Positions 1 to 64,000 of a stretch of DNA of 64,000 nucleotides are shown in pieces. Made by a program: the position numbers and the translations under genes. The DNA comes from Blastocatellia bacterium (lineage in GTDB: Bacteria > Acidobacteriota > Blastocatellia > UBA7656), in NCBI GenBank assembly GCA_963832205.1, contig CAWHTK010000020.1, positions 126,512 through 190,511 on the forward strand. Reading direction: 5' to 3'. Under the pieces are notes generated by a model that had not been told where the DNA came from, did no database searches, and saw only the letters and a list, made by a program, of their open reading frames with translations. Numbering within the stretch: the stretch's first letter is position 1; each line of letters begins with the position of its first letter.

Positions 1-384
1 ACCGCGCGCGCCATCGCGGCGATGTTCGCCCCGCGCGTGCCAAAGCTCGCGCGACATAGCACCGGAAAAGATATGCCGTACTTTGTGCCCGCGTGCGCGT
101 TGAGCACCATCGGTATCAATACGATGGTGTTGCCGAGCAGTATGGTCATCATCGCCTGCCACCAGTTCATCCCCTGCTCGATGAAACTGCCCGCGAGCGT
201 ATAGGTCGTGATGACGACCGACATGCCTATCCAGAGCGCGGCGATGTTATAAGTTGACCAGGTCCGCTCTTTGATCGTCGTGGGCGCAAGGTCGCGATTC
301 CACAAGCGGCGAGTATGAAAGGTCTTCGTTTAGCTCTATAAAATCGCGCTTTTCGTCGGGCGTAAGGTCGATCTGAGCGGCCAT
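1..384 (-). CDS. NCS1-family nucleobase/hydantoin:cation symporter (partial; the 3' part of the gene lies beyond position 1)
   Basis: Reverse translation from the ATG at 384 (RBS ggagg upstream) gives MAAQIDLTPDEKRDF...NIAALWIGMSVVITTYTLAGSF...LLGNTIVLIPMVLNAHAGTKYGISFPV, typical of cytosine/uracil/allantoin/hydantoin permeases. Not in the ORF track because no stop falls inside the window. Confidence 0.6.
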
Positions 385-471
385 GGATTTCCTCCGGCTA
401 GAGATGACCGGAAGACTCTACGCTTTTGGCGGGCATTTAGGAAGATTTTTTTTAAGCTGCGCGGCCCGTCG

Positions 472-1923
472 TCATGACCGCGCAGCCTTTCGGTCGCGAT
501 TATTGGCGGCGGTGCCGTCGAAATAAGTCTGCGCCTTCTGCCAGGCGCGCTCGCCTATGAGCCTGCCCATGTTGCGGCCGCGCAGGTTGCCGTCTCGAAA
601 ATGTATTCCGCCGTAGAGGCGCGACAAACCGGCTTCCTGGGACGCGAGAGAGAATGTCCGCCAGGAAAGTAGTATGTCGGTCGCGGGAGTAAGACCGGGC
701 TCGATGAGCGAGCTGCCCGCGCGGACTACGGCCGAGCCTCCGAACCGGTCGCTGCCCGTAAAGGACTTCAGTATCTCGGCGCTCGCCGCGCTGAAGGTGC
801 TGTGCCCCGAAACGTATTCGGCGAACGGCGGCGTCAGAAATGACGGCACCTGATAGGGCAACCAGTCCTCGCCCATTATGTGCTTGTTGCCCTGAAAAGG
901 GCCGGCCCACGCGACTACCGACTGGCCGCGGAACAGCTCGCGGATGGCGGTGATCGGCCGCACGTAATCGTAAAACCGCTTTGCTTCCCAGCTTGCTATG
1001 CTTGCGTCGAGCAGCGCGTTTCCGAGGGCGAAAAACATCTTCGCGTCGTCATCAATGCTATGCCCGTCCCTTCGTGAAACGAACTGCGCGTGCAGTTGCC
1101 AGTGACCCGGCGGCGTCTCGGACCCCGGCCCGTCGGACCAGTACTCGGCTATGGCTTTTTGCGTATCGTTGAGGCGCGCGCTGATGCGGAGCACTTCGAG
1201 CGCCTGCTGGCGAAATTGCCGGTGCGGGAAGAATGACGGGGGCGTGGGCCGGAACTCGCTGGCCGAAGCGAGGCCGAAAGGCGTAACCCTCTCCCAGTGC
1301 GGCGTCAGAAACGTCTGGACCTGTCCGCTCGGAAGTCGAAGCGGCTGCCAGCGGTTTATGTCGACCACGTTGTCGGGCGAATTGACCGGGCGGTACCCGG
1401 TGTAATCGGAATATGCCCCCGGGTTCAGGTCGCCGAGCTGGTTCGATCCGTCATTGTGCCGAAACGACAGGAGCGCCGCCGCCGCCACGTTGCCTATGCC
1501 CGAGGGCGTGGTTGTGTCGGTGCTAGTATCGGAAGGGTTGTATCCCAACTGGCTCATCAATGCGTCGAACAGCGCCTTCTGCGTCGGGAACAGATCGACG
1601 AGCGCGCGGTAGGCGGCGAAGCTTACGGCCTTCTGTTTGTTTTCAAGCGTGCGCTCCGAGGCCGGCTGCCTGAGCGAGCCTCCGAGCCTCGTGCCGACGG
1701 CGACCGGGTCATAAGCCGCCCACGCGTCGTAGATGGACGTATGCACTATGGCAAGCGCGCGCGCGGCAATCGGCGGAGCCATGCGCGTGTTGCGTATGGC
1801 CTGAAGCATCGCGTCGTTCCATTGAACGACGGCGTTGTCTGCGGCCATCGCCTTAGTGGCAGCGCAGAGTAAGAGCAGAAGTATGAATGGGCGCAGAAAT
1901 ACCCTCAATCTTTTATTGTTCAT
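472..1923 (-). CDS. secreted PAP2-superfamily protein, vanadium-dependent haloperoxidase/acid-phosphatase-like
   Basis: Signal peptide MNNKRLRVFLRPFILLLLLCAATKAMA. N-terminal VQWNDAMLQAIRNTRMAPPIAARALAIVHTSIYDAWAAYD matches the V-haloperoxidase helical domain. C-terminal PAP2 motifs are present: RPITAIR, YVSGHSTFSAAS, SRLYGGIHFRDG. Confidence 0.75.
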   Translation of the reverse strand: MNNKRLRVFLRPFILLLLLCAATKAMAADNAVVQWNDAMLQAIRNTRMAPPIAARALAIVHTSIYDAWAAYDPVAVGTRLGGSLRQPASERTLENKQKAVSFAAYRALVDLFPTQKALFDALMSQLGYNPSDTSTDTTTPSGIGNVAAAALLSFRHNDGSNQLGDLNPGAYSDYTGYRPVNSPDNVVDINRWQPLRLPSGQVQTFLTPHWERVTPFGLASASEFRPTPPSFFPHRQFRQQALEVLRISARLNDTQKAIAEYWSDGPGSETPPGHWQLHAQFVSRRDGHSIDDDAKMFFALGNALLDASIASWEAKRFYDYVRPITAIRELFRGQSVVAWAGPFQGNKHIMGEDWLPYQVPSFLTPPFAEYVSGHSTFSAASAEILKSFTGSDRFGGSAVVRAGSSLIEPGLTPATDILLSWRTFSLASQEAGLSRLYGGIHFRDGNLRGRNMGRLIGERAWQKAQTYFDGTAANNRDRKAARS

Positions 1924-2124
1924 TGGTGCTCCCTGGTTTTACTGAAGTTCGCGGCAAATACTTTATTTGTGGCTATGGTTATATCGGACAGAGAAGGTGG
2001 TCCACGTACGTTCCCTGCTGGATAGTAGTATTTTATGGATTATGGGCGAAGCTACAAGTCTTTTTTGTCCAGGTCGGGAGTGGAAACCACCTGGTAAGAC
2101 GCCGAGTGCTCACGAGTGTGCGTG

Positions 2125-3510
2125 CTAATAACGGCCGCTGAATGTGCCGCGGCGAAGGAATTCGCCGTCGCCCGGACTGCCCACATAACTGCCGTCCTCT
2201 AGGATGACCCGGCCGCGCGAAAGCACGGTCTTTGTTACCCCTCGCACCTTCATCCCCTCATACGCGCTGTAATCGACGTTCATGTGATGCGAGTCGGCGC
2301 TTATAGTCATCTCTTCGTTCGGGTCGAAGATGACTATATCGGCGTCCGAGCCTACCGCTATCGTCCCCTTGCGCGGGAAGAGCCCGAACAGCTTTGCCGC
2401 CGAGGTCGAAGTGATCTCGACGAAGCGGTTCACGCTTATGCGGCCCGGTATGACGCCGCCGTTATAGACCAGGCTCATGCGGTGTTCGACGCCCGGCCCG
2501 CCGTTCGGTATCTTCGTGAAGTCGTCGCGCCCGAGTTCCTTCTGCTCCTTGAAGCAGAACGGGCAGTGATCCGTCGAGATGACCTGCAGGTCGTTACCGG
2601 CAATACCCTGCCAGAGCTTCTCCTGATTCCACTTCTCCCTGAGCGGCGGCGTCATCACGTACTTGGCGCCCTCGAATCCCTCCTGCTCGTAGTAGCTGTA
2701 GTCGAGGAATAGATACTGCGGGCAGGTCTCGGCATAGGCCGCTATCCCTGTGTCGCGCGCCGCGCGCACCTCTTCGAGCGCGTCGTAGCAGCTCAGGTGT
2801 ACGATATAGACGGGCGCGCCGGCCATATCGGCAATCGCGATTGCGCGATGGACGCCCTCGGCCTCGGCCTTTGTCGGCCGCGTCAGCGCGTGATATTTGG
2901 GAGCGGTCTTGCCCTCGGCGAGCGCTTCCTTGATGATCTCGTTTATCACAACGCCGTTTTCCGCGTGCATACATATAAGCCCGCCCGCGTTGCCCGCGAC
3001 TTTCATCGCCCGGTATATCGTGGCGTCGTCGACCAGAAAGACTCCCGGGTAAGCCATAAAGAGCTTGAAGCTCATTACGCCTTCGTTGATGAGCTGTTTC
3101 ATCTCCGGGATTCGCTCGTCGGGCAAATCGGTCGTGATCAAATGAAAGCCGTAATCTATCGCGGTCTTGCCTTCGGCCTTGCGGTGCCAGTTGTTAACGG
3201 CCTCGACCAGGGATTCGCCTTTGTATTGAACCGCAAAGTCTATGATCGTCGTCGTGCCGCCGTGCGCCGCGGCAATGGTCCCGGTGCGAAAATCGTCGGA
3301 TGAAGAGGTCCCGCCGAAGGGCAGCTCCATGTGGGTGTGCGGGTCGATGCCTCCGGGTATGACTAGCTTACCCGCGGCGTCGATCACGCGGTCTGCCTCC
3401 ATGTCGAGCCGGCGGCCTATGACCGCGACCTTGCCCTCTTCGATAAGAATGTCGGCGACGTAATTGTCGACCGCCGTCACCACCTGGCCGTTTTTGATGA
3501 GCACTCTCAT
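2125..3510 (-). CDS. dihydropyrimidinase / D-hydantoinase (cyclic amidohydrolase)
   Basis: 461 aa. MRVLIKNGQVV...IPGGIDPHTHMELPFGGTSSSDDFRTGTIAAAHGGTTTIIDF is the metal-binding HxH motif with carboxylated-Lys context seen in dihydropyrimidinases. Confidence 0.9.
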   Translation of the reverse strand: MRVLIKNGQVVTAVDNYVADILIEEGKVAVIGRRLDMEADRVIDAAGKLVIPGGIDPHTHMELPFGGTSSSDDFRTGTIAAAHGGTTTIIDFAVQYKGESLVEAVNNWHRKAEGKTAIDYGFHLITTDLPDERIPEMKQLINEGVMSFKLFMAYPGVFLVDDATIYRAMKVAGNAGGLICMHAENGVVINEIIKEALAEGKTAPKYHALTRPTKAEAEGVHRAIAIADMAGAPVYIVHLSCYDALEEVRAARDTGIAAYAETCPQYLFLDYSYYEQEGFEGAKYVMTPPLREKWNQEKLWQGIAGNDLQVISTDHCPFCFKEQKELGRDDFTKIPNGGPGVEHRMSLVYNGGVIPGRISVNRFVEITSTSAAKLFGLFPRKGTIAVGSDADIVIFDPNEEMTISADSHHMNVDYSAYEGMKVRGVTKTVLSRGRVILEDGSYVGSPGDGEFLRRGTFSGRY

Positions 3511-3579
3511 AGGCAGGCATTAAACAACAGCCGCGCCGCATCGTCAATGCCCCACATTTTCGTATTGAAAGTTGCGCTA

Positions 3580-3987
3580 TTAGATTCTGGTCACGGCCAG
3601 CCAGACGCGGTACCGGTTCGGGTCAACGCCGGAGCTTTCGCTGCGACCGGGGGTAACGCGAATCAGCCTTATTCGATAATTATCGAAATCGACCTCTTTG
3701 GGTGTGACGTGCGAGTTTAGTGTTACTGTCTGGTCGCGGCCGTCGGCGGTGACCAGTGACAATACGACTTCGGCGTTGCCGCTCCAGACGCACCTGACGC
3801 CTTCGGGGCAGCGGCTGTCTTGAGGCACGGCGGCGAAGGTGATCTTCAGCCGGGCGCGGTCGAGCGAGACTTCTTGACCGATCTTTATTTTAAACTCCCG
3901 GCCGAGCGCGGCCCGCGGTTTTGGAGCGGGCGCTTTCGCGTGCGCGACCGGAAGGATCAATAGTAAGGCAATGACCGCAAGCTTCAT
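3580..3987 (-). CDS. small secreted hypothetical protein
   Basis: Start at MKLAVIALLLILPVAHA (signal peptide), with a GAGGAG RBS upstream of the ATG at 3987. The longer ORF-track N-terminus is rejected. Confidence 0.5.
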   Translation of the reverse strand: MKLAVIALLLILPVAHAKAPAPKPRAALGREFKIKIGQEVSLDRARLKITFAAVPQDSRCPEGVRCVWSGNAEVVLSLVTADGRDQTVTLNSHVTPKEVDFDNYRIRLIRVTPGRSESSGVDPNRYRVWLAVTRI

Positions 3988-4102
3988 ACGAGTCTCCTCA
4001 ATCATGAGTTGCGCGCGGCCTGGCGAAAGTTGCCTCTTAATAAAACGGGCGGCAGACGGAAGCGCTTCCGCCCGCCGCCCGCGCTTGACATTCGATTGCC
4101 TG

Positions 4103-5964
4103 TCAGCGGCAGTCGCAGTCGTTATCTCTCACGTCGGAGTCGTTGATGTTGCAAACCCCGACGGTCAGGGGCACGCCAAAACTGGCCGTCGCCTTAAACG
4201 ACCGCTTCACCTTTGCCGATACATCACGGTTCGATGAGTCGTCCGTGAGCGTGATCTTGCAACTGCTATTTCGCTTGGCTCTACCGTTGCCGACCCTGAC
4301 CTGCCCGCCGCAGCAGAGAAAGTACCTGCCCCTTTCGCCGCCCTGGCTGATAAACATCAAAACCCGCGTCGGGTCATCGTCGTCCTGGAGGCACACGTCA
4401 TAAACGGTCACGGCGAAGCTGCACTGCGCCGTGTGGCCGAGCGCGTCGGCCGCCTCGCACCTCACGCCCGTCGTGCCGACCGGAAAGACGGAGCCCGACG
4501 GCGGCGTGCAGCTCAAGAAATTCGGCGAGCCTTCGGTGAAGGCCGGCGCGGGGAATGTGACGACCGCGCTCGGCGCCTGATCGCCCGACGAGCAGCTTGG
4601 CGGTCCCGCGCCGCCACATTAATATTCTGCGGGCAGACCATGGTAAGAGCTATGTCAGCTTCGTCTCTGAAGACATAGACCGCGCCGAGGCTGGCGAAGC
4701 TCCCCGGGATTGGGCGAACAGCGCCGACCAGTATCGTTCCCCTGTCTATCGCAACCCCGTGGCCCAACGACTCGACTACACTCCCATCGCTCGGCACTAT
4801 TGTTTGCTGCCGAGTCCATACCGAATGCATTCGCGAGAACAGGTATGCGGCGCCGATTTCGTTGGGGTCGTCTGCGTCCGTTAGCCTGTGGCGGGGAGCG
4901 CCTACGACCACTTTGTCGCCGGATATCGATACCGAGGTGGCAAAGCCCTCAAAGCTGTTTCCGTCATCCGCTACGAGCTTTGCCTGCTCCGACCAGGCCG
5001 TCCCGAGTCGGGCAAAGACGTACGCGGCCCCCTGATCCAGATGGCCGTCGGCTTCGGCGCCGGAAGCGCCGACCACCGCGGTGTCGCCGCTGATAGATAC
5101 CGTTGAGCCAAACCTGTCCTCGTGTGTCTTGTCACTCGCTTCGAGCTTTTGTTGCTGACTCCAGACGGCTCTCGAACGGGTGAAGACGTAAGCCGCGCCC
5201 GGATTGTACGGGCCTCTGTTCGAATGAGGTGCGCCCGCGATGACCGTGTCCCCGTCCAACGCGACCGAATCGCCGAGAAAATCCTCATCTTCTCCGTCAT
5301 TCGCCACGAGCTTAGCCTGCTCCGACCATGTCGCGCCCGAGCGGGTGAAGACATACGCGGCGCCTCTCAGGCGGCCGCCGGTGTTGGCCCACTGCGCGCC
5401 CACGACGGCGGTGTCGCCTTGAATCACTACCGACTCGCCGAACTGATCCGCCTGGGCGCCGTCGCTCGCTTCGAGTTTTTGTTGCAGCGACCATGTGCTG
5501 CCCAACCGGTGATAGACGTAAGCGATGCCCCTGGTGATGGCCCTGCGTTCCGTGCCGACTATGATTGTGTCGTCAGAGATCGATACCGAATGGCCGAACC
5601 TCAGCTCGGCCACGCCGTCGGCCGGCGTCAGTTCCGTCTGTTGGACCCAGCCGGCGCTCGTGCGTAAAAAGACATAGACCGCGCCCTGGTCCCGGTTCAG
5701 ACCCACGTCCTTAAACGGGGCGCCTACGACCGCCGTGTCGCCGCTTATGGCCGGAGACGCGCCGAACTCGTTGTTAGGCGTCGCGTTATTCGGTTGTAGT
5801 ATCGCCTGATGAAGGAACGCGGCTGCTCTATACTGATCTGCATCGCTGGTATTGCTTTGAAACGATAGGCAAAGAAACAGAATCGCTAAAAAGAGAAACC
5901 TAATTCTATAGCTGGTATTGAATCTCACTTTGAATCTCCGATTGACCGGCGGGTGGCGCAACAA
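4103..5964 (-). CDS. secreted FG-GAP-repeat protein with C-terminal HYR domain, read in two frames (apparent -1/+1 shift near 4625-4635)
   Basis: ORF 4513..5964 carries about 7 FG-GAP repeats (GAAYVF...W..Q.KL..DG...FG.SV...GDT.VVGA). Its tail turns Arg-rich junk after CPQNIN. A second frame opens immediately after a TAA and reads CGGAGPPSCSSGDQAPSAVVTFPAPAFTEGSPNF...GTTGVRCEAADALGHTAQCSFAVTVYDV, a HYR domain, through 4103. Confidence 0.6.
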
Positions 5965-6027
5965 TAGATAGCTTTTAACAGAATACCTGATGCTCGTTCA
6001 ACCTGATTCTTCGATCTTTCGGCGGGC

Positions 6028-6069
6028 AAGATAAAGTTAAAAGAGCGGGGCAGGGACGAGCCCTGCCCG
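6028..6069 (-). terminator. rho-independent terminator downstream of the aminotransferase gene
   Basis: Hairpin gcggggcaggg/ccctgcccgt at 6046..6069, followed on the minus strand by a T-rich tract (tcttttaacttta). Confidence 0.4.
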
Positions 6070-6081
6070 TTTGATGACTCC

Positions 6082-7416
6082 CTATAGAGCCGCGAACGCA
6101 TGGTCGAGCGCCGCGGCGAGTTCATCGATGTCTGACCGGGTCGCGACGAGCGGCGGGCCGAGCCGTATGATGTTGCCGTGGAGACCGCCTTTGCCTATTA
6201 GCACGCCGCGCCGGCGGGTCTCTTCAAATACTCGAAGCACCGACTGCGGGTCGGGCTCTTTTGTCGTACGGTCCTTCACGCACTCGATTGCCTGCATCAA
6301 CCCCATGCCGCGCACGTCGCCGATGACCGCGTATTTTTCTTTCAGCTCTTCGAGCCGGGCTCTCAGATAATCGCCCACGACGCGGGCGTTGCTCGGCAGG
6401 TCGTTCTCTTCTATCACGCGGATGGTCGCGATCGCGGCGGCCGACGTCACCGGGTTCCCGCCGAAGGTCGAAAATGTCAGCGAAGGATATTTATCCGCAA
6501 TTTCCGGCGTTGCCGTCGTGCATCCGATAGGCGCGCCGTTGGCCATGCCCTTTGCGAAGGTCATCACTTCGGGCTCGACATCCCAGTGCTCTATGCCGCA
6601 CCACCGGTCGCCCGTCCGGCCCCACCCCGTCTGCACTTCATCGCAGATGAATATGCCGCCATAACGCCGCACGATCTCAGTAACGACTTTAAAGTAATCC
6701 CTGGGCGGCGTGATGAAGCCGCCGACGCCCATTATTGGCTCGGCAATAAACGCCGCGATCTGTCCCGTGGTCGAAGTTTGGATCAGTTCTTCGACGTCGC
6801 GGGCGCACTCCATCGCGCAGTTATCGGGGGTCGCGCCAAACGGGCAGCGATAACAGTAAGGCGCGTGCGCGTGGACGATGCCCGGCACGAGCGAGGGGCC
6901 GTGCTTCCAGGTCGCGTGACCGGTGGCCGTCATATTCATGACCGAGCGGCCGTGGTAGGCGTAGCGCAGCGCAATGATCTCGGTCCGGCCGGTATATATG
7001 CGGGCGAGCACCATAGCGGTCTCATCCGCCTCGGTCCCGCTGTTGGTAAAGAAGCTCTTCTTGAGGTTTCCGGGCGTGATTTGCGCGAGCTTCTCGGCAA
7101 GCTCGACCTGCGGGCGATTGATATATAGCGTAGAGGTGTGAGCGATTGCGGCCGCCTGCCTGGCCATCGCCTCTACCACTTCGGGTCGGGCATGGCCCAC
7201 GGAAGTCGTGAGCACGCCGCCGAAGCAATCGAGGTAGCGGTTGCCCTCCGCGTCCCAGACGTGCATCCCCTCGCCGCGTTCAAGCACAATCGGGTGCTCG
7301 TAATACGTGGCGACGCAGGGCCACAGGTACTCTTTCTGCTTCTCAATAATTTCAGATATGGCTGGTTCGGGTGTCGCGTTGGGTGCCGTCACTTTGTCCT
7401 CCGATAAAAAAATCAT
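6082..7416 (-). CDS. class-III (omega) aminotransferase, beta-alanine/aminobutyrate-pyruvate type
   Basis: 444 aa, PLP fold type I class-III motifs (FICDEVQTGWGRTG, TFAKG). Closest family is alanine-glyoxylate / beta-alanine-pyruvate aminotransferase. Confidence 0.85.
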   Translation of the reverse strand: MIFLSEDKVTAPNATPEPAISEIIEKQKEYLWPCVATYYEHPIVLERGEGMHVWDAEGNRYLDCFGGVLTTSVGHARPEVVEAMARQAAAIAHTSTLYINRPQVELAEKLAQITPGNLKKSFFTNSGTEADETAMVLARIYTGRTEIIALRYAYHGRSVMNMTATGHATWKHGPSLVPGIVHAHAPYCYRCPFGATPDNCAMECARDVEELIQTSTTGQIAAFIAEPIMGVGGFITPPRDYFKVVTEIVRRYGGIFICDEVQTGWGRTGDRWCGIEHWDVEPEVMTFAKGMANGAPIGCTTATPEIADKYPSLTFSTFGGNPVTSAAAIATIRVIEENDLPSNARVVGDYLRARLEELKEKYAVIGDVRGMGLMQAIECVKDRTTKEPDPQSVLRVFEETRRRGVLIGKGGLHGNIIRLGPPLVATRSDIDELAAALDHAFAAL

Positions 7417-7650
7417 ACGAGCGGGATGGCCCGTTTATTAAACATCAGCCACCCTGAAGCGTCAATGCCCGCCCTGGCAGCCAAAAGCGGTCCGCGGCTG
7501 GTGTCGCCGCGAATCCTGCTGCTACCGCGTGCAAGCCGACTCGTCACATTATGTTGCTACGGCGCGCGCCAATCACCTACTATTTGTGACTCGCGAGCGG
7601 CCGCATATTGTGGAGGCCGCGCTTGAATAATCATAGAAGGAGAATTTGTA

Positions 7651-8160
7651 ATGAGAAGTATCAGGTTGATTGGCAGCATCACGCTCGTACTCGTCTTTGT
7701 GGCCGTCGCCGCGGCCGCGCAAAAACCGAGTTTTACGGGCACCTGGATCATGGATAAAGAGAAGAGCACCGGACTGCCGCCTGAAGTCGATCAGGTAATG
7801 AAGGTCAACCAGGCGGGCGATAAGATAGAGCTCGAAACGAAGGTCTATACCGAGCAGGGGAGCTTTAGCATAAGCGACAGCTACACGGTGAGCGGCAAGG
7901 AGGTTGACTTCGCCCCGCAGACGCCGCAGGGGCCGAACGGTAAAGGCAAGCGCACGGCAAAATGGACCGACGAGGGTCTCGGGGTAGAGGTCGTCGAAGA
8001 GGCGACGCTTGAAACGCCGAACGGCGCGGTCACGCAGCAGGTCAGTCGCAAGTGGCTGCTTTCAGCCGACGGCAAGACGCTCACAATCGAGCTGAACATC
8101 AAGGGGCCGCAGGGCGCTCAGACCTCCCGCCGCCACTTCACGCGCAAAGTCGAAGGGTAA
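7651..8160 (+). CDS. secreted hypothetical protein
   Basis: agaaggaga RBS. Signal peptide MRSIRLIGSITLVLVFVAVAAAAQ. No recognisable domain. Confidence 0.5.
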   Translation: MRSIRLIGSITLVLVFVAVAAAAQKPSFTGTWIMDKEKSTGLPPEVDQVMKVNQAGDKIELETKVYTEQGSFSISDSYTVSGKEVDFAPQTPQGPNGKGKRTAKWTDEGLGVEVVEEATLETPNGAVTQQVSRKWLLSADGKTLTIELNIKGPQGAQTSRRHFTRKVEG

Positions 8161-8177
8161 ATCGCAGCGCGGCGCGT

Positions 8178-9329
8178 TCAAACCTTGTTGGCTTTTAGCT
8201 CCGACAAAGGATAGTGCGTACCGCGCCAGCTTATGCCGTTGTTTTTGAGCGCCAGAATCATCGAGCGCCAGATTATAAATATGAAGAGCAGCGTTGCCGG
8301 CGCGTGCCCCACGCCGTACCACCGCCTGAGCCCCTGAAGTCTTGCCGACCCCCAGTAGAGCAGGAATATCAGAACCACCGTCGCCGCGCTCACCCACCGC
8401 GCCGCGCCGTCGGTAACGAAGACGGAGATGAACGGCCAGACGTTCATAAAGAATAGGCCGAAGGTCGAGCCGATGACCGCCGCAATGCTATAATCGATTC
8501 CCGCAAACGAGTTCTTCATCAGCCCATCGATCAGCTCGCCGACCGAGCTGTACCATTCGACGTACATCATATCTTTGCCGTATAGCATCTCCTGCCGATG
8601 GCCCGTCTTTTTAATCAGCTTGCCCAGCTTCATGTCGTCGTCGGGTCGCATCTTTATGGCCCGGTGCGTCCCCGCCGCGCGGTAGACTTCCGCGCGCACC
8701 ATGTTGAAGCCGCCGATGCCTATGTGCTTGCTGCTTTTCGAATCGCTTGCCTTCCACGGCCGCGAGTAAAGCGAGAAGAATATGCCGAATGCTCCGGTGA
8801 AAATGCCGAGCAGGACGCCCGGCATCCGCACCTCGGCCGCGACCGTCACATGGTCGAGTCGCCGGGCGAGCATATGCCCGACCGCGCGGCTGATGGCCGA
8901 GGGCTTCATGACTATATCGGCGTCGGTAAATAGCAGTATCTGGCCGGTCGCTTTGCTGGCCCCGACGAAAAGCGCGTGGTTTTTCCCGAGCCAGCCCGGC
9001 GGGAGCGATTCTATGTGTATGACGCGCAGCCGGCGGTCAGCTTCGCGGCAGCGGTTTAGTATCTCCCCCGTGCGATCAATCGAGCGGTCGTTGATTACTA
9101 TGAACTCCAGATCTTCGTAATCTTGAGAGAGCACCGACAGCAGCGCCTCTTCAATATTCTTCTCCTCGTTGCAGGCCGGGATGATGACGGATACGCGCGG
9201 CGGGCGCGACACCGCGGGCTCAATATCTTTAAGGAATTTTATAGAGCGGCTGCCGATGAAGGATTCGATGGCGAAAAGAACCCAGATCGCAAGCACGAAC
9301 AGGGCCGCGTAAAAAAGGAAGGTCTCCAC
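8178..9329 (-). CDS. family-2 glycosyltransferase (membrane)
   Basis: VSVIIPACNEEKNIEEALLSVLSQDYEDLEFIVINDRSIDRTGEIL (GT2 DxD region), plus N- and C-terminal transmembrane helices. Confidence 0.75.
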   Translation of the reverse strand: METFLFYAALFVLAIWVLFAIESFIGSRSIKFLKDIEPAVSRPPRVSVIIPACNEEKNIEEALLSVLSQDYEDLEFIVINDRSIDRTGEILNRCREADRRLRVIHIESLPPGWLGKNHALFVGASKATGQILLFTDADIVMKPSAISRAVGHMLARRLDHVTVAAEVRMPGVLLGIFTGAFGIFFSLYSRPWKASDSKSSKHIGIGGFNMVRAEVYRAAGTHRAIKMRPDDDMKLGKLIKKTGHRQEMLYGKDMMYVEWYSSVGELIDGLMKNSFAGIDYSIAAVIGSTFGLFFMNVWPFISVFVTDGAARWVSAATVVLIFLLYWGSARLQGLRRWYGVGHAPATLLFIFIIWRSMILALKNNGISWRGTHYPLSELKANKV

Positions 9330-9439
9330 GCCAGTGTTATAACCTGCCGGGCAATCGAAAGCGAACGTCCGTCCAGATTGCGATTGCGGATTCTTTCAGT
9401 AAGGAGGGACCCGTCGCGGGTTTGCCGTTTCGGGGGCCG

Positions 9440-10907
9440 CTACTTGTAATTAATATAGACTGCTTTCGTTTCGGTGTAGAAGCTGAGCACCTCGTCACCG
9501 ACTTCGCGCCCGCCGTAGCCCGATTCCTTTATCCCGCCGAACGGCGCGTGCGAATAGCCACCTACTCCGGGGCGGTTGACGTGTATGATCCCGCTTTCCG
9601 ACGCTTCGGCGAATCGAAATACTCGCGCGACATCGCGGGTGAAGATCGAGGCGGTGAGCCCGTAGCGCACGGAGTTGGCGACGCTCAGGGCTTCTTCGAA
9701 ATCTTTCGCGCGAATGACGGCGAGGACCGGCCCGAATATCTCTTCGCGCGCGACCTCCATTTCCGGCGTGGCCTCGATGACCGTAGGCTTGAAGAAGAGC
9801 CCGCGCCCAAGGTCGGGTTCTTCGAAGGCCGAGCCGCCCGCGCACAATCGCGCATTCTCTTTACGGCCCGACTCGACGAATCGGCTCACGCCGTCCAGGG
9901 CCCTCTCGTTGACGAGCGGACCCATCTCGACTCCGTCACGGGTCCCAGGACCGACTTTAATCGAAGAGACGCGGTCGACCAGGCGGGCCAGGAAATCATC
10001 GTAAGCGTTGCCCACGAGGATGGCGCGGCTCGTAGCCGTGCATCTCTGCCCGGTCGCGCCGAACGCGCCCGCCACGACCCCGCTTATGGCCAGATCGATG
10101 TCGGCGTCTTCGAGCACGATCTGCGGATTCTTACCGCCAAGCTCAAGCTGCAATTTCAACAGGCGGGGGCCGGCCGCGCGGGCGATTATCTTGCCGACTT
10201 TCGTCGAGCCGGTAAAGGAGACGCCGCGCACGGACTCATTTTCGATCAGTTCCTCGCCCGGCTCCGCGTCGCCGTGGACGAGGTTGATGACCCCCGGCGG
10301 GAGCCCTACTTCTTCGAGCCCGCCGACGAGCATCGCCGCCGTCATGGGCGTGAGCGGCGAAGGCTTCAGCACCGCGGTGTTGCCGCTGATGAGCGCGGGC
10401 GCGATCTTCCAGACGGGGATGGCCACGGGGAAATTCCACGGGCTGATCAGCCCGACGACCCCGAGCGGGTGCGGGGTCGAATAACAGAAGACGGCCTCTT
10501 CTTCGGCGGGAAAGACCCGGCCCGTAAGTCTTCGGCCCATGCCGGCCGTGTATTCGAGTATGTCCATGGAGCGGCGCACTTCGCCCGCGGATTCGGCGAG
10601 CGTCTTACCCTCTTCGCGCGTGAGCATCAAGCGCGAGCTCGTCTTTATGCGAATCTATCCAGCTCAGCCAGTCGAAAAGCAGGCGCCCGCGGCGCGGGGC
10701 CGGCGTGGCCGACCACGAGTCGAACGCCTTGCGGGCGGCTTCAATCGCGCGGCGCGCGTCTTCGCGCACGGAATCGGGCGCGCGGCCCGCGAGCAGCGAC
10801 TTGTCGGCCGGGTCGAAGCGGTCGGTCCACCTGTCTGATTCGGACGGCTCCCACCGGCCTCCAATAAAGTTCAGAACCGTGTCGCCCGGCTTTGGGACTC
10901 CAGTCAT
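9440..10907 (-). CDS. NAD(P)-dependent aldehyde dehydrogenase split by a single frame disruption near 10620-10640
   Basis: ORF 10605..10907 is the ALDH N-terminus (...FDSWSATPAPRRGRLLFDWLSWIDSHKDELA). ORF 9440..10630 continues with LMLTREEGKTLAES...ELGGKNP...GQRC(T)A catalytic Glu/Cys motifs. The two halves overlap by 26 nt in different frames. Confidence 0.8.
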
Positions 10908-11078
10908 CCGTTACGCTCCTCTTAAATTCGGTATTGGCGCATTATACCTGAAGAGGTCGGGCCAGGAATTCTAATTATTGACACGCCGGGTCGGGCATAT
11001 TAGACTGGCGTCGTAGTTGTTTTGAAGCGTCACCGATAAAGGCACACCAGGAGTGATCCTGGGTCGCAAAGCCAAGGT

Positions 11079-11195
11079 CTTTGAAAGGGTGAAGGATGAA
11101 GTATGGCGGATGAGCAGAAGTATATTAAACTCGAGATTCAAAATTTCAAATCTCAGCGCGGCTCATCCCTCATCCCTCATCCTTCATCCTTCAAA
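11079..11195. repeat. MITE-like palindromic element with heptamer arms (R1)
   Basis: Left arm tttgaaagggtgaaggatgaag; right arm ctcatccctcatccctcatccttcatccttcaaa (reverse complement of the left). Core attcaaaatttcaaatctcagc is shared with the other elements. Confidence 0.6.
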
Positions 11196-11307
11196 GAATG
11201 ACTGGCCGCCGAAGTGAAGTTGAAGAGCAGCTCCCTCCAGGTTTTCAACTCCACTCAATACTCGTCCCCAGGTGATTAGCGAACAGCCCTGAAAACGGGA
11301 GGGTAAC

Positions 11308-12162
11308 TTGAGGCTACAAACCATCCTTGCCGCAACGGCGTTGATCTTACTGGCAGCGCCGGCGCGCGCGCAGCAGCCGAGTATGGCTTTTGACGTGAAC
11401 GCGCCGGCCGACGTAAAAACGGCGGCGCGCACACCTTTAATGACAGTTCACGAGATGCAGATAGCAGTGCAGAAGACCGAGCCGGCCGCCGCGGCCGACG
11501 CCCTGAAGCAGAAAGAGGCCGGCAAGAAAACGACTGCCCGGCCGACTGCTCAGACCACGGCCGCCGATGGCGAGACGCCCGCGGCCTCGCCCTTGCGCCC
11601 GCTCGTAATGCCCGGCGCTCAAGCGACCGGGCAACCGGCCGTCCCCGCGGGGATGGAGACGACGGGCGATGCAAAGCTCGACGAGATGATCCGCCTCTCG
11701 GCCGAGCGCAACGGCATCGACCCTAACCTGATCATCGCCGTCATGCGGCAGGAGTCGGGCTTCAAATCGCGCGCGCGATCATACAAGGGGGCGATGGGCT
11801 TGATGCAGTTGATGCCCGCGACGGCGCGGCGCTTCGGCGTTACCAATTTCTATGACCCGGCGCAGAACATAGAGGGCGGGGCGAGATATTTGCGATTCCT
11901 GCTAGACACTTTCGACGGCGACATAAAACTGGTGCTCGCCGGGTATAACGCGGGCGAAGGCGCCGTCGTCAAATACGGGTATCAGGTCCCCAGGTATCGC
12001 GAGACGCAGAACTACGTCCGCAGCATCACCGCGCGCTACAACTCGACCCGCGGCCAATCGACGCGCGCCGTCAGTAAGACCATAGCCGCTGCCGCGCCCG
12101 CCGCGCCCGAGGCGGCAAAGTTCACGGGCGGCGCGAGCAACCGCCTCTCGAATAATTATTGA
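11308..12162 (+). CDS. secreted lytic transglycosylase (SLT domain)
   Basis: Signal peptide. IAVMRQESGFKSRARSYKGAMGLMQLMPATARRFG...AGYNAGEGAV is the canonical SLT/MltE catalytic region (ES...GLMQ...YN). Confidence 0.8.
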   Translation: MRLQTILAATALILLAAPARAQQPSMAFDVNAPADVKTAARTPLMTVHEMQIAVQKTEPAAAADALKQKEAGKKTTARPTAQTTAADGETPAASPLRPLVMPGAQATGQPAVPAGMETTGDAKLDEMIRLSAERNGIDPNLIIAVMRQESGFKSRARSYKGAMGLMQLMPATARRFGVTNFYDPAQNIEGGARYLRFLLDTFDGDIKLVLAGYNAGEGAVVKYGYQVPRYRETQNYVRSITARYNSTRGQSTRAVSKTIAAAAPAAPEAAKFTGGASNRLSNNY

Positions 12163-12184
12163 TCCGGCCGTCAGCCTCCCACCA

Positions 12185-12215
12185 TTGACAAAGTCCCCAA
12201 CCGGGGACTTACAAT
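12185..12215 (+). promoter_or_regulatory. candidate sigma70-type promoter for the AMIN/amidase gene(s)
   Basis: TTGACA (12185-12190), a 19-nt spacer containing the hairpin gtccccaaccggggac, then TACAAT (12210-12215). A second TTGACT lies at 12217. Confidence 0.25.
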
Positions 12216-12272
12216 GGCGCTTGACTTCAATTATAGTCCCCCTTTAAAACGTCCCCATATATTAAGAGCGAT

Positions 12273-13418
12273 ATGTATATGCCAGCGCGGCACAAGGCTA
12301 TAGCGAATCTATTTATCTTTGCGCTCGTATTCTGCCTTGCCTCGCGCCCGGTGCTGAATGCCGCCGGGAGCGCCAGCGCGTCGCTCAACCCGCCGTCGCT
12401 TGCCGAAAACCTTTTCACGCAGGCCCGAGAGCTCAGCCGCTCGCTCCACGCCCGGCCCGTAGAAGAACGCGCCGTTGACGATTACCTCCGCGCGCTCGAC
12501 GCCTTCGGCCAGGTCATACGTCTAAATACCGATAAGAGATTTTCTGCCGAATCGCTCACGCGCCGAGCCGAGCTGTACCGCGAGATGGCCGACTCGAGCG
12601 GTGACAGCGCGCTCTACCACCGGGCGATTGAATCTTACCGCGCGGTGATGAGCGATCACGCCAACAGCTCGTTTGTGGGCGACGCCCTGACCAACATCGC
12701 GGAGATTTATGAAGAGAGCCTTCAAGACCTCGAAGGCGCGGCGCGGGCATATCGCGAGATGATCGAGCACTTTCCCAGCTCAGTGCTCGCGCGCGAGGCG
12801 CGTGCCGTGCTCGCGCGATTCGAGGACGAGCTGAGCCACCGGCCGCCGGACGTTCTGACGCCGGTTGAGGCTCCGGCGCGGGCCGTGGAGCTTGCCGGGA
12901 TCACACAGCTTACCAACGTGCGCAACTTCACAAGCCCCGATTATGCCCGCGTCGTGATCGACCTTTCGGGCGAGGCCGAGTACCGCGAGCGCCGCAACGG
13001 GTCGAACCGCCTCGTGCTGGAACTGTCGGGCATCGTAATCTCGCCGTCGCTTTACGGCCGCCGCTTCATCGTCAGAGAGACGGACCTGCTCAAGCGCATA
13101 GTGATCTCTAAGGACGACGCTTCCGAACAGGGCGCGCGCGTGGAGGTCGAAGTCGCTTCGCTCGCCAACTATTCGCTGATAAGACTGGAAGGGCCAGACC
13201 GCATCATCATCGACATACAGGCGGGGAGCGTCGCCCGGCCCATCGCGCGCGACTCTATAGTGAGGGAGCCGCGCGACGAGCATACGGATACGGGTGAGCG
13301 AGCCGCCGCGCCGGATATGGCAAGCGGCGAGGGCGCGAGCGCGCGTGCTGCTTCGCGAGCTTCCGGGCATAATCCGGTTAATCGTGAGTATGGGCGGCGC
13401 GATTATGTCGCTGCCTGA
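12273..13418 (+). CDS. exported TPR plus AMIN-domain protein (probable N-terminal part of the downstream amidase)
   Basis: Signal/anchor MYMPARHKAIANLFIFALVFCLAS, then TPR-like helices. The AMIN-like segment is ITQLTNVRNFTSPDYARVVIDLSGEAEY...LVLELSGIVI. The Arg/Ala-rich tail overlaps the next ORF by 125 nt. Confidence 0.55.
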   Translation: MYMPARHKAIANLFIFALVFCLASRPVLNAAGSASASLNPPSLAENLFTQARELSRSLHARPVEERAVDDYLRALDAFGQVIRLNTDKRFSAESLTRRAELYREMADSSGDSALYHRAIESYRAVMSDHANSSFVGDALTNIAEIYEESLQDLEGAARAYREMIEHFPSSVLAREARAVLARFEDELSHRPPDVLTPVEAPARAVELAGITQLTNVRNFTSPDYARVVIDLSGEAEYRERRNGSNRLVLELSGIVISPSLYGRRFIVRETDLLKRIVISKDDASEQGARVEVEVASLANYSLIRLEGPDRIIIDIQAGSVARPIARDSIVREPRDEHTDTGERAAAPDMASGEGASARAASRASGHNPVNREYGRRDYVAA

Positions 13419-14277
13419 CATCGGCGAGCCGATAGTCCCGATGACTCCCGACGAGGCGCGCAAGGCGGCGGGCGCTGCCGAAAGCCTCGCGACAAACCTT
13501 GCCGCGGGGGTTGACCAGAAAGCGGGCGAAGGACCCGTCAAGCGCATAGTGATCGATCCCGGTCACGGCGGGCACGACACGGGGACGGTAAGCTCGACGG
13601 GGCTGCGCGAGAAAGACCTTGTGCTCGACGTGGCGCGAAGGCTGCGCAATTACATAAAGTCGAAGTATCCAGAGATCGAAGTGATAATGACGAGGGAGAG
13701 CGACCGCTTCATCGCGCTCGAGGAGCGGACCGCCATAGCGAATTCGCGCAAGGCCGATCTGTTCATATCCGTGCATGCGAACGCGGCGCCGTCGCGCGCG
13801 GCGTCGGGTGTCGAGACGTTTTTCGTCAACCCCGACCGCGCGAAGCAGGAGGCCGCCCCGGCGGTAGCGCGTAACCCCGTGGCCGAGGAGAGCGCCAGGC
13901 CCGCGAGCGCCGCCGGCCCGGCCGGTAATGCCGGAAGCGCGAAAGCCGAGAGCGCCCCGGATAAGGCGCAGTCGGTCGTGGCAAGCGTAACCGTGGGCAA
14001 CCGCGTTGCCGAATCGCGCGAGCTTGCGCGCTACATACAATCGGGCCTCGTGCGCGGCATCGGGGCTCATTCGCCTCGCGCCGCCGCCAATCGCGGAGTC
14101 AAGCACGCGTCGTTTACGGTGCTCGTAGGCGCGATGATGCCGAGCGTGCTCGCGGAAGTCTCTTTCCTCTCCAACGAGCGCGACGAGGTATTGTTGAAGA
14201 CGGGCGAGTTCCGCGAGCGGATCGCGGCGTCGCTTTTCGCCGGGCTAAATGCCTACCTCAAGAAAAACCGCCAGTGA
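13378..14277 (+). CDS. N-acetylmuramoyl-L-alanine amidase (Amidase_3, AmiC-like catalytic domain)
   Basis: KRIVIDPGHGGHDTGTVSSTGLREKDLVLDVARRL...LFISVHANAA...GVETFFVN...RELARYIQ. The start codon is uncertain: 13294, 13378 or 13401. Confidence 0.8.
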   Translation, partial: LIVSMGGAIMSLPDIGEPIVPMTPDEARKAAGAAESLATNLAAGVDQKAGEGPVKRIVIDPGHGGHDTGTVSSTGLREKDLVLDVARRLRNYIKSKYPEIEVIMTRESDRFIALEERTAIANSRKADLFISVHANAAPSRAASGVETFFVNPDRAKQEAAPAVARNPVAEESARPASAAGPAGNAGSAKAESAPDKAQSVVASVTVGNRVAESRELARYIQSGLVRGIGAHSPRAAANRGVKHASFTVLVGAMMPSVLAEVSFLSNERDEVLLKTGEFRERIAASLFAGLNAYLKKNRQ

Positions 14278-14282
14278 CGATT

Positions 14283-14398
14283 CTAGATTTTGGATTTTAG
14301 ATTTTGGATTTTGGATTAGGGAACTTGGTCGGAATCAGCCCGCTGATGTTCCAGGTATCCGGCAATCCAAAATCCAAAATCTAAAATCCAAAATCTAA
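14283..14398. repeat. MITE-like element with ggattttg heptamer arms (R2)
   Basis: agattttggattttagattttggattttggatt ... aatccaaaatccaaaatctaaaatccaaaatct. The core is the reverse complement of the core of the copy at 38499..38612. Confidence 0.7.
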
Positions 14399-14404
14399 AT
14401 TGTT

Positions 14405-15536
14405 TCAGCTTTGCTTCAGGTCGTGGAGGGTCACGTAGCCGATGATGAGGCCGTTCGGGTCGAGCACGACCGCGCGGCCCAGGCCGTTGTTAGAGAGCAT
14501 ATGGCGCGCCTGGGAAACAGTCGAATTTGAGCTTAAGAACATGGAGTCGTCAACGGGGCGCATAACGTCGCGCGTGATGAGGTTCGGCCAGTCCGAGCGC
14601 GGCACCTGCTTTAAGTCTTCGAGCATGAGCATGCCGTGCAGCCTGCGGTCCTGTACGCATGGGAAATGTGGTGTGGTGGTTGTTCTTAAGGATTTTGTTG
14701 ACGAAATCGGAGACCTTCATTTCGGGCGGTATCTGCACGACGGCGCGGTTCATGACGTCTTCGATAGTGCCGCGCTTGACGCGCCATACGCCGTAGCCGC
14801 GACCTTCGGTCGTGCCAAGCATCACCGCGATCATCAGCCCGATAATAATGCTCCACATGCCGGTGATCCAGTCCTGAAAAAGGAAGCCGTAAAGGCCGGC
14901 GCCCATCAGCGTGAAGGCGATCATCATGCCCGCCCGGACCGCGAACTGCGTGGCCGCGCGGAAGTTTTTCTTAAAACGCCAGTGTATCGCCCTCAGCACG
15001 CGCCCGCCGTCGAGCGGCAGGCCCGGCAGTATGTTGAAGCCGGCCAGAAACCAGTTGACCAGCCCGACGTGCCTGAGCACCTGGCCGGCCGCCCTGTAAG
15101 TAGTGCCGTACAGCAGCACCTCGTCGATCAAAAAGAGCACCGTCCCGATCAGAAAACTTGATGCGGGGCCGACTACGGCGATCTTGAATTCGGAGGAAGG
15201 CTGCGCGGGCTGCCCGTTGAGCGAAGCGAGCCCGCCGAACATGTACAGGGTTATGCTGCCGGTGCCAAGCCCTTCGGCCCGCGCCATCAGGGCGTGCGAA
15301 AGCTCGTGCAAAAGCACCGACGCAAAGAGCAGCGCCGCCGTCAAAAAGCCGAGCAACCAGTAAGTTAACTGGCCGAGCCCCGGCGCCTCGCGCGGCAGCA
15401 GCGTCGAGGCCACCGCCCAGGCGTAGAAGGGGAAGACCGGGAGCCAGCTATAGTGCGCGCGTATGGGGATGCCGAAGACGCGGCCGAGGTAGAACGGCTT
15501 CGGGTTGAAGATCGTCATTACAGAGTTTCGTCGCAT
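14405..15536 (-). CDS. site-2 protease (M50 zinc metalloprotease) with C-terminal CBS pair; single frame disruption near 14640-14660
   Basis: HELSHALMARAEGLGTGSITLYMFGG (HExxH ... LDGG) in ORF 14550..15536. After ...NNHHTTFP the frame turns Arg-rich. The CBS frame (14405..14632 extended upstream) reads PCVQDRRLHGMLMLEDLKQV...ITRDVMRPVDDS...GLIIGYVTLHDL. Confidence 0.75.
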
Positions 15537-15563
15537 GTGATAGGCGCTCTTGTGAAGTTTACA

Positions 15564-15608
15564 TCTGAAATTTGAAATCTCAAATTTGAAATTCCAGACA
15601 CCCCTGAC
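15564..15608. repeat. MITE-like element fragment, tttgaaat family (R3)
   Basis: ctgaaatttgaaatctcaaatttgaaattccagacacccctgac. Shares the 16-mer atctcaaatttgaaat and cccctgac with the copy at 57496..57564. Confidence 0.55.
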
Positions 15609-15626
15609 TTGTCGCCCGCGATGGCC

Positions 15627-15632
15627 TATAAT
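15627..15632 (+). promoter_or_regulatory. candidate -10 box (TATAAT) upstream of sixA
   Basis: gcctataatag lies 27 nt upstream of the ATG. RBS aaaaaggag at 15644-15652. No convincing -35 box. Confidence 0.25.
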
Positions 15633-15658
15633 AGAAAACTCGAAAAAGGAGCATCCAT

Positions 15659-16168
15659 ATGGATCTTTACATTATCCGGCACGCTATCGCCCACCCGCTG
15701 GGTCAGAAGAACGAATTTACAGACGAGAAGCGTGCCCTGACCTCGGATGGCCGCGATAGGATGCGCGATGTGGCCAGGGGGCTCAAAAAGATGGGTGTCG
15801 AGCTGGACCTTTTGCTTACAAGCCCGCTCGTGCGCGCCGTCGAAACGGCCGAGATTGTGGCCGGTGCTCTGGGCCTTGGGAAAAAAGAGATGGCCGAGAC
15901 GCCGAACCTCGCGCCGGGCGCTTCGGCCGAAGACCTGTTTGCGGAGATAAAACGGCGTAACGGCGCGGAATCGATTGGGCTCGTGGGTCATCAGCCTGAC
16001 CTGGGGATGCTGATCTCGCGGATCATTCAATGCGGCGATAACTTCGGGGTGCAGCTCAAAAAGGGCAGCGTATGCATGATAAGCGTGCTTGAGACGGTGC
16101 CGACCCTGCGCGGCGACCTGATGTGGTTGCTGACGCCGAAGCAACTGCGCATGTTTTCAAAGCTCTGA
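15659..16168 (+). CDS. sixA: phosphohistidine phosphatase SixA (histidine phosphatase superfamily)
   Basis: MDLYIIRHAIAHP (RHG motif) ... LVGHQPDLGMLISRI (second catalytic His). 169 aa. Confidence 0.75.
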   Translation: MDLYIIRHAIAHPLGQKNEFTDEKRALTSDGRDRMRDVARGLKKMGVELDLLLTSPLVRAVETAEIVAGALGLGKKEMAETPNLAPGASAEDLFAEIKRRNGAESIGLVGHQPDLGMLISRIIQCGDNFGVQLKKGSVCMISVLETVPTLRGDLMWLLTPKQLRMFSKL

Positions 16169-16190
16169 CATTGAGGATTAAGGAGTCGAG

Positions 16191-16409
16191 TTGTATATAG
16201 TAGCGGCTATCGTAGGAATACTGGTGGCGTTCGTCTCGTGGATGGTAACCTCCCACGCCGTGGCGGCTTCAATCATCTGGGCCGAGGCCCGCTACCCGCG
16301 CCTGGCGGGCACTAAGGGCATGCGCGCAGGCGAAGCCGCGCTTTGCGGGCTGGTCGTGCTGCTATGTTTCGCGCTCGCCTTCTGGATCGCGCAATTGATC
16401 GCGAAGTAA
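16191..16409 (+). CDS. small two-helix membrane protein (hypothetical)
   Basis: 72 aa with hydrophobic helices (IVAAIVGILVAFVSWMV, LCGLVVLLCFALAFWIA). No homology recognised. Confidence 0.3.
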   Translation: MYIVAAIVGILVAFVSWMVTSHAVAASIIWAEARYPRLAGTKGMRAGEAALCGLVVLLCFALAFWIAQLIAK

Positions 16410-16421
16410 TTCGCCCCTCGC

Positions 16422-17969
16422 TTATCTACGGGCGAGTTCCCGCTTTAGCAGCTTGCCGGTCGGGCCCTTCGGAATCTCGTCGAGAAACTCGATTGACTTG
16501 GGGCATTTGAAATCGGCCAGGTGCGTTCGGCAAAACGCGATTATCTCCTGCTCGGTCGCCCGCTCGCCTTCGACGAGCACGACGAAGGCCCTGACCTCCT
16601 CGCCATAAAGCGCGTCGGCTACCCCGATGGTGGCCGCGTCCTTCACTTTCGGGTGACGATATAGCACCTCGTCGATCTCTCGCGGGTAGATGTTTTCGCC
16701 GCCGCGTATGATCATATCGTTCTTGCGGTCAACTATATAAAAGAACCCGTCCTCGTCGCGGTATCCGAGGTCGCCCGTGTGGAACCACCCCGAACGGAAT
16801 GCTTCGAGCGTGGCCCGCCTGTCCTTGTAGTAGCCCTTCATTATGTTCGGCCCGCGCAAGACGATCTCGCCGATCTCGCGCGGGCCAAGCTCGCGGTCGT
16901 CTTCATCAAAGACTTTTACCTCGTTGCCTATGGGCAGCCCGACCGACCCCGGCCGCCTGCGATCATCCGCGGGGTTGAAAGTCGAGCGGCAGGTCGATTC
17001 CGAAAGCCCGTAGCCTTCGACCACCGGACAGCCGAAGAGTCTTTCGAACCGCTCGATCACCTCAAGCGGAACCGGGGCCGAGCCGCACAGCGCGAAACGG
17101 AGGCCGCGGATGTCGAGACTTTCCGGGACGCCCGCGGGCCAGGTCTGTATGAGCAGCGAAAGCATCGTCGCGACCGAGCCGAAATAGCTCACGCCGTAAC
17201 GCGAAATCGTCTCCCAGTGGCGCGAGGCGCTGAAGCGCGGCGCAAGGACTATGCTGCCGCCGGCCCAGAGCGCGGCCATGCAGGTGGTCATCAGCGCGTT
17301 CACGTGAAAGAGCGGCATTAGCATTAACGCGCGGTCGCTTTCGCCGAGGCCGAGCCACTCGCTGATCTGCCGCGCGTTCGATAGTATGTTGCCGTGTGTG
17401 AGAAGCACGCCCTTGGGCTTCCCGGTCGTGCCCGACGTATAGATTATCACCGCCTCGTCGTCCGCGGTGACGGCCGGCCGCGGGCGCGGATCAACCGCTT
17501 TTCTCTTTATCGATGATGTCGACGAGCGGACCACCGACCAGCCACCTTTCTCGTCGATCACCACGACGTGTCGTAACCGGGTTGACCGCTCCAGCGCCTG
17601 ATCGAGGTTCGGCAACAGTTCCGGCTCGGTTATTACGACCGACGCGCCGGAGTTTGAGATGATGAATTCGACCTCGTGCGCTTTGAGCATGGCGTTGACC
17701 GGCCCGGCCCATGCGCCTATTTCGAAGCAGGCGAAATAGCAGATAAGGTACTCGATGCGATTCGTGAGCAGCAGGCTCACGCGGCCCCCCTTTTTGACGC
17801 CGAGCGAGAGCAGGAATTCGGCCGCGCGGTCGATTTCACCGGCGAATGCCCTGTAAGTTAGCGCCGACCCGTCAGACCCTGAGAAAAGGAACTCTTTATC
17901 CGAAAATCTATCTACGCGGGACGCGAGTAATTGGCCTATGGTTTCGGGCGAGCTCTCCGGCATATGCAC
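16422..17969 (-). CDS. AMP-dependent acyl-CoA synthetase / long-chain fatty-acid-CoA ligase
   Basis: IIYTSGTTGKPKGV, GYGLSES, WFHTGDLGYRDEDGFFYIVDRKNDMIIRGGENIYPREIDEVL, and C-terminal PKGPTGKLLKREL. Confidence 0.85.
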   Translation of the reverse strand: MHMPESSPETIGQLLASRVDRFSDKEFLFSGSDGSALTYRAFAGEIDRAAEFLLSLGVKKGGRVSLLLTNRIEYLICYFACFEIGAWAGPVNAMLKAHEVEFIISNSGASVVITEPELLPNLDQALERSTRLRHVVVIDEKGGWSVVRSSTSSIKRKAVDPRPRPAVTADDEAVIIYTSGTTGKPKGVLLTHGNILSNARQISEWLGLGESDRALMLMPLFHVNALMTTCMAALWAGGSIVLAPRFSASRHWETISRYGVSYFGSVATMLSLLIQTWPAGVPESLDIRGLRFALCGSAPVPLEVIERFERLFGCPVVEGYGLSESTCRSTFNPADDRRRPGSVGLPIGNEVKVFDEDDRELGPREIGEIVLRGPNIMKGYYKDRRATLEAFRSGWFHTGDLGYRDEDGFFYIVDRKNDMIIRGGENIYPREIDEVLYRHPKVKDAATIGVADALYGEEVRAFVVLVEGERATEQEIIAFCRTHLADFKCPKSIEFLDEIPKGPTGKLLKRELARR

Positions 17970-18116
17970 ATCTTAGCTAAAACCCGGTGAGAGGCAAAGT
18001 ATGAGGACTGGTGAAGGAGGCGTTATGAATACAGGCCCGGCGAGCGCCGCGTTTGACTTCGCGCCTGCCAGCGGCTAAATTTTTCGCCTGATTGTAAAGA
18101 CAACCTCGGAGGAAGA

Positions 18117-19949
18117 ATGTCGATCAAGTCGGATCGCTGGATCAAGCGGATGTGCGAAGAGCAAGGGCTCATCGAGCCTTATGAAGAGAAGCTCGTCCGC
18201 AGTATAGAAGATAGGCGAATCATAAGCGCCGGCCTTTCAAGTTACGGCTACGACTGCCGGCTCGCGCGCGACGAGTTCAAGGTCTTTTCGCCGGTTACGG
18301 GGACCGAGATAGACCCGAAGAACTTCGACCCCAACAGCCTGCTCGACGTGCCTATCAGAAATACCGCGGACGGCTCCGAGTACTGGCTGCTTCCGCCGCA
18401 CTCCTACGCGCTCGGCGTCACCATAGAGCGATTCAAGATGCCGCGCAACGTAACCGCCCTCGCCATCGGCAAGTGTGTAACTGGCGATGCGCTCATCTTA
18501 AATCCCGATACGGGCGATCTGATACAGATGCGCGATTACGTCGAGAGGCGTATAACGCGAGCCGCTTCGCTTTCGGGTAACCAGATCGCCAGCGCCCGAG
18601 TCTCCGACCACATACGTAGCGGGATCAAGCCCGTATATCGGTTGACTACTCGGACAGGGCGCAGGGTCAAGCTTACATCCAATCATCCGCTGTTAACGTT
18701 CAACGGCTGGGTTCGCCTCAAAGACCTGGTCCCCGGAGCGAGCAGAGTAGCGGTGCCGCGCTCGCTGCCCTTCTTCGGCAGTAGTGATCTACCAGATCAT
18801 GAGGCAGACATGCTCGGCTTGATGATCTCTGATGGCCAATGCAGCACGCCTGGGCATTCGCCATGTTACACGAGCGCGGACCCGACGTTGGTGGAATACT
18901 TCACGTCCGCGGTTGAGCAGTTCGGATGCTTCGTTCATCCCAAAGGCAACTTTGGATATAGAGTCGTGAACCGGCTCGGCAGAGGGGGGATTATGACAGG
19001 CAACCCCAATCGGATGACGGTCTGGCTGTCCGATATGGGGATAAACGTCGTGTCGAGAGATAAGTTCATCCCCACGCGAGTCTTAACGGCATCACGCGGA
19101 TCTGCCGCCAGGTTCTTGAGGGCACTCTTTTCCGGCGACGGAAGCGTCATGACTCAGGGCAGCCAGGTCGTGATCGAGTACTGCTCCATGTCAGAGCGCC
19201 TGGTGCGTGACGTTCAGCATATGCTTTTGCGCTTCGGCATAATCTCTTCGGTGCGCTCCAAGCAGACAAACTTTGGTACTACGGCGTGGAGGCTGTGGGT
19301 AACGGACAAAGACGCGATAACCATTTTTGCGCGCGAGATAGGTTTAATACCGGGAAGCCAGAAGCAGAAAAAACTGGAAGAAGCGCTGGACATAATTGCC
19401 GCTCATCCGAAGTCGCACACGAACATAGACAGCCTCCCTTCGGATGCGTGGGCGGTCCTGCAGGCGGCTTGCCGTAAGAATAATCGGTCGATGCAGAGCG
19501 TGGGCTTTCACCCGAACCGCAAGCAGGGCGTAAGCCGCGCCCTTGCGGCGCACGTCGGTGTCGAGCTTGAAGAGCCCTCGCTCGTCGGCATAGCTTCGTC
19601 GGACATATTGTGGGACCGCGTTGAGGCAATTGAGTACGTCGGCGAAGAAGAGGTGTACGACCTCGGCATTGCCGCAACGCACAACTTCATAGCCAATGAC
19701 ATCATTGTGCATAATTCAACTTATGCGCGCTGCGGATTGATCGCGAATACGACTCCGCTCGAAGCCGCCTGGTGCGGGCGATTAGTAGTCGAGTTGTATA
19801 ATGCCGCCAACCTGCCGGTGAGGCTTTACGCGGAGGAGGGCTTCATACAGATACTCTTCTTCGAATCGGACGAGGAGTGCAACACGAGCTATAGCGACCG
19901 CGGCGGAAAGTACCAGGACCAGCCCGGCCTCACGCTCGCGAAAGTATGA
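18117..19949 (+). CDS. dcd: dCTP deaminase interrupted in-frame by a 414-aa intein (exteins 119 + 77 aa)
   Basis: N-extein MSIKSDRWIKRMCEEQGLIEPYEE...VTALAIGK and C-extein STYARCGLIANTTPLEAAW...FIQILFFESDE together give about 196 aa of dCTP deaminase. The insertion splits the conserved GK|S-STYARCGL (GRSS-ARLGL) active-site loop. Confidence 0.85.
   Translation: MSIKSDRWIKRMCEEQGLIEPYEEKLVRSIEDRRIISAGLSSYGYDCRLARDEFKVFSPVTGTEIDPKNFDPNSLLDVPIRNTADGSEYWLLPPHSYALGVTIERFKMPRNVTALAIGKCVTGDALILNPDTGDLIQMRDYVERRITRAASLSGNQIASARVSDHIRSGIKPVYRLTTRTGRRVKLTSNHPLLTFNGWVRLKDLVPGASRVAVPRSLPFFGSSDLPDHEADMLGLMISDGQCSTPGHSPCYTSADPTLVEYFTSAVEQFGCFVHPKGNFGYRVVNRLGRGGIMTGNPNRMTVWLSDMGINVVSRDKFIPTRVLTASRGSAARFLRALFSGDGSVMTQGSQVVIEYCSMSERLVRDVQHMLLRFGIISSVRSKQTNFGTTAWRLWVTDKDAITIFAREIGLIPGSQKQKKLEEALDIIAAHPKSHTNIDSLPSDAWAVLQAACRKNNRSMQSVGFHPNRKQGVSRALAAHVGVELEEPSLVGIASSDILWDRVEAIEYVGEEEVYDLGIAATHNFIANDIIVHNSTYARCGLIANTTPLEAAWCGRLVVELYNAANLPVRLYAEEGFIQILFFESDEECNTSYSDRGGKYQDQPGLTLAKV
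18474..19715 (+). mobile_element. intein with LAGLIDADG homing-endonuclease domain inside dcd
   Basis: Begins CVTGDALILNPDTGDL (block A; Cys1 at 18474-18476). Two LAGLIDADG motifs (MLGLMISDGQCS and FLRALFSGDGSV). Ends IIVHN (19701-19715), followed by a Ser +1 residue. Confidence 0.8.
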
Positions 19950-19994
19950 TGCCGGTTGCCCGGTACCAGGAAGATGAAGATAGACTTATGGAGT

Positions 19995-20018
19995 GCTGCG
20001 ACACGCTCGCAGCTTTTT
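19995..20018 (+). terminator. candidate rho-independent terminator after dcd
   Basis: Stem gctgcgacacgctcgcagc followed by TTTTT, 46 nt after the dcd stop. Confidence 0.4.
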
Positions 20019-20177
20019 GAAAGGGTGACTTGTCACCGCACTCCACATCTCCACCTCCAACTCTCTATTTCCCCAATACTAAAACTATTACGTCATTTCA
20101 ACCCGTCTGATGATCTGCTACTATGAGCCGCTGGCTCCCTGTGCTTCCGCGGTTCATCCCATACTGCCCCGAAGGCA

Positions 20178-20795
20178 TTGCCTCGAATGAATGACCGAGA
20201 CGACGCGGAGAAAGCCGCCGCCCCCGAAATACTTAATGATGGCAGTCTCGTCGCCGATTGTCTCAGGGGCGATGAGGCGGCGTGGGAGACTTTGATACTG
20301 CGCTACCGTCGTCTCATATATTCGATCCCCATCAAGCTCGGTTTTTCTCCCATCGACGCGGCGGACATATTTCAAACGGTCTGCCTCAGGCTGTTCGAAC
20401 ACCTCCGCGAGCTGCGCGACGCCGAAAAAGTAAGCTCGTGGCTTATGAGCACAACCACCAGAGAGTGCTACCGGCTGCTCGCCCGCCGCCGCAGAGAAAA
20501 CCAGGTCTCGGTCTATGATGAAGAGCAGGAACGCGAAATCCTCGACCGGCTGGCCTCGGCCGAGCCGCTCGCTGACCAGCAGCGGATCAAATACGAGAAC
20601 GAGCAAATAGTCCGCGAGGGCGTAGCGCGACTTCCCGCGCGTTGCCGCGAGCTGATCGAGCTGCTCTTCTACAGCAAGGACGAGCCGAGTTATGCGGAGA
20701 TCGCGCGCCGCATGAATATTCCGCTCAATTCGCTCGGGCCGATTCGCGCCCGCTGCCTTCAGAAGCTCAAGAAATTCCTCGAAGAAAAACTTTAA
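20178..20795 (+). CDS. ECF (group IV) RNA polymerase sigma-70 factor
   Basis: Region 2 (ILRYRRLIYSIPIKLGFSPIDAADIFQTVCLRLFEHL) and region 4 HTH (EPSYAEIARRMNIPLNSLGPIRARCLQKLKKFL). 205 aa. Confidence 0.85.
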   Translation: MPRMNDRDDAEKAAAPEILNDGSLVADCLRGDEAAWETLILRYRRLIYSIPIKLGFSPIDAADIFQTVCLRLFEHLRELRDAEKVSSWLMSTTTRECYRLLARRRRENQVSVYDEEQEREILDRLASAEPLADQQRIKYENEQIVREGVARLPARCRELIELLFYSKDEPSYAEIARRMNIPLNSLGPIRARCLQKLKKFLEEKL

Positions 20796-20893
20796 CCGCC
20801 TGTACTTTTCTCGCGCCCCGCTGCTCCATTATCCGAACGGCGCGCGGAAGTAGAAGCTCGCGCCGTCACTTCTCCAATTTGAAAGGAGTCCGT

Positions 20894-21901
20894 ATGCGAA
20901 AATCCATCGCCGCACTTTTTGCGCTTGTGCTACTCCTTTCTCCCCATACGCATGTGTTAATAACCGATGCCCAGGCCGCGACTCGCGCCAAGGGCGTCAT
21001 CCGAAATGTCGATGTCGAAGCAAAGACCGTCACGCTCGTCGTGCGGCGCGACGGCACTAACCTCGTCCTTCAAACCGACGACCAGACTCGCATAACCCGC
21101 AACGGCGACCCCGCGAGGCTTTCAGACCTCCAGCAGGGCGACACTGCAGTGGCGGTCTTTGATCGCGAAACGCTTCTTGCCTCGCGCATAGACGCGAGGG
21201 GCGATGAGCGCCAGCAGCTTGCCCGCATAGAAGGCACGATCAGCGCGGTTGACACGGCCGCGCGCACGCTCACTATCGTTCCTTTGCGCGACGGCCGCCC
21301 CGTGACGCTGGGCGTCACCGACAGCACCGCCATCACGCTCGACGGCCGCCCCGCGCGGTTAGACGACCTTGCCCGCGGGTTTACCGCCGGCGCCTCCTAC
21401 GATCCGCGGAGCCTCGCGGCCGTGCGCGTCAACGCTGAATCGTTCGCCGAAGTGCGCGGCGTCGTGCGCGATGTGGGCGTCGCCAACCATACTTTGACCA
21501 TCGGCCTCGGCGGCGACCGAAGCCTTACGCTTTCCGTGCCCGACGGCACGCCCATCTCCCTCAACGGCCGGCCCGCCGATCTCGAAGACCTCAGGCGCGG
21601 GTTCCACGTCGTGGCGAGCTATGTCGAAAGCAGCCTCACGGCCGTTCGCATAGCCGCGACTTCGCTCGCCGAAGTCACAGGCAACATACGGCGCGTCGAC
21701 ACCGCGGCCGGGATTGTTGTGATCTCGCCGCTAATCGGCGGCGACGCGGTAGAGCTTCACGTCACTGAAGCGACGCGCATAAGCGTCGGCGGCGAGCCCG
21801 CAAGGCTCGAAGAGCTTCAGCCGGGCATGGCCGCGCAGGCCGTGTTTAACATCGCATCGCACGAGGCGCAGTCCATAACGGCCCGCGCGCAGAGGCGATA
21901 G
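20894..21901 (+). CDS. secreted protein made of four tandem repeats of about 45 aa (unknown domain)
   Basis: aaaggag RBS plus ATG at 20894. Signal peptide MRKSIAALFALVLLLSPHTHV. Repeats TVTLVVRRDGTNLVLQTDDQTRITRNGDPARLSDLQQGD / TLTIVPLRDGRPVTLGVTDSTAITLDGRPARLDDLARGF / TLTIGLGGDRSLTLSVPDGTPISLNGRPADLEDLRRGF / VVISPLIGGDAVELHVTEATRISVGGEPARLEELQPGM. The ORF-track N-terminus overlapping the sigma gene is rejected. Confidence 0.6.
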   Translation: MRKSIAALFALVLLLSPHTHVLITDAQAATRAKGVIRNVDVEAKTVTLVVRRDGTNLVLQTDDQTRITRNGDPARLSDLQQGDTAVAVFDRETLLASRIDARGDERQQLARIEGTISAVDTAARTLTIVPLRDGRPVTLGVTDSTAITLDGRPARLDDLARGFTAGASYDPRSLAAVRVNAESFAEVRGVVRDVGVANHTLTIGLGGDRSLTLSVPDGTPISLNGRPADLEDLRRGFHVVASYVESSLTAVRIAATSLAEVTGNIRRVDTAAGIVVISPLIGGDAVELHVTEATRISVGGEPARLEELQPGMAAQAVFNIASHEAQSITARAQRR

Positions 21902-21909
21902 AAGCCCGT

Positions 21910-22010
21910 AGCGAGCTTCGAAGGGGCGGCAGAGGGTGCAGGCGCGGCGAGGGGAGACGCGGCGGCGCACCACTACTCGGCTGTTATCTGTCGCCCCTTC
22001 GAAGCTCGCT
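21910..22010 (+). repeat. perfect 19-bp inverted repeat with a 63-nt loop directly after the repeat-protein stop (structured terminator/attenuator candidate)
   Basis: agcgagcttcgaaggggcg (21910-21928) and cgccccttcgaagctcgct (21992-22010) are exact reverse complements. The first arm starts 9 nt after the TAG stop. Confidence 0.45.
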
Positions 22011-22297
22011 TTAAATCTCTATCCCCATCCGCAAACAGGTGGGAGAATGGTGGTCTGAAAGGCTATTCACAAAAAGTCTGTGAGAAGGCCTGATGTCGGT
22101 AGCCCCGGAGGGGCGAGATGTTTATAGGAAGAGATCGATGTACATTTCGAGCTCCGTCAGGAGCGGTATGTTTACATTCCGCCCCTACGGGGCTCAGGGA
22201 TTTTCAGCACCGTGTCTTCTATAAATATTTCGTCCCTACGGGACTCTTACTCTCACATTTTTTGTGCAACGCCGGTCTGAAAAGGTGATATGAACCG

Positions 22298-25163
22298 GTG
22301 AGCAGAAAGCTGGCAGACTCCTTGATGAAGGCCCGAAGCGCCGACGCGTTCTTTCGCGAGCGGCGCGGCACGCTTTCGTGGAATATGTTTGCCTCGCTTA
22401 AGGCCGAGATGGATCGCCTCGTCCACACGGACCTAAACCGCGCCCGCCGCCTTGCCGACCGCATCGAGCGACTGGCCTTGCTCTCAAGCGACCCGATAGC
22501 CCGCGCGTTCGCCGACGCCTCGCGCGCCAGATTACTGCACCTGTTAGGCAATCACGGCGAGGCCAATATACTTTACGCGAAATCAATCGCGACGCTCATC
22601 GAGTCGCGGCTCGCCCGGCAGGCCGCCATCATTCAGAAGCAGCAGGTTAACGCGCTCACACACCTCGGCCGTTATCGCGAGGCGCTCCAGGCGGCGCGCT
22701 CTGCCCGCCGCGCGCTCGCGCCGTCCGAGCCGCTTCACCTGGCGCAGCTTGAGGCGAACGTCGGAAACGTCTATTACCTGCTGGACAGATACGAGAAGGC
22801 GCTGAGTCATTACGATCGCGCAAGAACCGGGCTTGCCGCGCACGGCGATGCGCGGTCGCGCGCGCTGCTCGACCTCAGCCGGGCAAATATCCTTGCCGAG
22901 CTAGACCGGCCCGAAGAGGCCATCGCGCTCTACGCGGAGGCGGCCCGCACGTCCGCGCGCGCCGGTCAGTCACTTATCGCGGCGCTCGCGAGTTACTACA
23001 CAGCCTATATTCATTTTCTGCGCGGCCGGTACAACACCGCGCTTCAATCCTATAATGACGCGCGCGACCGGCTCTCGGCTCTCGGCAGCGTTCATTATGT
23101 TGCCTGGTGCGACCTTGAGATCGCCGAGGTGCTCTTCGCCTTAAACTCGTTCGACGATGCGATGGAGAGCGCCGAGCAGGCGCGCGCGCGTTTTGTCGAG
23201 CTTCGGATGCCTTATGAAACGGCGAGGTCGCTGATGACTATAGCGCTCGCGGCGATGGGCCTCGGGCAATTCGAGCGGGCGCGCGATTATTTGAGCGAGG
23301 CCCGCTCGGTCTTTGCAGCCGATAAGAATAAGACTTTCGCCGCGCTCGCCGACTCTTATCTGGCGGAGCTTGCGATCAGGCGCGGCGATGCGGTAGAAGG
23401 CGCGCGGAGAGCCGAGGCGGCCCTGCGCGCGTTTCGGAGCAGAAATCTCGCGACCCGGTCCGCCTACGCGCTGATGCTGACGGCGCGCGCGGCTTACCTG
23501 TCGGGCGAGCGCGCGAAGGCCCACCGCCGGGCGCGCTCCGCGCTCAGATCAATCGAGACGCACTACGCCCCATCAGTGAACTACATGGCGGAACACCTTT
23601 TGGGAAAAGTAGAGCGCGACCGGGGGCGGCACGGTCGGGCCATCGAGCACTTCCGCCGCGCGGTCGAGACCATCGAGCAGATGCGCGGCGCGGTCACGGC
23701 CGACGACCTGAGATCCGCCTTTTTGCGCGACAAGGTTGAAGTCTATGAAGACGCCGTGAGCGCGTGCCTCGACGAAGGGGGCGCGTCGTCCATTGAAGAA
23801 GCATTCCGTCTGGTCGAATCGGCCAAATCTCGCGCGCTCGCCGACCTGCTCGCGCGTTACCTGCGCGACTCTTCCGTCCCGCGCGTGCGCGGCAAGGGCG
23901 GCCAGAAGAGGCGCGCGCAACTTCTCGACCTGATCGAGGACCTGAACTGGTACAGCTCGCACGCAAGTCTGAGCGAAGAGAAGGCGAGTCAGCGCCACGC
24001 GGCCCCGGCAACCTCGACGCGCGAATCGGAGCGCGTCGAGCGGCGCATCGCAAAACTTTTCCGGCGAATAGAATCGGAAGGGGATCGCGCGGATGATTTG
24101 CATGGGAGGCCGCCCATCAGCGAGCCCGAGCTGTGCGCTTCGCTTGGCGTCGAAGAGACGGTGGTCGAATACTTCGTAACGGGAGACGAGGTGTCGGCCT
24201 TCGTGACTTCGCGCGAAGGGACGAAGCTGGCGCGGAATATCGCCTCCAAACGCGAGGTCGAAGGTATGCTTTCCGCGCTCCGCTTCCAGCTCGAAAAATT
24301 TAACTACGGGCGCGAGTATGCGGACGAGAATTTCGAGCAGTTGAACGGCGCGGTCAATCATCACCTCGCGCTCTTATACCAGGCGATCTTTGCCGGGCCG
24401 CGAGCGATGATCAAGACCGAAAAGCTCATCGTCATACCACACGGCGCTTTGCACTACGTCCCGTTCCACGCGCTGATAAATCGCTATGGCTACCTCGTCG
24501 ATCAATTTGAGATCTCCTACGCGCCCAGCGCGACCGTGCTCGGCATGTGCCGCGAGCGATCGCGGACCTCGAACCTCAAATCTCGAATCTCAAATCTCTC
24601 GACTCGTATGGTCGCGCTTGGGGTAGGGGACCGGGCCGCGCCGAACATAAAAGAGGAGGTCCGCGCGCTCGGCAATCTCTTCCCGAACTCTTCGACGTTC
24701 ACCGGCAGCGCGGCCACGCGCGCTAATCTTATGAAGCACGCCCCGCGCGCCCGGTTTCTCCATCTCGCGTCGCACGGGTATTTTCGCCGCGATAACCCTA
24801 TGTTCTCTTTTCTCAAGCTCGCCGATTCGAGGATAGATTTTTACAGCCTTATGGATTTGAAGCTCACGGCTGAGATGGTGACGCTGTCGGCGTGTCACAC
24901 CGGGGTCAACATGGTATTTCCCGGAGACGAGCTTCACGGGCTCGTGCGTGGGTTTCTGCACGCGGGCGCGCCCTCGCTTGTGGCGAGCCTGTGGGCCGCG
25001 AGCGACATCTCGACGGCTGAGTTCATGAAAGAGATGTATGCCGGGATACGCGCGGGCTCGTCGAAGCGCGAGAGCCTGCGCGCCGCTCAGACTCGCCATC
25101 AAAGAGGAGTATGGACATCCATACTACTGGGCGCCATTTATACTCATGGGCAGCCCCGACTGA
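22298..25163 (+). CDS. TPR-repeat protein with C-terminal CHAT (caspase-like) protease domain; the 3' end is re-framed
   Basis: GTG start with aaaaggtga RBS. About 500 aa of TPR-like helices. The CHAT domain (LVIIPHGALHYVPFHAL...FLHLASHGYF...LSACHTG) has an intact His/Cys dyad. The ORF-track end (..AAQTRHQRGVWTSILLG.. to 25201) is a 1-nt frame error. The alternative frame gives the canonical CHAT terminus IKEEYGHPYYWAPFILMGSPD*, with its stop at 25161-25163. Confidence 0.8.
24568..24606. repeat. short in-frame remnant resembling the tttgaaat MITE family, inside the CHAT gene linker (R4)
   Basis: ctcgaacctcaaatctcgaatctcaaatctctcgactcg encodes SRTSNLKSRISNLSTR between the TPR and CHAT domains. 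It resembles the reverse complement of the selA element (cctcatttcaaatctcgactcctgcc). Confidence 0.3.
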
Positions 25164-25197
25164 GCCTCCGCGATAGATTATTTATGAGGTCACCTGT

Positions 25198-27195
25198 ATG
25201 AAGAGACTACTCTCCTCAATCTTGTTGATGATCCTCTTTGTCGTCGCCTGCTTCACGCCGGGGCCCGTGGCTACAGCGCGGGCCGAGTCCGCGCGCGAGT
25301 TTCACAAGGGCGAAGTCGTCGTCGAGATAAAACCGGAGGCGACGATAGAGGCGGTCAACGCGCGCCGAGGCACGACGACTATCGAGCGAATATACGGCAC
25401 GAACTTTTACCGGCTGCGCACGCCGAAGGGAAAGAAGGAGAAGAAGTGGCGTAAGCGGCTCGCGTCGGACCCGGACGTTTTGAGCGCGTCGCTCAACCCG
25501 ATCATCACTTATCCTAGCCTGTTTGCTCGCGCGACCGTGAGCTTTCCGGACGGCTACGCGAAACCGGGATTTTCGGCGGGCGACTTTCGCTCGCAGCAAG
25601 AGCTGTTTGATATGCTCGGCCTTGAAGCGATTGGCGACCGCTCGCGTGGCGCGGGCGTCGTCGTGGCCATCATCGACACGGGAGTAGACACCGGCCACCC
25701 GATGATCGCCTCGCGGCTGTGGAGTGACTCCCGCGCCGAAGCGGACCTGGAAGCAGACGGCGCAGATAACGACCACGACGGCTTGATTGACGACGGGCGC
25801 GGGTGGGACTTTGTTGATAACGACAACGACCCGTCGGAAGTGCCGGGCGACCCGCGGACGACTGTGGCCGGGCACGGCACCTTTATCGCGGGATTAATCA
25901 GCCTGCTCGCGCCGGAGTGCCGCATTCTTCCGGTGCGAGCTTTTCCGCCCGACGGAGTGACCGACGCATTCACGGTCGCCGCGGCGGTCAAGTATGCGGC
26001 AGATCACGGCGCGAATGTTATCAACCTGAGCCTCGGCTCTCCCGTCTCGCTCGACCTGCTCCACGGCGCGATTCGGGATGCGCGCGAGCGAGGCATAACG
26101 GTCGTCGCCGCGGTGGGCAACGACAACAGCGAAGGCACCGCTCAATTCCCATCAAGCCTGAGCGAGGTCATGGCGGTCGCGGCAATCGACCTTTCGGACC
26201 ACAAGGCGGCCTTCTCGAATTTCGGTCAGCACGTCGATGTGTGCGCGCCGGGCGTGCGTCTGATCAGCGCTTATCCCGGCGGCGAAAGCTTCGCCGAGTG
26301 GAGCGGAACTAGTTTTGCCGCGCCGCTTGCCGCTGCCTCGGCCGCGCTCGTCGTGTCGGCCGACCCGCGTGCTGCCGACGTGAAAGAGATAATCGAAGCG
26401 ACCGCCATCAACATTGACGATCTTAATCCGGGTCTCGCCGGTAAACTCGGCCGCGGTCGCATAGACCCGCTCGGCGCGCTACGGCTACTCAATACTGGCG
26501 AGCGGATCGCATCCGATTTCCACGCCGTGGTGGATATGCTGCGCGCGCCCGCGGTCGCCGACGCGACGGGCCGCGCGAGCGTGAACGTCGCGGGCGATAT
26601 GCAGGATTTTACTCTCGATGCCCAGAGATTGCGTCCGCACGCGAGCTACCGGCTCATAGTCGACGGCTTTGAGGTGGTGAGCGCCGCGCGGGCGACGAGC
26701 CTGGGGAGCTTGAGGCTGTCCTTTTCAAATAATCCGGGAAGGCTCTCGCTGCCCGCTCCGCTCAACCCGGTGACCGGTATAAGACAAGTTGAGCTGCGTG
26801 ATGAGCTGGGGCGATTGGTTTTGCATGGCAGCTTTTCGGAGGGGGACCAGCCTCCCGCCAGGGTGCTTGAAAGGGAAGCGCGGCTGGGCTCGACCGGAGC
26901 GCTGACCGGGGCGGGCGGACGCGCGATTGCAAAGGCCGAACCGGCGCGCGAATCGATCATGATACTGGCAGAAGGATTGCCCGCGGGCGCAAGCTTCCGC
27001 GTATCGGTTGACGGGTTGATGATAGGAATCTTTGCGGCGAGGTCGGGCTTTGTCCGCGCGCACCTTACAAGCGACGGCTCAAGCGGACTTCTCTTGCCTG
27101 GCGCGTTGCGGCCCGTAGTTAATGTAAGGCTCGTAGAGGTGCAGGACGCGCGGGGGCAGGTCGTGTTGAGGGGGGAGTTCTCGCCCGCCCGCTGA
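25198..27195 (+). CDS. secreted S8 (subtilisin-family) serine peptidase with propeptide and a duplicated C-terminal domain of about 90 aa
   Basis: Signal peptide MKRLLSSILLMILFVVACF. Catalytic triad motifs AIIDTGVDTGHP (Asp), VAGHGTFIAGLI (His), GTSFAAPLAAASAALV (Ser). Two C-terminal repeats (..ASYRLIVDGFEV..LNPVTGIRQVELRDELGRLVLHGSFSEG / ..ASFRVSVDGLMIG..LRPVVNVRLVEVQDARGQVVLRGEFSP). Confidence 0.85.
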   Translation: MKRLLSSILLMILFVVACFTPGPVATARAESAREFHKGEVVVEIKPEATIEAVNARRGTTTIERIYGTNFYRLRTPKGKKEKKWRKRLASDPDVLSASLNPIITYPSLFARATVSFPDGYAKPGFSAGDFRSQQELFDMLGLEAIGDRSRGAGVVVAIIDTGVDTGHPMIASRLWSDSRAEADLEADGADNDHDGLIDDGRGWDFVDNDNDPSEVPGDPRTTVAGHGTFIAGLISLLAPECRILPVRAFPPDGVTDAFTVAAAVKYAADHGANVINLSLGSPVSLDLLHGAIRDARERGITVVAAVGNDNSEGTAQFPSSLSEVMAVAAIDLSDHKAAFSNFGQHVDVCAPGVRLISAYPGGESFAEWSGTSFAAPLAAASAALVVSADPRAADVKEIIEATAINIDDLNPGLAGKLGRGRIDPLGALRLLNTGERIASDFHAVVDMLRAPAVADATGRASVNVAGDMQDFTLDAQRLRPHASYRLIVDGFEVVSAARATSLGSLRLSFSNNPGRLSLPAPLNPVTGIRQVELRDELGRLVLHGSFSEGDQPPARVLEREARLGSTGALTGAGGRAIAKAEPARESIMILAEGLPAGASFRVSVDGLMIGIFAARSGFVRAHLTSDGSSGLLLPGALRPVVNVRLVEVQDARGQVVLRGEFSPAR

Positions 27196-27639
27196 TCAAT
27201 CCGACGAGCGGCCGGTGCTTCCGAAACCGCCCTCGCCGCGCGTCGTTTCTTCGAGGTCCTCGACTTTGACGAGCATTGCCTCCTCGACTCTGTATAAAAC
27301 AAGTTGAGCGATGCGGTCGCCGCGACGGACGGCGAACGGCTCGACGCGATCCGTATTGAGCATTATCACGCTGATCTCGCCGCGATAGCCCGAATCGATC
27401 AAGCCGGGCGAGTTGACGCATTGAATGCCGTGACGCGCGGCTATGCCGCTTCGTATAAGCACGAGCCCCGCATATCCGCGCGGTATCGCCACGGCCACGC
27501 CGGTCGGGACGGTCGCGCGCTCGCCCGGGTCGAGCACAAGGTCTATGCGGCTCGGCAAATCGAGCCCGGCGTCCCCTTCGTGCTGATAGCGCGGTGTCGC
27601 GAGGCCCGCGTCAAGCATCTTGATCTTCAGCTCTATCAT
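27196..27639 (-). CDS. dut: dUTP diphosphatase
   Basis: GDAGLDLPS...GLVLIRSGIAARHGI...NSPGLIDSGYRGEI are the dUTPase motifs. 147 aa. Its stop is adjacent to the S8 stop (convergent). Confidence 0.9.
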   Translation of the reverse strand: MIELKIKMLDAGLATPRYQHEGDAGLDLPSRIDLVLDPGERATVPTGVAVAIPRGYAGLVLIRSGIAARHGIQCVNSPGLIDSGYRGEISVIMLNTDRVEPFAVRRGDRIAQLVLYRVEEAMLVKVEDLEETTRGEGGFGSTGRSSD

Positions 27640-28130
27640 CTTTTTCTCACGAGCAGCTTGAATGTGAAACCGTACTGGTTCCTATCGTCGGCCTCTACCC
27701 GCAAAGATTCTTTCTCTTCCCATTCGCCAAGGTCCAGCTCGGGGAAGAACGTATCCGCCTCGACCTGTGCGTCAACCTCAGTCAAATATATGCGGTCCGT
27801 GGCCGCGAGCGCCCGCGCGTAAATTTGAGCGCCGCCGATAATAAACGCTTCGCTGTCGCCGCGGCCCTCAGCGAGCTCGATAGCTGATTCGACTGAATGG
27901 GCAATAAGACAACCTTCGGGGCTGTACTCCTGATCGCGCGTGACGACGATCATATCTCTTCCGGGGAGCGGCCGGCCGATTGATTCAAACGTTTTTCTGC
28001 CGGCTATGAGGTGGTGGCCCATGGTAAGTTCTCGGAACCTTTTCATGTCGGACGAGAGCCGCCAGGGCAGGCGGTTATCTTTGCCTATCCCGCGACGCCG
28101 GTCCATCGCGACGATTATGGATACGATCAA
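27636..28130 (-). CDS. folA: dihydrofolate reductase
   Basis: [52 protein letters not shown]...[16 protein letters not shown]. The proposed TTG start overlaps the thyA stop (TTGA). The ATG at 28104 is an alternative. The ORF-track Arg-rich 130-aa N-terminus is rejected. Confidence 0.8.
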
Positions 28131-28921
28131 ACCGCGACCTCGGCTTTGATGTGCGGGTGGGATTGGTACCCCACAAGCTCGAAATCTTCGTACCGAAAAT
28201 CGAAGATCGACCTGACCTCCGGGTTTATCCTCATCCGAGGAGGCGGGAGCGGGTCGCGCGTCAGTTGCAGACGCGCCTGCTCGATGTGATTTAAATAAAG
28301 GTGCGCGTCTCCGAGCGTATGCACAAGCTCGCCCGGTTTGAGGCCGCACACCTGAGCGATCATCATCACCAGCAGCGCGTATGAAGCGATGTTGAAGGGA
28401 ACGCCAAGGAATATGTCTGCCGAGCGCTGGTACATCTGGCAGGAGAGGCGCCCCTCGGCCACGTAAAACTGAAACAGCACGTGGCACGGTTGAAGCGCCA
28501 TGCGGTCGAGTTCGCCCGCGTTCCACGCGTTGACGATCAGGCGGCGCGAATCGGGGTTGGTTTTGATCTGGTCTATGACCTGACTTATCTGGTCAACTTC
28601 GCGGCCGTCGCCCGCGCGCCACCTGCGCCACTGCGCGCCATAGACCGGGCCAAGGTCGCCGTTTTCATCCGCCCATTCGTTCCATATGCTCACCCCGCGT
28701 TCTTGCAGGTACTTGATGTTGGTGTCGCCCCTCAAGAACCAGAGCAGTTCGTGAATGATAGATTTCAGATGCAGCTTCTTTGTCGTCAGCGCGGGAAATC
28801 CTTCGCCGAGATCGAAGCGCATCTGGTAGCCAAAGACCGATAGCGTGCCTGTCCCCGTTCGGTCGTTTTTCTTAACGCCGTTTTCAAGAACGTGCCTCAT
28901 CAAATCGAGGTATTGCCTCAT
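28127..28921 (-). CDS. thyA: thymidylate synthase
   Basis: [31 protein letters not shown]...PCH(V)LFQFYV... 264 aa, canonical ThyA. Confidence 0.9.
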
Positions 28922-28974
28922 CTCTCCTGTCCTTTTACTTTATTGGCGCGTGCGTATTTTATGGCAGGCGGCGG

Positions 28975-29018
28975 CAAAAACAAAGAGCCGCAAAGCAACC
29001 TGCTTTGCGGCTCTTTGG
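28975..29018 (-). terminator. rho-independent terminator after the S8 gene at 29038
   Basis: 17-bp perfect stem caaagagccgcaaagca/tgctttgcggctctttg, followed on the minus strand by ctttgtttttgcc. Confidence 0.5.
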
Positions 29019-29037
29019 ATATTTATTCGACCGGCTT

Positions 29038-30835
29038 TTAGAATCTGATCGCCTGATAGCGGGCGCTTCGCTCGCCGGTCGTCTGGTTGAAGATAGTGAT
29101 TGAGACTTCCTCGCCCTTCGGGAACGCCTTCTTTATAGGCTTCTTGCCGGGGCTGACAATAAGTCGCGTCATCGTGCCGTTGGACAGCTCGTAAGTGACG
29201 TCGTACTCGGTCCCGGCGAGCGGCTTGCCGTTGACTTCGACTATCGAAGATCCGTTAAGAAACCCGTAGCCTTCGATGGTCACTTTCTTCTTGCTGATCT
29301 GGGCGCGGACCACCGTCGGGGCGGCGCGGCGGGACCATCTGGTTGGTGACCGCGTTGTAGGCGTTGGCGCGGCCCGAGCTTAATACCATGTTGAGCGCCG
29401 CCGGGGTCGGCTCGGCCGTTGAAATGATCCGCTGTTTTACAGCCGCGGGCGAAAGCGACCCGTCGAGCGAATAGACGAGCACTGCTATGCCGGAGACGAA
29501 GGGCGCGGCCATCGAGGTTCCCTGCCGCTGGCCATAATCGCCCGGAACCGTACTCAATATCTCCACGCCGGGGGCCGCCACGCTGACCCTCGTGTGGCCG
29601 TAATTGGAGAAGTCCGCGAGGCTATCGGCCGCGTTCAGCGCGGCGACCGAGATGACGTTCGACAACTCGCTGCTCCACGACCCTGGAAAGCTTGGCGTCT
29701 CGTCGACGAACTCGCCTTCGTTGCCGGCCGAGGCCACAAACAGGATGCCGGCTTCGCCCGCCCTGACTATGGCTTCGCGCAGGGTGATCGAGTTGCCGGG
29801 CCCGCCCCAACTCGCGTTTATAACGTGAAGGTTTACCCCGCGGTTCTTCAGGGCTATCGCGTAATCAATGGCCTTTATCGCATTGGCGGTCGAGCCGCTG
29901 CCGTTGCTCCCTGTAAGAAACTTCAGCGATACCATCTTTACGTTCCACGCCACTCCGACCACGCCCCTGTTGTTGTTGCCCGCCGCGCCTATGATGCCGG
30001 CGACGTGCGTGGCGTGGGTATCGAAGGTCGGGTTTACGAATACGTCGTTATTGTTGTCGGCGAAGTTCCAGCCGTTGATGTCGTCAACATACCCGTTGCC
30101 GTCGTCATCGTTATTGTTGCCCGCGATCTCTCCGGGGTTGACCCAGATGTTCGGCGCGAGGTCCGGGTGCGAAACATCGATTCCCGTGTCTATGATACCA
30201 ACGACTATGTCGTCCGAGCCGGTGGTTATGTCCCATGCGCGTGTCGCGTCAACGTCGGGCCTTGAATAATCGCTGCTACAGCCGTTGCAGCCTGTGTTAC
30301 GAAGCCCCCACATCTGACTGAAGTGCTCGTCATTCGGCGTGGTGTCGCTTGTATAGAAAGAGTAGTTCGGCTCGGCGTACTCGACGCGCGGATCAAGCTG
30401 GGCGCGCCGCACGGCCTCTTCAACCGTCATCTTGCCGCCGAGGCGCACGAGTTGCGCGCCGCGCGGATGCTCGGTAAGCGACTCGACCCCCTGGCCCCCG
30501 GCGCGCAGTATCTGTTCGGGTATCTGCGCCAGGTCAGGGATGTCGGCCACATCCTCTCTCAGCTTTATGATTACTTCGCCGTCAACGTACGGCCGTCGGT
30601 TTTTTTGAGATTCTTGAGAATAGGCGCCCCGTTGCGGAATAAAGACAACGGCGCTCAGGATTATAGATAAACAGGCGGCCAGAAACTTTTTCATCCGATT
30701 ACCTCGATTGTGCGACTGTGGCAAAAGTTTCGAGCCCAAGTCGCGGCGACACTCTAGAATATAGATTAGCCTTACAGTTAATGAGAGACGCTTTAGATTA
30801 TAGTTCCAGGCCGCCCGCGTAATCAATGATCGCAA
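29038..30835 (-). CDS. secreted S8 serine peptidase with propeptide and a C-terminal domain in a second frame (frame disruption near 29300-29320)
   Basis: ORF 29255..30835 has VGIIDTGIDVSHPDL, HATHVAGIIGAAGNN, GTSMAAPFVSGIAVLV. After NAYNAVTNQMV it turns into junk (PPRRPDGG..). ORF 29038..29313 (extended upstream to ..AAPTVVRAQISKKKVTIEGYGF..) supplies a C-terminal beta domain. The break sits in a ccgccgcgccgcccc tract. Confidence 0.8.
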
Positions 30836-30851
30836 TAAATTTACACCAAAT

Positions 30852-30890
30852 AAAAAAAGGGCGCCGGGGCAGCATCCAGGCTGCCCCGGC
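30852..30890 (-). terminator. rho-independent terminator of the flotillin gene
   Basis: Stem gccggggcagc / gctgccccggc, followed on the minus strand by TTTTTTT (the plus-strand aaaaaaa at 30852-30858). Confidence 0.5.
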
Positions 30891-30898
30891 GGCTGACA

Positions 30899-33103
30899 TC
30901 AGCGGCTCTTTAGGGTTACGCCCAGGTGGCCGTTACTGCCCTCGGCGGGCGAGTTTATGTTGAGCCGGTCGCGAAACAGGTTTAGCAGCAGCAGGGTCCC
31001 AATATTGCCGCCCCCTTCGCCCGACCCGCCCGACGCCAGGACATCCGGCGTGATGCGCACGCCCTTTTCGCCGATGATCTTGAGCGTCTCGATGAGCGCC
31101 ACGCCCTGCGGGCCTATGGCGTTGACCTGCTCGGCGTAGGCCACGCCCTGCGCCTCGCCCATCAGGCGGGCCTTTTCGGCTTCGGCCTTGCCGGTCGCCA
31201 GTATGTAGTGGGCCTCGCCCTCCGCCTCGGCCTTACGCTGCTCGGCGCGCTTGCCGGCGATCTCTACGCCGACGGTTGCCGCCATCAGGTCTCGCTGGTT
31301 ATCGGCGTGGGCGCGGGTCTTCTCCAGTTGTATTCGCTTATCTTCGGCCTCGCGCTGCGCGTTAAACATGTTCTGCCGCTGCTCGGCCAGTATCTTTTCA
31401 GTCTGGGTCTTCATCAGCTCTTCGGGCAGATGAATGTGGCATATCAGCACGTTCACGACATCGACGTGATACTTGAGCAGGTGCGCGCGCACCCGCGCCT
31501 CGGCCCGCTCCTGCTCTTCGTGGCGGTTTTGCAGATAGGCCATGGCCGAAGACTCGCTCGCCTGGTTGCGAAAGATGGAATCGATCAGCGGGTGCATGAC
31601 GTTTTGTATGAGCCTGTCGACGGAGCCGATCTTCGCCACCATGAAGGGGGCGTCCTCGGGTTTGACGCGAAAGACGACTCGCACCTCAAGCTGCATCGTG
31701 AACCCGTCCTTCGATATGACCTCGAACGGATTAAAGGTGTTTGCAACCTCCCCGGTCGTCCATTCGACCGTCTGGTTCGTTGTCGGAATGACTATCGGCG
31801 TCATTGCCAGCGTGTTGACATAGTATCGACCCGGGCCGACGACCGTCTCCTGGATGCCGCGATAGCCCTCGGGCACGACGTAGGCTTCGTGCGCGCCCTC
31901 GTCGAGCCGGCGGTCGGCAGGGTCGCCAAGCGTCAGGTCCTGCTCGATCTGGGCCGGGCTGATGTTGTCGCCGTCAAGCAGGTCGAGCCGGGCGACGGCC
32001 TGCGCGACGTACTCCTGCTCTTCCATCTCAAGCCGGGTGCGCACCTTCTCGGCCATCGCGCGCCGCACTTCCTCGGACGGGTCCCTTCCCACGTTCGAGA
32101 CGACGACCGCGACTTCGCCAGGCCTTACCTCTTTAGCCGTCTCCGGGATCACCTTAAACAGCAGCGGGTTTATATAGTATGTGCCGGGCAGCAGTATGTC
32201 CTTCTGCGGGCCGCGCTGGCCTCCTCGGACTATGAACTCGTCTCCGTCCTGAAAATTATCGTGGCCCTCGACCGGCGCGGCGACATAATCGCGGGGGTTG
32301 AGCGGCGAGCCGTCGAGCGCCTCGACCAGCCCGACCGCGTTTTCGGTGATCACCGTCGCGTCAAACATCTTCACGGTCAGCAGCCCCGGCTTGCGCTCCG
32401 CGCCGCTCTCTATCGGGACCGACTCGGTGAGGATGCGGTAAGTGCCGGGCGTCAATATATCCACCTGCGGGCCTTTCTGCCCGCCTGCCGCGATGAACTG
32501 CTCGGCGTCCTGGAAATCCCGGTGCCCGCTTATGGCCTTGCCGAGCAGCCGGCCGGGGTCGAGCGGCCCGCCGTCGGCCGCGTTGACCATGCCGACCTTG
32601 CCCTGCGGCACCACGGTGACCTTGGCTATCGAGACGCGAAACAGGTAAGGGTGTATCGGCCACAGCCCCGGCGGGAGCGACCTCAACTGTATGCCTTTGA
32701 CGCCGCCCTGCTTGATAAAGGCTATGGGGTCTTGAAAATTGTTATGCGCGTTCTGCGCGCGGTCGGGCGCGAATATTCTGCCCGGCGGCATCGGGTCGCC
32801 GTCGATGGCTTCGATTATGCCAATCTCGTCCGACCCTATTTCGATCAACGCTACCTTGCGTACGACGCGCTCGAAAGGCCACTTGATGAGGTGAAGACCC
32901 GGCTTGAGCACATCGGCCTGAATCCCCACCTCTCCTTCAGTGGCGACTACGCGCCCCGGCGGCATCCTCGCGCCCAGGTACCGGCGCTCTTTGATGGCGA
33001 TCTCTTTCGCGCCGACGTTGACCAGCACCGCGCTAAACAGGAAGACCAGAAAGACAATCGCTGTCGTCGCGATTATCACATACGGAATTATCTCGTTTGT
33101 CAT
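30899..33103 (-). CDS. large flotillin/SPFH (band-7) family membrane protein with an internal triplicated module
   Basis: Start MTNEIIPYVIIATTAIVFLVFLF (ATG at 33103). Three copies of DGxPLxPGRxx...GHxNFQDxxxFIxxGGxxGPQxDILxPGTY, then a flotillin-type coiled coil (EAEDKRIQLEKTRAHADNQRDL...AEGEAHYILATGKAEAEKARL). 735 aa. Confidence 0.8.
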   Translation of the reverse strand: MTNEIIPYVIIATTAIVFLVFLFSAVLVNVGAKEIAIKERRYLGARMPPGRVVATEGEVGIQADVLKPGLHLIKWPFERVVRKVALIEIGSDEIGIIEAIDGDPMPPGRIFAPDRAQNAHNNFQDPIAFIKQGGVKGIQLRSLPPGLWPIHPYLFRVSIAKVTVVPQGKVGMVNAADGGPLDPGRLLGKAISGHRDFQDAEQFIAAGGQKGPQVDILTPGTYRILTESVPIESGAERKPGLLTVKMFDATVITENAVGLVEALDGSPLNPRDYVAAPVEGHDNFQDGDEFIVRGGQRGPQKDILLPGTYYINPLLFKVIPETAKEVRPGEVAVVVSNVGRDPSEEVRRAMAEKVRTRLEMEEQEYVAQAVARLDLLDGDNISPAQIEQDLTLGDPADRRLDEGAHEAYVVPEGYRGIQETVVGPGRYYVNTLAMTPIVIPTTNQTVEWTTGEVANTFNPFEVISKDGFTMQLEVRVVFRVKPEDAPFMVAKIGSVDRLIQNVMHPLIDSIFRNQASESSAMAYLQNRHEEQERAEARVRAHLLKYHVDVVNVLICHIHLPEELMKTQTEKILAEQRQNMFNAQREAEDKRIQLEKTRAHADNQRDLMAATVGVEIAGKRAEQRKAEAEGEAHYILATGKAEAEKARLMGEAQGVAYAEQVNAIGPQGVALIETLKIIGEKGVRITPDVLASGGSGEGGGNIGTLLLLNLFRDRLNINSPAEGSNGHLGVTLKSR

Positions 33104-33128
33104 GTTAGACCTCACTTGCCGGCAGTTG

Positions 33129-33812
33129 TCAGCCGGCTTCAATACGCTTGCGCGCGCCGCCAAGTCCGCGGCGCGCGTCCGCAATAGCCCGCTTGAGCTG
33201 AAAGCCTGCGCCCGAGCTTCGGGCCTGATCATCGAGGACCCAGTACTGGCTCTCGATAAGATCCGACAGGTCTTTGCCCGACAGGTTCGCGACGCGGCTC
33301 GTTTCCCAGGCGCGCGCGGCAACCTCGACCGCCTTCAGATAAGTTGTCGCGTCGTCTGCGAGGGCCGCTACGTGGATCATCTCCACAAGCGTGCCCCGGT
33401 CGGGCGATCTGTCCCAGGATTCAATGACTCGCTCGGCCAATCTTTTGTTCGCGCGCGGGCCGTTGCTTTTTGAGATGAAGGAGACGAGCGCCTTAAAATC
33501 CTCCTGACGCCCGTCGCTCCTGCCGATAAGGGCATCGAGAACTTCGCTATAAAGCCGCGCGTCGCCACTCTTATGCGCCTCGTCAAGCGCGCTCAGGTCG
33601 CCTTCGCCCGCGCGGCTCAACAGGTGTGCGCGATAGACCGAAGCCCGATCTTTTTCATTCGACGCGCGCGGTTGCTCGTCGAATAGCCCGACGCTCGCCG
33701 GCGGCTGAAACGTCCCGTGAGAATTCGGGCGCAAGGTTTTTGGCCTGGAGCGATAAAGAATGATCGTGGAGGCCAGAACCGCGATAAACAGGATAAAGAA
33801 GATGACGGCCAT
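33129..33812 (-). CDS. N-terminally membrane-anchored hypothetical protein co-oriented with flotillin (yqiJ-like position)
   Basis: ATG at 33812 (MAVIFFILFIAVLASTIILY transmembrane helix). No recognised domain. Confidence 0.45.
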   Translation of the reverse strand: MAVIFFILFIAVLASTIILYRSRPKTLRPNSHGTFQPPASVGLFDEQPRASNEKDRASVYRAHLLSRAGEGDLSALDEAHKSGDARLYSEVLDALIGRSDGRQEDFKALVSFISKSNGPRANKRLAERVIESWDRSPDRGTLVEMIHVAALADDATTYLKAVEVAARAWETSRVANLSGKDLSDLIESQYWVLDDQARSSGAGFQLKRAIADARRGLGGARKRIEAG

Positions 33813-33979
33813 TGCGACCTCACTCGACGGAAGGGGCGGAATAAAGCTGACAGGCAGGGGGTGGGCGAAAGAATGACGACTCTTCATTGACTTTGTGAAA
33901 CGCCGGTCTATAGAATGCAGCCGCCCATATCAGGTCTATAAAGCTCTGACAGAATTCATCCCGGATTGGAGGGAAGCCC

Positions 33980-36963
33980 ATGAGGAGACTCAAAAAACTA
34001 TCCGCTATTGCTCTAGCCGCGGTAATGATGCTTTCGACCGTTTCGCTTGCCCAGACGCAAATCACTACCGGCGTCATACAGGGCACGATTTCGGACGAAA
34101 CAGGGGCCGTCGTGGTCGACGCGGACATCGAAGTGAAGAACATCGATACGAACTTTACCAGGAGCCTGAAGAGCGATTCGGACGGGCGCTTTGTCTTTCT
34201 GCAATTGTCTTCGGGCCGATACCAGCTGACGGTCTCCAAACAGGGGTTCGCGACGCTGGTGCAGGAGAACCTTCAACTGACGGTCGGCCAGGCCATCTCT
34301 TTGAACCTTTCGATGAAGGTTTCGCAGGTGGCCGAGCGCATAACGATCTCCGCCGCGCCGACCATCGACACCGCCAAGACCGAATCAAGCTCTACGATAA
34401 ACGAGCTGTCTGTGAGCGAGACGCCGATACTTGGGAGGAAGTTCGAAGACCTGCTTTCGCTCACTCCGGGGGTGAGCATCGTGCAAGGCCCTGACGGCGA
34501 CGAGATAAACTTCGCGGGCCAGCGCGGCATCTTCAATAACATCAGCCTCGACGGCGGCGATTACAATAACGGATTCTTTGGCGAGCAGTCCGGCGGGCAG
34601 CGCTCTTCAATAGACATCACGCTCGATGCGGTAAAAGAGTTTCAGGTAGTCGCAACGGGCGCGAGCGCGGAGTTCGGGCGCACCGCGGGCGGCGTCGTTA
34701 ACGTCATCACAAAATCGGGCACAAACGAAATCCACGGCAGCCTCTTCCACTTTCAGAGGCTCGAGGCGCTGACCGCCAACACCAGCGACGGCAAGCCGCT
34801 CGAGGATTTTCATCGCGAGCAGTTCGGCGGCACCATCGGCGGCCCCATCAAGAGGGACAAGATGTTCTACTTCTTCGCCCTCGAACATATAAGAGAAAAC
34901 CTGACGCGGCCAAACCTGAGCGAGCCGATAGGGACGCCTTGCTCGCAGTCGAGCCCGAACATACGCAACCACGAATCGCTCATCGACGGCAGCGCCGACT
35001 GCCAGCGGCTGGCGCTGCTCGAGTTTCTTCAGGACGACTTTGAACCAGGAAGAGGGTCTGCCGATAGAGCACCCCATACGCAACACGGCGTTTCTTGCGA
35101 AGTATGACTGGAACGTTTCGGCGGCAAACAAGCTCAGCCTGTCATACAATTTCGTTCACTCGCGTAACGAGAACCAGACCTTTGACGTGGCCACCTACGG
35201 CAATTCCGCCAACGGCACCGAAGGGCCTGCGAAGATACAGGCGCTCAACGTAAATTTCTTTAGCACGATTTCACCGAGCATACTAAACGAAGCGCACTTC
35301 ACCTACGCTCGCGAAAACCGCCCGCGCGCCTCGGTCGAGTCGAACGTCGGGCCCGACACGGCCATGGGTTTTGTGACGACATTCCGTTTCGGCGACCCGT
35401 TCTTCCTTCAGCCGGGGGTCAACGAGCTGTTCTGGCGCACGCAGATTCGCGATAGCGTCTCGATACTTTCGGGCCGGCATACGATCAAGCTCGGCGGTGA
35501 GTGGATGCACAGCCGCAACGTGCAGATCTTCCGCGGATTCTTCAAGAGCCGTTATATATTCGACAGCGTGACAGGCTTTCTGCGTTACGCGTCGCCCGCT
35601 TCTTTCGGCGCGGGCTTCGGGCCTAACGCGGGCCGCTGCCCGAACGGCTCCTGGACAAACCTGAACTCGCCCAGTTGCGCGGGCGCGACGACTCCGCTTC
35701 TTCTCTTTTTGCAGAGCGCCGGCCGCACAGGTCCGGCGACCGACGCCGCGGGCTTTTCCGACATCGACAATGAAGACTACGGAGCCTTTATTCAGGATAA
35801 GTGGCAGGTGCGCCCGAATTTCACGTTCAACGCGGGTCTGAGGTGGGAGGCGCAGATATTCCCCGACCCCGTCGTGCCGCCCTCCGAGACCGCTTATGGA
35901 AAATTCCTCGGCGACCCGCGCTTCCCGTCCGACGGCACGCTGCCAAGTCAGAAGAAGATGTTTCAGCCCCGCCTCGGCTTCGCCTGGGACATCGGCAACA
36001 ACGGCAAGTCGGTGCTTCGCGGGAGCTGGGGAATATATAACGCGCGGCAGAACATGCTCACCCAGGTCGGGTCGATAACGACCAACGGCGTGCAGCAGCA
36101 GACCATCGCCGGCGGGCTGTTCGCCAACCCCACGGTGCGACCCACGTGGCCGAACCTCGCCCCGATCCCCGTTCTGCCCGAGGGTCAATTCCCCCTCTTT
36201 AGCGGCGTGCGCGTGTTCAGCCGCGATTACGCGAATCCGCGCATCTATACGACCAACGTCGCATTACGAGCAGGAGCTTGCTCCGAACTGGGCGATCTAT
36301 CTCGATTTCACTCATTCGAAAGGCGTGCATCTGACGAGATTCGTCAACGCGAATTTCTTCGGCGCGTTCTCGCCCGACCTGGGCGAAGTCATGACCGCTC
36401 AAAGCTCGGCCAAATCGCTTTATCGCGGATTCACCATCGGCGTTCGCAAGCGCTTTTCAAGCGGGTTCCAGATGGAAGGCAATTACGTATGGTCGAAAGA
36501 CCTGGATGATGATTCGAACGAGCGCGACCCGTTTACCGACCGCGTGTTCGATCACACGGACTTCTCGAAAGACTATTCGCTTTCCGACCGCGACATCCGC
36601 CACAAGTTCAACTTCTTCACCTACTCGGAGCTTCCCTGGGCATTTCAGTTGGGCACTCGCATTCAGGCCCGCTCGGCGCAACCTATTACGCCGAACCCGC
36701 GCGTGGTTAATGGAGTTGACCTCGGGCGCAACAGCCTCCGCAAAGATAACAAGTTCTTCTCGTTCGACTGGCGACTGTCGCGCAGGTTCCGCCTCGGCGA
36801 GCGAATGGCGATCTCGCCGGTCTTCGAGATGTTCAACACGTTTAACAACGATAACAACGTCAACCCGCTAATATCTCCGGGGCTGTTGAATTTCGACGGC
36901 TTCCTCAGGTTCGGCGTCGGAGACCCACGGCAGGTTCAGTTGGCGGTGAAGCTCACGTTCTAA
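33980..36963 (+). CDS. TonB-dependent receptor-like outer-membrane protein with N-terminal CarboxypepD_reg domain; read in three frames (disruptions near 35050 and 36260)
   Basis: Signal peptide MRRLKKLSAIALAAVMMLSTVSLAQ. CarboxypepD_reg segment GVIQGTISDETGAVVVDADIEVKNIDTNFTRSLKSDSDGRFVFLQLSSGRYQLTV. Plug-like region. ORFs 35040..36509 and 36325..36963 continue the beta-barrel and end in ..QVQLAVKLTF* (C-terminal aromatic residue). Confidence 0.75.
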
Positions 36964-36995
36964 ATAATAGAGGGGCGTCTCGAACGGCGCCCCTC

Positions 36996-38498
36996 TCAAC
37001 CCAGCCCGAACAGCTTCAATATATCGTCCCACCTGTTGCGCACGCCCATAAAAGTGAAGATCGCAAACATCACGATCATCACAAGGATGACGCACTTTCG
37101 CCATACAGGCATTCGAAGATTCTTCGGCAGAAAGCGGTGCTGTACGACCAGCGTGTGCGTTGCGAGGACGACAAAATTAAAACTCGCGATGAATGCGCCG
37201 ATCACTATCAGCGTGAACGGCTGCACCTGGTTGATCGCCCACATCCCGAACAGCGCGTATATGATGAGCAGCGAATAATAGACCCTGCGCACGTCCTCGC
37301 CCACGAGGCGGCGAATCCGGGGGCTCGCGCTCCATACGATATCGGTGGCCGTGCGCGCGAATGAATCGACTATGCCGAGCTGCGTCGAAAATAGTATCCA
37401 GAAGCCGTTGAGGAGCGTCAGAAACCAGGCGGTCGAGCCGAACACCTGCCTTATGCCTTCGGCTTGATAGGCGGCCGCCGCCCAGCCGCCCGATATGTCC
37501 GCGCCGGCCGGGACAAACTGCACCGTCATGAGCGCCGGCAGCGCCATACCCAGAAAGCAGCCGACCCCGAATACGAGCCACTGCTCGAAGCGGACGTATC
37601 TCATCCACTGCTCGAACCTGTTGAGGTTCTCCGGCGTCGCCGGGAAGACGTTGCCGACGCGCGACAGATTCACCTTATGCCCCCCGATCATCGCCGGGAT
37701 GTAGCCGGAGCGCGAAGCCATGCCCCATCCCTTGTCCCGAATCCAGTTCGTAATCGTCGCGTTGCCCAATCCCCCCAGCCCCGCATACGCGGCGAACGAG
37801 GCGAGCAGCATCCAGTCGCCGCCTTCGGGTATGGGCGAGCCGCCCAGCCCGAGAAAGCCTCCCCACACTTTTCCCCACGTAGAAAACGAAGTGAAGAATA
37901 TGCCGACAATGGCAAGGAAGATAATTATCCACGCGACCATGAACGCCTCGGCCCGCTCAAGCGCGGTCTCTACTTTTTTGCCGAAGGCGACGATGAGGAG
38001 CGCGGCGACGAATATGGCATAACCCCACATCATGACCGCCGGCCGGTCCTCGACCGTCGTGATCGAGCCTTTGAAGGCCGACGCTATGGCGGTCGCGCCC
38101 GTAATCGCCCAGCCCGGCCAGCCCGTTTGCAAAAACAGCAGAACGCAATAAGTGATGCCCCAGAAGGCGGGACCGGGGCGCGTCCGCATGACTCCCGTCA
38201 GTATCGGCTCGCCCGTGGCGATCGTGTAGCGAATCATCTCCTGGTTGAGGATTGTCTGCGTCAGTATCGACACGCTCGCGATCCACAGCAACGCCGCGCC
38301 GTACTTGGCAGTGACCGCCGGGCCGAGCAGCCACTCGCCGCTGCCGATGCTCATCCCCAGCGCAATGGTGCCGGCGCCTATGAGCTTGAAAGCGTTTTTT
38401 ATGCCGAACGGCGGTGGCGAGGGAATATCGGCCTGCCCCCATGCGGGCAATCGCCCCGGATCGGGCGCGGCGTCCGGCACTTTCGCTGTGGTAGTCAT
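36996..38498 (-). CDS. Nramp-like polytopic membrane transporter (divalent-metal transporter family, distant)
   Basis: 500 aa with about 11-12 transmembrane helices. N-terminal IGAGTIALGMSIGSGEWLLGPAVTAKYGAALLWIASVSILTQTILNQEMIRYTIATGE resembles the Nramp/MntH signature region. Confidence 0.55.
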   Translation of the reverse strand: MTTTAKVPDAAPDPGRLPAWGQADIPSPPPFGIKNAFKLIGAGTIALGMSIGSGEWLLGPAVTAKYGAALLWIASVSILTQTILNQEMIRYTIATGEPILTGVMRTRPGPAFWGITYCVLLFLQTGWPGWAITGATAIASAFKGSITTVEDRPAVMMWGYAIFVAALLIVAFGKKVETALERAEAFMVAWIIIFLAIVGIFFTSFSTWGKVWGGFLGLGGSPIPEGGDWMLLASFAAYAGLGGLGNATITNWIRDKGWGMASRSGYIPAMIGGHKVNLSRVGNVFPATPENLNRFEQWMRYVRFEQWLVFGVGCFLGMALPALMTVQFVPAGADISGGWAAAAYQAEGIRQVFGSTAWFLTLLNGFWILFSTQLGIVDSFARTATDIVWSASPRIRRLVGEDVRRVYYSLLIIYALFGMWAINQVQPFTLIVIGAFIASFNFVVLATHTLVVQHRFLPKNLRMPVWRKCVILVMIVMFAIFTFMGVRNRWDDILKLFGLG

Positions 38499-38612
38499 TT
38501 GGATTTTGGATTTCGGATTTTAGATTTTGGATTGCCGGACACCTGGAAAGTCAGCGGGCTGAATTCAGCCCTGTTCCCGGAATCCAAAATCCAAAATCTA
38601 AAATCCAAAATG
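38499..38612. repeat. MITE-like element with ggattttg heptamer arms (R5), filling the whole intergenic gap
   Basis: ttggattttggatttcggattttagattttggatt gccggacacctggaaagtcagcgggctgaattcagccctgttcccgg aatccaaaatccaaaatctaaaatccaaaat. Lies between the Nramp start codon (38498) and the DUF1330 stop (38615). Confidence 0.7.
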
Positions 38613-38614
38613 GA

Positions 38615-38911
38615 TCAGAGCCCTTCTATGAAAACGGCGTGGCCGTTGGTTGCTTCCAGGCGCAAGGCTTTCAGCTTGCGGTACTCTTCCGAGTTGTACC
38701 AGCGATGCGCTTGCTCAAGGCTCGGGAACTCGATGATGACCGGATAGACCGGCTGCCACGTGCCTTCGACTACGTCGAGCTTGCCCCCTATGACGATGTA
38801 GCGCCCGCCGTAAGCCTCGACCGTTTGAAGGACGCGGCTGCGGTAGACTTCCATCTTCACCGGGTCTCTAATAGCAACCACGTCGAAAAAACAGTATGCG
38901 GCCATACGCAT
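38615..38911 (-). CDS. DUF1330-family small protein
   Basis: 98 aa: MAAYCFFDVVAIRDPVKMEVYRSRVLQTVEAYGGRYIVIGGKLDVVEG...IIEFPSLEQAHRWYNSEEYRKL, typical of DUF1330. Confidence 0.7.
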   Translation of the reverse strand: MRMAAYCFFDVVAIRDPVKMEVYRSRVLQTVEAYGGRYIVIGGKLDVVEGTWQPVYPVIIEFPSLEQAHRWYNSEEYRKLKALRLEATNGHAVFIEGL

Positions 38912-38927
38912 CCACCCTTGTCTTATT

Positions 38928-41635
38928 TTAGCTCACGCCAAGCATTCGACCGATGGCCTCGAAAGCGGCTTCCAGAGCCTGATCCAGCTTTTCGGGCTCG
39001 TTGCCGCCGCCCGTAGCCATATCGGCGCGGCCGCCGCCCTTGCCTCCCATGACGGCCGATACCTCGCGCACGATCTGGCCCGCGTTCAATCGCTTCGTCA
39101 GATCATCCGTCACGCGGGCGACAAGCGAAGCCTTGCCGTTGGTGGCCTGCCCCAGGACGACGACCCCCGACTTGAGTTTTTGGGAGAGATTGTCGGCAAG
39201 TTGGCGCATCGCGTTCGCGTCGAGGTCCGACACGCGGCGCGAGAGCACCTTTACTCCGCCGACCTCGCGCGCGCTCGTCGCCGCCTCGCCCGCTTCGGTC
39301 TGGGCCATCTTCAGTTTTAGCTGGTCAAGCTCGCGCTCGTAGCGGCGCACCTGGTCTATAAGCTTTTCGACCTGCGCGGGAATATCCTCCATGCGCGTCT
39401 TGAGCCGGTCGCCGAGCTGGCGGATTATCTGCTCGTCGTTTTGAAGTCGCGCGATGGCGGCGTCGGCCGTTATCGCTTCGAGCCGCCTCACGCCCGCCGC
39501 GATGGATGAATCGCTGATGATCTTTAACGGCCCGATGTCGCCGGTCGCGTGTACGTGAGTGCCGCCGCACAGCTCCGTGGAAAAGCCCGGCACGCTCACC
39601 ACCCGCACGTCCGAGGCGTACTTTTCCCCGAACAGCGCCATCGCGCCAGACGAGAGCGCTTCTTCAAGCGGTTTGATCTCGGTCTCGAGCTGCGCGGTTC
39701 TGTAGTACCTGCGTATTGACGAGCCGCTCGATCTCCGCGATCTCTTCATCCGTGAGCGGCGCATAGTGTGTGAAGTCAAATCTCAAGCGGTCGGGCGCGA
39801 CAAGCGAGCCCGCCTGCTTGACGTGCGGCCCGAGCACTTCGCGAAGCGCCGCGTGCAAAAGGTGCGTGCCCGTGTGGTTGGCCTTGATGCGGCGGCGGCG
39901 CTCGGCGTCAACGCGGGCCGTGAGCGCATCACCCACGCGCAATCGTGCCGCGCTCGACTTTCGTCTTATGCAGGTAAAAGCCGTTGACTACCGAATAAGT
40001 ATCTTCGACCGCGGCGATGCCGTTATCGCCTTCGAGCACGCCGGTGTCGCCGATCTGGCCGCCCGCCTCCGAATAAAACGGCGTGCGGTCCAGGATGATC
40101 TCGCCCGTCTCGCCCGCGCTGAGGCTTTCGCGCTCGTCGTCGCCCACGATGATGGCGAGCACGCGCGCGCCCGAAGTCTCCGTTTCGACGTAGCCGCGTG
40201 AATTCGGTCTTGCGGCAGTTTCTCGGAAACCTTCGTGTAGATTTCGCGGCCACGGCGCGACGCGGCTTCGGCGGCCATCGACGCGCCGCTCTGCTGCTGA
40301 AGCTCGCGGAGCGCCGCGTCGAATTGCTCGTTGAACTCCTCCTCCATGAGGTCGAACCCGTTCTGCCGGAGCATGACGAGTATCATGTCGCGCGGCACGC
40401 CGTACGTGTCGTATGTTCTGGCAAGCTCGAGCATCGGCGGCGGCGCGGGACTGTAACGCTCGAAGACTTCGGCAAGCCGCGGCTCGCCCACGGTGAGTAT
40501 GCGGCCGAAGCGCTATCTCCTCGCCTCGCACAGTCTCTTCTATGGCCGGGCGCGAGTGAATAAGCTCCGGGTAAGGCTCGGCCATGAAATCGACGACGAA
40601 GTCGGTGATCCGGTGAAAGAACGGCGGCTTCAACCCGAGACCTTTTACGCCGTGATAGATCGCGCGGCGCATGATTTTGCGCAGCACGTAGTTGCGCCCC
40701 ACGTTGCCGGGCGCGATGCCGTCCGCGATCGAAAAGGCCGTCGTCCGCGCGTGGTCGGCAAGCACGCGCATGGCGAATCCTTCCGGCGAGTCGTAGACGT
40801 ATTCGTGGCCGCTCAGCTCTGCGATGAAATCGATGATCGGCTTTAGCAGGTCGGTGTCGTAATTCGATGCGACGCCCTGTATGACCGCCGTCACGCGCTC
40901 GAGCCCCGCGCCGGTGTCAACGGATGGGGCGGGGAGCGGGTCGAGCCTGTATTCGTTTTCGCCCGTCTTTATCCGGTTGAACTGCATGAAGACGAGGTTC
41001 CATATTTCGAGCGTCGTGTCGCCCGGCCCGTTGACGTACTCGCGGCGGTTAAACTCCGGGTCTTCGGGGTTCGGCCCCTGATAGTAATGAATCTCGGAGC
41101 AAGGGCCGCACGGGCCGGTCTCGCCCATCTGCCAGAAGTTGTCCTTGCGGCCGAATCGCATTATGCGGTCGGGCGGCGCGCCCACCTGCTCCCAGTAACG
41201 CGCCGCGTCTTCGTCGGCCGAGACCTCCGAGTCGCCTTCATAGACCGTGAACCACAACCTCTTCGGGTCGAGCTTGAATTCGTTTACGAGCAAGTCCCAG
41301 GCAAAGTATATGGCCTCTTTCTTGAAGTAATCGCCGAACGAGAAATTGCCGAGCATCTCGAAGAACGTATGATGGCGGCTCGTGCGGCCGACTTCGTCCA
41401 GGTCGTTGTGCTTGCCGCCCGCGCGCACGCATTTTTGCGACGAAGCGGCGCGGGTGTAATCGCGCTCCTCAAGGCCGAGGAATACGTCCTTGAACTGATT
41501 CATCCCGGCGTTAGTGAAAAGCAGCGTCGGGTCGTTAGCGGGCAGAAGCGGCGAGCTGCGCACGACGCGATGGCCGCGCGCGGCAAAGTAATCGAGGAAT
41601 CTCTTTCTAATTTCGTTTCCGGTCATAACAGTCAT
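38928..41635 (-). CDS. alaS: alanine-tRNA ligase with at least four apparent frame disruptions
   Basis: N-terminal catalytic core ([40 protein letters not shown]) in ORF 39929..41635. Middle segments lie in other frames (39988..40491 ..[18 protein letters not shown]..; 39664..39942 ..[37 protein letters not shown]..). C-terminal editing/DHHA1 region is in 38928..39779 (..CGGTHV.. [15 protein letters not shown]). Confidence 0.85.
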
Positions 41636-41791
41636 CTTTATTAGTCAAGTTCGAGAATGGGATTATAGCAAACCGGCATTTGATGGGACAGCAGACCCCG
41701 CGCGCGCTAACACCGTAAGCCCATCGGCTATGTCAGGCGGCGCTTGAAATATCGTCTGACCAGACCGACTATGACAAGGAAAGGTGAGCCT

Positions 41792-42058
41792 ATGATCTCT
41801 TATAAAGACTTCGCTCCGAAACAGGTAAACCGCTCGGGCTTCTTAAGACAGGCGGAATATGAAACATTCGATGAGGCGGTCGAGGCGGCCGGAGCATGGA
41901 TAGAGCAGGGCGCTGTTACGGTGATAAACGTCGAGACGGTCGTGTTGCCGAACATATGGGGGCAATTTGAGGAAGGTACCGAAGATGTTGCGCTAGCCAC
42001 GGCCGAGGGATACGCCGTCTGGCACCAGTTCGTCAGGGTCTGGTACAAGTCGCGATAG
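41792..42058 (+). CDS. small hypothetical protein
   Basis: aaggtgag RBS plus ATG at 41792 (MISYKDFAPKQV...). No homology recognised. Confidence 0.4.
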   Translation: MISYKDFAPKQVNRSGFLRQAEYETFDEAVEAAGAWIEQGAVTVINVETVVLPNIWGQFEEGTEDVALATAEGYAVWHQFVRVWYKSR

Positions 42059-42065
42059 ATTTTGA

Positions 42066-42791
42066 TCAGACTAATTCACCGCGCGACAGTTCAGCGTCCT
42101 GTTCGTCCTTGATGCGCAATATATCCATCAACAGGCCAGTGTTCGACAGCGTCTTTATCGTGGGGTTGTAAGACTCTTCTGATCTCCTGAATTCAAAAGT
42201 GCCCTCGTTGGCGTCGAGGAACTTCGACAGCGCGTCGGTGCCCGCCAAATCTCGGGCCACCGCCCCGGCGATAAGGCCGGAGTTGAACTGTATGTCGCCC
42301 GTCAGATCGGGCAGCGTCAGCGTGAGCGCGCCGGTCATCCGCGAGTTTTCGATCATCTGAATCGCGTCGAAAAGACTGACGGCCGCCAGGTTGCCCATAA
42401 AGAGACTCTGAGACTCCGCGCCCTCAGCCCGGGTCTTGCGGACGGCGGCCTGTTCGGGCGGCGGCTCTGGCAGCACCAGCGGTTTGCCTTCGATAAGACT
42501 TTCGAGCGCGGCCTGCTGGTCAGCTTTGAGCCAGAGAAAATGCACGCCCATGCCGATCTGCGGCATGCTGTAGCGGACCTCGGCGTCGGTCTCGATCATC
42601 ACGCCCTTGATCTTGAACCTGAGCCGCACCCTCGTGCCCGGCGCGTAGCAGGTCATCGAATCGATGAAAGCGCCGGTGAGGCTGATGTCGTTGATGCGGG
42701 TGGAAAGTCGGCTTATGCCATCGCCTTCACACTCCACTTCGCATATGTGGCTTATGCGCTTTGCTGAGCGCCGTTCGTTACTTTTAATCAT
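42066..42791 (-). CDS. PilZ-domain protein with C-terminal DUF4388-like domain
   Basis: N-terminal RRSAKRISHICEVECE...DISLTGAFID (PilZ RxxxR / DxSxxG motifs). The C-terminal ..GALTLTLPDLTGDIQFNSGLIAGA.. resembles DUF4388. Confidence 0.6.
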   Translation of the reverse strand: MIKSNERRSAKRISHICEVECEGDGISRLSTRINDISLTGAFIDSMTCYAPGTRVRLRFKIKGVMIETDAEVRYSMPQIGMGVHFLWLKADQQAALESLIEGKPLVLPEPPPEQAAVRKTRAEGAESQSLFMGNLAAVSLFDAIQMIENSRMTGALTLTLPDLTGDIQFNSGLIAGAVARDLAGTDALSKFLDANEGTFEFRRSEESYNPTIKTLSNTGLLMDILRIKDEQDAELSRGELV

Positions 42792-42825
42792 CGCCGTACC
42801 ACTCTCTGTAGTGCTGAAAAGGTGA

Positions 42826-42950
42826 TGGGCGAGAGGATGAAGGGGTGAGGAATTGTCTATGAAATAGCATTTGGAATTTGAAAGAGCATATCTCAGCTAT
42901 TCATCTTTCACCCTTTCACCCCTTCATCCTATTCATCCTTCATCTCTCTA
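42826..42950. repeat. MITE-like element with gatgaagg heptamer arms (R6), overlapping the recX 3' end
   Basis: Left arm gagaggatgaaggggtgagg; core catttggaatttgaaagagcatatctcagc; right arm ttcaccctttcaccccttcatcctattcatccttcatctc. The last codons of recX (E M K D E stop) are encoded by the right arm. Confidence 0.6.
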
Positions 42951-43522
42951 AGGGCGCGGAGCCTGCGTATTATCAAATCGTACTCGAAGCCTTGCCTCGC
43001 CAGATGATCGAACATTCGCTTCTCGCCCGCGCGGTCGGCGGGCTGCCCGTGCGTGCGTATCCGCTTGGCGATGGCGCGGTCTATAAGCTCCTCTTCGGAG
43101 ACCTCTTCGAACACCGTCTCGAGTGCCGTGTCGATCATCTGTCTCGGCACCTTCTTTGTCGCAAGCTCCCGCGCTATCCGCGACCGCCCTACGGGCTTCA
43201 TCGCCACGCGGTGGCTCGCATAGTTACTGGCGAAAGACTGGTCGTTTACATACCCGAGTTCTTTCAGCCGCTCAATGCACCGCTCAACCGTCTCCGGGTC
43301 GGCCCAGGGCTTATCGAGCAGGCGCTCGCGCAGTTGCTCCTCGCTGCGGGGTCGCGCCGCCAATATCTTCAGCGCCCGCGCCATGGTCTTTTGGCGCGCC
43401 TTCTCGGGGCTTAATTCGCGCCTCGCCTGAGCCTCGTCTTCAATATCGTCGGGGCGCGGCTTGCCCGTGCGGCCGCGCGCGCCGCCTACCTTGTCACCTG
43501 TTCTGTGCCTTCTAAAAGCCAA
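42929..43522 (-). CDS. recX: recombination regulator RecX
   Basis: ..ARALKILAARPRSEEQLRERLLDK...ERCIERLKELGYVNDQSFASNYASHRV...IRRLRAL are the three RecX helical repeats. Confidence 0.8.
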   Translation of the reverse strand: MAFRRHRTGDKVGGARGRTGKPRPDDIEDEAQARRELSPEKARQKTMARALKILAARPRSEEQLRERLLDKPWADPETVERCIERLKELGYVNDQSFASNYASHRVAMKPVGRSRIARELATKKVPRQMIDTALETVFEEVSEEELIDRAIAKRIRTHGQPADRAGEKRMFDHLARQGFEYDLIIRRLRALREMKDE

Positions 43523-44694
43523 TTTACGAACTGTTTTGTCTCGGGCTTCGATGCGTCGAGCGAGCCGGTGCGCTTGCGCACCCGCTCCATGTCTTCGCGC
43601 GCCTGGTCCGCGGCCGATCTTATGCCTGCGACTCTCAAGCGGAATTCGTCGGGGTTCGTTGCTCCGTTGAGCGCCTCTTCGTATGTTATCAACCCGCGCG
43701 TGTACAGATCAAACAGCGACTGGTCGAAGGTCTGCATCCCGTACTGCGACGTGCCCTGCGCTATGGCATCGCGTATCATCGAGGTCTTTTCCGGGTGAAG
43801 TATGCAGTCGCGTATGTACGCCGTCACGATCATCACCTCGACGGCCGGCACGCGACCCTGTATAGACTCGGCCGCCCGCACCAGCCGCATGGAGATCACC
43901 GACTTCAATACGCTGGCGAGCTGGAGCCTGATGGCCCGCTGCTGGTGTGGCGGGAAGACCGACACTATGCGGTTGATCGTTTCGGTCGCGTCGAGCGTGT
44001 GCAGGGTTGAAAGTACGAGGTGCCCGGTCTCGGCGGCGGTTATCGCCGTCTCTATGGTTTCGTAATCGCGCATCTCGCCCACCAGTATCACGTCCGGGTC
44101 CTGGCGCAGCGCGCCGCGCAGGGCCTCGGAAAAGCTGCGCGTGTCAACGTCGACCTCGCGCTGGTTCACGTAAGATTTCTTGTCGCGGTGCAGAAACTCT
44201 ATCGGGTCTTCTATGGTAACGATGTGTCCGGTGCGCGTGCGATTTATGTAGTCGATAATGGCCGCGAGCGTCGTCGATTTGCCCGACCCCGTAGAGCCGG
44301 TCACCAGCACGAGGCCGCGCGGCTCGTTCGATATCTTATCGATGACCGGCGGCAGCCGCAGCTCTTCTATCGTGCGCACCGTCGTCGGTATGACCCTCAG
44401 CACCATCCCCACCGTGCCGCGCTGCTGAAAAATGTTGCAGCGGAAACGGCCCAGCCCCGATACCCCGTAAGCAATATCTATCTCGGCCTGCTCGCTGAAG
44501 CGTTGCTTCTGCCGATTATTCATTATCGAGAACGCCATGTTGAGCGTGTCTTCGGCGGAGAGCCGCTGAGCCTCGACCATAGGCTGCAATTCGCCATTGA
44601 TTCGCATGAAAGGGAAGCTGCCCGCCTTTACGTGCAGATCCGATGCGCCTTTGCTGCAGGCGATTGTCAGCAGTTGATCAATACTCGGTGACAT
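43486..44694 (-). CDS. pilT: type IV pilus retraction ATPase PilT/PilU family
   Basis: Walker A LVTGSTGSGKSTTLAAIIDY, HIVTIEDPIEFLH, Walker B/Asp box ILVGEMRD, His box LVLSTLHT. 402 aa. Confidence 0.85.
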   Translation of the reverse strand: MSPSIDQLLTIACSKGASDLHVKAGSFPFMRINGELQPMVEAQRLSAEDTLNMAFSIMNNRQKQRFSEQAEIDIAYGVSGLGRFRCNIFQQRGTVGMVLRVIPTTVRTIEELRLPPVIDKISNEPRGLVLVTGSTGSGKSTTLAAIIDYINRTRTGHIVTIEDPIEFLHRDKKSYVNQREVDVDTRSFSEALRGALRQDPDVILVGEMRDYETIETAITAAETGHLVLSTLHTLDATETINRIVSVFPPHQQRAIRLQLASVLKSVISMRLVRAAESIQGRVPAVEVMIVTAYIRDCILHPEKTSMIRDAIAQGTSQYGMQTFDQSLFDLYTRGLITYEEALNGATNPDEFRLRVAGIRSAADQAREDMERVRKRTGSLDASKPETKQFVNWLLEGTEQVTR

Positions 44695-44875
44695 TGGCGA
44701 TGCCTCTGGATACGCGGCCGACTACTGGCGCGGCATGGGAGTCGGGATAGCAGACAGAGAAGATGAGGGGCAGAAATGATGCTTGCTTCGTCAGACGCCA
44801 ATGACCGTACGGGGCCTGACCTCAAGCGTCCGTATTATAGACTTAACCCGAAACGGCGGCAACAGTAATCACCGG

Positions 44876-45985
44876 TCACTGCTGGTTCTGACCGGGGTAT
44901 CTAAATTTGATCTCATTGCCGTTGCTCAGCAAGCGGGTGATCTTGTACGAAGCCGGGAATTTCGCGTCGCGCTCGAATTCGAACCTGTAAGTCCCGACCT
45001 CGCCGGAAGCGAGCGCGGCGGGCGGGACATCAACCGTGATCGTTTCGGCGGGCGCGTTTGCCTCGCGCTGTAGCGATAGCTCGACGGTCAGGTTATCAAG
45101 CGCATTGCCCGATATGTTTTCAACCGAGCCGCTCGCCACGTCTCTGTTCGTCCCTTTTATCTGTTCGTTTTTGTTAGGGAGGACTTTGGCCTTCGGCTCG
45201 AGCGCCGCCCGGCGTTCTTCTTCGGCCTGCCTGCCGCTATAGAAAGCCATCTGCTTGTTGACCCACCCTCTGAAAGAAGGGATGCCGTAGTATGCGCCAA
45301 TCGCGCCCGCGACAAGCAGCACGATCAGCAGCAGCGCGATTGTGCCCCCGCGCCCCGCTTTTTCATCCGAGGCTTTGCCGTAACGGCTGAGCCCGCTGAT
45401 GCCCGCATCTTCCGCCGGCCGAACCGGCTCTCCGAGCACGAGCGGGCCGCCGCCCGGCGCCTCCGAGGCGATCCCGAGGACTGAGCCCGCGGTCTTCTTA
45501 TGCGCGATATTCGCCTGTCGCGAAGGCTGCGCCGCAATGTCCATTGCCTGCGCCACGCTCGGCGTCGGCCGGTCCACTTTCGCCGGCGGCGCGTCGAATC
45601 GTTCGCTGCCGAGCGCCCTCGTCTGCGACCGCCGCTCTACGAAATCGGACTGCTCGCGCGGCGTGAGCGGCTCAATGCGCGGCGGCTCGAAACTCTCGCG
45701 CCGCCCCATGGGCTCGATCCGCGGCGGGACGAACCTTTCGCGGCCCGCGGAGCCGGCCACTCGCGCCTCGCGCTCCTCCTCATCACCGCGAGGGCGGCTC
45801 GGCTCGGAAGGCTCGGCGGTTTGCTCCGCGAGAGGCGGTACGATTTCGCCCGGTTCGGAGGCGAGCAGCCGCGTCTGTTTTGCTTCCTTCCGCTCCTCGG
45901 GTTTCGAGATTCTTCCAGACCCCTTCATCAAAGACGGTCGCTTCATCCTTGACCGGCGCCTGGACCAGTGGACGCGTTTCATCAT
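44876..45985 (-). CDS. hypothetical Pro/Glu-rich membrane protein (probably continuous with 46174..46464 through further frame errors)
   Basis: Low-complexity PE-rich N-terminal half, one transmembrane helix (IALLLIVLLVAGAIGAYYGI), and a C-terminal region of about 130 aa with no homology. Confidence 0.4.
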   Translation of the reverse strand: MMKRVHWSRRRSRMKRPSLMKGSGRISKPEERKEAKQTRLLASEPGEIVPPLAEQTAEPSEPSRPRGDEEEREARVAGSAGRERFVPPRIEPMGRRESFEPPRIEPLTPREQSDFVERRSQTRALGSERFDAPPAKVDRPTPSVAQAMDIAAQPSRQANIAHKKTAGSVLGIASEAPGGGPLVLGEPVRPAEDAGISGLSRYGKASDEKAGRGGTIALLLIVLLVAGAIGAYYGIPSFRGWVNKQMAFYSGRQAEEERRAALEPKAKVLPNKNEQIKGTNRDVASGSVENISGNALDNLTVELSLQREANAPAETITVDVPPAALASGEVGTYRFEFERDAKFPASYKITRLLSNGNEIKFRYPGQNQQ

Positions 45986-46173
45986 ACGAAATCGGCTCTC
46001 GGGCCTGGGGCACGGGCTCGCTTTCGACAGGTTTGCTTTGCGCGATCTCGGGCTCGGCGGCGCGATTAAGCGGCAGCGTCTCCCTTACCGGCTCCCTTTG
46101 CGGCGCGGGCGGCTCGACAATCTCCGGCTCCGGCTCGAACTTCTGAGCGAACTCGCGCGGAGGCTCCGCCTCT

Positions 46174-46464
46174 TCAACAAATGGTTCGGCTGAAAGCTCG
46201 CTCGTCTCGCGCTCGCGCCATCTCCGGCGCGGCCTCGATCTCAGGCTCCGCGGGAGGGCTCGCTTGAGCGCGCGGCGTCGCGTTCACGAATATGCTATGC
46301 ATCGAGAGGTTCCAGTTCTCTTCGGCCTCTTTCTCCGTCTTCTTGACCCGCCGCGAAAAATAGACCACCAGCCCCACGGCCAGCATCAACACCAGCACTA
46401 CGCCGATGATTACAAAGATCGAAAGCTTTTGCTGAAGTAGAATGAGAAGTAGAGCTGAATACAT
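46174..46464 (-). CDS. small membrane-anchored fragment (likely the N-terminus of the protein above)
   Basis: MYSALLLILLQQKLSIFVIIGVVLVLMLAVGLVVYF transmembrane helix followed by EPEIEAAPE low-complexity sequence. Confidence 0.3.
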   Translation of the reverse strand: MYSALLLILLQQKLSIFVIIGVVLVLMLAVGLVVYFSRRVKKTEKEAEENWNLSMHSIFVNATPRAQASPPAEPEIEAAPEMARARDERAFSRTIC

Positions 46465-46468
46465 TGTC

Positions 46469-47947
46469 TTAATGCCCTGCCTTTAATTTATTCGGCGCTG
46501 CCCAGACCGCCCGGATCGCGTCGAGTATTATCGCCTCTTCATGTTCGGCCACGGTGCGCAAATCCACAAGCACTCGGTCGCGTTCGGTGCGCGTAATTAT
46601 GGCCGTCGTATGCCCGCGGAGTCGCTGCTCTAATGACTCGGCCGACATGCCTTCGCACTCAAGCGCGACCAGCACTGTCGGGAGCTTCACGTCGGGCGCC
46701 GATCCTCCGCCTATGACCGAGTCTCCCTCTTCAAGCGACGCGCGCAATCGAGCGGGCGCAACCTTGTTGATCGACTCCGAGAAGCGGGCCGCGCGCTCGC
46801 GTATCTCGCCGGTCGTCTCGGCTATGGCCCGCATGACCGGCAGGCCCAGCAGATCGCGCTCGTAGAGTCTGAGCGTTGCTTCGAGCGCGGCATAAGTGAG
46901 CTTATCTACGCGCAACGCGCGCATCAACGGATTGCGCCTGACTTGAGAGATGATTTCACGCGTGCCCGCGATGATGCCCGCCTGCGGGCCGCCCAACATC
47001 TTGTCGCCGCTGAAGGAGACGACCGATATGCCCGCGCGCAGGGAATCACTCACGACCGGCTCATCCGTCACGCCGTAGCGGGCGAGGTCTGTTAAACAGC
47101 CTGAGCCGAGGTCCTCGAAAGACGGGATGTTTCGGCTGCGCGCAAGCTCGGCGATCTCGCCGGCCGTCGGGCGCTCTGTAAATCCGATGATGCGATAATT
47201 CGACGGGTGGACCCTGAGTATCAAGCGAGTGCGCTCGTTTATCGCCCGCTCGTAATCTTCTATGCGCGTGCGGTTGGTCGTCCCGACCTCGCGCAGCCGC
47301 GCGCCGCTCTTCTCGCAAACTTCCGGTATGCGGAAGCTGCCGCCTATCTCGACCAGCTCGCCGCGCGACACGATGACTTCGCCGCCTTCTGCCAGGGTGT
47401 TGAGCACCAGCAGCACGGCCGCCGCGTTGTTATTGGCGACCACCGCGTCTTCGCTCGCCGCGAGCCGCGCGATCAGCTCCTGGCAGTGCGACTCGCGCCG
47501 GCCGCGCCCGCCCCGCTCGACGTCGTATTCGAGGTTCGAGTACCCGGCGGCCGTCTCGTTGATCGCGTCTATGGCCGCGCGGGCAAGCGGCGCGCGGCCG
47601 AGGTTCGTGTGTATGATGACGCCGGTCGCGTTGATGACGCGCCGGAGCGAGGGCCTGATCGCCTTTGCGGCCTCCTGTTCGAGCCGCCGCTCGATCTCTG
47701 AAATCAGGTCGTCAGAAGTCAGAAGGCAGGAGTCGAGATTTGAAATGAGGCGCTCAGCGCCGATTTCAGATTCCCTCCGACTGCCGACTGCTGACTCCTG
47801 ACTCTAATAATTCTTCGCGCAAGCGGTCGGTGATCGAGCGCAGGAGGTCTCGCACCCTTTCGCGGCTCAAGTCTTCAGATAGTCGCTCGGCCAGGGGCCT
47901 TGCGAGCAGCCGCTCGATTGAGGGCAGCGATCTAAGAAGGTCTTCCA
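46469..47947 (-). CDS. selA: L-seryl-tRNA(Sec) selenium transferase, interrupted by a 97-bp repeat element between the N-terminal and core domains
   Basis: N-terminal frame MEDLLRSLPSIERLLARPLAERL...ITDRLREELLES stops at a TGA inside the element. The core frame opens after a TAG, also inside the element, and reads DLISEIERRLEQEAAKAIRPSLRRVINATGVIIHTNLGRAPL...VVANNNAAAVLLVLNTLAEGGEVIVSRGELVEIGG...FSGDKMLGGPQAGII (PLP-Lys region) through 46469. Confidence 0.7.
47709..47805. repeat. MITE-like palindromic element (tttgaaat family, R7) inserted in the selA coding region
   Basis: gtcagaagtcagaaggcaggagtcgagatttgaaat gaggcgctcagcgcc gatttcagattccctccgactgccgactgctgactcctgac. Imperfect terminal inverted repeats of about 36 nt with a palindromic centre ggcgctcagcgcc. 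Length 97 nt (not a multiple of 3). Confidence 0.65.
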
Positions 47948-48102
47948 TGATTTCAGTTGACACCGAATGGCGCCTGCCGTACATTCTAACACACCCCCAA
48001 GTCATAGATGTAAGCCCCGCCAGGTGAGTTGCGTAATGGATCCTAAAACATTAAACCCACATAGACCAGGACCTCGACCGGCTTGAGCAAGACATCAGGC
48101 GG

Positions 48103-48612
48103 TTGAAAGTTGAGTACGACATATTCTTCAGCGGCGGCACCATTCGCCCGCCGCTCGACACGAGAGGGCGCGTTGAGACGATGATCAAGCGGCTCTACGA
48201 TTCGCGCGGCATGTCGTTCGGCCACCGCTTCCGCTATAACAGCCTCGTGGCGCGCTACAACGTCATGCGCGAGCTGTGGCGACGCCAGACGCAGGACCGC
48301 GAGCAGAGCGGCCGGCCGCCTACGGTCGAGGCGCAGGTCGCCATGCGCGAGCACACCGCGACGGTCAGGTGTAATGACCCGCGAAGCGAGCCGGAGAAGG
48401 TCAGCGAGCTGTACGATCACCTGATTGCGGCCAAACGCGAATGCGGCGAGCGCATAGGCGCATTGACACTCGAACTGTTCGGCATGTTCATGACAACGCG
48501 CGCCGACGAGATAAAGAGCCACCTCTCGGCCGATGAAGTGGAGTTCGTAGTCGGCGTGGATAATGGCCGCGTGCGATTCACCGCGAGGCCGGCCGATAGA
48601 AAGAGCGCCTGA
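48103..48612 (+). CDS. hypothetical protein
   Basis: 169-aa ORF with protein-like composition and no recognised domain. Confidence 0.3.
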   Translation: MKVEYDIFFSGGTIRPPLDTRGRVETMIKRLYDSRGMSFGHRFRYNSLVARYNVMRELWRRQTQDREQSGRPPTVEAQVAMREHTATVRCNDPRSEPEKVSELYDHLIAAKRECGERIGALTLELFGMFMTTRADEIKSHLSADEVEFVVGVDNGRVRFTARPADRKSA

Positions 48613-48653
48613 GTCGCGGGCGGCGCAAGAAGGCTCGCAAATAAAGGGTTAGC

Positions 48654-48686
48654 CAAAAAAATCGCCCTGCCTCGCGAGACAGGGCG
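48654..48686 (-). terminator. rho-independent terminator of the cold-shock gene
   Basis: Hairpin cgccctgcctcgcgagacagggcg followed on the minus strand by ATTTTTTT. Confidence 0.4.
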
Positions 48687-48709
48687 CGGTAGTTGCCTTG
48701 GGGTAAACC

Positions 48710-48916
48710 TTATACTTTTTTCACCGTTTCGGCTTGCGGTCCCTTCGGGCCCTGGATTATCTCGAACTCAACCACCTCCCCCTGCTTGAGGGATTTGTAT
48801 CCATCCGTCTGAATGGCCGAGTAATGCACGAAAACATCCGCGCCACCCGGCTGTTCGATAAAGCCATAGCCCTTGGCATTGCTGAACCACTTGACCTTGC
48901 CTTGCGATGTAGTCAT
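48710..48916 (-). CDS. cold-shock protein (CspA family)
   Basis: [36 protein letters not shown]...[10 protein letters not shown] carries the RNP1/RNP2 motifs. ggaggagga RBS. Long 5' UTR of about 215 nt. Confidence 0.85.
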
Positions 48917-49132
48917 TCGATGGTCCTCCTCCACATCCGTTACGATTGTTGATCCGCGCGCCTGAGCGTCAGGTTTCCGCCGTCTGTACGCGCCGGGCAA
49001 AGCGCCTGATTCTTTGCACGACACGCAAAACCTAAATAGAAAGCCGCAAAGCGAAGCTCGCCACCTTTGAGCTTCCCTTTGCGGCTTCTTATATGGCTTT
49101 CACTGCGTGATGCTCAAGCTCTGTAACCGCTT

Positions 49133-50188
49133 TCAGCTAGATTTGATAAGCATTCTACGCGGAGCGGCCCGCATACTAGCGCAACGCATTGGCAGTGTCA
49201 AGCAAAAGCTGTTACGTAAACAACCGATAAAGCGGTCGGGGCGATAATGATTCGCCCCTGCGCTGCGGGAACGAGCTGTTTGTATGCCGTCACCGGCGGT
49301 AAAAGTGAATAGCTCCGATGCGTCGTCGCGGAAACGGAGCGTGCGCGCGGCCGATGCTTCGCCTGAGGCGAAGACTTCATCTCCCAGGTGGCGAGAGAAG
49401 TCGTACAGAGCCGCATCGGCCGCGCTCAGGCCCCCTCCGTTGTTATCGGCGTTGATCGCGCGAACAGTGCCCGACGCCGAGCTGATGGCTACGACGCGGA
49501 ACTCAACGAGGGGGACAAACCGTGATGTGGATTGATTTGTTAGCGACAGGTCGAGCTGGAATACGCCGCCCGCAAGCGACACGTTCGAACGGTCGCCTGA
49601 CAAGATTAGTCATCTCCTGCTTGACCCGCTGATCTGCGATCAGACTGACCGTGTTGCTCGGCGCGGTGACGAAGAATCCTATGCGCCCTGGCGTTAAGTA
49701 TATCGACGACCCGTGCCCGTAACAGACTTTCAGTTCATCAAGCGGGCCTGCGGCGCTACGCCGTGGACGCGCAAGTCGTCGGCCGTGTTCGGCAATCCGT
49801 CCGCGCCGGGCGAGAACCCTAAATAGCCGGCCGCGTCGGAAGCGCCCGCCGAGCCATGCCCGAAGTCATCAATGCCGGTGTCGCCCTCTACGAGCGGCAT
49901 CTGGTAGATGACCTTCTTATTCGTATTGAGCGCGGCCACGGACGGCAGCAATCCAAGCCGCGGAGGAGTCGGGTCGCCGCCGAACATCTCGTGCGACCAT
50001 TCTATCCCGGTGTCGAGGATGGCGATCTTCATGCCCTGCCCTTCGAACCCGTCGCGGTGAACTTCGTCGAACGCCGTCAGCTCGCGGCTGGCTCCGTAGA
50101 CCTGCGAAGCTAGCCGATGCGGGAGGAAGACGCGTTTGAAGAGTGGCGCGGCGCTCAACCAGCCGCGCCACCCGAACGAATGAATCAT
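49133..50188 (-). pseudogene. remnant of an S8 peptidase paralogous to 52794..56026, with a large internal deletion
   Basis: ORF 49730..50188 matches the catalytic N-terminus of the 1057-aa subtilase up to DFGHGS (KIAILDTGIEWSHEMFGGDPTPP..LNTNKKVIY..), then loses frame. ORF 49133..49603 matches only its extreme C-terminal domain (..SSASGTVRAINADNNGGGLSAADAALYDFS...LRFRDDASELFTFTA..). About 700 aa between them are missing. Confidence 0.6.
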
Positions 50189-52654
50189 TCGCCGAAAAGA
50201 ATGTTGATGAGCTTCGTCATCGGGTTGATGAAATCGGCGCGCGTGACGGGCCTTACGGGCTCGAAGCGCGGGCCGGGCACGGCCTGGAACTGGCCCGGAG
50301 CGATCTCTCGTATTTCGGCCGGAAAAGCCTGAAGGACGCCCCGGTCAATCGCCAGCTGAACGTAGCCGCGAAGGTTTAACGGTATCAGGTTGTTGTCAAT
50401 CAGCGGGGTGCCGCCCGCGGTCACGGTTCTGCCCGCCATCGCGCGCGCCTGCGCGTCGAGCCTGAGCGCTCGCACCATCGCGACCGCAAGCTCAAGCCTG
50501 TTGACAACATTGCTTGCCCCAAACGTCCTGCCCTCCTGGCCAAGTATGCCTTCGCGCTTGAGCGATTCGGCGACAAGCGCGAAAGGGTGGCTCGGCATGA
50601 TGTCGTCGAAGCTGGGCTGCGCGGGCAGGTACTGCATTACGCGCGCGCCGAACATGAGCGCGTAAGCAAGGTCATAGCGATTAATCTCGTCCGACGGGTG
50701 GAACTGATCGCTTGTCGTAATGATCACGCGATCATAAACAAGCCTCAACGCTTTGGCGCGCGTCGCTTCATCAAAGCCCGATAAATCCGAGATCGCGTCC
50801 GGCGAGTACGTGTAGTGCGTGACCTTCAACCGGTATGGCTGATCGGCCGGTTGCCCCACCCCGGCAAGCCCGGAGCTTACGCGCGCGGTGTATGAGCCCG
50901 CCCTGGGGAACTCGATCTTCACCGCCTCGCGTGCGCCGAACAGCGCCGCGAGGTTGATCGCGTCGGAGCGCGCCACCTGCGAGCCGCCGCTCAGTATCGT
51001 CAGCGCGAGGTCGTTCATCACCACGTTCGTGTTGTCTATCACGACTTCGTCTTCGCCCGCCGCGCCGTCCCAATCGAGCTGCACGAAAGTAAATCGGGTG
51101 TTGGGCGGAACGCTGAACGTATGATCGCTTGAGGCGCGCGCCGCGACCGTGCCGCCGAACTCCCCGCCGTCCTGCCCGTCAACCGCGAGCCCTTTGCCGG
51201 TATACTCGAACACGCCGTATCGCTTCTGCGGGTTGAGCGCGAGGTCTACGGCCGCGTGAGCATTGGCCAGCCCCGCGCCGACTTCAAATAGATCGTAGGC
51301 GCCGAGCGGCGTCGCCGTCCGCTCCAGGATGCTCTTGATCTCTTCGACCGAGAGGTTCGGGTTTGCTTCGAGCATCAAAGCGATGATGCCCGACAGGTGC
51401 GGGCACGCCATCGAGGTGCCGCTTATCTGGGTGTAGAAAGGAAGAAACGCGACCGGGATTTCAACGTCCGCGTCCGCGCCGTTCGACGCCGTGTTGGTGG
51501 TCGAGCGAGTGGCTATTATGGCCGAAGTGAACCCCTGATCGGTCGGGCCGCCCGTGCCCGGCGTCAACACCGTCGGGTGTATGACCGCGTCGCCAAATAT
51601 GCCGCGCGACGAAAAGCTCGCGAGCCGCCCGTCTTTTGTCGAGGCGCCGGCCGTTATCACCCACGGCACGGACGCCCACCGGTTCTGAGAATTGGGCCTC
51701 GGCCCGTCATTGCCGTTTGCGAAGACGACCGCTATGTTCCCCTGTTCGACGAGCTGGCGGCTGGCGACGTTGACGGGATGCTCCGGGTCAATCGCGACGG
51801 CGGAATTGCCCCACGAGCAACTGATGACGCGCACGTTGTACTCGAACTGATGCGTAAGAGCATAATCGAAGGCCGCTATCTGCCCGAGCACGAATAGCAC
51901 CGCGCCCGACCCGAGCCCCAGCAGTTTTGCGCCCGGCGCGACTCCTTGATAAAGGCCGCCGCTCGACTGGCCCGTGCCGGCGGCTATGCCGGCGCAGTGC
52001 GTGCCGTGCCCCACGCTCGTATCCGAGTTGATTGCGTTCTCGACGTATGTCGGCGGCAGTATTCCCTCGACGACATTCCCCAGCGTGTCCGTGCGGACCA
52101 TGAGCCCGTCGTCGCCGCTCGGATTTACTATGACGTTTTGTATGGTCTTGGCATTCGGGTCGAGCGGGTTGAACCTCAAGTCCGGGTGCGTGCCGTCGAT
52201 GCCCGTGTCGTTGATGGCGATTGTCACCCCGCGCCCCGAAACCGGAAGCCCGCGGTTGCGCGCGGTAATCGCCGCGTCCGAGCGCAGACGCGATATACCT
52301 ATGAGCGGCTTCGACTGGTGCATATTCAACCGGAGCCGCGAATTCAGGTATATGGACCTCAGCTCCCCCCAGCCCATCATCTGTTGAATCTGCGCGCGGG
52401 TCGCATTGACGGCCATGATCGGAAAATTATTCATCCGCACGCCGAGGCTTATCCCGAGCGCGCGCACGCGATTGACTTCCACGTCGGTGACGCGCGAGCC
52501 ATGAAATGTCAGTATGACGCCAAACTTTGTCGTCTGTGCGACTTGCGGAAGTTGCAGGGCCAAGCTCGGGGTCTAGTCTCGGGGCCGCCTCCGTCTGGGC
52601 AACCGGCAGAGCGAGAGAGAATGCGATCAGAAGGAGAAAACGCGCGTACTTCAT
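50185..52654 (-). CDS. secreted S8 serine peptidase of about 820 aa with a C-terminal extension (signal peptide in a different frame)
   Basis: AINDTGIDGTHPDL, VGHGTHCAGIAAGTGQS, GTSMACPHLSGIIALM. The signal peptide MKYARFLLLIAFSLALPVAQTEA is in ORF 52427..52654. The frame switches near 52570-52590 (LALPVAQT versus LALQLPQVAQTT). Confidence 0.8.
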
Positions 52655-52793
52655 AAATCCTCCATCAAGGACTTTATGACGCCTACGACATCAAGATAGC
52701 TAAAGGCTCTTGACCGATTCTTGAACTTAACTTGAACGGCCAAATTGCCGGTAAAAACGAAGGGCGGGAATCACTCCCGCCCTGGATGACGCT

Positions 52794-55700
52794 TTATTCG
52801 ATCCCGGCAAGAGTGACAGAGCCGCTCGAAGGGTCGGCTATAAAGTTGAGCTTGACCCTGAATTTTTTGGGCTTTCTCTCCCCGACCGATGAGGCCGAGA
52901 AATCGGGGTCCGGGAAGTGGCCTCGCACGACGGCCGTGAACTGGAACAGCTCGTTTGAAGGGTCGGCAAACCTCAAATGCTTCGCCCCGCTCACTTCGCC
53001 CGCCGTCAGCGCGCGGTCCGCGCCCAGGGCGTCGGAATAGTCGAACGCGGCGGGCGCTTCGACGCCGTTCCCGTTGTTGTCCGCGTTCGTCACGCGCACG
53101 GTGCCGCTCGAAGATTGAATCGACGTGATGTTGAAACGAAGCGGCGGCAGGATCGTCTTATCAGCCGAGTTGTTCTTGAGCGTCTGGTCGAATTCGAAAG
53201 TGCCGTTTGCGAGCGAGACGTTCGAGATGGCCGTCTGAATCAAGGAAGTGATATCGGCTTCCAGGCGGCGATTAACCAGCACGGTCTGCGCCGCGCTGTA
53301 CGGTCCTTTCATCAACCCATACTCAACGGCGTACAACCCGGCAACTTGATAGTTGTACGTGCCGTTGCCTCGCGAAGTGATGTTCAGCGTGGTTTCGCCG
53401 GCATCTTTGTCGGCGAGGACCGCGAACGCGCCGCCGTCTTTCTGTTCCTCTATTCGGAACTTGACGGGCGCTGTCTCCCCGGTCGGCGCATACGAGAGCG
53501 AGTAGCTTCCATTTATGTCAATCGCGGGCGCGCCGCTCACTTCGGTTCCATTTGCGGGGTCGAGCGCGGGAGCAGCCGCGGCGAGCGTCGGGCTCACGGC
53601 GCGATAATAAAACGGCATTCGCAATCGCTGGCCCGCGCGAGTCGCCGTCACATACCACTGTATCTGGGCCGCGTTTGCGAGCGACTGCCCGTTGGCAACG
53701 GTCTTGACAAAGAAGCTTGCGCTGCCGCCCGCCGGCACATTGATGGATGAGATTGCATTCCCGTTCTCGTCGGCGAAGCTCACGCGGAATCCGTTCTGAT
53801 CCACTCCCCGCACGTTCGCCGCGGCGAGGCTGTAAGCGCCCGCGCCGTTCCCGTTCGTCACGTCGTGAATCCAGACCTGCTGCGAGATGGTGGCGGTCCC
53901 GATGACTTCCGAAATCGGCACCGCGCCAAAGCTGTAGCTCGGAACGAAATCAGGATTTCCGGCCGAAGGCTGAGTGAATATGCCAAAGGAGCGTTCGAGC
54001 GGGTCGCCGGTCGGGCCCGGCTGGCCTACTCCCATCAATGCCTTTGCATTCGCCGCGGCCATTGCGTTGACGAGCCCGCCGCCCTGTTCGTTAATCGTAT
54101 TCGCGCCGTCGGCCAGCGGCGTTCCGTTGGCGTGCCGCAGGTTCGTCGCGGTATTGACAAGCGCCGCGCGGACCATCGAAGGGGTCCAGTCGGGATGCTT
54201 ATGCTTGATGAGCGCCGCGATGCCCGCCGTCGCCGGGCTGCTCATGCTCGTGCCCGAAGCCGAGATGTAACGCGTCGGGTCGAACATAAAGGCGGTGTTG
54301 GCCCCTACGCCGCCGACGGCCACGGTGGCTGAGAGTACGGAGACGCCGGGCGCGGTAACGTCGGGCTTTATCTGACCGAATCCGGCCACCGGACCTCGCG
54401 AGCTGAAGTCGGCCATCGCGGGGTCGAACAACTGCGCCTTGTTTATCCTGATCTGTTGCGCCGACACCGCGCCGGCTGTCGCCGAACCGATTATCGACTT
54501 CAGGTATTCGCCGTTCTCTTTGTTCATTCCGAAGGCGGGAATTATGGATCGGCGCACGGTGAGGTTGGTGATTTCGCCGTCAACGTTGTTATAGATGATT
54601 GCGGCGACCGCGCCTTTCGCCGCGGCGAAGGCGACCTTGTTCGAGGCAAGGCCGGTGCCTACATTGGCCGGGGGGCCGACCGTCAAGGTGCTGCCGCGCT
54701 CAATCAAAGCTATCTTGCCCGATACGGAATCGGGCACTTGATCGGGCGTTTCCGCGAGGCCGCAGAATACGTAATTGTTCGTCAGGTCGGCGGTCAGCGC
54801 CGGCGAGCCGTCGAGTATGTAAGCTCTCATCGCGGCGCGGCCGCCGCCGATTACGTCAACGCTGTTCGGGCCCGATCCGGGATCGACGTTCGCGCCGACG
54901 GTGATTGCTCGCCGCGACGATGCGGGCTGTCCTACGGTCGCTTCTCCGGGGCCGGTGTTGCCTGCCGAAGCCACGACTACCGCGCCGGCTAGCGCGGCAT
55001 TGTCGCAGGCGACCGAGTTCGGCGAATTGGCATCGCCCGCGCCGCCAAGGCTCAGATTTATGACGTGCGCGACGGGTTTGGGCTGGCCGGTGATGGTGCG
55101 CGGCTGGACCGCGTCTTCAATCGCGGCGATGATTGACGCGGCAACGCCTGAACCGACCGCGGTCAGAACCTTGTAAGCCATTATCTTCGCCTGCGGCGCT
55201 ACGCCGTGAACCGCTATGTCGTCGGCAGTCATCGGCAGCGCGTCGGGACCCGGCGCGAATGCTTTATAACCCGCCGCGATTCCCGCTACGTGCGAGCCGT
55301 GACCGAAATCATCCGGCGCAGCAGCCGGGGTAAAGTTCATGTAGTAGATAACTTTCTTGTTTGTGTTCAACGCGGCTATGGGCGGGGCCACGCCGAATTG
55401 CGGAGGAGTCGGGTCGCCGCCGAACATCGGGTGAGACCAGTTGACGCCCGTGTCTATGACGGCTATGTTTACGCCTTCGCCTTCGTTGCCGCCCGTATTG
55501 AGCATGTCGAACTGCGTCAGCCGCGGCGGCCTGCCGTAGAGCTGCGGCGCGCGGGTGTATTCGACCGCGCGATTCAGATTGATATGGACCGGCTCGTTCG
55601 GGTGAACGCCTGTCACATCTTCAAGCGCCGCGATAATTGGGATTGCGCCTTCGAGCACTTCGAGCACTATGCCGTTATAAACATAATTAAAACGGTATTC

Positions 55701-56026
55701 GATCAGGGCGTTAACCGGGCCGTTGGGGGCCCTGACGCTTGAGATGGTGTAGGACACGCCGGCGGCCGTCAGGCGGTTGAGAAACTGCTGTTGCCCGGCG
55801 ATGACCTGCTGGCGGTAAGTGTTTTCGTTGAATGCCTGCCCCGCGGCCTGCGCTCTGGCCTTCGCGACAACTACCGGGTCTCCGCGAAGCTCTACTATCA
55901 CCGAGGTGAGCGCCCTTGTGCGCTCGCGCTCGGAGTGAGCAAGGTGTGTGATGCTAAGACGAGGCATATCGCCGAAGCGATGACGAGCGCTAAGACCGCG
56001 GAGTGGGATTTCAGGGATTTATACAT
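52794..56026 (-). CDS. secreted S8 serine peptidase of about 1075 aa with a long C-terminal beta-rich region (signal peptide in a different frame)
   Basis: VNIAVIDTGVNWSHPMF, FGHGSHVAGIAAG, GTSMSSPATAGIAALIKH. Signal peptide MYKSLKSHSAVLALVIASAICLVLA from the ATG at 56026 (aggaga RBS). The frame switches near 55965. Confidence 0.8.
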
Positions 56027-56247
56027 GGCAAGAATCTCCTCTTGTTCGATGAAGAACAGACCCGTATCAACCTGCCGCGCTAAAGCCCGTTGCGGCAGCG
56101 TCATAGCTTGAAAATGAGCGGCATGTGCTTGAAACCAGCCACCAAAGCCCGTTGCGGGCTTACAGGCGGAAGGATAAGGGCGGGACGTTGAGTGATTCTT
56201 GAACTAAACTTGAATTAAAAACTAGACTTGAATTAAAACCTTGACCA

Positions 56248-56300
56248 TCGGCCTTGTAAAAAAAAGAGGGGTAAGAGCCTCTACGGGACTCTTACCCCTC
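56248..56300 (-). terminator. rho-independent terminator of the cupredoxin gene
   Basis: Stem gaggggtaagag...ctcttacccctc followed on the minus strand by TTTTTTTT. Confidence 0.5.
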
Positions 56301-56322
56301 GCGTAGCAAATCCGCAATTGAT

Positions 56323-56673
56323 TCACTTCCTCTTTGTGACGACTATTGTGCCGGCCATGTCCTTGCCGCCCGCCTCGCCGTGAAAGCCGCAGTGATAGGC
56401 ATATGTGCCGGGCTTGTCGAACGTGAACTCGAAGGTCTGACCCGCGGTGAGCACCGGGGACTTGAACTCGCCTTTGTCACCCTCTATCGTGTGACGGCCC
56501 TGACCGTTCTGCCACACGACGGTCGTGCCGGCCGCAATCGTCACCCGCGCGGGCTCGAACTTAAAGTTCGCGAGCTTTATTGTTACCTTGTTGTTTGCCG
56601 CGCTTTCGGCCGTCGCCAGCGCGCTTATTAGAAACAGCAATGATATGAAGACCGCGGTCATACTTTTTTTCAT
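56323..56673 (-). CDS. secreted cupredoxin (type-1 blue copper protein-like)
   Basis: Signal peptide. Candidate Cu ligands at GRHTIEG...YAYHCGFHGEAGGKDMAG (His, Cys, His, Met spacing), like plastocyanin/pseudoazurin. Confidence 0.65.
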   Translation of the reverse strand: MKKSMTAVFISLLFLISALATAESAANNKVTIKLANFKFEPARVTIAAGTTVVWQNGQGRHTIEGDKGEFKSPVLTAGQTFEFTFDKPGTYAYHCGFHGEAGGKDMAGTIVVTKRK

Positions 56674-56694
56674 AGTGCATCTCCTTTAAGTTTT

Positions 56695-57474
56695 TCATTT
56701 TGCGCGCGGGATAACGGTTATCACGCCGGCCATGTCCTTGCCGCCCGTCTCGCCGTGAAGCCCGCAGAAGTATGGATATGTTCCCGACTTGTCGAACAGC
56801 TTTTCAAATCTCCCCCCGGCCATAAGCATCTCGGATTTAAACGAGCCGTCGTCGGCCTCTACCGTGTGACGGCCCGCGCGGTCCGTCCACTCGACAATCG
56901 TCCCCTCGGTTATCGTCAGCTCTTTCGGCTCGAACTTGAAATTCTCGATTGTAATTGTGGCGCGCTCCGCGACAGGCTCGGCGCTTTGGGGCGTTGCGAT
57001 TGCCTGCCCGCTTGAATCCGCGCCGGCCGGGGCGATGTACCAGGCGTAATAAGTGCCGACGCCTATGAACAAGACTAACCACCACAGCGCAAGCTCCGTT
57101 CGCATCCACGGCTTGTAACGCTTGAAGCGGAGACTTTGTGGCAGCAGGTTTGTCGCCGCGACCAGCACGATGTATAGCCCTAGCAGCTCGGCTATCGCGC
57201 CGAGTCCGGCGTGAAGAGTGGCGACGAGAAAGTAAGAGTCCTTGAGGCCGTCGGGCAGTTGAGGTTTAACCTGGCGGTCGAATGCCGGATACATGATCAA
57301 CGCGATCATCACCAGGTTGAGCAGCATGACCGAAGACTGGCAGTACTTGTGCGCCCGGAACTTCTTGCGACGCGCGAGAGCCATCCCCGCGAGCAGCATC
57401 AGCCCCATCACTATCTGCACAATGAGATTTATATCGGCGCCGAGGGTCGCCCCCGCGCCTAGAAGGCCGCTCAT
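56695..57474 (-). CDS. polytopic membrane protein with C-terminal cupredoxin domain (paralog of 56323..56673)
   Basis: Four or five N-terminal transmembrane helices, then TIENFKFEPKELTITEGTIVEWTDRAGRHTVEADDGSF...YPYFCGLHGETGGKDMAG. ATG at 57474; an alternative GTG lies at 57489. Confidence 0.6.
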   Translation of the reverse strand: MSGLLGAGATLGADINLIVQIVMGLMLLAGMALARRKKFRAHKYCQSSVMLLNLVMIALIMYPAFDRQVKPQLPDGLKDSYFLVATLHAGLGAIAELLGLYIVLVAATNLLPQSLRFKRYKPWMRTELALWWLVLFIGVGTYYAWYIAPAGADSSGQAIATPQSAEPVAERATITIENFKFEPKELTITEGTIVEWTDRAGRHTVEADDGSFKSEMLMAGGRFEKLFDKSGTYPYFCGLHGETGGKDMAGVITVIPRAK

Positions 57475-57495
57475 GCGAGTGTCTCCCACGTGAAA

Positions 57496-57564
57496 ACAGG
57501 GGTCAGGGCCGGAAGATTTGAAATTTGAGATCTCAAATTTGAAATACTACGGCCCCTGACCCCT
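57496..57564. repeat. hairpin-forming MITE-like element, tttgaaat family (R8)
   Basis: Stem aggggtcagggcc / ggcccctgacccct enclosing gaagatttgaaatttgagatctcaaatttgaaatactac. Shares a 16-mer with R3. Confidence 0.6.
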
Positions 57565-57569
57565 TCTCT

Positions 57570-58055
57570 TTACTTTTCGACGATGTCGCTCTTCATCGGC
57601 GCGAGCATGCCGAGCAGTTCGTTCTTTTCCGCCGCCGGGACGTTGAACTTATCGAGCGCCGCGACAAGGTCTTCGACCAGCGCGCCAAAGTCCGCCCCCG
57701 ACACGCCCATGCCCATGTGAGCCGTCTTCATGTCCCTGCCTTTGTATTTGCAGGGGCCGCCCGACGCTTCGCATATCTGGTCGACGAGGTTGTTTCTGAG
57801 CATCGCGAGCCGCTTCGGGTCCGAAGCCGTGTCGGCGAAGAATTTGTTTATGCGGGTGTCGCTCGCGACGTTGCTGATGAACTGGTCGACGACCGCCTCT
57901 ATGGCCTTCTTTTCGCCAAGCCGCTTGTAAAGCGAAGCGGATTTAGCGGACTTATCCTTCTTATCCTTCTTGTCAGGCGTAGAGGCGATGGCGAAATTGA
58001 TACAGCCGAGTACGAGCGACGCTGCGATTGAGATTGTGAGCAATACTTTGCGCAT
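57570..58055 (-). CDS. lipoprotein-anchored truncated hemoglobin (group I, 2/2 Hb-like)
   Basis: Lipobox LVLGC after [13 protein letters not shown]. Globin core [31 protein letters not shown]...[31 protein letters not shown] aligns with trHbN (proximal His in AHMGMG). Confidence 0.6.
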
Positions 58056-58176
58056 TAGCTGGTTTATTCCTTTCGAGTTGATATTCGGGCGCCCGATTGA
58101 GTGCCACATCATCTCTACGCGGCGGGGAAAGCGATCGGATTTTTCGTTTTGGTTTTTTTCCGGCGGGTGACGGGGG

Positions 58177-61100
58177 TTACTTTATCAGGGCTTCGTACCT
58201 GGCGATGGTCGCCGGCAGCGGGTCTACGCCAAGCTCGCGGCGCAGCATGCGTCTGAGCCCGTCGAATTGCTCGATGGCCGCCGCGCGATTGCCGCTCTTA
58301 ACGTAAGACTCCATGACGTGGCAGTGGACTTCTTCCTGGTAAGGGTCGCGCGCCAAAAACATCTGGCCGTAGCGTATCACCTGCTCCGAGTCGCCGCGCT
58401 CGCTCTCGTAAGCGATCATCTCTTTCAGGGATTGCAGGTAGAGGTCGCGGTAGTAACTCTGAAGCTCTTCGACCCATCCGTAATATAATTCTTCGAGGAA
58501 ATCGCCTCGATAAATCTTTATCGCTTCGGCCAGAAGCTGCGCCGCCCCGTCCGAGTCGTCGCTGCGCCGGGCCTCGTGCGCGTCGGCTATGAGCCGCTCG
58601 AATTCCTCGGTGTCGATCCTGTACTGGTACTGCGGGTTGAGCAGGTACGCGCCCTCGCGGTAGAGAACGAAATCTTTCTTCACGACCTGATTGGCGTTGA
58701 GCGCCTTTCTCAGGTGAGAGATCGTGGGGTGAAAATTCTTGGCGATAGTCTCCTGGTCCGCGTCCGACCAGAACTCTTCGACGATAGTATCTTTCGGCGC
58801 GCGCCGGTTGCGACGCGATGCGATATAGCAGAGTATGTGCAGCGCCTTCGACAGCCGCCACGCCTCTTTGAGCGGCTCGCCGGGCCCGCGAAATACCTCC
58901 ACCGGCCCTAGCATGTTGATGGCCAGGTTATAACTCGGCCGCTCTATTATCAGCTCTATATGCGGCGTTGCCACGCGCGCGGCCGTCACGCTCGCCGTCG
59001 ACTGTCGCTCGCCGCCCGCCGGCATAATCTGCGCGAGATAATCCGGCGCTACATTCTCGGCGATGGCCACTAAGAAGAGCGCCGGCTGTTGCGCGGCTTC
59101 GGTCGCGAGCAGGTAGGAGTAATCATATCTGGCCGAAAGCTCGACCGCGCGGCGCAATCTTTCAATCGCCTCCTGTTTGCGGCCGACCTCCCACAGCAGC
59201 CTGCCGAGCGACACTTCGGCCCGCGCTTCGTTGTAACGGAGTCGCCCGTCGCGGGCTATCGCGGCCGCTTCCGCCAGCGACTTTTCGGATTCTTCCGTTC
59301 GACCGGCGGCCATCTCTATGCGCCCCCGCGTGATCAGCGCCGTAGACCGCTCGGCGGGCGACCCCGCAGCGCGCGCGCGGAAATACTCATCCGCCTCGCG
59401 CTCGGCCGCCCTCAAGTCGCCCATGCGCAGGTAGAGCGTTGCCCGCTCGTCGAGCAGCTCCCGGTCCGTGAGCGGCACGCCCGCGTCGCGATAAGCGCGC
59501 GCGGCCTCGGCGTAAAAATCTATGGCGCGCGTGTAATCGTCCTGCTCGCGATAGAGGTTTCCGAAGGCTTCGAGCGTTTCGGCGGTGGGCGTCTTCAGGT
59601 TGAACAACTGACAGCGGTCGAGCGCGCTCTCAAGATGCGACTCGGCCTCGACCAGGCGGCCCTGCACGGTCTTTAGCCGCGCTATGTTCAAGTGCGCGAT
59701 AGCTTCCTGCGGAAAGGGTATGTGTTTGCCGTCGCCTTGCATCTGGGCGGGGAAGGCCGACGCGGAATCGATCCGCGCCTCGATAAGCTGGCTCAGCCAG
59801 CGCAGCGCCTCGTTGAAGTCGCCTTCCAGCGAATAGGGGAGCCCGAGGTTGTGAAGCGCGATTCTGGCGAAGCGGTCGTCGCCGGCCTTTCGCGCTTCGT
59901 CGAGCGCCGCGCGCCAGCTTTCAATCGCGCGCTCGGTGTCGTGCAGGGCGAGGAAATGGCAAAGGCCGATGATGTTGAATGAGCGGGCGCGCAACCGGGG
60001 CTGGTCCGGCGCAAGCTCTATGGCCGAAGTGGCTAGCCGCACGGCTTCGGCAAAATCACCACGATATCTGGATATGTACGCCTGCCCGCGCAGCGCCTCG
60101 GCCTCCACGTCGCTTTCGCCGCGCTCGTGCGCAACTCGCGCCGCCTGCATGTAGAGCGAGAGCGCGCGCACGTGGTCGCCTTCGATCAAGGCTACGTCCG
60201 CGCGAGCAATGACGGCGCGCGGCCACGCGCCGAGCGACGTTTCGGGCAGTTGATCGAAGGCGCGCTTGATCACCTCGAAGCGCCCGCTCCCTACGAGGTC
60301 CGCGCCGTGGCTTGCCAGCATCTCCGCCACGTCGTCATTCGCGCCGGCCTCGGCGTAGTGATGAACGGCCAGATCCCATTGCGCCGCGCTGACGAAATAA
60401 TTCGCGCACTCTTTATGAAGCTGGCGGACCTGCTCGGCCCCGGATTCCGTCACCAGCCAGCGGCCGAGGAAGCTTCGAAAGAGCGGGTGGAGACGGTACT
60501 CTTCTTCCGCGCCCGACGCATAGGTGTGAGAGATGAATACGTTGCGGCGCGCAAGGGCCCGCAGTTGATCGGCGCAATCGGTTATGCCGAGCGCGAGGCT
60601 GCATATGGCCGGGTCGATGCGGTCGAGCAGGGAAAGGCGTCCCAACATGCGCCTCGTTTCGGGCGGCTCGAATTCGAGCACCTCTTCGGCGAAGTAATCG
60701 AATATATCAAGCTCGGACTGCTGGAATGCCGCGGCGAGGACAGACTTTTCCCGGTCGCCCCCCGCCGCTCGCGCACCCGTCGCGTCGCGCGTGCGGTCTA
60801 GCGATTGCTGTATCAACTGGAGCGCCGTCACCCACCCATCAGTCTTTTCATGAAAGAGCTTCACAAGGTCGGGCGGCAGCGGCTGTCCGAAAGTCTCCGC
60901 GAAGAGCTGCTGGACTTCCTGAGGAGTGAAGAGCAAATCCTGGCGGTCTATGACCCCGATCAACCCCTTGCTCCTGAGCCGCGTCACGCTCAGGTTCGGC
61001 ATCGACCTGGTCGTCAGCACGATGTGCAGCACGTCGGGCAGGTACTGCACCAGCCGGTCGAGCGCCGCCGCTATCGGCTCGCTCGAATCGACGTGGTGAT

Positions 61101-61524
61101 AATCATCCAGCACCAGCACGGTCTTCTGCTCGATCTGCTCGCTGACCTCGTTGACGAATACATCGACCAGTTGATCGGTCTTCGACGAGAGGTCTTCGGT
61201 CTCGGAGATAAAGCCAAGGACGACCTGCCCGAAGTCGGCTTTGAGCGAGCGGAGGCCGTAGATGAGATAGCCGAAGAAGACGGCAAGGTCGAGGTCTGAC
61301 GGGTCGATCTGGTACCAGACGGAGGGGAGGCCGGAGGAGCGGACGAAGTCAGTGATGAGGGTGGTCTTGCCGCAGCCGGCGTTGGCGCAGACGATAGTGG
61401 CAGGGCGGTCGAGCAAGGAGCGGCAGCGGTCGATGAGGCGAGGGCGAGCAAGGACGCGGCGGCCGAGGCGCGGAGGGAGGAGTTTAGTGCGTAAGAAGAA
61501 TTGCGGCAGCATGTGATAAGTCAC
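58177..61524 (-). CDS. 1115-aa regulator: MalT-like STAND NTPase, then TPR array, then C-terminal SARP module (OmpR-type wHTH + BTAD)
   Basis: N-terminal [19 protein letters not shown]...[17 protein letters not shown] (Walker A), LVLDDYHHV (Walker B), DGWVTALQL. Central TPR helices. C-terminal [19 protein letters not shown]...[10 protein letters not shown]...[12 protein letters not shown] (wHTH), then [19 protein letters not shown]...[27 protein letters not shown] (BTAD). Confidence 0.75.
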
Positions 61525-61567
61525 GAGGAGGAGGTGGGCGAGATGGCGGCGAGCCGGGCCGGCTACC

Positions 61568-64000
61568 TCACCCCTCTCTCCTCTGTCCTGTTAATTTTCT
61601 GTACGTCGCCATGGTTTCCGGCAGCGGCGCGACGCCGAGTTCTTCCATAAGTAACGTCTTGAGGTTTTCGTACTGCTCGCGCAGCGCGGCGCGGTTCCCC
61701 ACCCGCGCGTAGGCTTCCATCAGCTCCCGGTGAACATCCTCCCGGTACGGGTCGCGCGCGAGTATCGTCTTGCAGTAAGCGATCGATTGCTCGTACTCCT
61801 GGGCGCGGTAGTGGTGATCGGCCAGCTCCTTCAACGTGACGAAGTAGAGGTTGCGATAATAAGCGCGCGGCTCCTCGATCCAGTTCTCATATAACTCTTC
61901 GAGCATGTCGCCGCGGTAAAGCTCGATGGCGCGATGAGCCGTCGCGGTGAACGCTTCGCCGTTGCCTTCGCGCCGACTTGCGCGCGCCAGCGTTATGAGC
62001 CGCTCGAACTCTTCGGTGTCGATCAAATAGCTGAACTCCGGATTCAAGTAGTATGCGCCTTCGCGGTAGCGAATGAAATTCTTCTTAACCTCCTGGTTGC
62101 TGTTGAGCGCGCGGCGTATGTAGGAGATGGTCGGCCAGAAGTTCTTGTCTATGTCTTCGAGCGCCGTGTCGGGCCAGAAGGTTTCGATGATCGCGTCCTT
62201 GGTGGCGCGATGGTTCTGGCGCGATGCGATGAAGCAGAGTATCTTCAGCGCCCGCGAAAGCGTCCAGGCGTCCGGCGCAAGAGGGCGGCCCTGCTCGCGC
62301 AGCACCTCGACTGCCCCGAGCAGGTTGATCTCCAGATCGAACTCGCGCTCTTCGACGTAACCCTCGATTCGCGCCAATCGCTTCGGAGGGCTTACGCTCA
62401 AATCATCAATGCCTGATGTGGAAGCGCCCGCCGCCTTTGTCTTTAGCTGCGCGGCTTCGACCTCCGCTTCTCCCAGACCGAGGCCCGCGAGATAATCGGC
62501 CTCGACGCCGCGCGCCCGGCCCATTCTAAAGAGCGCCGGCGCGCGCTCGGCTTCGACTTTCGCAAGGTACCCGTATCCCATCTCGCGCGCGAGCCGGAGC
62601 GCCTCGCCCAGTCGTTCGGCCGCCCTCTCCTCTCCGCCATAATCGGCCTCGGCGCGGGCGAGCAGGAACTGGCAACGGGCGACCCACAGGTTTGCGCGGC
62701 AGAAGGTGAACTGGGCGAGCGCCTCGCTGATAAGGGCGCGAGGATCGGCCGCCGCGCTTTCGAGCTGCGCGCGGCCGACGAGCGCCTTCGAGCGCGCCAG
62801 CGGCACGACGTAGCCGAGGCTCGCGCGTCGTTCCATAACCCTTTCCGCCTGCGCGACCGCCCTCGAATAGTTCTTCTCGGCAAGCAGCAGCCGCACCTGC
62901 TCGTCGGGCAGCTCGCGCGCTTCGACCTGAATTCCCGAGTCGCGATAGAGGTCTTCGGCCTTCTGGTAATGACCGCGCGCCAGGTTGAACTGGCCGCGGT
63001 CGCGGTGGAGATTACCCAGTATTTCGTGCGCCTCGCCGCGCTCGATCGTCAGATTGAAGAGCCGACATATCTCCATGGCCTTTTCAATCTTCCGCTCGCA
63101 GCTATCGAACAGGCCGCCTATCAAATCCTCCCGCGCGAGGTTGCAGTAGGCAAGCGTCTGCTGCGGGAACGGGACGTGGTCGCCTTCCACCAGTTGCGCA
63201 AACCACTCGTGCGCCCGCGCGAAGTCACCCGTGAAAGCGTAAGGCAGACCCATGTTCTGCGAGATGATTCTTGCGAGCCGCTGATTGCCCGCGCGATGCG
63301 CAAGCTCGACGCCGCGCTTCCACGTCTCGATCGCTTCGTCGAAAGCGCCCGTCGCTATGCCTGAAAGGAACTGGCAATTGCCCAGCGTGTGTTCGCACTG
63401 CGCTTGAAGTACCAGATCATTTGCGGGCGCGCGCGTCAGCGCTTCACTCGACAGCTTGTAAGCGCGGGCATGTTGACCACGCTGGAGGTAAACCGACGCG
63501 AGCCCGTGCAGCGCCGACGCCTCGCAGCGGTCGTCGCCCAGAGTGTGCGCGCCTTCGGCCGCCCTGGTGAAAAGCCGCTCGGCAAGATCGAGGTCTCCTT
63601 CCATGCGCGCTATGTGCGCGCGCAGGCGCGGTATCTCAGGGTGGAGATTACTGACCGACGTGCTGACCGCGTCGTAGCCGCGCTTGACGATCTCGTACAG
63701 CCCGGCGTCGAGCAACTCGCGCCCGCGCTGGCTCATTATTCCCGCGATGGCCTCGGTGTCGCGCGCCTCCGCGTACAAGAGCCCGGCCCGCTCCCACCGG
63801 CCGAGCTTCATGAGCTGATCGGCAAACTCGCGGTCGAGCCGGCGCACGCCCTCCTCTCCTATCTTCGCCTTGAGCCGCCGAAGCAGGAACCGGCGGAACA
63901 TCGGGTGGAAGCTATATTCATCGACCCCGCCGCCCTCGACATGCGATATGAAGAGGTTGCGCCGCTGAAACGACCCGAGTATCTGATAGGCTTCCTCGGT
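61568..64000 (-). CDS. paralog of the STAND-TPR-SARP regulator; 5' part (NTPase domain) runs off the window
   Basis: C-terminal LEINLLGAVEVLREQGRPL...IIETFWPDTALEDIDKNFWPTISYIRRAL...YREGAYYLNP plus BTAD. The frame stays open to position 64000 (..RRNLFISHVEGGGVDEYSFHPMFRRFL aligns with ..[28 protein letters not shown] of the upstream paralog). Confidence 0.7.
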   Translation of the reverse strand, partial: TEEAYQILGSFQRRNLFISHVEGGGVDEYSFHPMFRRFLLRRLKAKIGEEGVRRLDREFADQLMKLGRWERAGLLYAEARDTEAIAGIMSQRGRELLDAGLYEIVKRGYDAVSTSVSNLHPEIPRLRAHIARMEGDLDLAERLFTRAAEGAHTLGDDRCEASALHGLASVYLQRGQHARAYKLSSEALTRAPANDLVLQAQCEHTLGNCQFLSGIATGAFDEAIETWKRGVELAHRAGNQRLARIISQNMGLPYAFTGDFARAHEWFAQLVEGDHVPFPQQTLAYCNLAREDLIGGLFDSCERKIEKAMEICRLFNLTIERGEAHEILGNLHRDRGQFNLARGHYQKAEDLYRDSGIQVEARELPDEQVRLLLAEKNYSRAVAQAERVMERRASLGYVVPLARSKALVGRAQLESAAADPRALISEALAQFTFCRANLWVARCQFLLARAEADYGGEERAAERLGEALRLAREMGYGYLAKVEAERAPALFRMGRARGVEADYLAGLGLGEAEVEAAQLKTKAAGASTSGIDDLSVSPPKRLARIEGYVEEREFDLEINLLGAVEVLREQGRPLAPDAWTLSRALKILCFIASRQNHRATKDAIIETFWPDTALEDIDKNFWPTISYIRRALNSNQEVKKNFIRYREGAYYLNPEFSYLIDTEEFERLITLARASRREGNGEAFTATAHRAIELYRGDMLEELYENWIEEPRAYYRNLYFVTLKELADHHYRAQEYEQSIAYCKTILARDPYREDVHRELMEAYARVGNRAALREQYENLKTLLMEELGVAPLPETMATYRKLTGQRREG

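Follow-up and report, generated by a model that had tools for sequence, protein, structure and literature searches.

Among the dCTP deaminase (Dcd) inteins in the literature that we searched, experimental splicing is on record for one alone, that of gp069 from the cyanophage vB_AphaS-CL131, which splices in E. coli (PMC6293099). Passages of the same paper cite earlier reports of Dcd inteins, one in a proteobacterium and one in a member of the Chloroflexi. As far as the intein itself is concerned, the closest characterised relatives of the element described here are the DnaB inteins (the Ssp and Npu mini-inteins, structures 1mi8 and 4o1r) and inteins of other P-loop ATPases. The inteins PI-SceI, PI-PfuI, PI-TkoII and TliVMA would, to judge from a predicted model, share with it a HINT domain and a two-fold pseudo-symmetric LAGLIDADG core (Foldseek E-values of 1e-20 to 1e-10), but they are only 11–17% identical to it, are of archaeal or yeast origin, reside in other genes and have an unrelated target specificity.

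Our window, i.e. the whole 64-kb stretch of DNA that was analysed, belongs to a Blastocatellia-type acidobacterium (soil). The splicing blocks, the fold, a colinear extein and homologous alleles support the identification of an element in its dcd gene as a LAGLIDADG intein, lodged in the conserved catalytic/phosphate loop of dCTP deaminase. We read it as a mobile class 1 intein that splits the enzyme between Lys119 and the catalytic-loop Ser; for this reading as a whole, splicing and homing included, the sequence evidence leads us to a probability of about 0.8. The features of the gene are the following:

18053..18081, + strand: candidate sigma-70-like promoter, TTGACT-17-TAAATT, upstream of dcd (consensus scan)
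18108..18112, + strand: Shine-Dalgarno sequence GGAGG, 4 nt 5′ of the ATG (read from the sequence)
18117..19949, + strand: dcd precursor ORF (N-extein, intein and C-extein), stop included; 610 aa, 67.7 kDa
18117..18473, + strand: N-extein, Dcd aa 1–119, ending in ...TALAIGK (Pfam DCD match over aa 3–119; colinear with 4dhk)
18474..19715, + strand: class 1 intein (Cys1 ... His-Asn), aa 120–533; 414 aa, 45.5 kDa (Pfam and NCBIfam matches)
18474..18500, + strand: splicing block A, CVTGDALIL, with Cys120 as first nucleophile (Cys invariant in 21/21 homologues; TIGR01445)
18672..18698, + strand: splicing block B, LTSNHPLLT, with the TxxH motif T187-S-N-H190 (T187 and H190 invariant)
18777..19601 (approximate), + strand: homing-endonuclease insert, aa ~221–495, two LAGLIDADG half-domains and a helical region (AF2, Foldseek, Pfam)
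18810..18842, + strand: LAGLIDADG motif 1, MLGLMISDGQC, aa 232–242, with acidic D239 (Asp or Glu there in homologues; G240 invariant)
19110..19145, + strand: LAGLIDADG motif 2, RFLRALFSGDGS, aa 332–343, with acidic D341 (eight residues invariant in 21/21)
19650..19715, + strand: splicing blocks F and G (EVYDLGIAATHNFIAN, DIIVHN), with D515, H532 and N533 (all three invariant; TIGR01443)
19716..19949, + strand: C-extein, 77 aa plus stop, starting with STYARCGL (alignments with 4dhk and E. coli Dcd)
19995..20013, + strand: terminator-like hairpin followed by TTTTT, 46 nt past the dcd stop (consensus scan)

The promoter candidate is weak, since two such sites were seen where 1.3 would be expected. 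The terminator-like hairpin suggests that dcd may be monocistronic. Two antisense ORFs inside the intein (19279..19677 and 19344..19712, - strand) were discarded as unsupported and taken for chance ORFs in DNA of ~57–61% G+C. Neither tRNA genes nor Rfam families were found in the 64-kb window.

An earlier reading of the sequence alone (hereafter, the sequence-only reading) had proposed a 610-aa ORF with a 414-aa insert at aa 120–533 (18474–19715), and both the ORF and the junction residues bear this out: no stop occurs across 1,833 nt, and the insert is exactly in frame, beginning with CVTGDAL and ending with IIVHN followed by STYARCG. The Pfam matches to the ORF are Intein_splicing (E=1e-24), LAGLIDADG_3 (E=1e-20) and DCD (E=1.5e-19). 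A search with splicing-block HMMs, which the same reading had proposed, placed both NCBIfam models above cutoff: intein_Nterm (TIGR01445) scored 34.7 bits over aa 120–194 (cutoff 24.5) and intein_Cterm (TIGR01443) 28.9 bits over aa 512–534 (cutoff 15.6). The prediction that the exteins rebuild a colinear dCTP deaminase was likewise confirmed. Once joined, they form a 196-aa sequence scoring 137.4 bits against TIGR02274 (dCTP_deam; cutoff 92.8, which the unspliced ORF also exceeds with 116.2 bits) and aligning to the Burkholderia Dcd structure 4dhk with E=1.3e-62 and no gap at the junction; the alignment is also ungapped across the junction with intein-free 196-aa Blastocatellia Dcd proteins. 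Alignment with E. coli b2065 equates S534, R538 (the Arg of STYAR) and E559 (the Glu of VVELYN) with Ser111, Arg115 and Glu138, which we take, from structural work on E. coli Dcd, to be the catalytic residues; the Ser/Arg/Glu set is thus complete in the extein. Ser534 is therefore at once the equivalent of Ser111 and the +1 splicing nucleophile position, and the insertion point GK↓STYAR (the arrow marks the junction) falls directly before it. The conserved GK-S(S/T)xAR loop is split, as the sequence-only reading had it. The best structural homologues of this Dcd (4dhk and 3km3) are of the monofunctional type, and dut exists in the window as a gene of its own.

Across an alignment of 21 diverse homologues, C120, T187/H190, D515, H532, N533, S534 and D341 are invariant, and so are F333, L334, A336, L337, F338, G340, D341 and G342 of the second LAGLIDADG motif. 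This conservation and the sequence itself agree with what had first been noticed, i.e. two LAGLIDADG motifs, a Cys start and a His-Asn end followed by Ser. The F-block His varies within the family; a non-conserved His at this place is common among inteins. Pfam LAGLIDADG_3 covers aa 331–409, i.e. the second half-domain only. In the AF2 model (mean pLDDT 79.6, ~90 over the intein), the secondary structure of aa 227–408 fits alpha-beta-beta-alpha-beta-beta-alpha half-domains, and the top Foldseek matches are intein homing endonucleases (7qss, 1e-20, then 1dq3, 2cw7 and 1vde). DnaB mini-inteins superpose on the model with a target-normalised TM-score of 0.83–0.89, as expected of a HINT fold.

How does this element compare with those described before? 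The CL131 intein has much in common with it: the same host enzyme, the same catalytic loop and a nuclease nested within a self-splicing intein. It was ruled out as the same allele, however, because site and nuclease differ. It is inserted five residues further downstream (GKSTYAR↓C, the +1 residue being Cys), its nuclease is of the HNH and not of the LAGLIDADG type, it ends in Lys-Asn whereas ours ends in His-Asn, and it belongs to a phage gene. In some bacterial dcd genes, inteins of both types occur together. With the DnaB inteins the element shares class 1 chemistry, Cys1, TxxH, HN↓S and the position of the LAGLIDADG insert; the DnaB and other P-loop inteins differ from it by their host proteins and folds, and their identity to it is 30–39%. 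Against the PDB, the intein matched 4o1r with E=1e-25 to 1.5e-25 and 1mi8 with E=2.5e-22, and the NCBIfam model of intein-containing DnaB, PRK07773, gave 257 bits over all 414 aa. These matches hinted that the nearest relatives might be solely DnaB H4-site inteins, a notion dropped when an exhaustive search returned a mixture in which GK↓S/T sites dominate. In 43 of the 59 non-Dcd relatives inspected, the intein lies after a Lys and before a Ser or Thr, i.e. in the Walker A GK↓S/T of DnaB, AAA_5/MoxR, ClpB-like and Rad51-like proteins, or in the GFNK↓SH of DnaE; the local context of these sites is the same as that of GK↓ST in Dcd. Dcd itself does not belong to the P-loop NTPases; in it, the GKST loop is part of a dUTPase-like fold.

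The intein was at first thought to be possibly a new allele at a new insertion site, and this did not hold. The homologue search gave 809 matches at E<=1e-10, and among the full-length homologues at least 120 of the protein clusters listed carry a 408–418-aa intein at the same GK↓S junction. The allele was found in 221 GTDB species representatives from more than 10 phyla, and IMG names such homologues ‘deoxycytidine triphosphate deaminase/intein/homing endonuclease’ (NCBI uses ‘LAGLIDADG family homing endonuclease’ for homologue P0019 and ‘hypothetical protein’ for P0042 and P0085). Since the same element occupies the same site in hundreds of sequenced bacteria, the intein of the window is not of a new kind. 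One carrier is a cultured organism, Allochromatium palmeri DSM 15591 (NZ_WNKT01000014.1); others are MAGs of Rokubacteria/Methylomirabilota, Chloroflexota, Steroidobacteraceae and Burkholderiales. An intact intein of 408–417 aa is present at the same junction in 78 of 80 genomic loci. One viral contig with the allele was found in IMG/VR, and no phage carrier in INPHARED. All these share with our element the gene, the junction (GK↓C...HN↓STYAR), the size, the splicing blocks and the two LAGLIDADG motifs, and their inteins are homologous to it over the whole length (38–65% identity). The copy in the window is a new sequence: its best match is 71–72% identical over the whole protein and 63–65% over the intein. 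As for the remark that no bacterial Dcd intein was documented, it is contradicted by the reports cited in PMC6293099, but it stands for this particular allele: in the literature searched there is no paper on the endonuclease or the splicing of the LAGLIDADG intein at GK↓S.

Comparison with intein-free alleles, suggested by the sequence-only reading, proved feasible within Blastocatellia. The intein of the window sits in a Blastocatellia-type Dcd, most close relatives of which lack an intein; the closest exteins (85–90% identity) are intein-free Dcd proteins of 196 aa from that class. Pyrinomonadaceae-type exteins are 63–67% identical to ours, yet their inteins reach just 38–42%, and exteins with only 49–55% identity carry inteins with 47–52%. 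We count this discordance between the two similarities, seen in sequence comparison, as an argument for mobility. Over the whole set, intein identity rises with extein identity (Spearman 0.68), so that much of the inheritance is vertical, and P0001 and P0002, whose inteins are nearest to ours, are also nearest in extein among the intein-bearing proteins. With a GC3 of 0.68, barely below that of host genes (0.70–0.77), and a host-like codon usage, the intein would be long established and not newly arrived; the search for a recent acquisition brought no clear signal in GC, GC3 or codon usage. Around dcd, gene order is shared neither with L083-85, the closest locus that lacks the intein, nor with L086, the closest that has it, which confines the comparison of occupied and empty sites to the gene interior.

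There, the codon of the +1 Ser is informative. It is TCA in the window, where the joined flanks read ...GCCATCGGCAAG↓TCAACTTATGCGCGC..., and the empty site of a Blastocatellia intein-free allele reads ...GCAATCGGCAAG↓AGCACCTACGCGCGC... Of 82 intein-bearing alleles, 81 have TCN at this position, and AGY is found in 42 of the 80 alleles without an intein (Fisher p=2e-15, in a test that ignores phylogeny); at a control serine, S42, the two sets are unlike as well. Among the closest intein-free relatives of the window, AGY is the majority codon. Nearest-neighbour pairs of exteins with at least 80% identity comprise 28 cases of TCN with the intein versus AGY without it and one case of the opposite; with the pairing reversed, the counts are 40 versus 0. 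The split points to homing at the DNA level and to alleles that would be naturally resistant. We may tentatively go further, to a proposal that in our estimate has a good deal less than an even chance of being right. The endonuclease would read bases 3′ of the insertion and tell synonymous Ser codons apart, TCN being invadable and AGY naturally resistant. In addition, the family may hop among unrelated proteins with a GK↓S/T phosphate loop (DnaB, AAA+, Rad51-like, DnaE and Dcd); Dcd, as a host that is not a P-loop NTPase, would have been captured through the resemblance of its loop to that context.

The splicing steps would follow established intein chemistry. From the conserved residues, splicing would start with an N-S acyl shift at Cys120, continue with transesterification onto the hydroxyl of Ser534 (+1) and with cyclisation of Asn533 assisted by His532, and end with an O-N shift restoring the GK-ST peptide bond. 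This should release the free 45.5-kDa intein and leave a Dcd (196 aa, 22.2 kDa) whose Ser/Arg/Glu active site is intact. The mature Dcd would then supply dUTP for the Dut-ThyA-FolA enzymes, whose genes are:

27196..28921, - strand: thyA-folA-dut gene string, pathway context outside the element (Pfam)
27196..27639, - strand: dut (Pfam dUTPase, 6.6e-33)
within 27636..28526, - strand: folA, DHFR domain (Pfam DHFR_1, 2.2e-57)
28127..28921, - strand: thyA (Pfam Thymidylat_synt, 4.8e-130)

These genes had been placed about 8 kb away, and Pfam locates them 7.2–9 kb downstream. They are on the strand opposite to dcd, with unrelated genes in between. As regards homing, the free intein or the precursor would act as a monomeric two-motif LAGLIDADG endonuclease on intein-free dcd, at an empty site expected to read ...GGCAAG↓TCNAC..., and repair from the intein-bearing copy would yield a converted allele. 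Indirect support for such cleavage comes from the patchy occurrence of the intein at one fixed site and from the TCN/AGY split at +1.

One alternative is that splicing is intact and the endonuclease dead, the intein being a fixed passenger, vertically inherited in the lineage and no longer homing. Composition and codon usage ameliorated to those of the host, the correlation between intein and extein identities and the position of P0001 and P0002 as nearest in both parts would fit this, and activity could have been lost through changes outside the two motifs. We nevertheless regard it as unlikely: retention of the acidic and surrounding LAGLIDADG residues across phyla and of a full-size endonuclease in 78 of 80 loci would not be expected under relaxed selection, and both the predominance of intein-free close relatives and the codon footprint at the junction speak for homing. 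As suggested for certain DnaB and RadA inteins, the element could instead be a co-opted conditional switch, with redox or another signal gating splicing, Dcd activity and the supply of dUTP/dTTP. In favour of this, an intein placed right at the catalytic Ser probably leaves the precursor without activity, and several Cys residues close to the junction are conserved (C120, C242 and, at +6, that of STYARC); the clustering of inteins in nucleotide-metabolism and replication proteins (PMC4760082) also counts on this side. Still, most close relatives manage without an intein, and a patchy distribution with a retained nuclease suits a selfish element better, so that a switch appears very improbable. 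That the insert is an assembly chimera, or the gene a dead one yielding no functional Dcd, is hardly conceivable given an in-frame insert with canonical junctions, a reading frame open over 1,833 nt, the same architecture in hundreds of independent assemblies and the retention of all Dcd catalytic residues.

We therefore return to the mobile intein as the preferred reading. The gene is due for annotation as an intein-containing dCTP deaminase. Nothing here is surprising to an intein specialist. The endonuclease, with an expected specificity of ~20 bp, could serve as a rare cutter, and predicted splicing between a -1 Lys and a +1 Ser may be of some interest for protein engineering. For the family, the window contributes an acidobacterial copy to a Dcd intein allele that is widespread and that interrupts the catalytic Ser loop of an enzyme supplying dTTP synthesis, and the split between TCN and AGY codons would offer a cheap and direct test of whether synonymous variation can shield a conserved gene from a homing element.

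The insert in the dCTP deaminase (Dcd) gene is a true intein that carries a LAGLIDADG homing endonuclease and is lodged in the catalytic loop of Dcd. The gene is one long ORF of 610 aa at 18117..19949 (+), with a weak promoter-like site upstream. In translation it is Dcd-like over aa 1-119, continues with a 414-aa insert (CVTGDAL...DIIVHN) and is Dcd-like again from STYARCGL; the coordinates that the sequence-only reading had given for the insert were exact.

Features around dcd in the window
16422..17969, -, AMP-dependent ligase, upstream of dcd
18108-18112, +, GGAGG at the Shine-Dalgarno position, 5' of the dcd ORF
19995-20013, +, hairpin and T-run, 3' of the dcd ORF
20178..20795, +, ECF-type sigma factor (Pfam)
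20642..21901, +, ORF of 419 aa overlapping the ECF-type sigma factor, no Pfam match
22298..25201, +, TPR-CHAT protein, 967 aa (Pfam)
25198..27195, +, subtilase with fervidolysin-like prodomain (Pfam)
27196..28921, -, thyA-folA-dut (Pfam)
29255..30835, -, second such subtilase

Pfam matches in the ORF are Intein_splicing (E=1.1e-24), LAGLIDADG_3 (1.4e-20) and DCD (1.5e-19). With NCBIfam, the N- and C-terminal intein splicing regions both exceed their cutoffs, and the intein part of the intein-containing DnaB model matches all 414 insert residues with 257 bits. These matches bear out the proposal of an intein with a LAGLIDADG endonuclease in dCTP deaminase. The exteins also reconstitute a colinear enzyme, as had been claimed: the 196-aa joined extein scores 137.4 bits against the TIGR02274 dCTP deaminase equivalog (cutoff 92.8) and aligns without a gap over the junction to the Burkholderia thailandensis Dcd structure 4dhk (E=1.3e-62).

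For active-site mapping the spliced protein was aligned with E. coli Dcd (b2065). Ser111 of the E. coli enzyme corresponds to the first C-extein residue (+1 Ser), Arg115 to the Arg of STYAR and Glu138 to the Glu of VVELYN. We take these three residues to be catalytic, on the strength of structural work on E. coli Dcd, and the split loop is the counterpart of the phosphate-binding (P/G)(R/K)SS motif in the dUTPase fold. This places the intein inside the active-site loop, as first suspected, immediately ahead of the catalytic serine, which is also the splicing nucleophile. The expected splicing blocks were found too, and across 21 aligned, divergent homologues their defining residues do not vary: Cys120, T187 and H190 (TxxH), D515 (block F), H532-N533 and Ser534. 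The first LAGLIDADG motif, MLGLMIS-D239-G, keeps its acidic end (Asp or Glu) among the homologues, and the second, FLRALFSG-D341-G, is invariant. An AlphaFold2 model of the precursor, built on the 21-homologue alignment, has a mean pLDDT of 79.6 and about 90 over the intein; in the PDB it is closest to intein homing endonucleases (TliVMA 7qss, 1.3e-20, then PI-PfuI, PI-TkoII and PI-SceI), and its HINT part gives target-normalised TM-scores of 0.83-0.89 against DnaB mini-inteins. Since every defining residue is present, this class-1 intein is likely to be able to splice.

The sequence-only reading had also hoped for a new allele or insertion site, and here it was not followed by the data. When the whole ORF was searched against a clustered protein database (5.8 billion clusters), 809 proteins were found at E<=1e-10. 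The 120 listed matches carry Pfam DCD, LAGLIDADG and Intein_splicing, nearly all spanning the full query, and many already bear the IMG name 'deoxycytidine triphosphate deaminase/intein/homing endonuclease'. By simple pattern (a slash marks the junction), GK/C is present in 118/120 and HN/STYAR in 119/120 of them; the two exceptions to GK/C have CK/C, which is the same site. Homologous Dcd inteins are 409-418 aa long. In a scan of species-representative genomes, 221 stretches encode a relative, and among the best 80 of these an intact intein lies at the GK/S junction in 78. Represented among those 80 are Methylomirabilota/Rokubacteria, Chloroflexota, Planctomycetota, Omnitrophota, Verrucomicrobiota (Udaeobacter), Acidobacteriota, Gemmatimonadota, Latescibacterota, Eisenbacteria, Campylobacterota and many Beta- and Gammaproteobacteria, including the cultured Allochromatium palmeri DSM 15591. 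The intein of the window is thus a new sequence of an allele already widespread and already annotated in public data. Nothing at least 90% identical to the dcd ORF was found in the clustered database (best match 71-72%), and no intein above 49% identity in the species-representative genomes; the source genome seems to be absent from both collections.

Earlier sightings of Dcd inteins, in one proteobacterium and one member of the Chloroflexi, are mentioned in the paper on cyanophage CL131, whose own Dcd intein excises in E. coli (PMC6293099). The CL131 intein is a different element: its translated gene has an HNH nuclease instead of LAGLIDADG, and its site, GKSTYAR/C, lies five residues downstream of GK/S. 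In the literature library searched, no experimental work on the GK/S LAGLIDADG allele was found. Some dcd genes carry two inteins five extein residues apart (GK/intein/STYAR/intein/CG...), an unusual spacing, the second being at the CL131 site; they are found in three Burkholderiales/Gammaproteobacteria MAGs (L034, L045, L063) and two database proteins (P0118, P0245). A Thermoflexales MAG (L006) has an ORF of 1,327 aa (nt 2668-6648) with apparently three inteins, the third near ...TPFEPE/WEG. One IMG/VR viral contig of 69.8 kb (L087, IMGVR_UViG_3300009194_000010) has a dcd gene (nt 3599-5503, 634 aa) with a 36% identical intein at GK/S, in which the second LAGLIDADG motif is altered to AALFTCDSY. 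Phages are a possible vehicle of spread between phyla.

The best 120 matches to the spliced extein are all intein-free Dcd, nearly all of 196 aa and 80-90% identical, and the named sources among them are Blastocatellia or Acidobacteriota; the best intein-bearing matches are 71-72% identical overall (extein 88%, intein 63-65%). The host is thus a Blastocatellia-type acidobacterium, and the intein a minority state among its close relatives. The intein-free allele was sought and found, among these matches and in three Blastocatellia stretches (L083-85: GCA_035293105.1 and two ENA assemblies), whose empty site, ...ATCGGCAAG/AGCACCTACGCG..., shares 47/60 junction-flanking bases with the joined flanks of the window. 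GC3 of the intein is 0.68, slightly under that of host genes (0.70-0.77), and its codon usage is host-like; it is a long-standing resident.

Around dcd, this genome and the compared relatives, L083-85 included, do not share their gene order. In L083-85 (e.g. DATDOV010000006.1), the distance from dcd to dut and thyX (Thy1) is 2.4 kb, as against thyA plus folA in the window, and thus the thymidylate synthase system differs between close relatives. The dTTP-synthesis neighbourhood pointed out earlier is real but loose: thyA-folA-dut lies on the other strand and shares no operon with dcd. That dut exists as a gene of its own is consistent with a monofunctional Dcd. The three genes are closely packed. 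For folA, the longest ORF (27636..28526) runs about 134 codons upstream of the DHFR domain and into thyA, and translation of folA therefore probably begins near 28124-28130. The start of dut overlaps the end of folA by 4 nt, suggesting translational coupling. The same-strand run at 20178-27195 (sigma factor, 419-aa ORF, TPR-CHAT protein, subtilase) could form a protease or CHAT module under the control of the sigma factor. An intergenic palindromic element of about 115-125 nt occurs twice, in opposite orientation (14279-14399 and 38498-38611): 4-5 tandem heptamers GATTTT(G/A), a core of about 45 nt with TCAGCCCGCTGA, and 4-5 heptamers AATC(C/T)AA, which repeat the left arm in reverse complement. 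Dimers of the heptamer were observed 15 times (0.21 expected), always within these two copies; the element resembles a MITE/REP-like hairpin or a terminator acting in both directions.

As to origin, the intein by itself served as query in an exhaustive search, which gave 11,117 representatives at E<=1e-3, and junctions were read for 72 full-length matches.

Junctions of the 72 full-length matches
Dcd-type: 13/72, GK/S
DnaB, H4-motif type: 16/72, LRESG/SIEQD and close variants
Other non-Dcd hosts: 43/72, Lys at -1, Ser or Thr at +1

Hosts of ten non-Dcd proteins are, by Pfam, DnaB at H4 and P-loop sites, AAA_5/MoxR ATPases, one ClpB-like AAA_2 protein, one Rad51-like protein and the DNA polymerase III alpha subunit (GFNK/SH). 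Clustering of inteins in P-loops has been described (PMC4760082); in the site names used there, DnaB site b falls in the P-loop, and a and c fall in motif H4. The GK/ST loop of Dcd offers the same local context as P-loop sites, and this plausibly explains its capture by the intein.

Intein and extein identities correlate over 115 alleles (Spearman 0.68); inheritance within lineages is thus mostly vertical. In part of the alleles the two are clearly discordant: Pyrinomonadaceae-type exteins are 63-67% identical to that of the window, yet their inteins only 38-42%, while much more distant exteins (49-55%) hold inteins at 47-52%. The +1 Ser codon is TCN in 81/82 intein-bearing alleles, the sole exception being L045, and AGY in 42/80 intein-free alleles (Fisher p=2e-15, kinship ignored), the latter drawn from a metagenome scan plus a single genome locus; in intein-free close relatives of the window it is AGY in 13/16 distinct alleles. 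Two control serines, S41 and that of SY.D, differ little in codon between the classes. A third, S42, differs significantly, but there the fixed set is the intein-free one, the intein-bearing set being the more diverse. When each allele was paired with the closest allele of the opposite class (at least 80% extein identity), 28 pairs had TCN with and AGY without the intein and 1 the opposite; reverse pairing gave 40 and 0. Since both codons specify serine, it must be at the DNA level that the bias acts. Either T/C at +1/+2 is a requirement of the endonuclease, AGY alleles then being refractory, or the flank is co-converted by homing. Because the test ignores phylogeny, this codon footprint is treated as suggestive evidence of movement. 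That the endonuclease discriminates at the codon level and that the family hops between sites of the GK/S or GK/T type is, as a joint proposition, tentative, and we would put it somewhat below even odds; if true, it would be of moderate interest.

Follow-up and report, generated by a model that had tools for sequence, protein, structure and literature searches.

Four same-strand genes of a Blastocatellia bacterium, located in the 64,000-nt stretch of DNA analysed here (the window), represent, with a probability that we put at about one half, one copy of an Acidobacteriota-wide module in which a CHAT protease gates a sigma/anti-sigma switch controlling a secreted protease. The full module would comprise an ECF sigma factor, a zinc-finger anti-sigma factor (ZAS), a cytoplasmic TPR-CHAT protease and a secreted S8 subtilase, joined in one subfamily by a secreted repeat protein (REP), a composition to which we give even odds. 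That the genes form a conserved functional module, as suggested in the first-pass annotation of this DNA, is supported by the gene linkage and the retained catalytic dyad described below; proteolytic signalling, one of the roles considered there, is the likeliest type of function. The window copy itself is atypical: the anti-sigma gene is absent, the leader of CHAT contains a MITE-like element, and the reading frame of CHAT breaks 25 codons short of its end, perhaps through an assembly error.

Our ORF calls agree with the first-pass annotation in placing four genes, all on the plus strand like every feature described below, between dcd (18117-19949) and the convergent dut-folA-thyA genes. A terminator-like hairpin 3' of dcd (19995-20013; GCTGCGA-CACGC-TCGCAGC), followed by TTTTTGAAAG as trailing T-run, sets dcd apart from the module. 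The genes had been regarded as wedged into the dTTP-synthesis locus, but the nearest relative (L001/L081) holds the module at the same syntenic place. The neighbours are housekeeping genes, i.e. those of pyrimidine and dTTP metabolism, Band_7 and similar genes. Four subtilases are encoded within the window, and at least three of its genes are split, among them CHAT and two others that are split in the same way.

The first gene (20187-20795) encodes an ECF (group IV) sigma factor of 202 aa, which matches the Pfam domains Sigma70_r2 (E 1.9e-12) and Sigma70_r4 (E 1.9e-5) as well as the sigma70-ECF model TIGR02937 (83 bits; cut-off 42.9), and in which no hydrophobic segment was found. Translation most likely starts at ATG 20187 rather than at TTG 20178 of the mechanical ORF; the 202-aa form is an entry in the public protein collection. 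An EM motif search in the regions upstream of ~40 Blastocatellia modules, with the window coordinates checked, detected a putative sigmaA-type promoter of the sigma gene at 20096-20124 (TTTCAA, 17-nt spacer, TGc-TACTAT). A second conserved motif, tGTACTTTT-N14-CTCCAT (20801-20830), is found 6 nt past the sigma stop codon and ~60 nt ahead of the next start codon. Judged by its sequence, this bipartite motif is a candidate ECF-dependent, non-sigmaA promoter. It lies within 150 nt 3' of the sigma stop codon in 40 of 47 Blastocatellia modules with constant spacing, and has 19 matches elsewhere in 3.03 Mb; the window site scores 23.3 bits, the runner-up in the 64 kb 12.7 bits. One sigma clade possesses a further copy, oriented divergently ~315 nt upstream of a tRNA-Glu. 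Members of the REP subfamily carry a sigmaA-like extended -10 element (TGGTATTAA) ahead of CHAT, and CHAT-S8 may therefore be sigma-independent. As a sigmaA-type promoter precedes sigma, a non-sigmaA motif follows it and a hairpin plus MITE-like insert precede CHAT, the four genes probably do not form a single simple transcription unit.

The second gene (20894-21901, with the start at 20894) codes for REP, a protein of 335 aa. Its description as a secreted protein with four repeats is confirmed by a signal peptide and four DUF5666/CusF-like repeats of ~75 aa, which are 41-51% identical (z 12-24); the match to CusF_Ec is weak. In the homologues PF18914/PF11604 are present and the repeat number varies from 4 to ~7. 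REP is an accessory member, occurring in 15 of 71 related modules.

REP is followed by a gap of 396 nt (21902-22297), which had been taken for a structured leader of CHAT. Length and strong folding hold (z -7.9 relative to shuffled sequences), but the region is no single leader and consists of a hairpin plus an inserted palindromic repeat. The conserved hairpin of ~100 nt with 24-nt arms (21910-22010) is located between the anti-sigma gene and CHAT in orthologues, and since the anti-sigma gene is missing from the window, it directly follows the REP stop codon there. RNAalifold analysis of 7 orthologous loci yielded 37 base pairs, 10 of them with compensatory changes, while a comparison of the hairpin with Rfam returned no family match. 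The MITE-like insertion (22052-22282) consists of a palindromic 213-nt element (22061-22273) with imperfect terminal inverted repeats, bounded by the 9-bp direct repeat GGTCTGAAA at 22052-22060 and 22274-22282 (target-site duplication). One related partial copy is intergenic in L007 (7491-7587), and the element is not present in the orthologous leader of L001.

The third gene (22298-25201) encodes the TPR-CHAT caspase-like protease, an ORF of 967 aa as assembled. The CHAT domain (E 8.9e-51) follows ~465-500 aa of TPR-like helices, in line with the ~500 aa estimated before. The putative catalytic dyad, His826 (HLASHGYF) and Cys866 (LSACHTG), withstood alignment and is invariant across 23 sequences. 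The protein is predicted to be cytoplasmic and has no TM segment. The first-pass annotation read the frame as unbroken, which we reject: comparison with the family consensus reveals a +1 frameshift caused by one extra base, A at 25091, that shifts the last ~25 codons. Without this base CHAT would have 954 aa, an end at 25163 and the consensus tail ...AQLAIKEEYGHPYYWAPFILMGSPD*. As a result of the extra A, the assembled ORF reaches 25201 and overlaps the S8 start codon by 4 nt, so the reported CHAT-S8 gap of 34 nt exists only in a silently switched frame. Because two other window genes are split likewise, the frameshift may be an assembly error. The public protein collection contains the sigma, REP and S8 proteins of this contig but not the CHAT ORF. 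An AF2 model (pLDDT 76.6; below 50 in the shifted tail, 936-967) has separase and DdvA as top Foldseek matches. Within the gene, a heptanucleotide tract, (RAAYCTC)x4 (24571-24598), codes for the disordered linker SNLKSRISNLS, and 3-4 heptamers are present at the same CHAT site in 7 other loci.

The last gene (25198-27195) encodes an S8 subtilase of 665 aa (Peptidase_S8, E 1.5e-44) with signal peptide, fervidolysin-type N-prodomain and the triad D160/H226/S372. Secretion and a duplicated C-terminal domain, both noted earlier, are corroborated by the signal peptide, which was found in every class examined, and by two C-terminal repeats of ~110 aa (38/96 identical, z 17.8).

In a survey of 80 Acidobacteriota loci, a same-strand ECF sigma gene was found upstream of CHAT in 68 of 72 assessable cases and S8 downstream of CHAT in 74 of 76. 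Hence, the adjacency of CHAT and S8, which had been put forward for checking in relatives, is retained. The linkage spans Blastocatellia, Terriglobia/Bryobacterales and Thermoanaerobaculia-type MAGs. Genomes contain several old, vertically inherited paralogous copies of the module, with 48-66% identity between paralogues of the same genome. Within Blastocatellia the four proteins have correlated identity matrices (r 0.51-0.73, Mantel p 0.0005); co-inheritance by itself suffices to produce such a pattern, which is no proof of interaction. Sigma, ZAS and CHAT are devoid of TM segments, while REP and S8 possess signal peptides. In 15 non-Blastocatellia loci, the genes of a complete Opp/Dpp-type ABC transporter immediately precede the module on its own strand; no Opp genes adjoin the module in the Blastocatellia loci examined or in the window.

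The comparison with relatives also leads us to reject the view of a module of four genes only. Nearly every locus with sufficient flank, the window and L021 being the only exceptions, encodes a fifth member, a soluble zf-HC2 (RsiW/DdvA-like) protein of ~205 aa with a CarboxypepD_reg-like C-domain, in the order sigma-ZAS-CHAT-S8 or sigma-CHAT-ZAS-S8. Its zinc motif H-x4-C-x2-C is invariant or nearly so, its profile matches the anti-sigma domains of RsiW (E 2.4e-5) and DdvA (N-domain; E 1.8e-3), and homologues are annotated as zf-HC2 or anti-sigma RsiW. From its sequence, the protein looks like a zinc-finger anti-sigma factor with a beta-sandwich CarboxypepD_reg-like C-domain. In the AF2 model of this protein the invariant residues P98, G102 and R104 fall into the stretch of lowest confidence, between the helical and the beta domain. 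The ZAS gene is cleanly missing from the window, where tblastn over 64 kb gave no ZAS match below E 0.39; its place is taken by the hairpin and the MITE-like insert. In L021, CHAT is intact.

In the model that we favor, a housekeeping-type promoter, recognized as a conserved motif, would transcribe sigma, and the anti-sigma factor would keep sigma inactive. A signal read by the TPR array would activate the CHAT protease, which would remove the anti-sigma factor, with the invariant disordered ...FDS..P..AG.R... linker as the probable cleavage site. The parallels behind this inferred cleavage are Csx29/Csx30/CASP-sigma and the mechanism proposed for DdvA; the substrate of CHAT could also be sigma, CHAT itself or something else. 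Freed sigma would read the conserved GTATTTTT-N14-CTCTAy motif just 3' of its own gene, presumably raising the levels of REP, anti-sigma, CHAT and secreted subtilase. The subtilase and the Opp-type transporter adjoining in other classes would point to extracellular protein/peptide use as the physiological theme. As the window copy has no anti-sigma gene, the mechanism cannot run there as stated. That leaves three options for its sigma factor: no restraint at all, control in trans by a paralogous module, or membership in a decaying copy.

The last of these options, a decaying remnant with no current regulatory function, is compatible with our explanation at the family level and improbable. It would account for the loss of a ZAS gene that nearly all relatives possess, the frameshift, the insertion with its target-site duplication and the absence of the CHAT ORF from the public protein set; however, sigma, REP, S8 and the promoter motifs are all intact, the frameshift may stem from assembly and the second ZAS-less module has an intact CHAT. 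For the family as a whole, sigma and ZAS could form a redox- or zinc-controlled pair, with CHAT sparing the anti-sigma factor and CHAT, S8 and REP being merely co-transcribed regulon members or having unrelated roles. The anti-sigma factor bears the HxxxCxxC zinc motif of ZAS proteins, some of which react to thiol oxidation, as discussed for ZASDs (PMC11506125), and the candidate ECF-dependent promoter lies upstream of ZAS-CHAT-S8. But in other classes CHAT overlaps or is translationally coupled with sigma (in L067 the sigma stop and CHAT start coincide at 9992) and it stays beside sigma/ZAS in two different gene orders, as one would expect of a cognate regulator more than of a target. We therefore consider such a pair unlikely.

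An equally unlikely reading makes S8 the input of a peptide-sensing loop: S8 would cut external proteins or REP, Opp would import the peptides and these would bind the TPR array as in RRNPP, switching on CHAT and freeing sigma. Imported peptides are the ligands of the TPR domains in RRNPP receptors, and in Bacillus, Phr peptides are processed by subtilisin-type proteases. Besides these precedents, the upstream transporters, the invariably secreted S8 and the invariably cytoplasmic TPR-CHAT fit this reading; however, Opp genes do not adjoin the module in Blastocatellia or the window, and the linkage is equally explained if protease and transporter are simply the regulon. Finally, anti-phage defence or abortive infection, also considered initially, would have CHAT sense infection and a subtilase cascade kill or arrest the cell. 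TPR-CHAT/ECF-sigma couples operate in defence in Craspase and DdvA/DdvS, a type III-B system has a cascade from CHAT to a second protease, and the module changes faster than its housekeeping neighbours (59-64% versus 79-93% identity to L001). Yet PADLOC matches in the window are only generic (TPR, subtilase), the match to the Csx29 model reaches 58.9 bits where the cut-off is 300, neither cas genes nor a CRISPR array were found nearby and the neighbourhood is of the housekeeping type. Moreover, S8 is secreted in all classes, so cytoplasmic CHAT cannot reach it after export, and the phylum-wide, multi-copy, syntenic and vertically inherited module differs from patchy defence islands. A defence role is thus very improbable.

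The pairing of CHAT with an ECF sigma factor and a subtilase had been deemed not a described system. This is contradicted by the context of ECF54 (PMC8999054) and by Craspase (PMC10028731) and DdvA/DdvS (PMC11506125), in which TPR-CHAT/ECF-sigma coupling was studied experimentally. In type III-E Craspase (Cas7-11, Csx29, Csx30, Csx31 and CASP-sigma), a cytoplasmic TPR-CHAT protease likewise cuts a soluble inhibitor of an ECF-type sigma factor and thereby lifts inhibition. However, it is RNA-bound Cas7-11 that activates Csx29, and Csx30 is no ZAS protein, whereas the module here has no Cas7-11 or CRISPR, remains far below the Csx29 cut-off and has a much longer TPR array. The type III-B SAVED-CHAT/PCaspase system of Haliangium ochraceum also groups the genes for a sigma factor and two proteases, one of them CHAT, but its other protease is a caspase of the cytoplasm that CHAT activates by cleavage, not a Sec-exported subtilase, and the SAVED domain and cOA signalling have no counterpart here. 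Separase, a eukaryotic CHAT-clan protease, is the best overall structural match of the CHAT model (Foldseek E 1.5e-13) and shares its architecture, with an array of helical repeats ahead of the CHAT caspase-like domain, at ~11% identity, low TM-scores (0.25-0.35) and with unrelated biology.

In Myxococcus xanthus DdvS/DdvA (PDB 8rot, 8rw5, 8rlz), the N-domain of DdvA is matched by the ZAS profile and its periplasmic domain by the window CHAT model. DdvA is a dimeric single polypeptide of ZASD, TM helix and periplasmic TPR-CHAT; three CHAT helices are missing from it, it depends on RseP, and a CBASS/CRISPR island is under its control. Here, in contrast, ZAS and TPR-CHAT are two distinct soluble proteins of the cytoplasm without TM segment, a secreted S8 is always attached and no defence genes are present at the module. 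The gene set itself recurs in ECF54 (Huang et al. 2015; Casas-Pastor et al. 2021, as summarized in PMC8999054): an ECF sigma factor without classical membrane anti-sigma factor and with conserved carboxypeptidase(-regulatory), subtilase and CHAT neighbours, for which, according to that summary, regulation by proteolysis was proposed on account of these neighbours. This likeness concerns gene context and assigns the window sigma to no class. ECF54 was defined in Actinobacteria, whereas our module resides in Acidobacteriota and does not show the 4Fe-4S neighbour of the 2021 paper. Recognition of the "carboxypeptidase" protein as a zf-HC2 anti-sigma factor means that the module does have an anti-sigma factor.

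Between dcd (18117-19949, +) and the convergent dut-folA-thyA genes lie four + strand genes, which the first-pass annotation had reported as co-oriented. This observation was largely right: the genes are real and encode an ECF sigma factor, a secreted repeat protein (REP), a TPR-CHAT protein and a secreted S8 subtilase. The sigma factor (+; 202 aa, likely start at ATG 20187), which is deposited in the public protein collection in its 202-aa form, matches Sigma70_r2 and Sigma70_r4 (Pfam) as well as TIGR02937 (83.2 bits, cut-off 42.9) and is classified as ECF (group IV) by its composition of sigma2 and sigma4 domains alone and its size (202-205 aa). REP (20894-21901, +, 335 aa) carries a signal peptide and four repeats of ~75 aa that are 41-51% identical to each other (z 12-24). 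Its match to CusF_Ec stays below threshold (22.1 bits, cut-off 27); many homologues (50-60% identity), comprising 4 to about 7 repeats, are annotated with PF18914 (DUF5666) and/or PF11604 (CusF_Ec). A longer ORF, 20642-21901, was considered as a membrane anti-sigma factor with a cytoplasmic N-domain, a TM and periplasmic repeats, and was rejected because its extension is low-complexity sequence running out of frame over the sigma gene and because relatives and the public protein start at the signal peptide.

The third gene encodes a CHAT domain (PF12770, E 8.9e-51) with the His-Cys dyad of clan CD caspase-like proteases. Both dyad residues, previously noted as present from the window sequence, proved to be invariant (His826, Cys866) in an alignment of 23 sequences, i.e. 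the window protein and 22 relatives. In the AF2 model (pLDDT 76.6) TPR-like helices extend from the N-terminus onward, about 465 aa being confidently predicted, and are followed by a helical linker and the CHAT domain. The closest structures are those of separase and DdvA, and no TM segment is present (max KD19 1.18). The fourth gene (25198-27195, +) codes for an S8 protease (PF00082, E 1.5e-44) with the triad in D, H, S order (DTG160, HGT226, GTS372), a signal peptide, a fervidolysin-type prodomain and a duplicated C-terminal domain of ~110 aa.

To assess conservation of this arrangement, relatives were collected by a pattern scan using one genome per species, which returned 160 CHAT relatives, and from which 80 loci were retained, all from Acidobacteriota-type MAGs. 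Identity to the window CHAT protein is 51-64% in Blastocatellia and 31-39% in Terriglobia, Bryobacterales, Solibacter and Thermoanaerobaculia-type genomes; no CHAT protein exceeding 64% was found in the protein collection. An ECF sigma gene is located upstream of the CHAT gene on the same strand in 68 of 72 assessable loci. Adjacency of the CHAT and S8 genes, suggested earlier as a check, turned out to be strongly conserved, the protease gene following downstream on the same strand in 74/76 assessable loci. Only 15 of 71 modules contain REP. Several genomes possess two or three modules with no more than 48-66% identity between their proteins, so that the duplications are old. Across 42 Blastocatellia modules, the component proteins have correlated matrices of pairwise identity (r 0.51-0.73, Mantel p 0.0005), which shows that the module was inherited and duplicated as a unit; this correlation does not by itself prove physical interaction of the proteins. 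Many REP-less Blastocatellia modules show a second ECF sigma gene of about 21% identity directly upstream of the module sigma (e.g. L007 7835-8407 and L083 7878-8450), and a GH127-like gene downstream of the S8 gene.

The module had been perceived as wedged into a dTTP-synthesis locus. The nearest syntenic relative (L001/L081; CHAT 64%, dut 81% and thyA 79% identical to the window) speaks against this: its gene order matches that of the window, namely AMP-binding enzyme, dcd, module, dut, folA, thyA, second subtilase and Band_7. The site beside the dTTP genes is therefore inherited rather than the result of a recent insertion. The relative differs from the window in its intein-free dcd (196 aa), in three extra genes 5' of the module and in the presence of a fifth module gene, which is described below. 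The extra genes (1802-6943, -), placed on the opposite strand between dcd and the module, comprise the gene of a further TPR-CHAT protein (1203 aa) and, on either side of it, genes of 203 and 286 aa, neither of which has a Pfam match. The window dcd, encoding dCTP deaminase, is interrupted by an intein of ~410 aa that includes a homing endonuclease of the LAGLIDADG type (Intein_splicing E 1.1e-24, LAGLIDADG_3 E 1.4e-20).

The additional gene codes for a protein of ~205 aa. In Blastocatellia it lies 3' of sigma (or REP) and 5' of CHAT; in the other classes it is placed between CHAT and S8. The N-terminus of the protein contains an H-x4-C-x2-C motif, of which H28, C33 and C36 do not vary across 38 sequences, and profile searches matched two anti-sigma domains of solved structure, those of RsiW (E 2.4e-5) and DdvA (E 1.8e-3). 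PF13490 is precomputed for several family members, some of which are named "zf-HC2 domain protein" or "anti-sigma factor RsiW" by their sources. A CarboxypepD_reg-like beta-sandwich forms the C-terminus, and a hydrophobic segment is absent. Judged by the zinc-binding-type motif, the profile matches, the source names and the missing hydrophobic segment, this protein is a predicted soluble ZAS-type anti-sigma factor (hereafter ZAS). A Foldseek search with the ZAS model gave no significant match, and it was the sequence-profile search that proved informative. The linker between the helical and the beta domain contains the invariant residues FDS..P..AG.R and has the lowest AF2 confidence (residues 97-107); such an invariant motif within a flexible linker would suit a protease or docking site. 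Essentially all loci with sufficient flanking sequence have the ZAS gene, the exceptions being the window and one further locus. In the latter (L021, module at 9335-12838), the sigma gene stops at 9919, the bipartite motif described below lies at 9936 and an intact CHAT gene starts at 10001. No trace of a ZAS gene was detected in the 64 kb of the window by tblastn (best E 0.39), and tblastn of ZAS against plasmids, aimed at annotated examples from Actinobacteria, gave no match.

We also searched for transcription signals. A simple sigma-70/terminator scan yielded background levels, except for a terminator-like hairpin at the end of dcd. Counts of bipartite k-mers in 300-nt upstream regions suffered from conserved coding sequence in these regions and gave way to an EM motif search, which in non-Blastocatellia loci again retrieved coding sequence, i.e. 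the SBP_bac_5 gene. In about 40 Blastocatellia modules a conserved motif precedes the sigma gene, which in the window consists of TTTCAA (20096-20101), a 17-nt spacer and TGc-TACTAT (20119-20124). Its spacing and TG extension correspond to a sigmaA-type promoter and not to ECF geometry, and an ECF promoter was thus dismissed at this site. A different, bipartite motif with fixed spacing, tGTATTTTT-N14-CTCTAy (GTATTTTT-N14-CTCTAy), occurs right after the sigma stop codon in 40 of 47 Blastocatellia modules, with near-matches in four of the remaining seven, whereas elsewhere 19 matches were counted in 3.03 Mb on both strands. The window site (GTACTTTT...CTCCAT, 20801-30) scores 23.3 bits, as compared to 12.7 for the next best site in the window. 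The motif is dissimilar to the sigmaA promoter, is positioned about 60 nt 5' of the next start codon, and its variants follow the sigma clades. Based on these features it is a candidate target promoter of the module sigma. A caveat to this assignment comes from one sigma clade, which has a second copy (GTACCTTT-N14-CTCTTA) on the other strand, some 100 nt 5' of sigma and pointing away from it (L031 8574-8601, L032 8585, L021 9187 and L016 908, all -), towards a region that in three of these four loci (L021, L031, L032) contains tRNA-Glu(UUC) about 315-335 nt beyond the motif.

The window copy departs from the family in three respects: it lacks the ZAS gene, has a mobile-element-like insert in the CHAT leader and carries a frameshift in CHAT. 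The gap preceding CHAT (21902-22297) occupies the exact position of the ZAS gene in the syntenic relative L001. It had been described as a 396-nt structured leader, and indeed it folds far better than shuffled sequences (z -7.9), but the strong folding has two separate causes, a hairpin and a palindromic element, rather than one leader structure. The hairpin (21910-22010, +, ~100 nt with 24-nt arms) is found at the same place just 5' of CHAT in six orthologous loci, with compensatory changes in 10 of 37 pairs, G-U pairs on the + strand and no U-tract. Rfam detected no family across 19900-27700, hairpin included, at E up to 1. The palindromic element (22061-22273, 213 nt) has imperfect terminal inverted repeats, is flanked by the 9-bp direct repeat GGTCTGAAA and is missing from the orthologous leader, one related partial copy being present in another genome. 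By its sequence features it looks like a MITE insertion.

One extra base, the A at 25091 (+1), disrupts the reading frame of CHAT. As assembled, a 967-aa ORF ends at 25201 and overlaps the S8 start codon; the 34-nt spacing between both genes that was reported previously exists only once this A is removed. Removal also restores the family C-terminus (...AQLAIKEEYGHPYYWAPFILMGSPD) with the stop codon at 25161-25163, the conserved HPYYWAPF segment being encoded in the window in another frame past the shift. The frameshift may be an assembly error. At least two further genes of the window are split alike, suggesting an indel-prone assembly: the second subtilase 3' of thyA (29038-30835, -) is shifted near 29320, its C-terminal ~95 aa lying in ORF 29038-29313 and its L001 orthologue aligning in frame -1 and then in frame -2, and a TonB-dependent-receptor-like outer-membrane protein (33980-36509, +; CarboxypepD_reg, Plug and OMP_b-brl_4, the barrel match ending at model position 540 of 838) is divided into the overlapping ORFs 33980-35107 and 35040-36509. 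The public protein collection includes sigma, REP and S8 from this 266-kb contig but not the 967-aa CHAT ORF, whose absence fits annotation as a pseudogene. The deletion of ZAS and the insert are not artefacts of indel-type sequencing error. The window sigma either lacks restraint, is under the control of another module acting in trans, or belongs to a decaying copy. In summary, the window contains a known kind of gene neighbourhood without its anti-sigma factor, and the apparent CHAT pseudogene may be an artefact of assembly.

A tract of heptanucleotides is present within the CHAT gene (24571-24598; (RAAYCTC)x4 or (AAATCTC/AAATTTG)3-4), encoding the disordered linker SNLKSRISNLS. The same site is filled in L007, L009, L013, L014, L042, L047 and L056, and 8 of 11 such tracts in 1.5 Mb fall at this single CHAT site. 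A unit of 7 nt is not divisible by 3, and slippage would therefore change the reading frame, hinting at possible phase variation. The A-rich 17-mer AAAATCCAAAATCTAAA, which is similar to this tract, occurs three times in the window, as a tandem pair at 14369 and 14383 (14369-14400) and at 38586-38602.

TPR-CHAT proteins can act in immunity, and the module had been read as a possible defence or abortive-infection cascade. The locus does not bear this out. PADLOC assigned to the four module proteins the generic "TPR" (E 8.7e-7) and "subtilase" labels alone, with weak IetS matches (E at least 2e-5) over 25-40 residues. The Csx29 model NF041237 scored 58.9 bits against a cut-off of 300 and covers only the CHAT part. 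The 64-kb window contains no CRISPR-like repeat array, and neither Cas7-11 nor Csx30/Csx31 is encoded beside CHAT; its neighbours are dcd, dut, folA, thyA, S8 and Band_7, and the module lies among housekeeping genes. Nothing at the locus points to defence; the recurrent theme is proteolysis and peptides instead. The S8 protease has a signal peptide in every class, and an Opp/Dpp-type ABC transporter, complete with two ATPases, two permeases and an SBP_bac_5 binding protein, is encoded directly upstream on the same strand at 15 loci outside Blastocatellia. The window itself contains four S8 subtilase genes in 64 kb (25198-27195, 29255-30835, 50185-52563 and 52794-55967), including one with a PA domain, as would fit a lifestyle of protein degradation.

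The best-supported model for the family is a sigma/anti-sigma switch gated by the caspase-like CHAT protease. The sigma factor would be made constitutively and held by soluble ZAS. Upon sensing of a cue by the TPR array, CHAT would remove the anti-sigma factor, and the freed sigma would drive the genes 3' of its own gene, the secreted subtilase among them. The genes present and their conservation, the domain identities, the predicted localisation of the proteins and the conserved sequence motifs are what we observed; each protein-protein step of the model is inferred. As sigma, ZAS and TPR-CHAT form a simple soluble trio with a predicted cleavage linker and a predicted promoter, cleavage of the anti-sigma factor by CHAT is directly testable in vitro or in E. 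coli. A more far-reaching version, a phylum-wide, multi-copy "outside-in" circuit, is speculative and rather improbable (roughly one chance in seven): the secreted subtilase would generate peptides from environmental protein or REP, which after import by Opp would bind the TPR array of the cytoplasmic protease, whereupon CHAT would cut ZAS at the invariant AG.R linker and set the ECF sigma free. If true, the sigma switch would be caspase-gated and peptide-sensing, without any relation to immunity, and each paralogous copy would be tuned to a different cue.

The pairing of these genes had been considered undescribed, which is not so: the gene set was noted earlier in sigma-factor classification, and two immune systems have already been investigated in which TPR-CHAT proteins control ECF sigmas. 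For ECF54 sigmas, whose conserved neighbours include carboxypeptidase(-regulatory), subtilase and CHAT proteins, this gene context led to the proposal of control by proteases (PMC8999054). CarboxypepD_reg/zf-HC2, S8 and CHAT neighbours are likewise present in our family, a likeness by gene neighbourhood, whereas the CarboxypepD_reg/zf-HC2 neighbour is absent from the window copy. The literature searched contains no description or test of this Acidobacteriota module family. The present analysis newly recognises the "carboxypeptidase-like" neighbour as a predicted soluble ZAS anti-sigma factor whose linker is invariant. It also adds the candidate target promoter, the linkage to Opp, the finding that the module is ancient and multi-copy, and the atypical state of the window copy. 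In Craspase, the type III-E CRISPR protease system, Csx29 cuts Csx30, thereby lifting inhibition of an ECF-type sigma (PMC10028731); the window CHAT protein differs in its score below the Csx29 cut-off and in its lack of Cas7-11, Csx30/Csx31 and a CRISPR array. In Myxococcus xanthus DdvA, a zinc anti-sigma domain is fused to a TPR-CHAT part proposed to start its own removal (PMC11506125). DdvA-type proteins unite three parts in one polypeptide, namely a zinc anti-sigma domain at the N-terminus, a TM helix and a TPR-CHAT part in the periplasm. The window CHAT protein starts directly with TPR-like helices and has no TM segment, and in the relatives the ZAS domain is encoded by a separate gene. 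CHAT proteases controlling ECF sigmas have so far been known from these immune systems, and the present family would follow the same logic in a non-defence setting: it is inherited vertically, with several copies in a genome, is linked to secreted proteases and peptide uptake, and belongs to an abundant soil phylum that is difficult to study.

Follow-up and report, generated by a model that had tools for sequence, protein, structure and literature searches.

The selA gene of this Blastocatellia bacterium lies in two reading frames with a palindrome at their junction, and the question that the locus raises is whether the gene has been broken by a mobile element, is read through by the ribosome, or is intact in the organism and broken only in the assembly. 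This study analyzed the 64-kb stretch of DNA that contains the gene, hereafter the window. On the minus strand, selA runs from an ATG at 47948 to a stop at 46469, a length of 1480 nt that leaves a remainder of 1 on division by 3; the features of the gene and of the related repeats are listed in Table 1. The N-terminal ORF is translated as MEDLLRSLPSIERLL...REELLESGVSSRQSEGI*, and the core of SelA, from DLISEIERRLEQEAAK past the FSGDK PLP-lysine region to the stop, is intact in the +1 frame. The initial annotation of the locus had described selA in two frames, with a palindrome at the junction and an intact core, and the sequence confirmed this description. It had also placed inside the palindrome the TAG after which the core frame opens; the TAG is present at 47806-47804, directly before the core frame, but it sits at the edge of the element. 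An ORF scan identified no ATG, GTG, or TTG in the core frame from 47803 to 47443, and the core thus cannot start independently. The public gene call P0010 (NCBI/ENA; 324 aa) corresponds exactly to the truncated selA ORF; the break therefore exists in the deposited record.

Table 1. Coordinates in the window of the selA reading frames, the selA element and its parts, and the other period-7 repeats.
Feature	Positions	Strand	Description
selA N-terminal frame	47766..47948	-	60 codons plus TGA (47768-47766); Se-cys_synth_N-like domain; enters the 5' arm of the element
selA core frame	46469..47803	-	N-linker, PLP core, and C-terminal domain; no internal stops
Frame-restoring interval	47768..47805	-	38 nt; holds all 37 positions at which a single-base deletion gives an uninterrupted 492-aa SelA ORF
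Heptamer-repeat palindromic element	47709..47805	-	about 97 bp, imperfect; between the N-terminal and core frames
5' arm (mRNA sense)	47778..47802	-	four heptamers of the AGTCRGN type
3' arm (mRNA sense)	47711..47735	-	TCGAC TCCTGCC TTCTGAC TTCTGAC; translated as LDSCLLTSD in the core frame
GC-rich hairpin tip	47749..47761		GGCGCTCAGCGCC
Period-7 palindrome, intergenic	14279..14399		(GATTTTG/A)n arms of 34 nt, 100% complementary; between amiC and an M50/CBS gene, whose ends converge
Period-7 palindrome, intergenic	38498..38611		(GATTTTG/A)n arms
Period-7 palindrome, intergenic	11085..11193		(GAAGGAT)n/(ATCCYTC)n arms
Shorter palindrome, intergenic	57498..57564		(ATTTGAA/G) units; among the 'tttgaaat' repeats of the initial annotation
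Related tandem stretch	15560..15595		(ATTTGAA)n; also among those 'tttgaaat' repeats

The net frame defect of selA is +1, that is, exactly one extra base. As deposited, no continuous ORF joins the N-terminal domain to the core, and such an ORF appears when one base is removed. The extra base must lie within the frame-restoring interval, and the frame switch must fall within or beside the 5' arm of the element. The restored ORF of 492 aa has the length of the protein of the closest relative (P0001/L006), whereas deleting one 7-nt unit gives an ORF of 490 aa. This break had been set apart from the many 1-nt frame errors of the window as a discrete insertion; the distinction fails, since here, too, the net defect is one base, and its +1 type matches that of the other breaks.

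At least 11 other +1 frame breaks were identified in the window (12 with selA, all of one type). Five of these are in the essential gene alaS, which was compared with intact orthologues in L006 and L005 (the latter an AlaRS of 897 aa in one ORF). Single extra bases were placed at 40514 (A), 40212 (C), and 40199 (A), with two further shifts near 39935 and 39695, and each shift is flanked by sequence 70-90% identical to the orthologue. Two breaks are in the gene directly downstream of selA, two are in a gene for a TonB-dependent receptor, where one Pfam barrel domain extends across three frames, and one each is in amiC and the M50/CBS protease gene; pilT, recX, and pilZ have no frame breaks. Five such frameshifts in an essential tRNA synthetase are not of biological origin. 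The error profile is insertion-only and non-homopolymer, and the density of breaks near selA is approximately 1-2 per kb, at which about one spurious base is expected in a selA gene of 1.48 kb. Methylation-linked insertion at GCGC sites was considered as a source of the extra bases and dropped, because the L006 alignment places the extra A, C, and A beside the motifs and not in them.

On the basis of these findings, the frame break in selA is probably an assembly insertion error, and we infer that the extra base is technical. The true gene would be an intact selA of 492 aa carrying a 96-nt insert, and the apparent split would result from a single spurious base within the frame-restoring interval, one among many such errors. 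Three observations count against this reading. If errors were uniform, only approximately 6.5% of those in selA would fall inside the 97-nt element; a 7-nt tract is the expected place for genuine slippage frameshifts, as +7 nt is +1 in frame; and the break stands in the deposited record as P0010.

In a rival reading, the frameshift is real: selA would have been inactivated recently in this strain by a 1-nt insertion or by an added 7-nt unit in the 5' arm, and it would be either a pseudogene of very recent origin or a slippage-prone contingency tract in its OFF state. Every gain or loss of a unit in a heptamer tract moves the frame by +1 or -1, tract length differs between species, the 5' arm holds two perfect tandem duplications, (GAGTCAG)2 and (CAGTCGG)2, from which a one-unit deletion leads to the 490-aa ORF, and the break is in the deposited record. 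However, the window contains no fewer than 11 further +1 breaks, five of them in alaS, and the genes concerned cannot all be pseudogenes; a technical +1 in selA would thus be expected in any case. The two arms are equal at four units each, so that no 7-nt asymmetry marks a recent gain; an attempt to place the extra base by comparing arm with arm, and the arms with those of L009, revealed just 3-nt asymmetries. In addition, no other selA among the best 120 homologues is broken at this site, and the core, with an omega of 0.15, contains no second lesion within 412 codons. A real frameshift is thus conceivable but unlikely.

In the mRNA sense, the element reads (GAGTCAG)2 (CAGTCGG)2 AGGGAAT CTGAAAT C-GGCGCTGAGCGCC-TCATTTC AAATCTC GACTCCT GCCTTCT GACTTCT GAC. 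The outer arms are 25 nt long and 80% complementary, and the inner arms are TTTGAAAT/ATTTCAGA. RNA folding of 111 nt gave -47.4 kcal/mol compared with -30.7 +/- 3.8 kcal/mol for dinucleotide shuffles (z = -4.4); with longer flanks, z was -2.3. The 3' arm is open in the core frame only, and it has TGC (Cys) at the unit whose TGA would be in frame, a change common to L009. The hairpin was also considered as a SECIS-like or SelB-binding structure, and this role was rejected, the tips having no common motif between relatives, and an Rfam scan of the whole window identified no family.

A strong hairpin directly downstream of the required shift zone (approximately -47 kcal/mol), with a zero frame ending in TGA, is the arrangement on which a recoding explanation would draw: the ribosome would shift by +1, or bypass, in the 5' arm, and the element would be tolerated, one of the two options that the initial annotation had raised. 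Downstream hairpins, however, are known as stimulators of -1 shifts, not of +1 shifts. By inspection, no codon pair in 47805-47768 re-pairs in the +1 frame (AUC-UGA, GAG-GGA, UCG-GAG, and UUA-GAG all fail), and no matched take-off and landing codons were found. A programmed +1 site of the prfB type is likewise absent, with no re-pairing codon in the 38-nt shift zone and no frameshift in the relatives, which read through in one frame. The same +1 defect also occurs at 11 unrelated sites that have no common motif. Recoding is hardly credible on this evidence, and with no +1 slippery site the sequence lends no support to the proposed tolerance through bypassing or frameshifting.

To characterize the site in relatives, the DNA of about eight related selA loci, named L001-L009, was examined. 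Sequence derived from heptamers was found at the identical site of selA in at least seven related Blastocatellia loci from independent assemblies, in frame in all of them. In L001, L006, L003, L004, L005, and L009, AGTCAGR/YGACTYC units make up hairpins at the site that stay in frame; these fold at -55 to -94 kcal/mol (z from -3.3 to -7.7), and the hairpin of L009 has a perfect 33-bp stem. L007, which represents the common 477-aa form, carries four GTGGTCA units, and the close relative L002 carries a non-palindromic (AAATCTC)4. The distant L008, which encodes the shortest protein (463 aa), has no repeat. The number of units differs at every locus examined. Stop codons appear to be avoided by substitution: L003 has CGA at the positions of the in-frame TGA codons of the 3' arm, and L009 has TGC at the in-frame TGA unit, with a compensating GGCAGGA in the opposite arm.

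These comparisons bear directly on the proposal of the initial annotation that a mobile MITE had recently inserted into selA and split it. The element does have imperfect terminal inverted repeats, formed by the 25-nt arms (80% complementary) and the inner arms; its length as it stands is not a multiple of 3, and it lies between two domains. However, the several near-identical copies of a MITE family were not found. A second copy of the 37-nt core of the element was absent from the window at up to three mismatches, a BLAST comparison of the element with the window (word size 7) returned chance-level matches only (12-37 nt), and the tip had no matches in genome and metagenome collections. The conserved flank pattern had no match in metagenomes, and in genomes it matched only L006, a different species. 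The relatives were compared for an empty site and a target-site duplication, which the initial annotation had put forward as the check: no direct repeat is visible at the ends of the element, and in the closest relatives (L001, L006, and L002) the site is occupied by heptamer-derived sequence, only the distant L008 being without it. Inserts of the same kind at the same site occur in relatives whose SelA proteins are only 66-82% identical, and the window and L009 share a derived TCCTGCC unit, although their inserts are not identical in sequence overall. The initial annotation had named relatives with the same extra residues in frame as the finding that would overturn its reading; what was found comes close to this, the site and the kind of insert being the same and the sequence not identical. 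The recent insertion of a discrete MITE is therefore very improbable.

Compared with L001, the element is 55% identical, whereas its flanks are 91% and 81% identical. Together with the occupied site in relatives, these values indicate that the insert is old, fixed in position, and fast-evolving, and that it is kept as both a hairpin and an open frame. The presence of same-site inserts in relatives with SelA proteins of such low identity, and of the TCCTGCC unit in L009, points to an element that predates the compared lineages. It appears to have grown by slippage of units rather than by transposition.

The length of the linker is consistent with this history. Among 113 homologues with clear anchors, the linker, delimited by RDLLR and SLRRVINATG, ranges from 39 to 90 aa (mode 42), and it is longer than 45 aa in 66. 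The longer linkers resemble translated heptamers, such as EVRSQKPEVRSQK...DSRLPTPDSRLPTSDSRLLTPDS. Of the linkers longer than 45 aa, 39 of 66 are at 0 or 6 mod 7 (p = 2e-7, a value uncorrected for phylogeny), with steps of approximately 7 aa, and such clustering would follow if no changes other than those of three units (21 nt) were to survive. The insert is translated in frame with the host ORF in all relatives examined by DNA and in 119 of the best 120 homologues; in the window as deposited, it is not. Of these 120, P0010 alone is fragmentary for a reason other than a contig end, and the remaining 119 show no break at this site.

In the most probable history, a heptamer palindrome has occupied the junction of the SelA N-terminal domain and the linker since before the compared Blastocatellia diverged. 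The relatives transcribe and translate the element in frame as a peptide of variable length that is predicted to be disordered, and its DNA or RNA is able to form a long hairpin. We also infer the mechanism of turnover: 7-nt units would be gained and lost rapidly, only frame-preserving products would survive, giving net steps of 21 nt (7 aa), and in-frame TGA codons would be exchanged for CGA or TGC. What is unusual is that a conserved enzyme gene has retained, throughout a bacterial class, a long and sometimes perfect hairpin of 7-nt repeats, which outpaces its flanks in evolution and yet preserves the hairpin as well as the open frame. The locus may thus offer a natural case of palindrome upkeep under coding constraint, with slippage in 21-nt steps, avoidance of stops, and compensating changes in the opposite arm.

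The same tract could be given a function. The selA hairpin might act as a contingency tract in which slippage toggles selenocysteine synthesis off and on in Blastocatellia populations, the allele in the window being a genuine OFF variant; in that case, selection or templated repair between the arms would maintain the hairpin, which would be more than merely tolerated. As in slipped-strand contingency loci, a repeat unit whose length is not divisible by 3 occurs within an ORF, where the gain or loss of a single unit changes the frame. Known contingency loci have units of 1-5 nt, are found in surface or restriction-modification genes, and have frequent OFF alleles. The selA tract differs from them in that 119 of 120 homologues are in frame, the steps are of 7 aa, and the gene encodes a housekeeping tRNA-modifying enzyme. 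We regard a contingency function as quite improbable, and an intact selA interrupted by an assembly error remains the preferred reading.

To place the element among other repeats, short periods were scanned in the window and in the loci of relatives. Period 7 was the only enriched short period in the window, with six segments, and periods 4-6 and 8-12 had none; the six segments fall in four hairpins, the selA element included. In the loci of relatives, period 7 gave 1-9 segments in six of the seven scanned, and periods 4-6 and 8-12 again gave none. Intergenic period-7 palindromes with other units were identified in relatives, for example at L003 181-438, L004 21111-21241, and L005 13321-13435. 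The unit varies by locus and includes GTCAGAA, GATTTTG, GAAGGAT, ATTTGAA, GTGATGA, and GGGTTCA. In the approximately 190 kb of loci scanned, the palindrome in selA is the only intragenic one, and all others are intergenic. The selA element thus belongs to a class of heptamer-repeat hairpins that extends across Blastocatellia and is otherwise intergenic. It had been assigned to the 'tttgaaat' repeat family of the window; with no second copy found there (at up to three mismatches or by BLAST), that membership does not hold, and what the element has in common with the other repeats of the window is an architecture, arms of tandem 7-nt units, and not a sequence. In the literature, we found no description of heptamer palindromes or of small dispersed repeats of this kind in Acidobacteria.

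The closest parallels lie in two known systems, both of which the selA hairpin appears to resemble without matching either. Heptameric SSRs include the cyanobacterial STRR heptanucleotides, GGGAATC in Xanthomonas, and GGGGAYT in Nostoc (PMC4692102). In these, as in Blastocatellia, tandem 7-nt units are over-represented relative to other sizes and are mostly intergenic near gene ends, they sometimes occur as inverted pairs able to form stem-loops, and their length and sequence vary between close relatives (PMC4692102). The enrichment of period 7 and the variation in unit number between related genomes are both found here. The Blastocatellia units differ in that they are not G4-forming, are specific to each locus, and almost without exception pair into a single long hairpin. 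Rickettsia palindromic elements (RPEs) and intragenic MITEs are likewise palindromes of approximately 100-150 bp inside an ORF that are translated in frame at a permissive place (PMC10969869). RPE families, however, have a conserved sequence and peptide and many copies in unrelated genes, whereas the selA element is hypervariable, has no conserved peptide, and is the only intragenic copy in the approximately 190 kb scanned. It is the locus-specific units, the hairpin pairing, and the lack of a conserved peptide that set the element apart from both SSRs and RPEs. REP/BIME sequences are also small, abundant intergenic palindromes beside gene ends. REPs, as described in PMC3733652, are 20-40 bp long, are sequence-conserved within a genome, carry a GTAG or CGTC tag, and are linked to RAYT transposases; the Blastocatellia elements are approximately 70-120 bp or longer, heptamer-built, and without a common consensus.

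The identity of the gene and the selection acting on it were also examined. The core matches A. aeolicus SelA (3W1H) with E = 5.3e-112 over query residues 84-471, and homology over the PLP-dependent core and the C-terminal domain places the product in SelA. A protein search revealed homologues in Blastocatellia (Acidobacteriota), in which Pfam PF03841 and PF12390 are present. The first 37 residues of SelA are identical to those of P0001/L006, and dN/dS relative to L006 was estimated at 0.15 for the core (412 codons) and at 0.33 for the N-terminal part (49 codons). These values show purifying selection in each half of the gene, a point in favour of an intact selA. No tRNA, SelB G1 motif, or SelD GCGCK motif was found in the 64-kb window, and the tRNA, SelB, and SelD signatures are also missing from the selA neighbourhoods of relatives. 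The initial annotation had raised the possibility that selenoprotein synthesis is lost, which cannot be inferred from the split of selA; as found, the split should not be taken as selenoprotein loss or as recoding. It serves rather as a warning that the assembly carries approximately one spurious inserted base per kb in places.

The position of the insert in the protein suggests how its length can vary. In the AlphaFold2 model of P0001, insert residues 52-73 form a coil with pLDDT below 50 between helices 29-50 and 78-96, and a low-confidence coil between two helices makes the site plausibly permissive. This site corresponds to the junction of the tRNA-binding N-terminal domain and the N-linker as reported by Itoh et al. 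2013. The element bears on how much variation in length SelA can accommodate in the tether that joins its N-terminal domain to the catalytic core. The alignment with A. aeolicus SelA (3W1H) starts just past the insert, at chain residue 56.

The reading frame of alaS, which encodes alanyl-tRNA synthetase, was split across three frames in the window, and five +1 shifts, each one net extra base, were required to read through it. Extra single bases were located at 40514, 40212, and 40199, and two further ones lay near 39935 and 39695. The alaS orthologues in L005 and L006, two loci from related Blastocatellia, were intact, and the assembly of the window is therefore error-prone; its error profile is insertion-only and lies outside homopolymers. 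Four other genes carried +1 breaks, including the low-complexity gene directly downstream of selA. Two gene pairs, the HYR/FG-GAP pair (4103-5997) and the subtilase pair (49730-52572), may each contain an additional break of the +2 type or may each represent two distinct genes.

Broken reading frames and intergenic heptamer hairpins in the window
Feature	Position	Strand	Observation
alaS	38928-41644	-	split across three frames
Low-complexity gene downstream of selA	44879-46482	-	two +1 breaks
TonB-dependent receptor gene	33950-36963	+	at least two +1 breaks
amiC (AMIN + Amidase_3)	12237-14277	+	one +1 break
M50 protease gene with CBS domain	14405-15671	-	one +1 break
Intergenic hairpin	14279-14399		arms of tandem 7-nt units
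Intergenic hairpin	38498-38611		arms of tandem 7-nt units
Intergenic hairpin	11085-11193		arms of tandem 7-nt units
Intergenic hairpin	57498-57564		arms of tandem 7-nt units
Intergenic hairpin	15560-15595		arms of tandem 7-nt units

Among short periods, only period 7 was enriched in the window and the related contigs. The 7-nt unit of the intergenic hairpins differed from locus to locus, and the hairpins usually adjoined gene ends. Two strong inverted repeats not composed of heptamers were also observed in the window, one at 21910-22010 (24-nt arms, 96% complementary, 53 nt apart) and the other at 49028-49100 (32-nt arms, 9 nt apart), the latter directly adjoining a cold-shock-domain gene (48710-49024).

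In L002, a close relative whose SelA is 82% identical, the site of the selA element, the heptamer-repeat palindrome in the window, contained four tandem AAATCTC units without an inverted partner (82-119) and no hairpin of the GTCAGR type. The presence of these units where other loci have such a hairpin shows that the content of the site is replaceable, not merely resizable. The related locus L003 carried a strongly asymmetric heptamer array upstream of a peptidase M16 gene (181-438), in which approximately seven GTCAGAA-type units were followed by approximately 25 TTCTGAC/CTCTGAC units; its repeat unit was shared with the selA hairpins.

A comparison within selA revealed 72% identity between native codons (47691-47715) and the inner 3' part of the element (47733-47757), the corresponding peptides being DLISEIE immediately downstream of the element and RLISNLD within it. 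The hairpin tip may have arisen through local duplication or snap-back copying, or the similarity may be due to chance.
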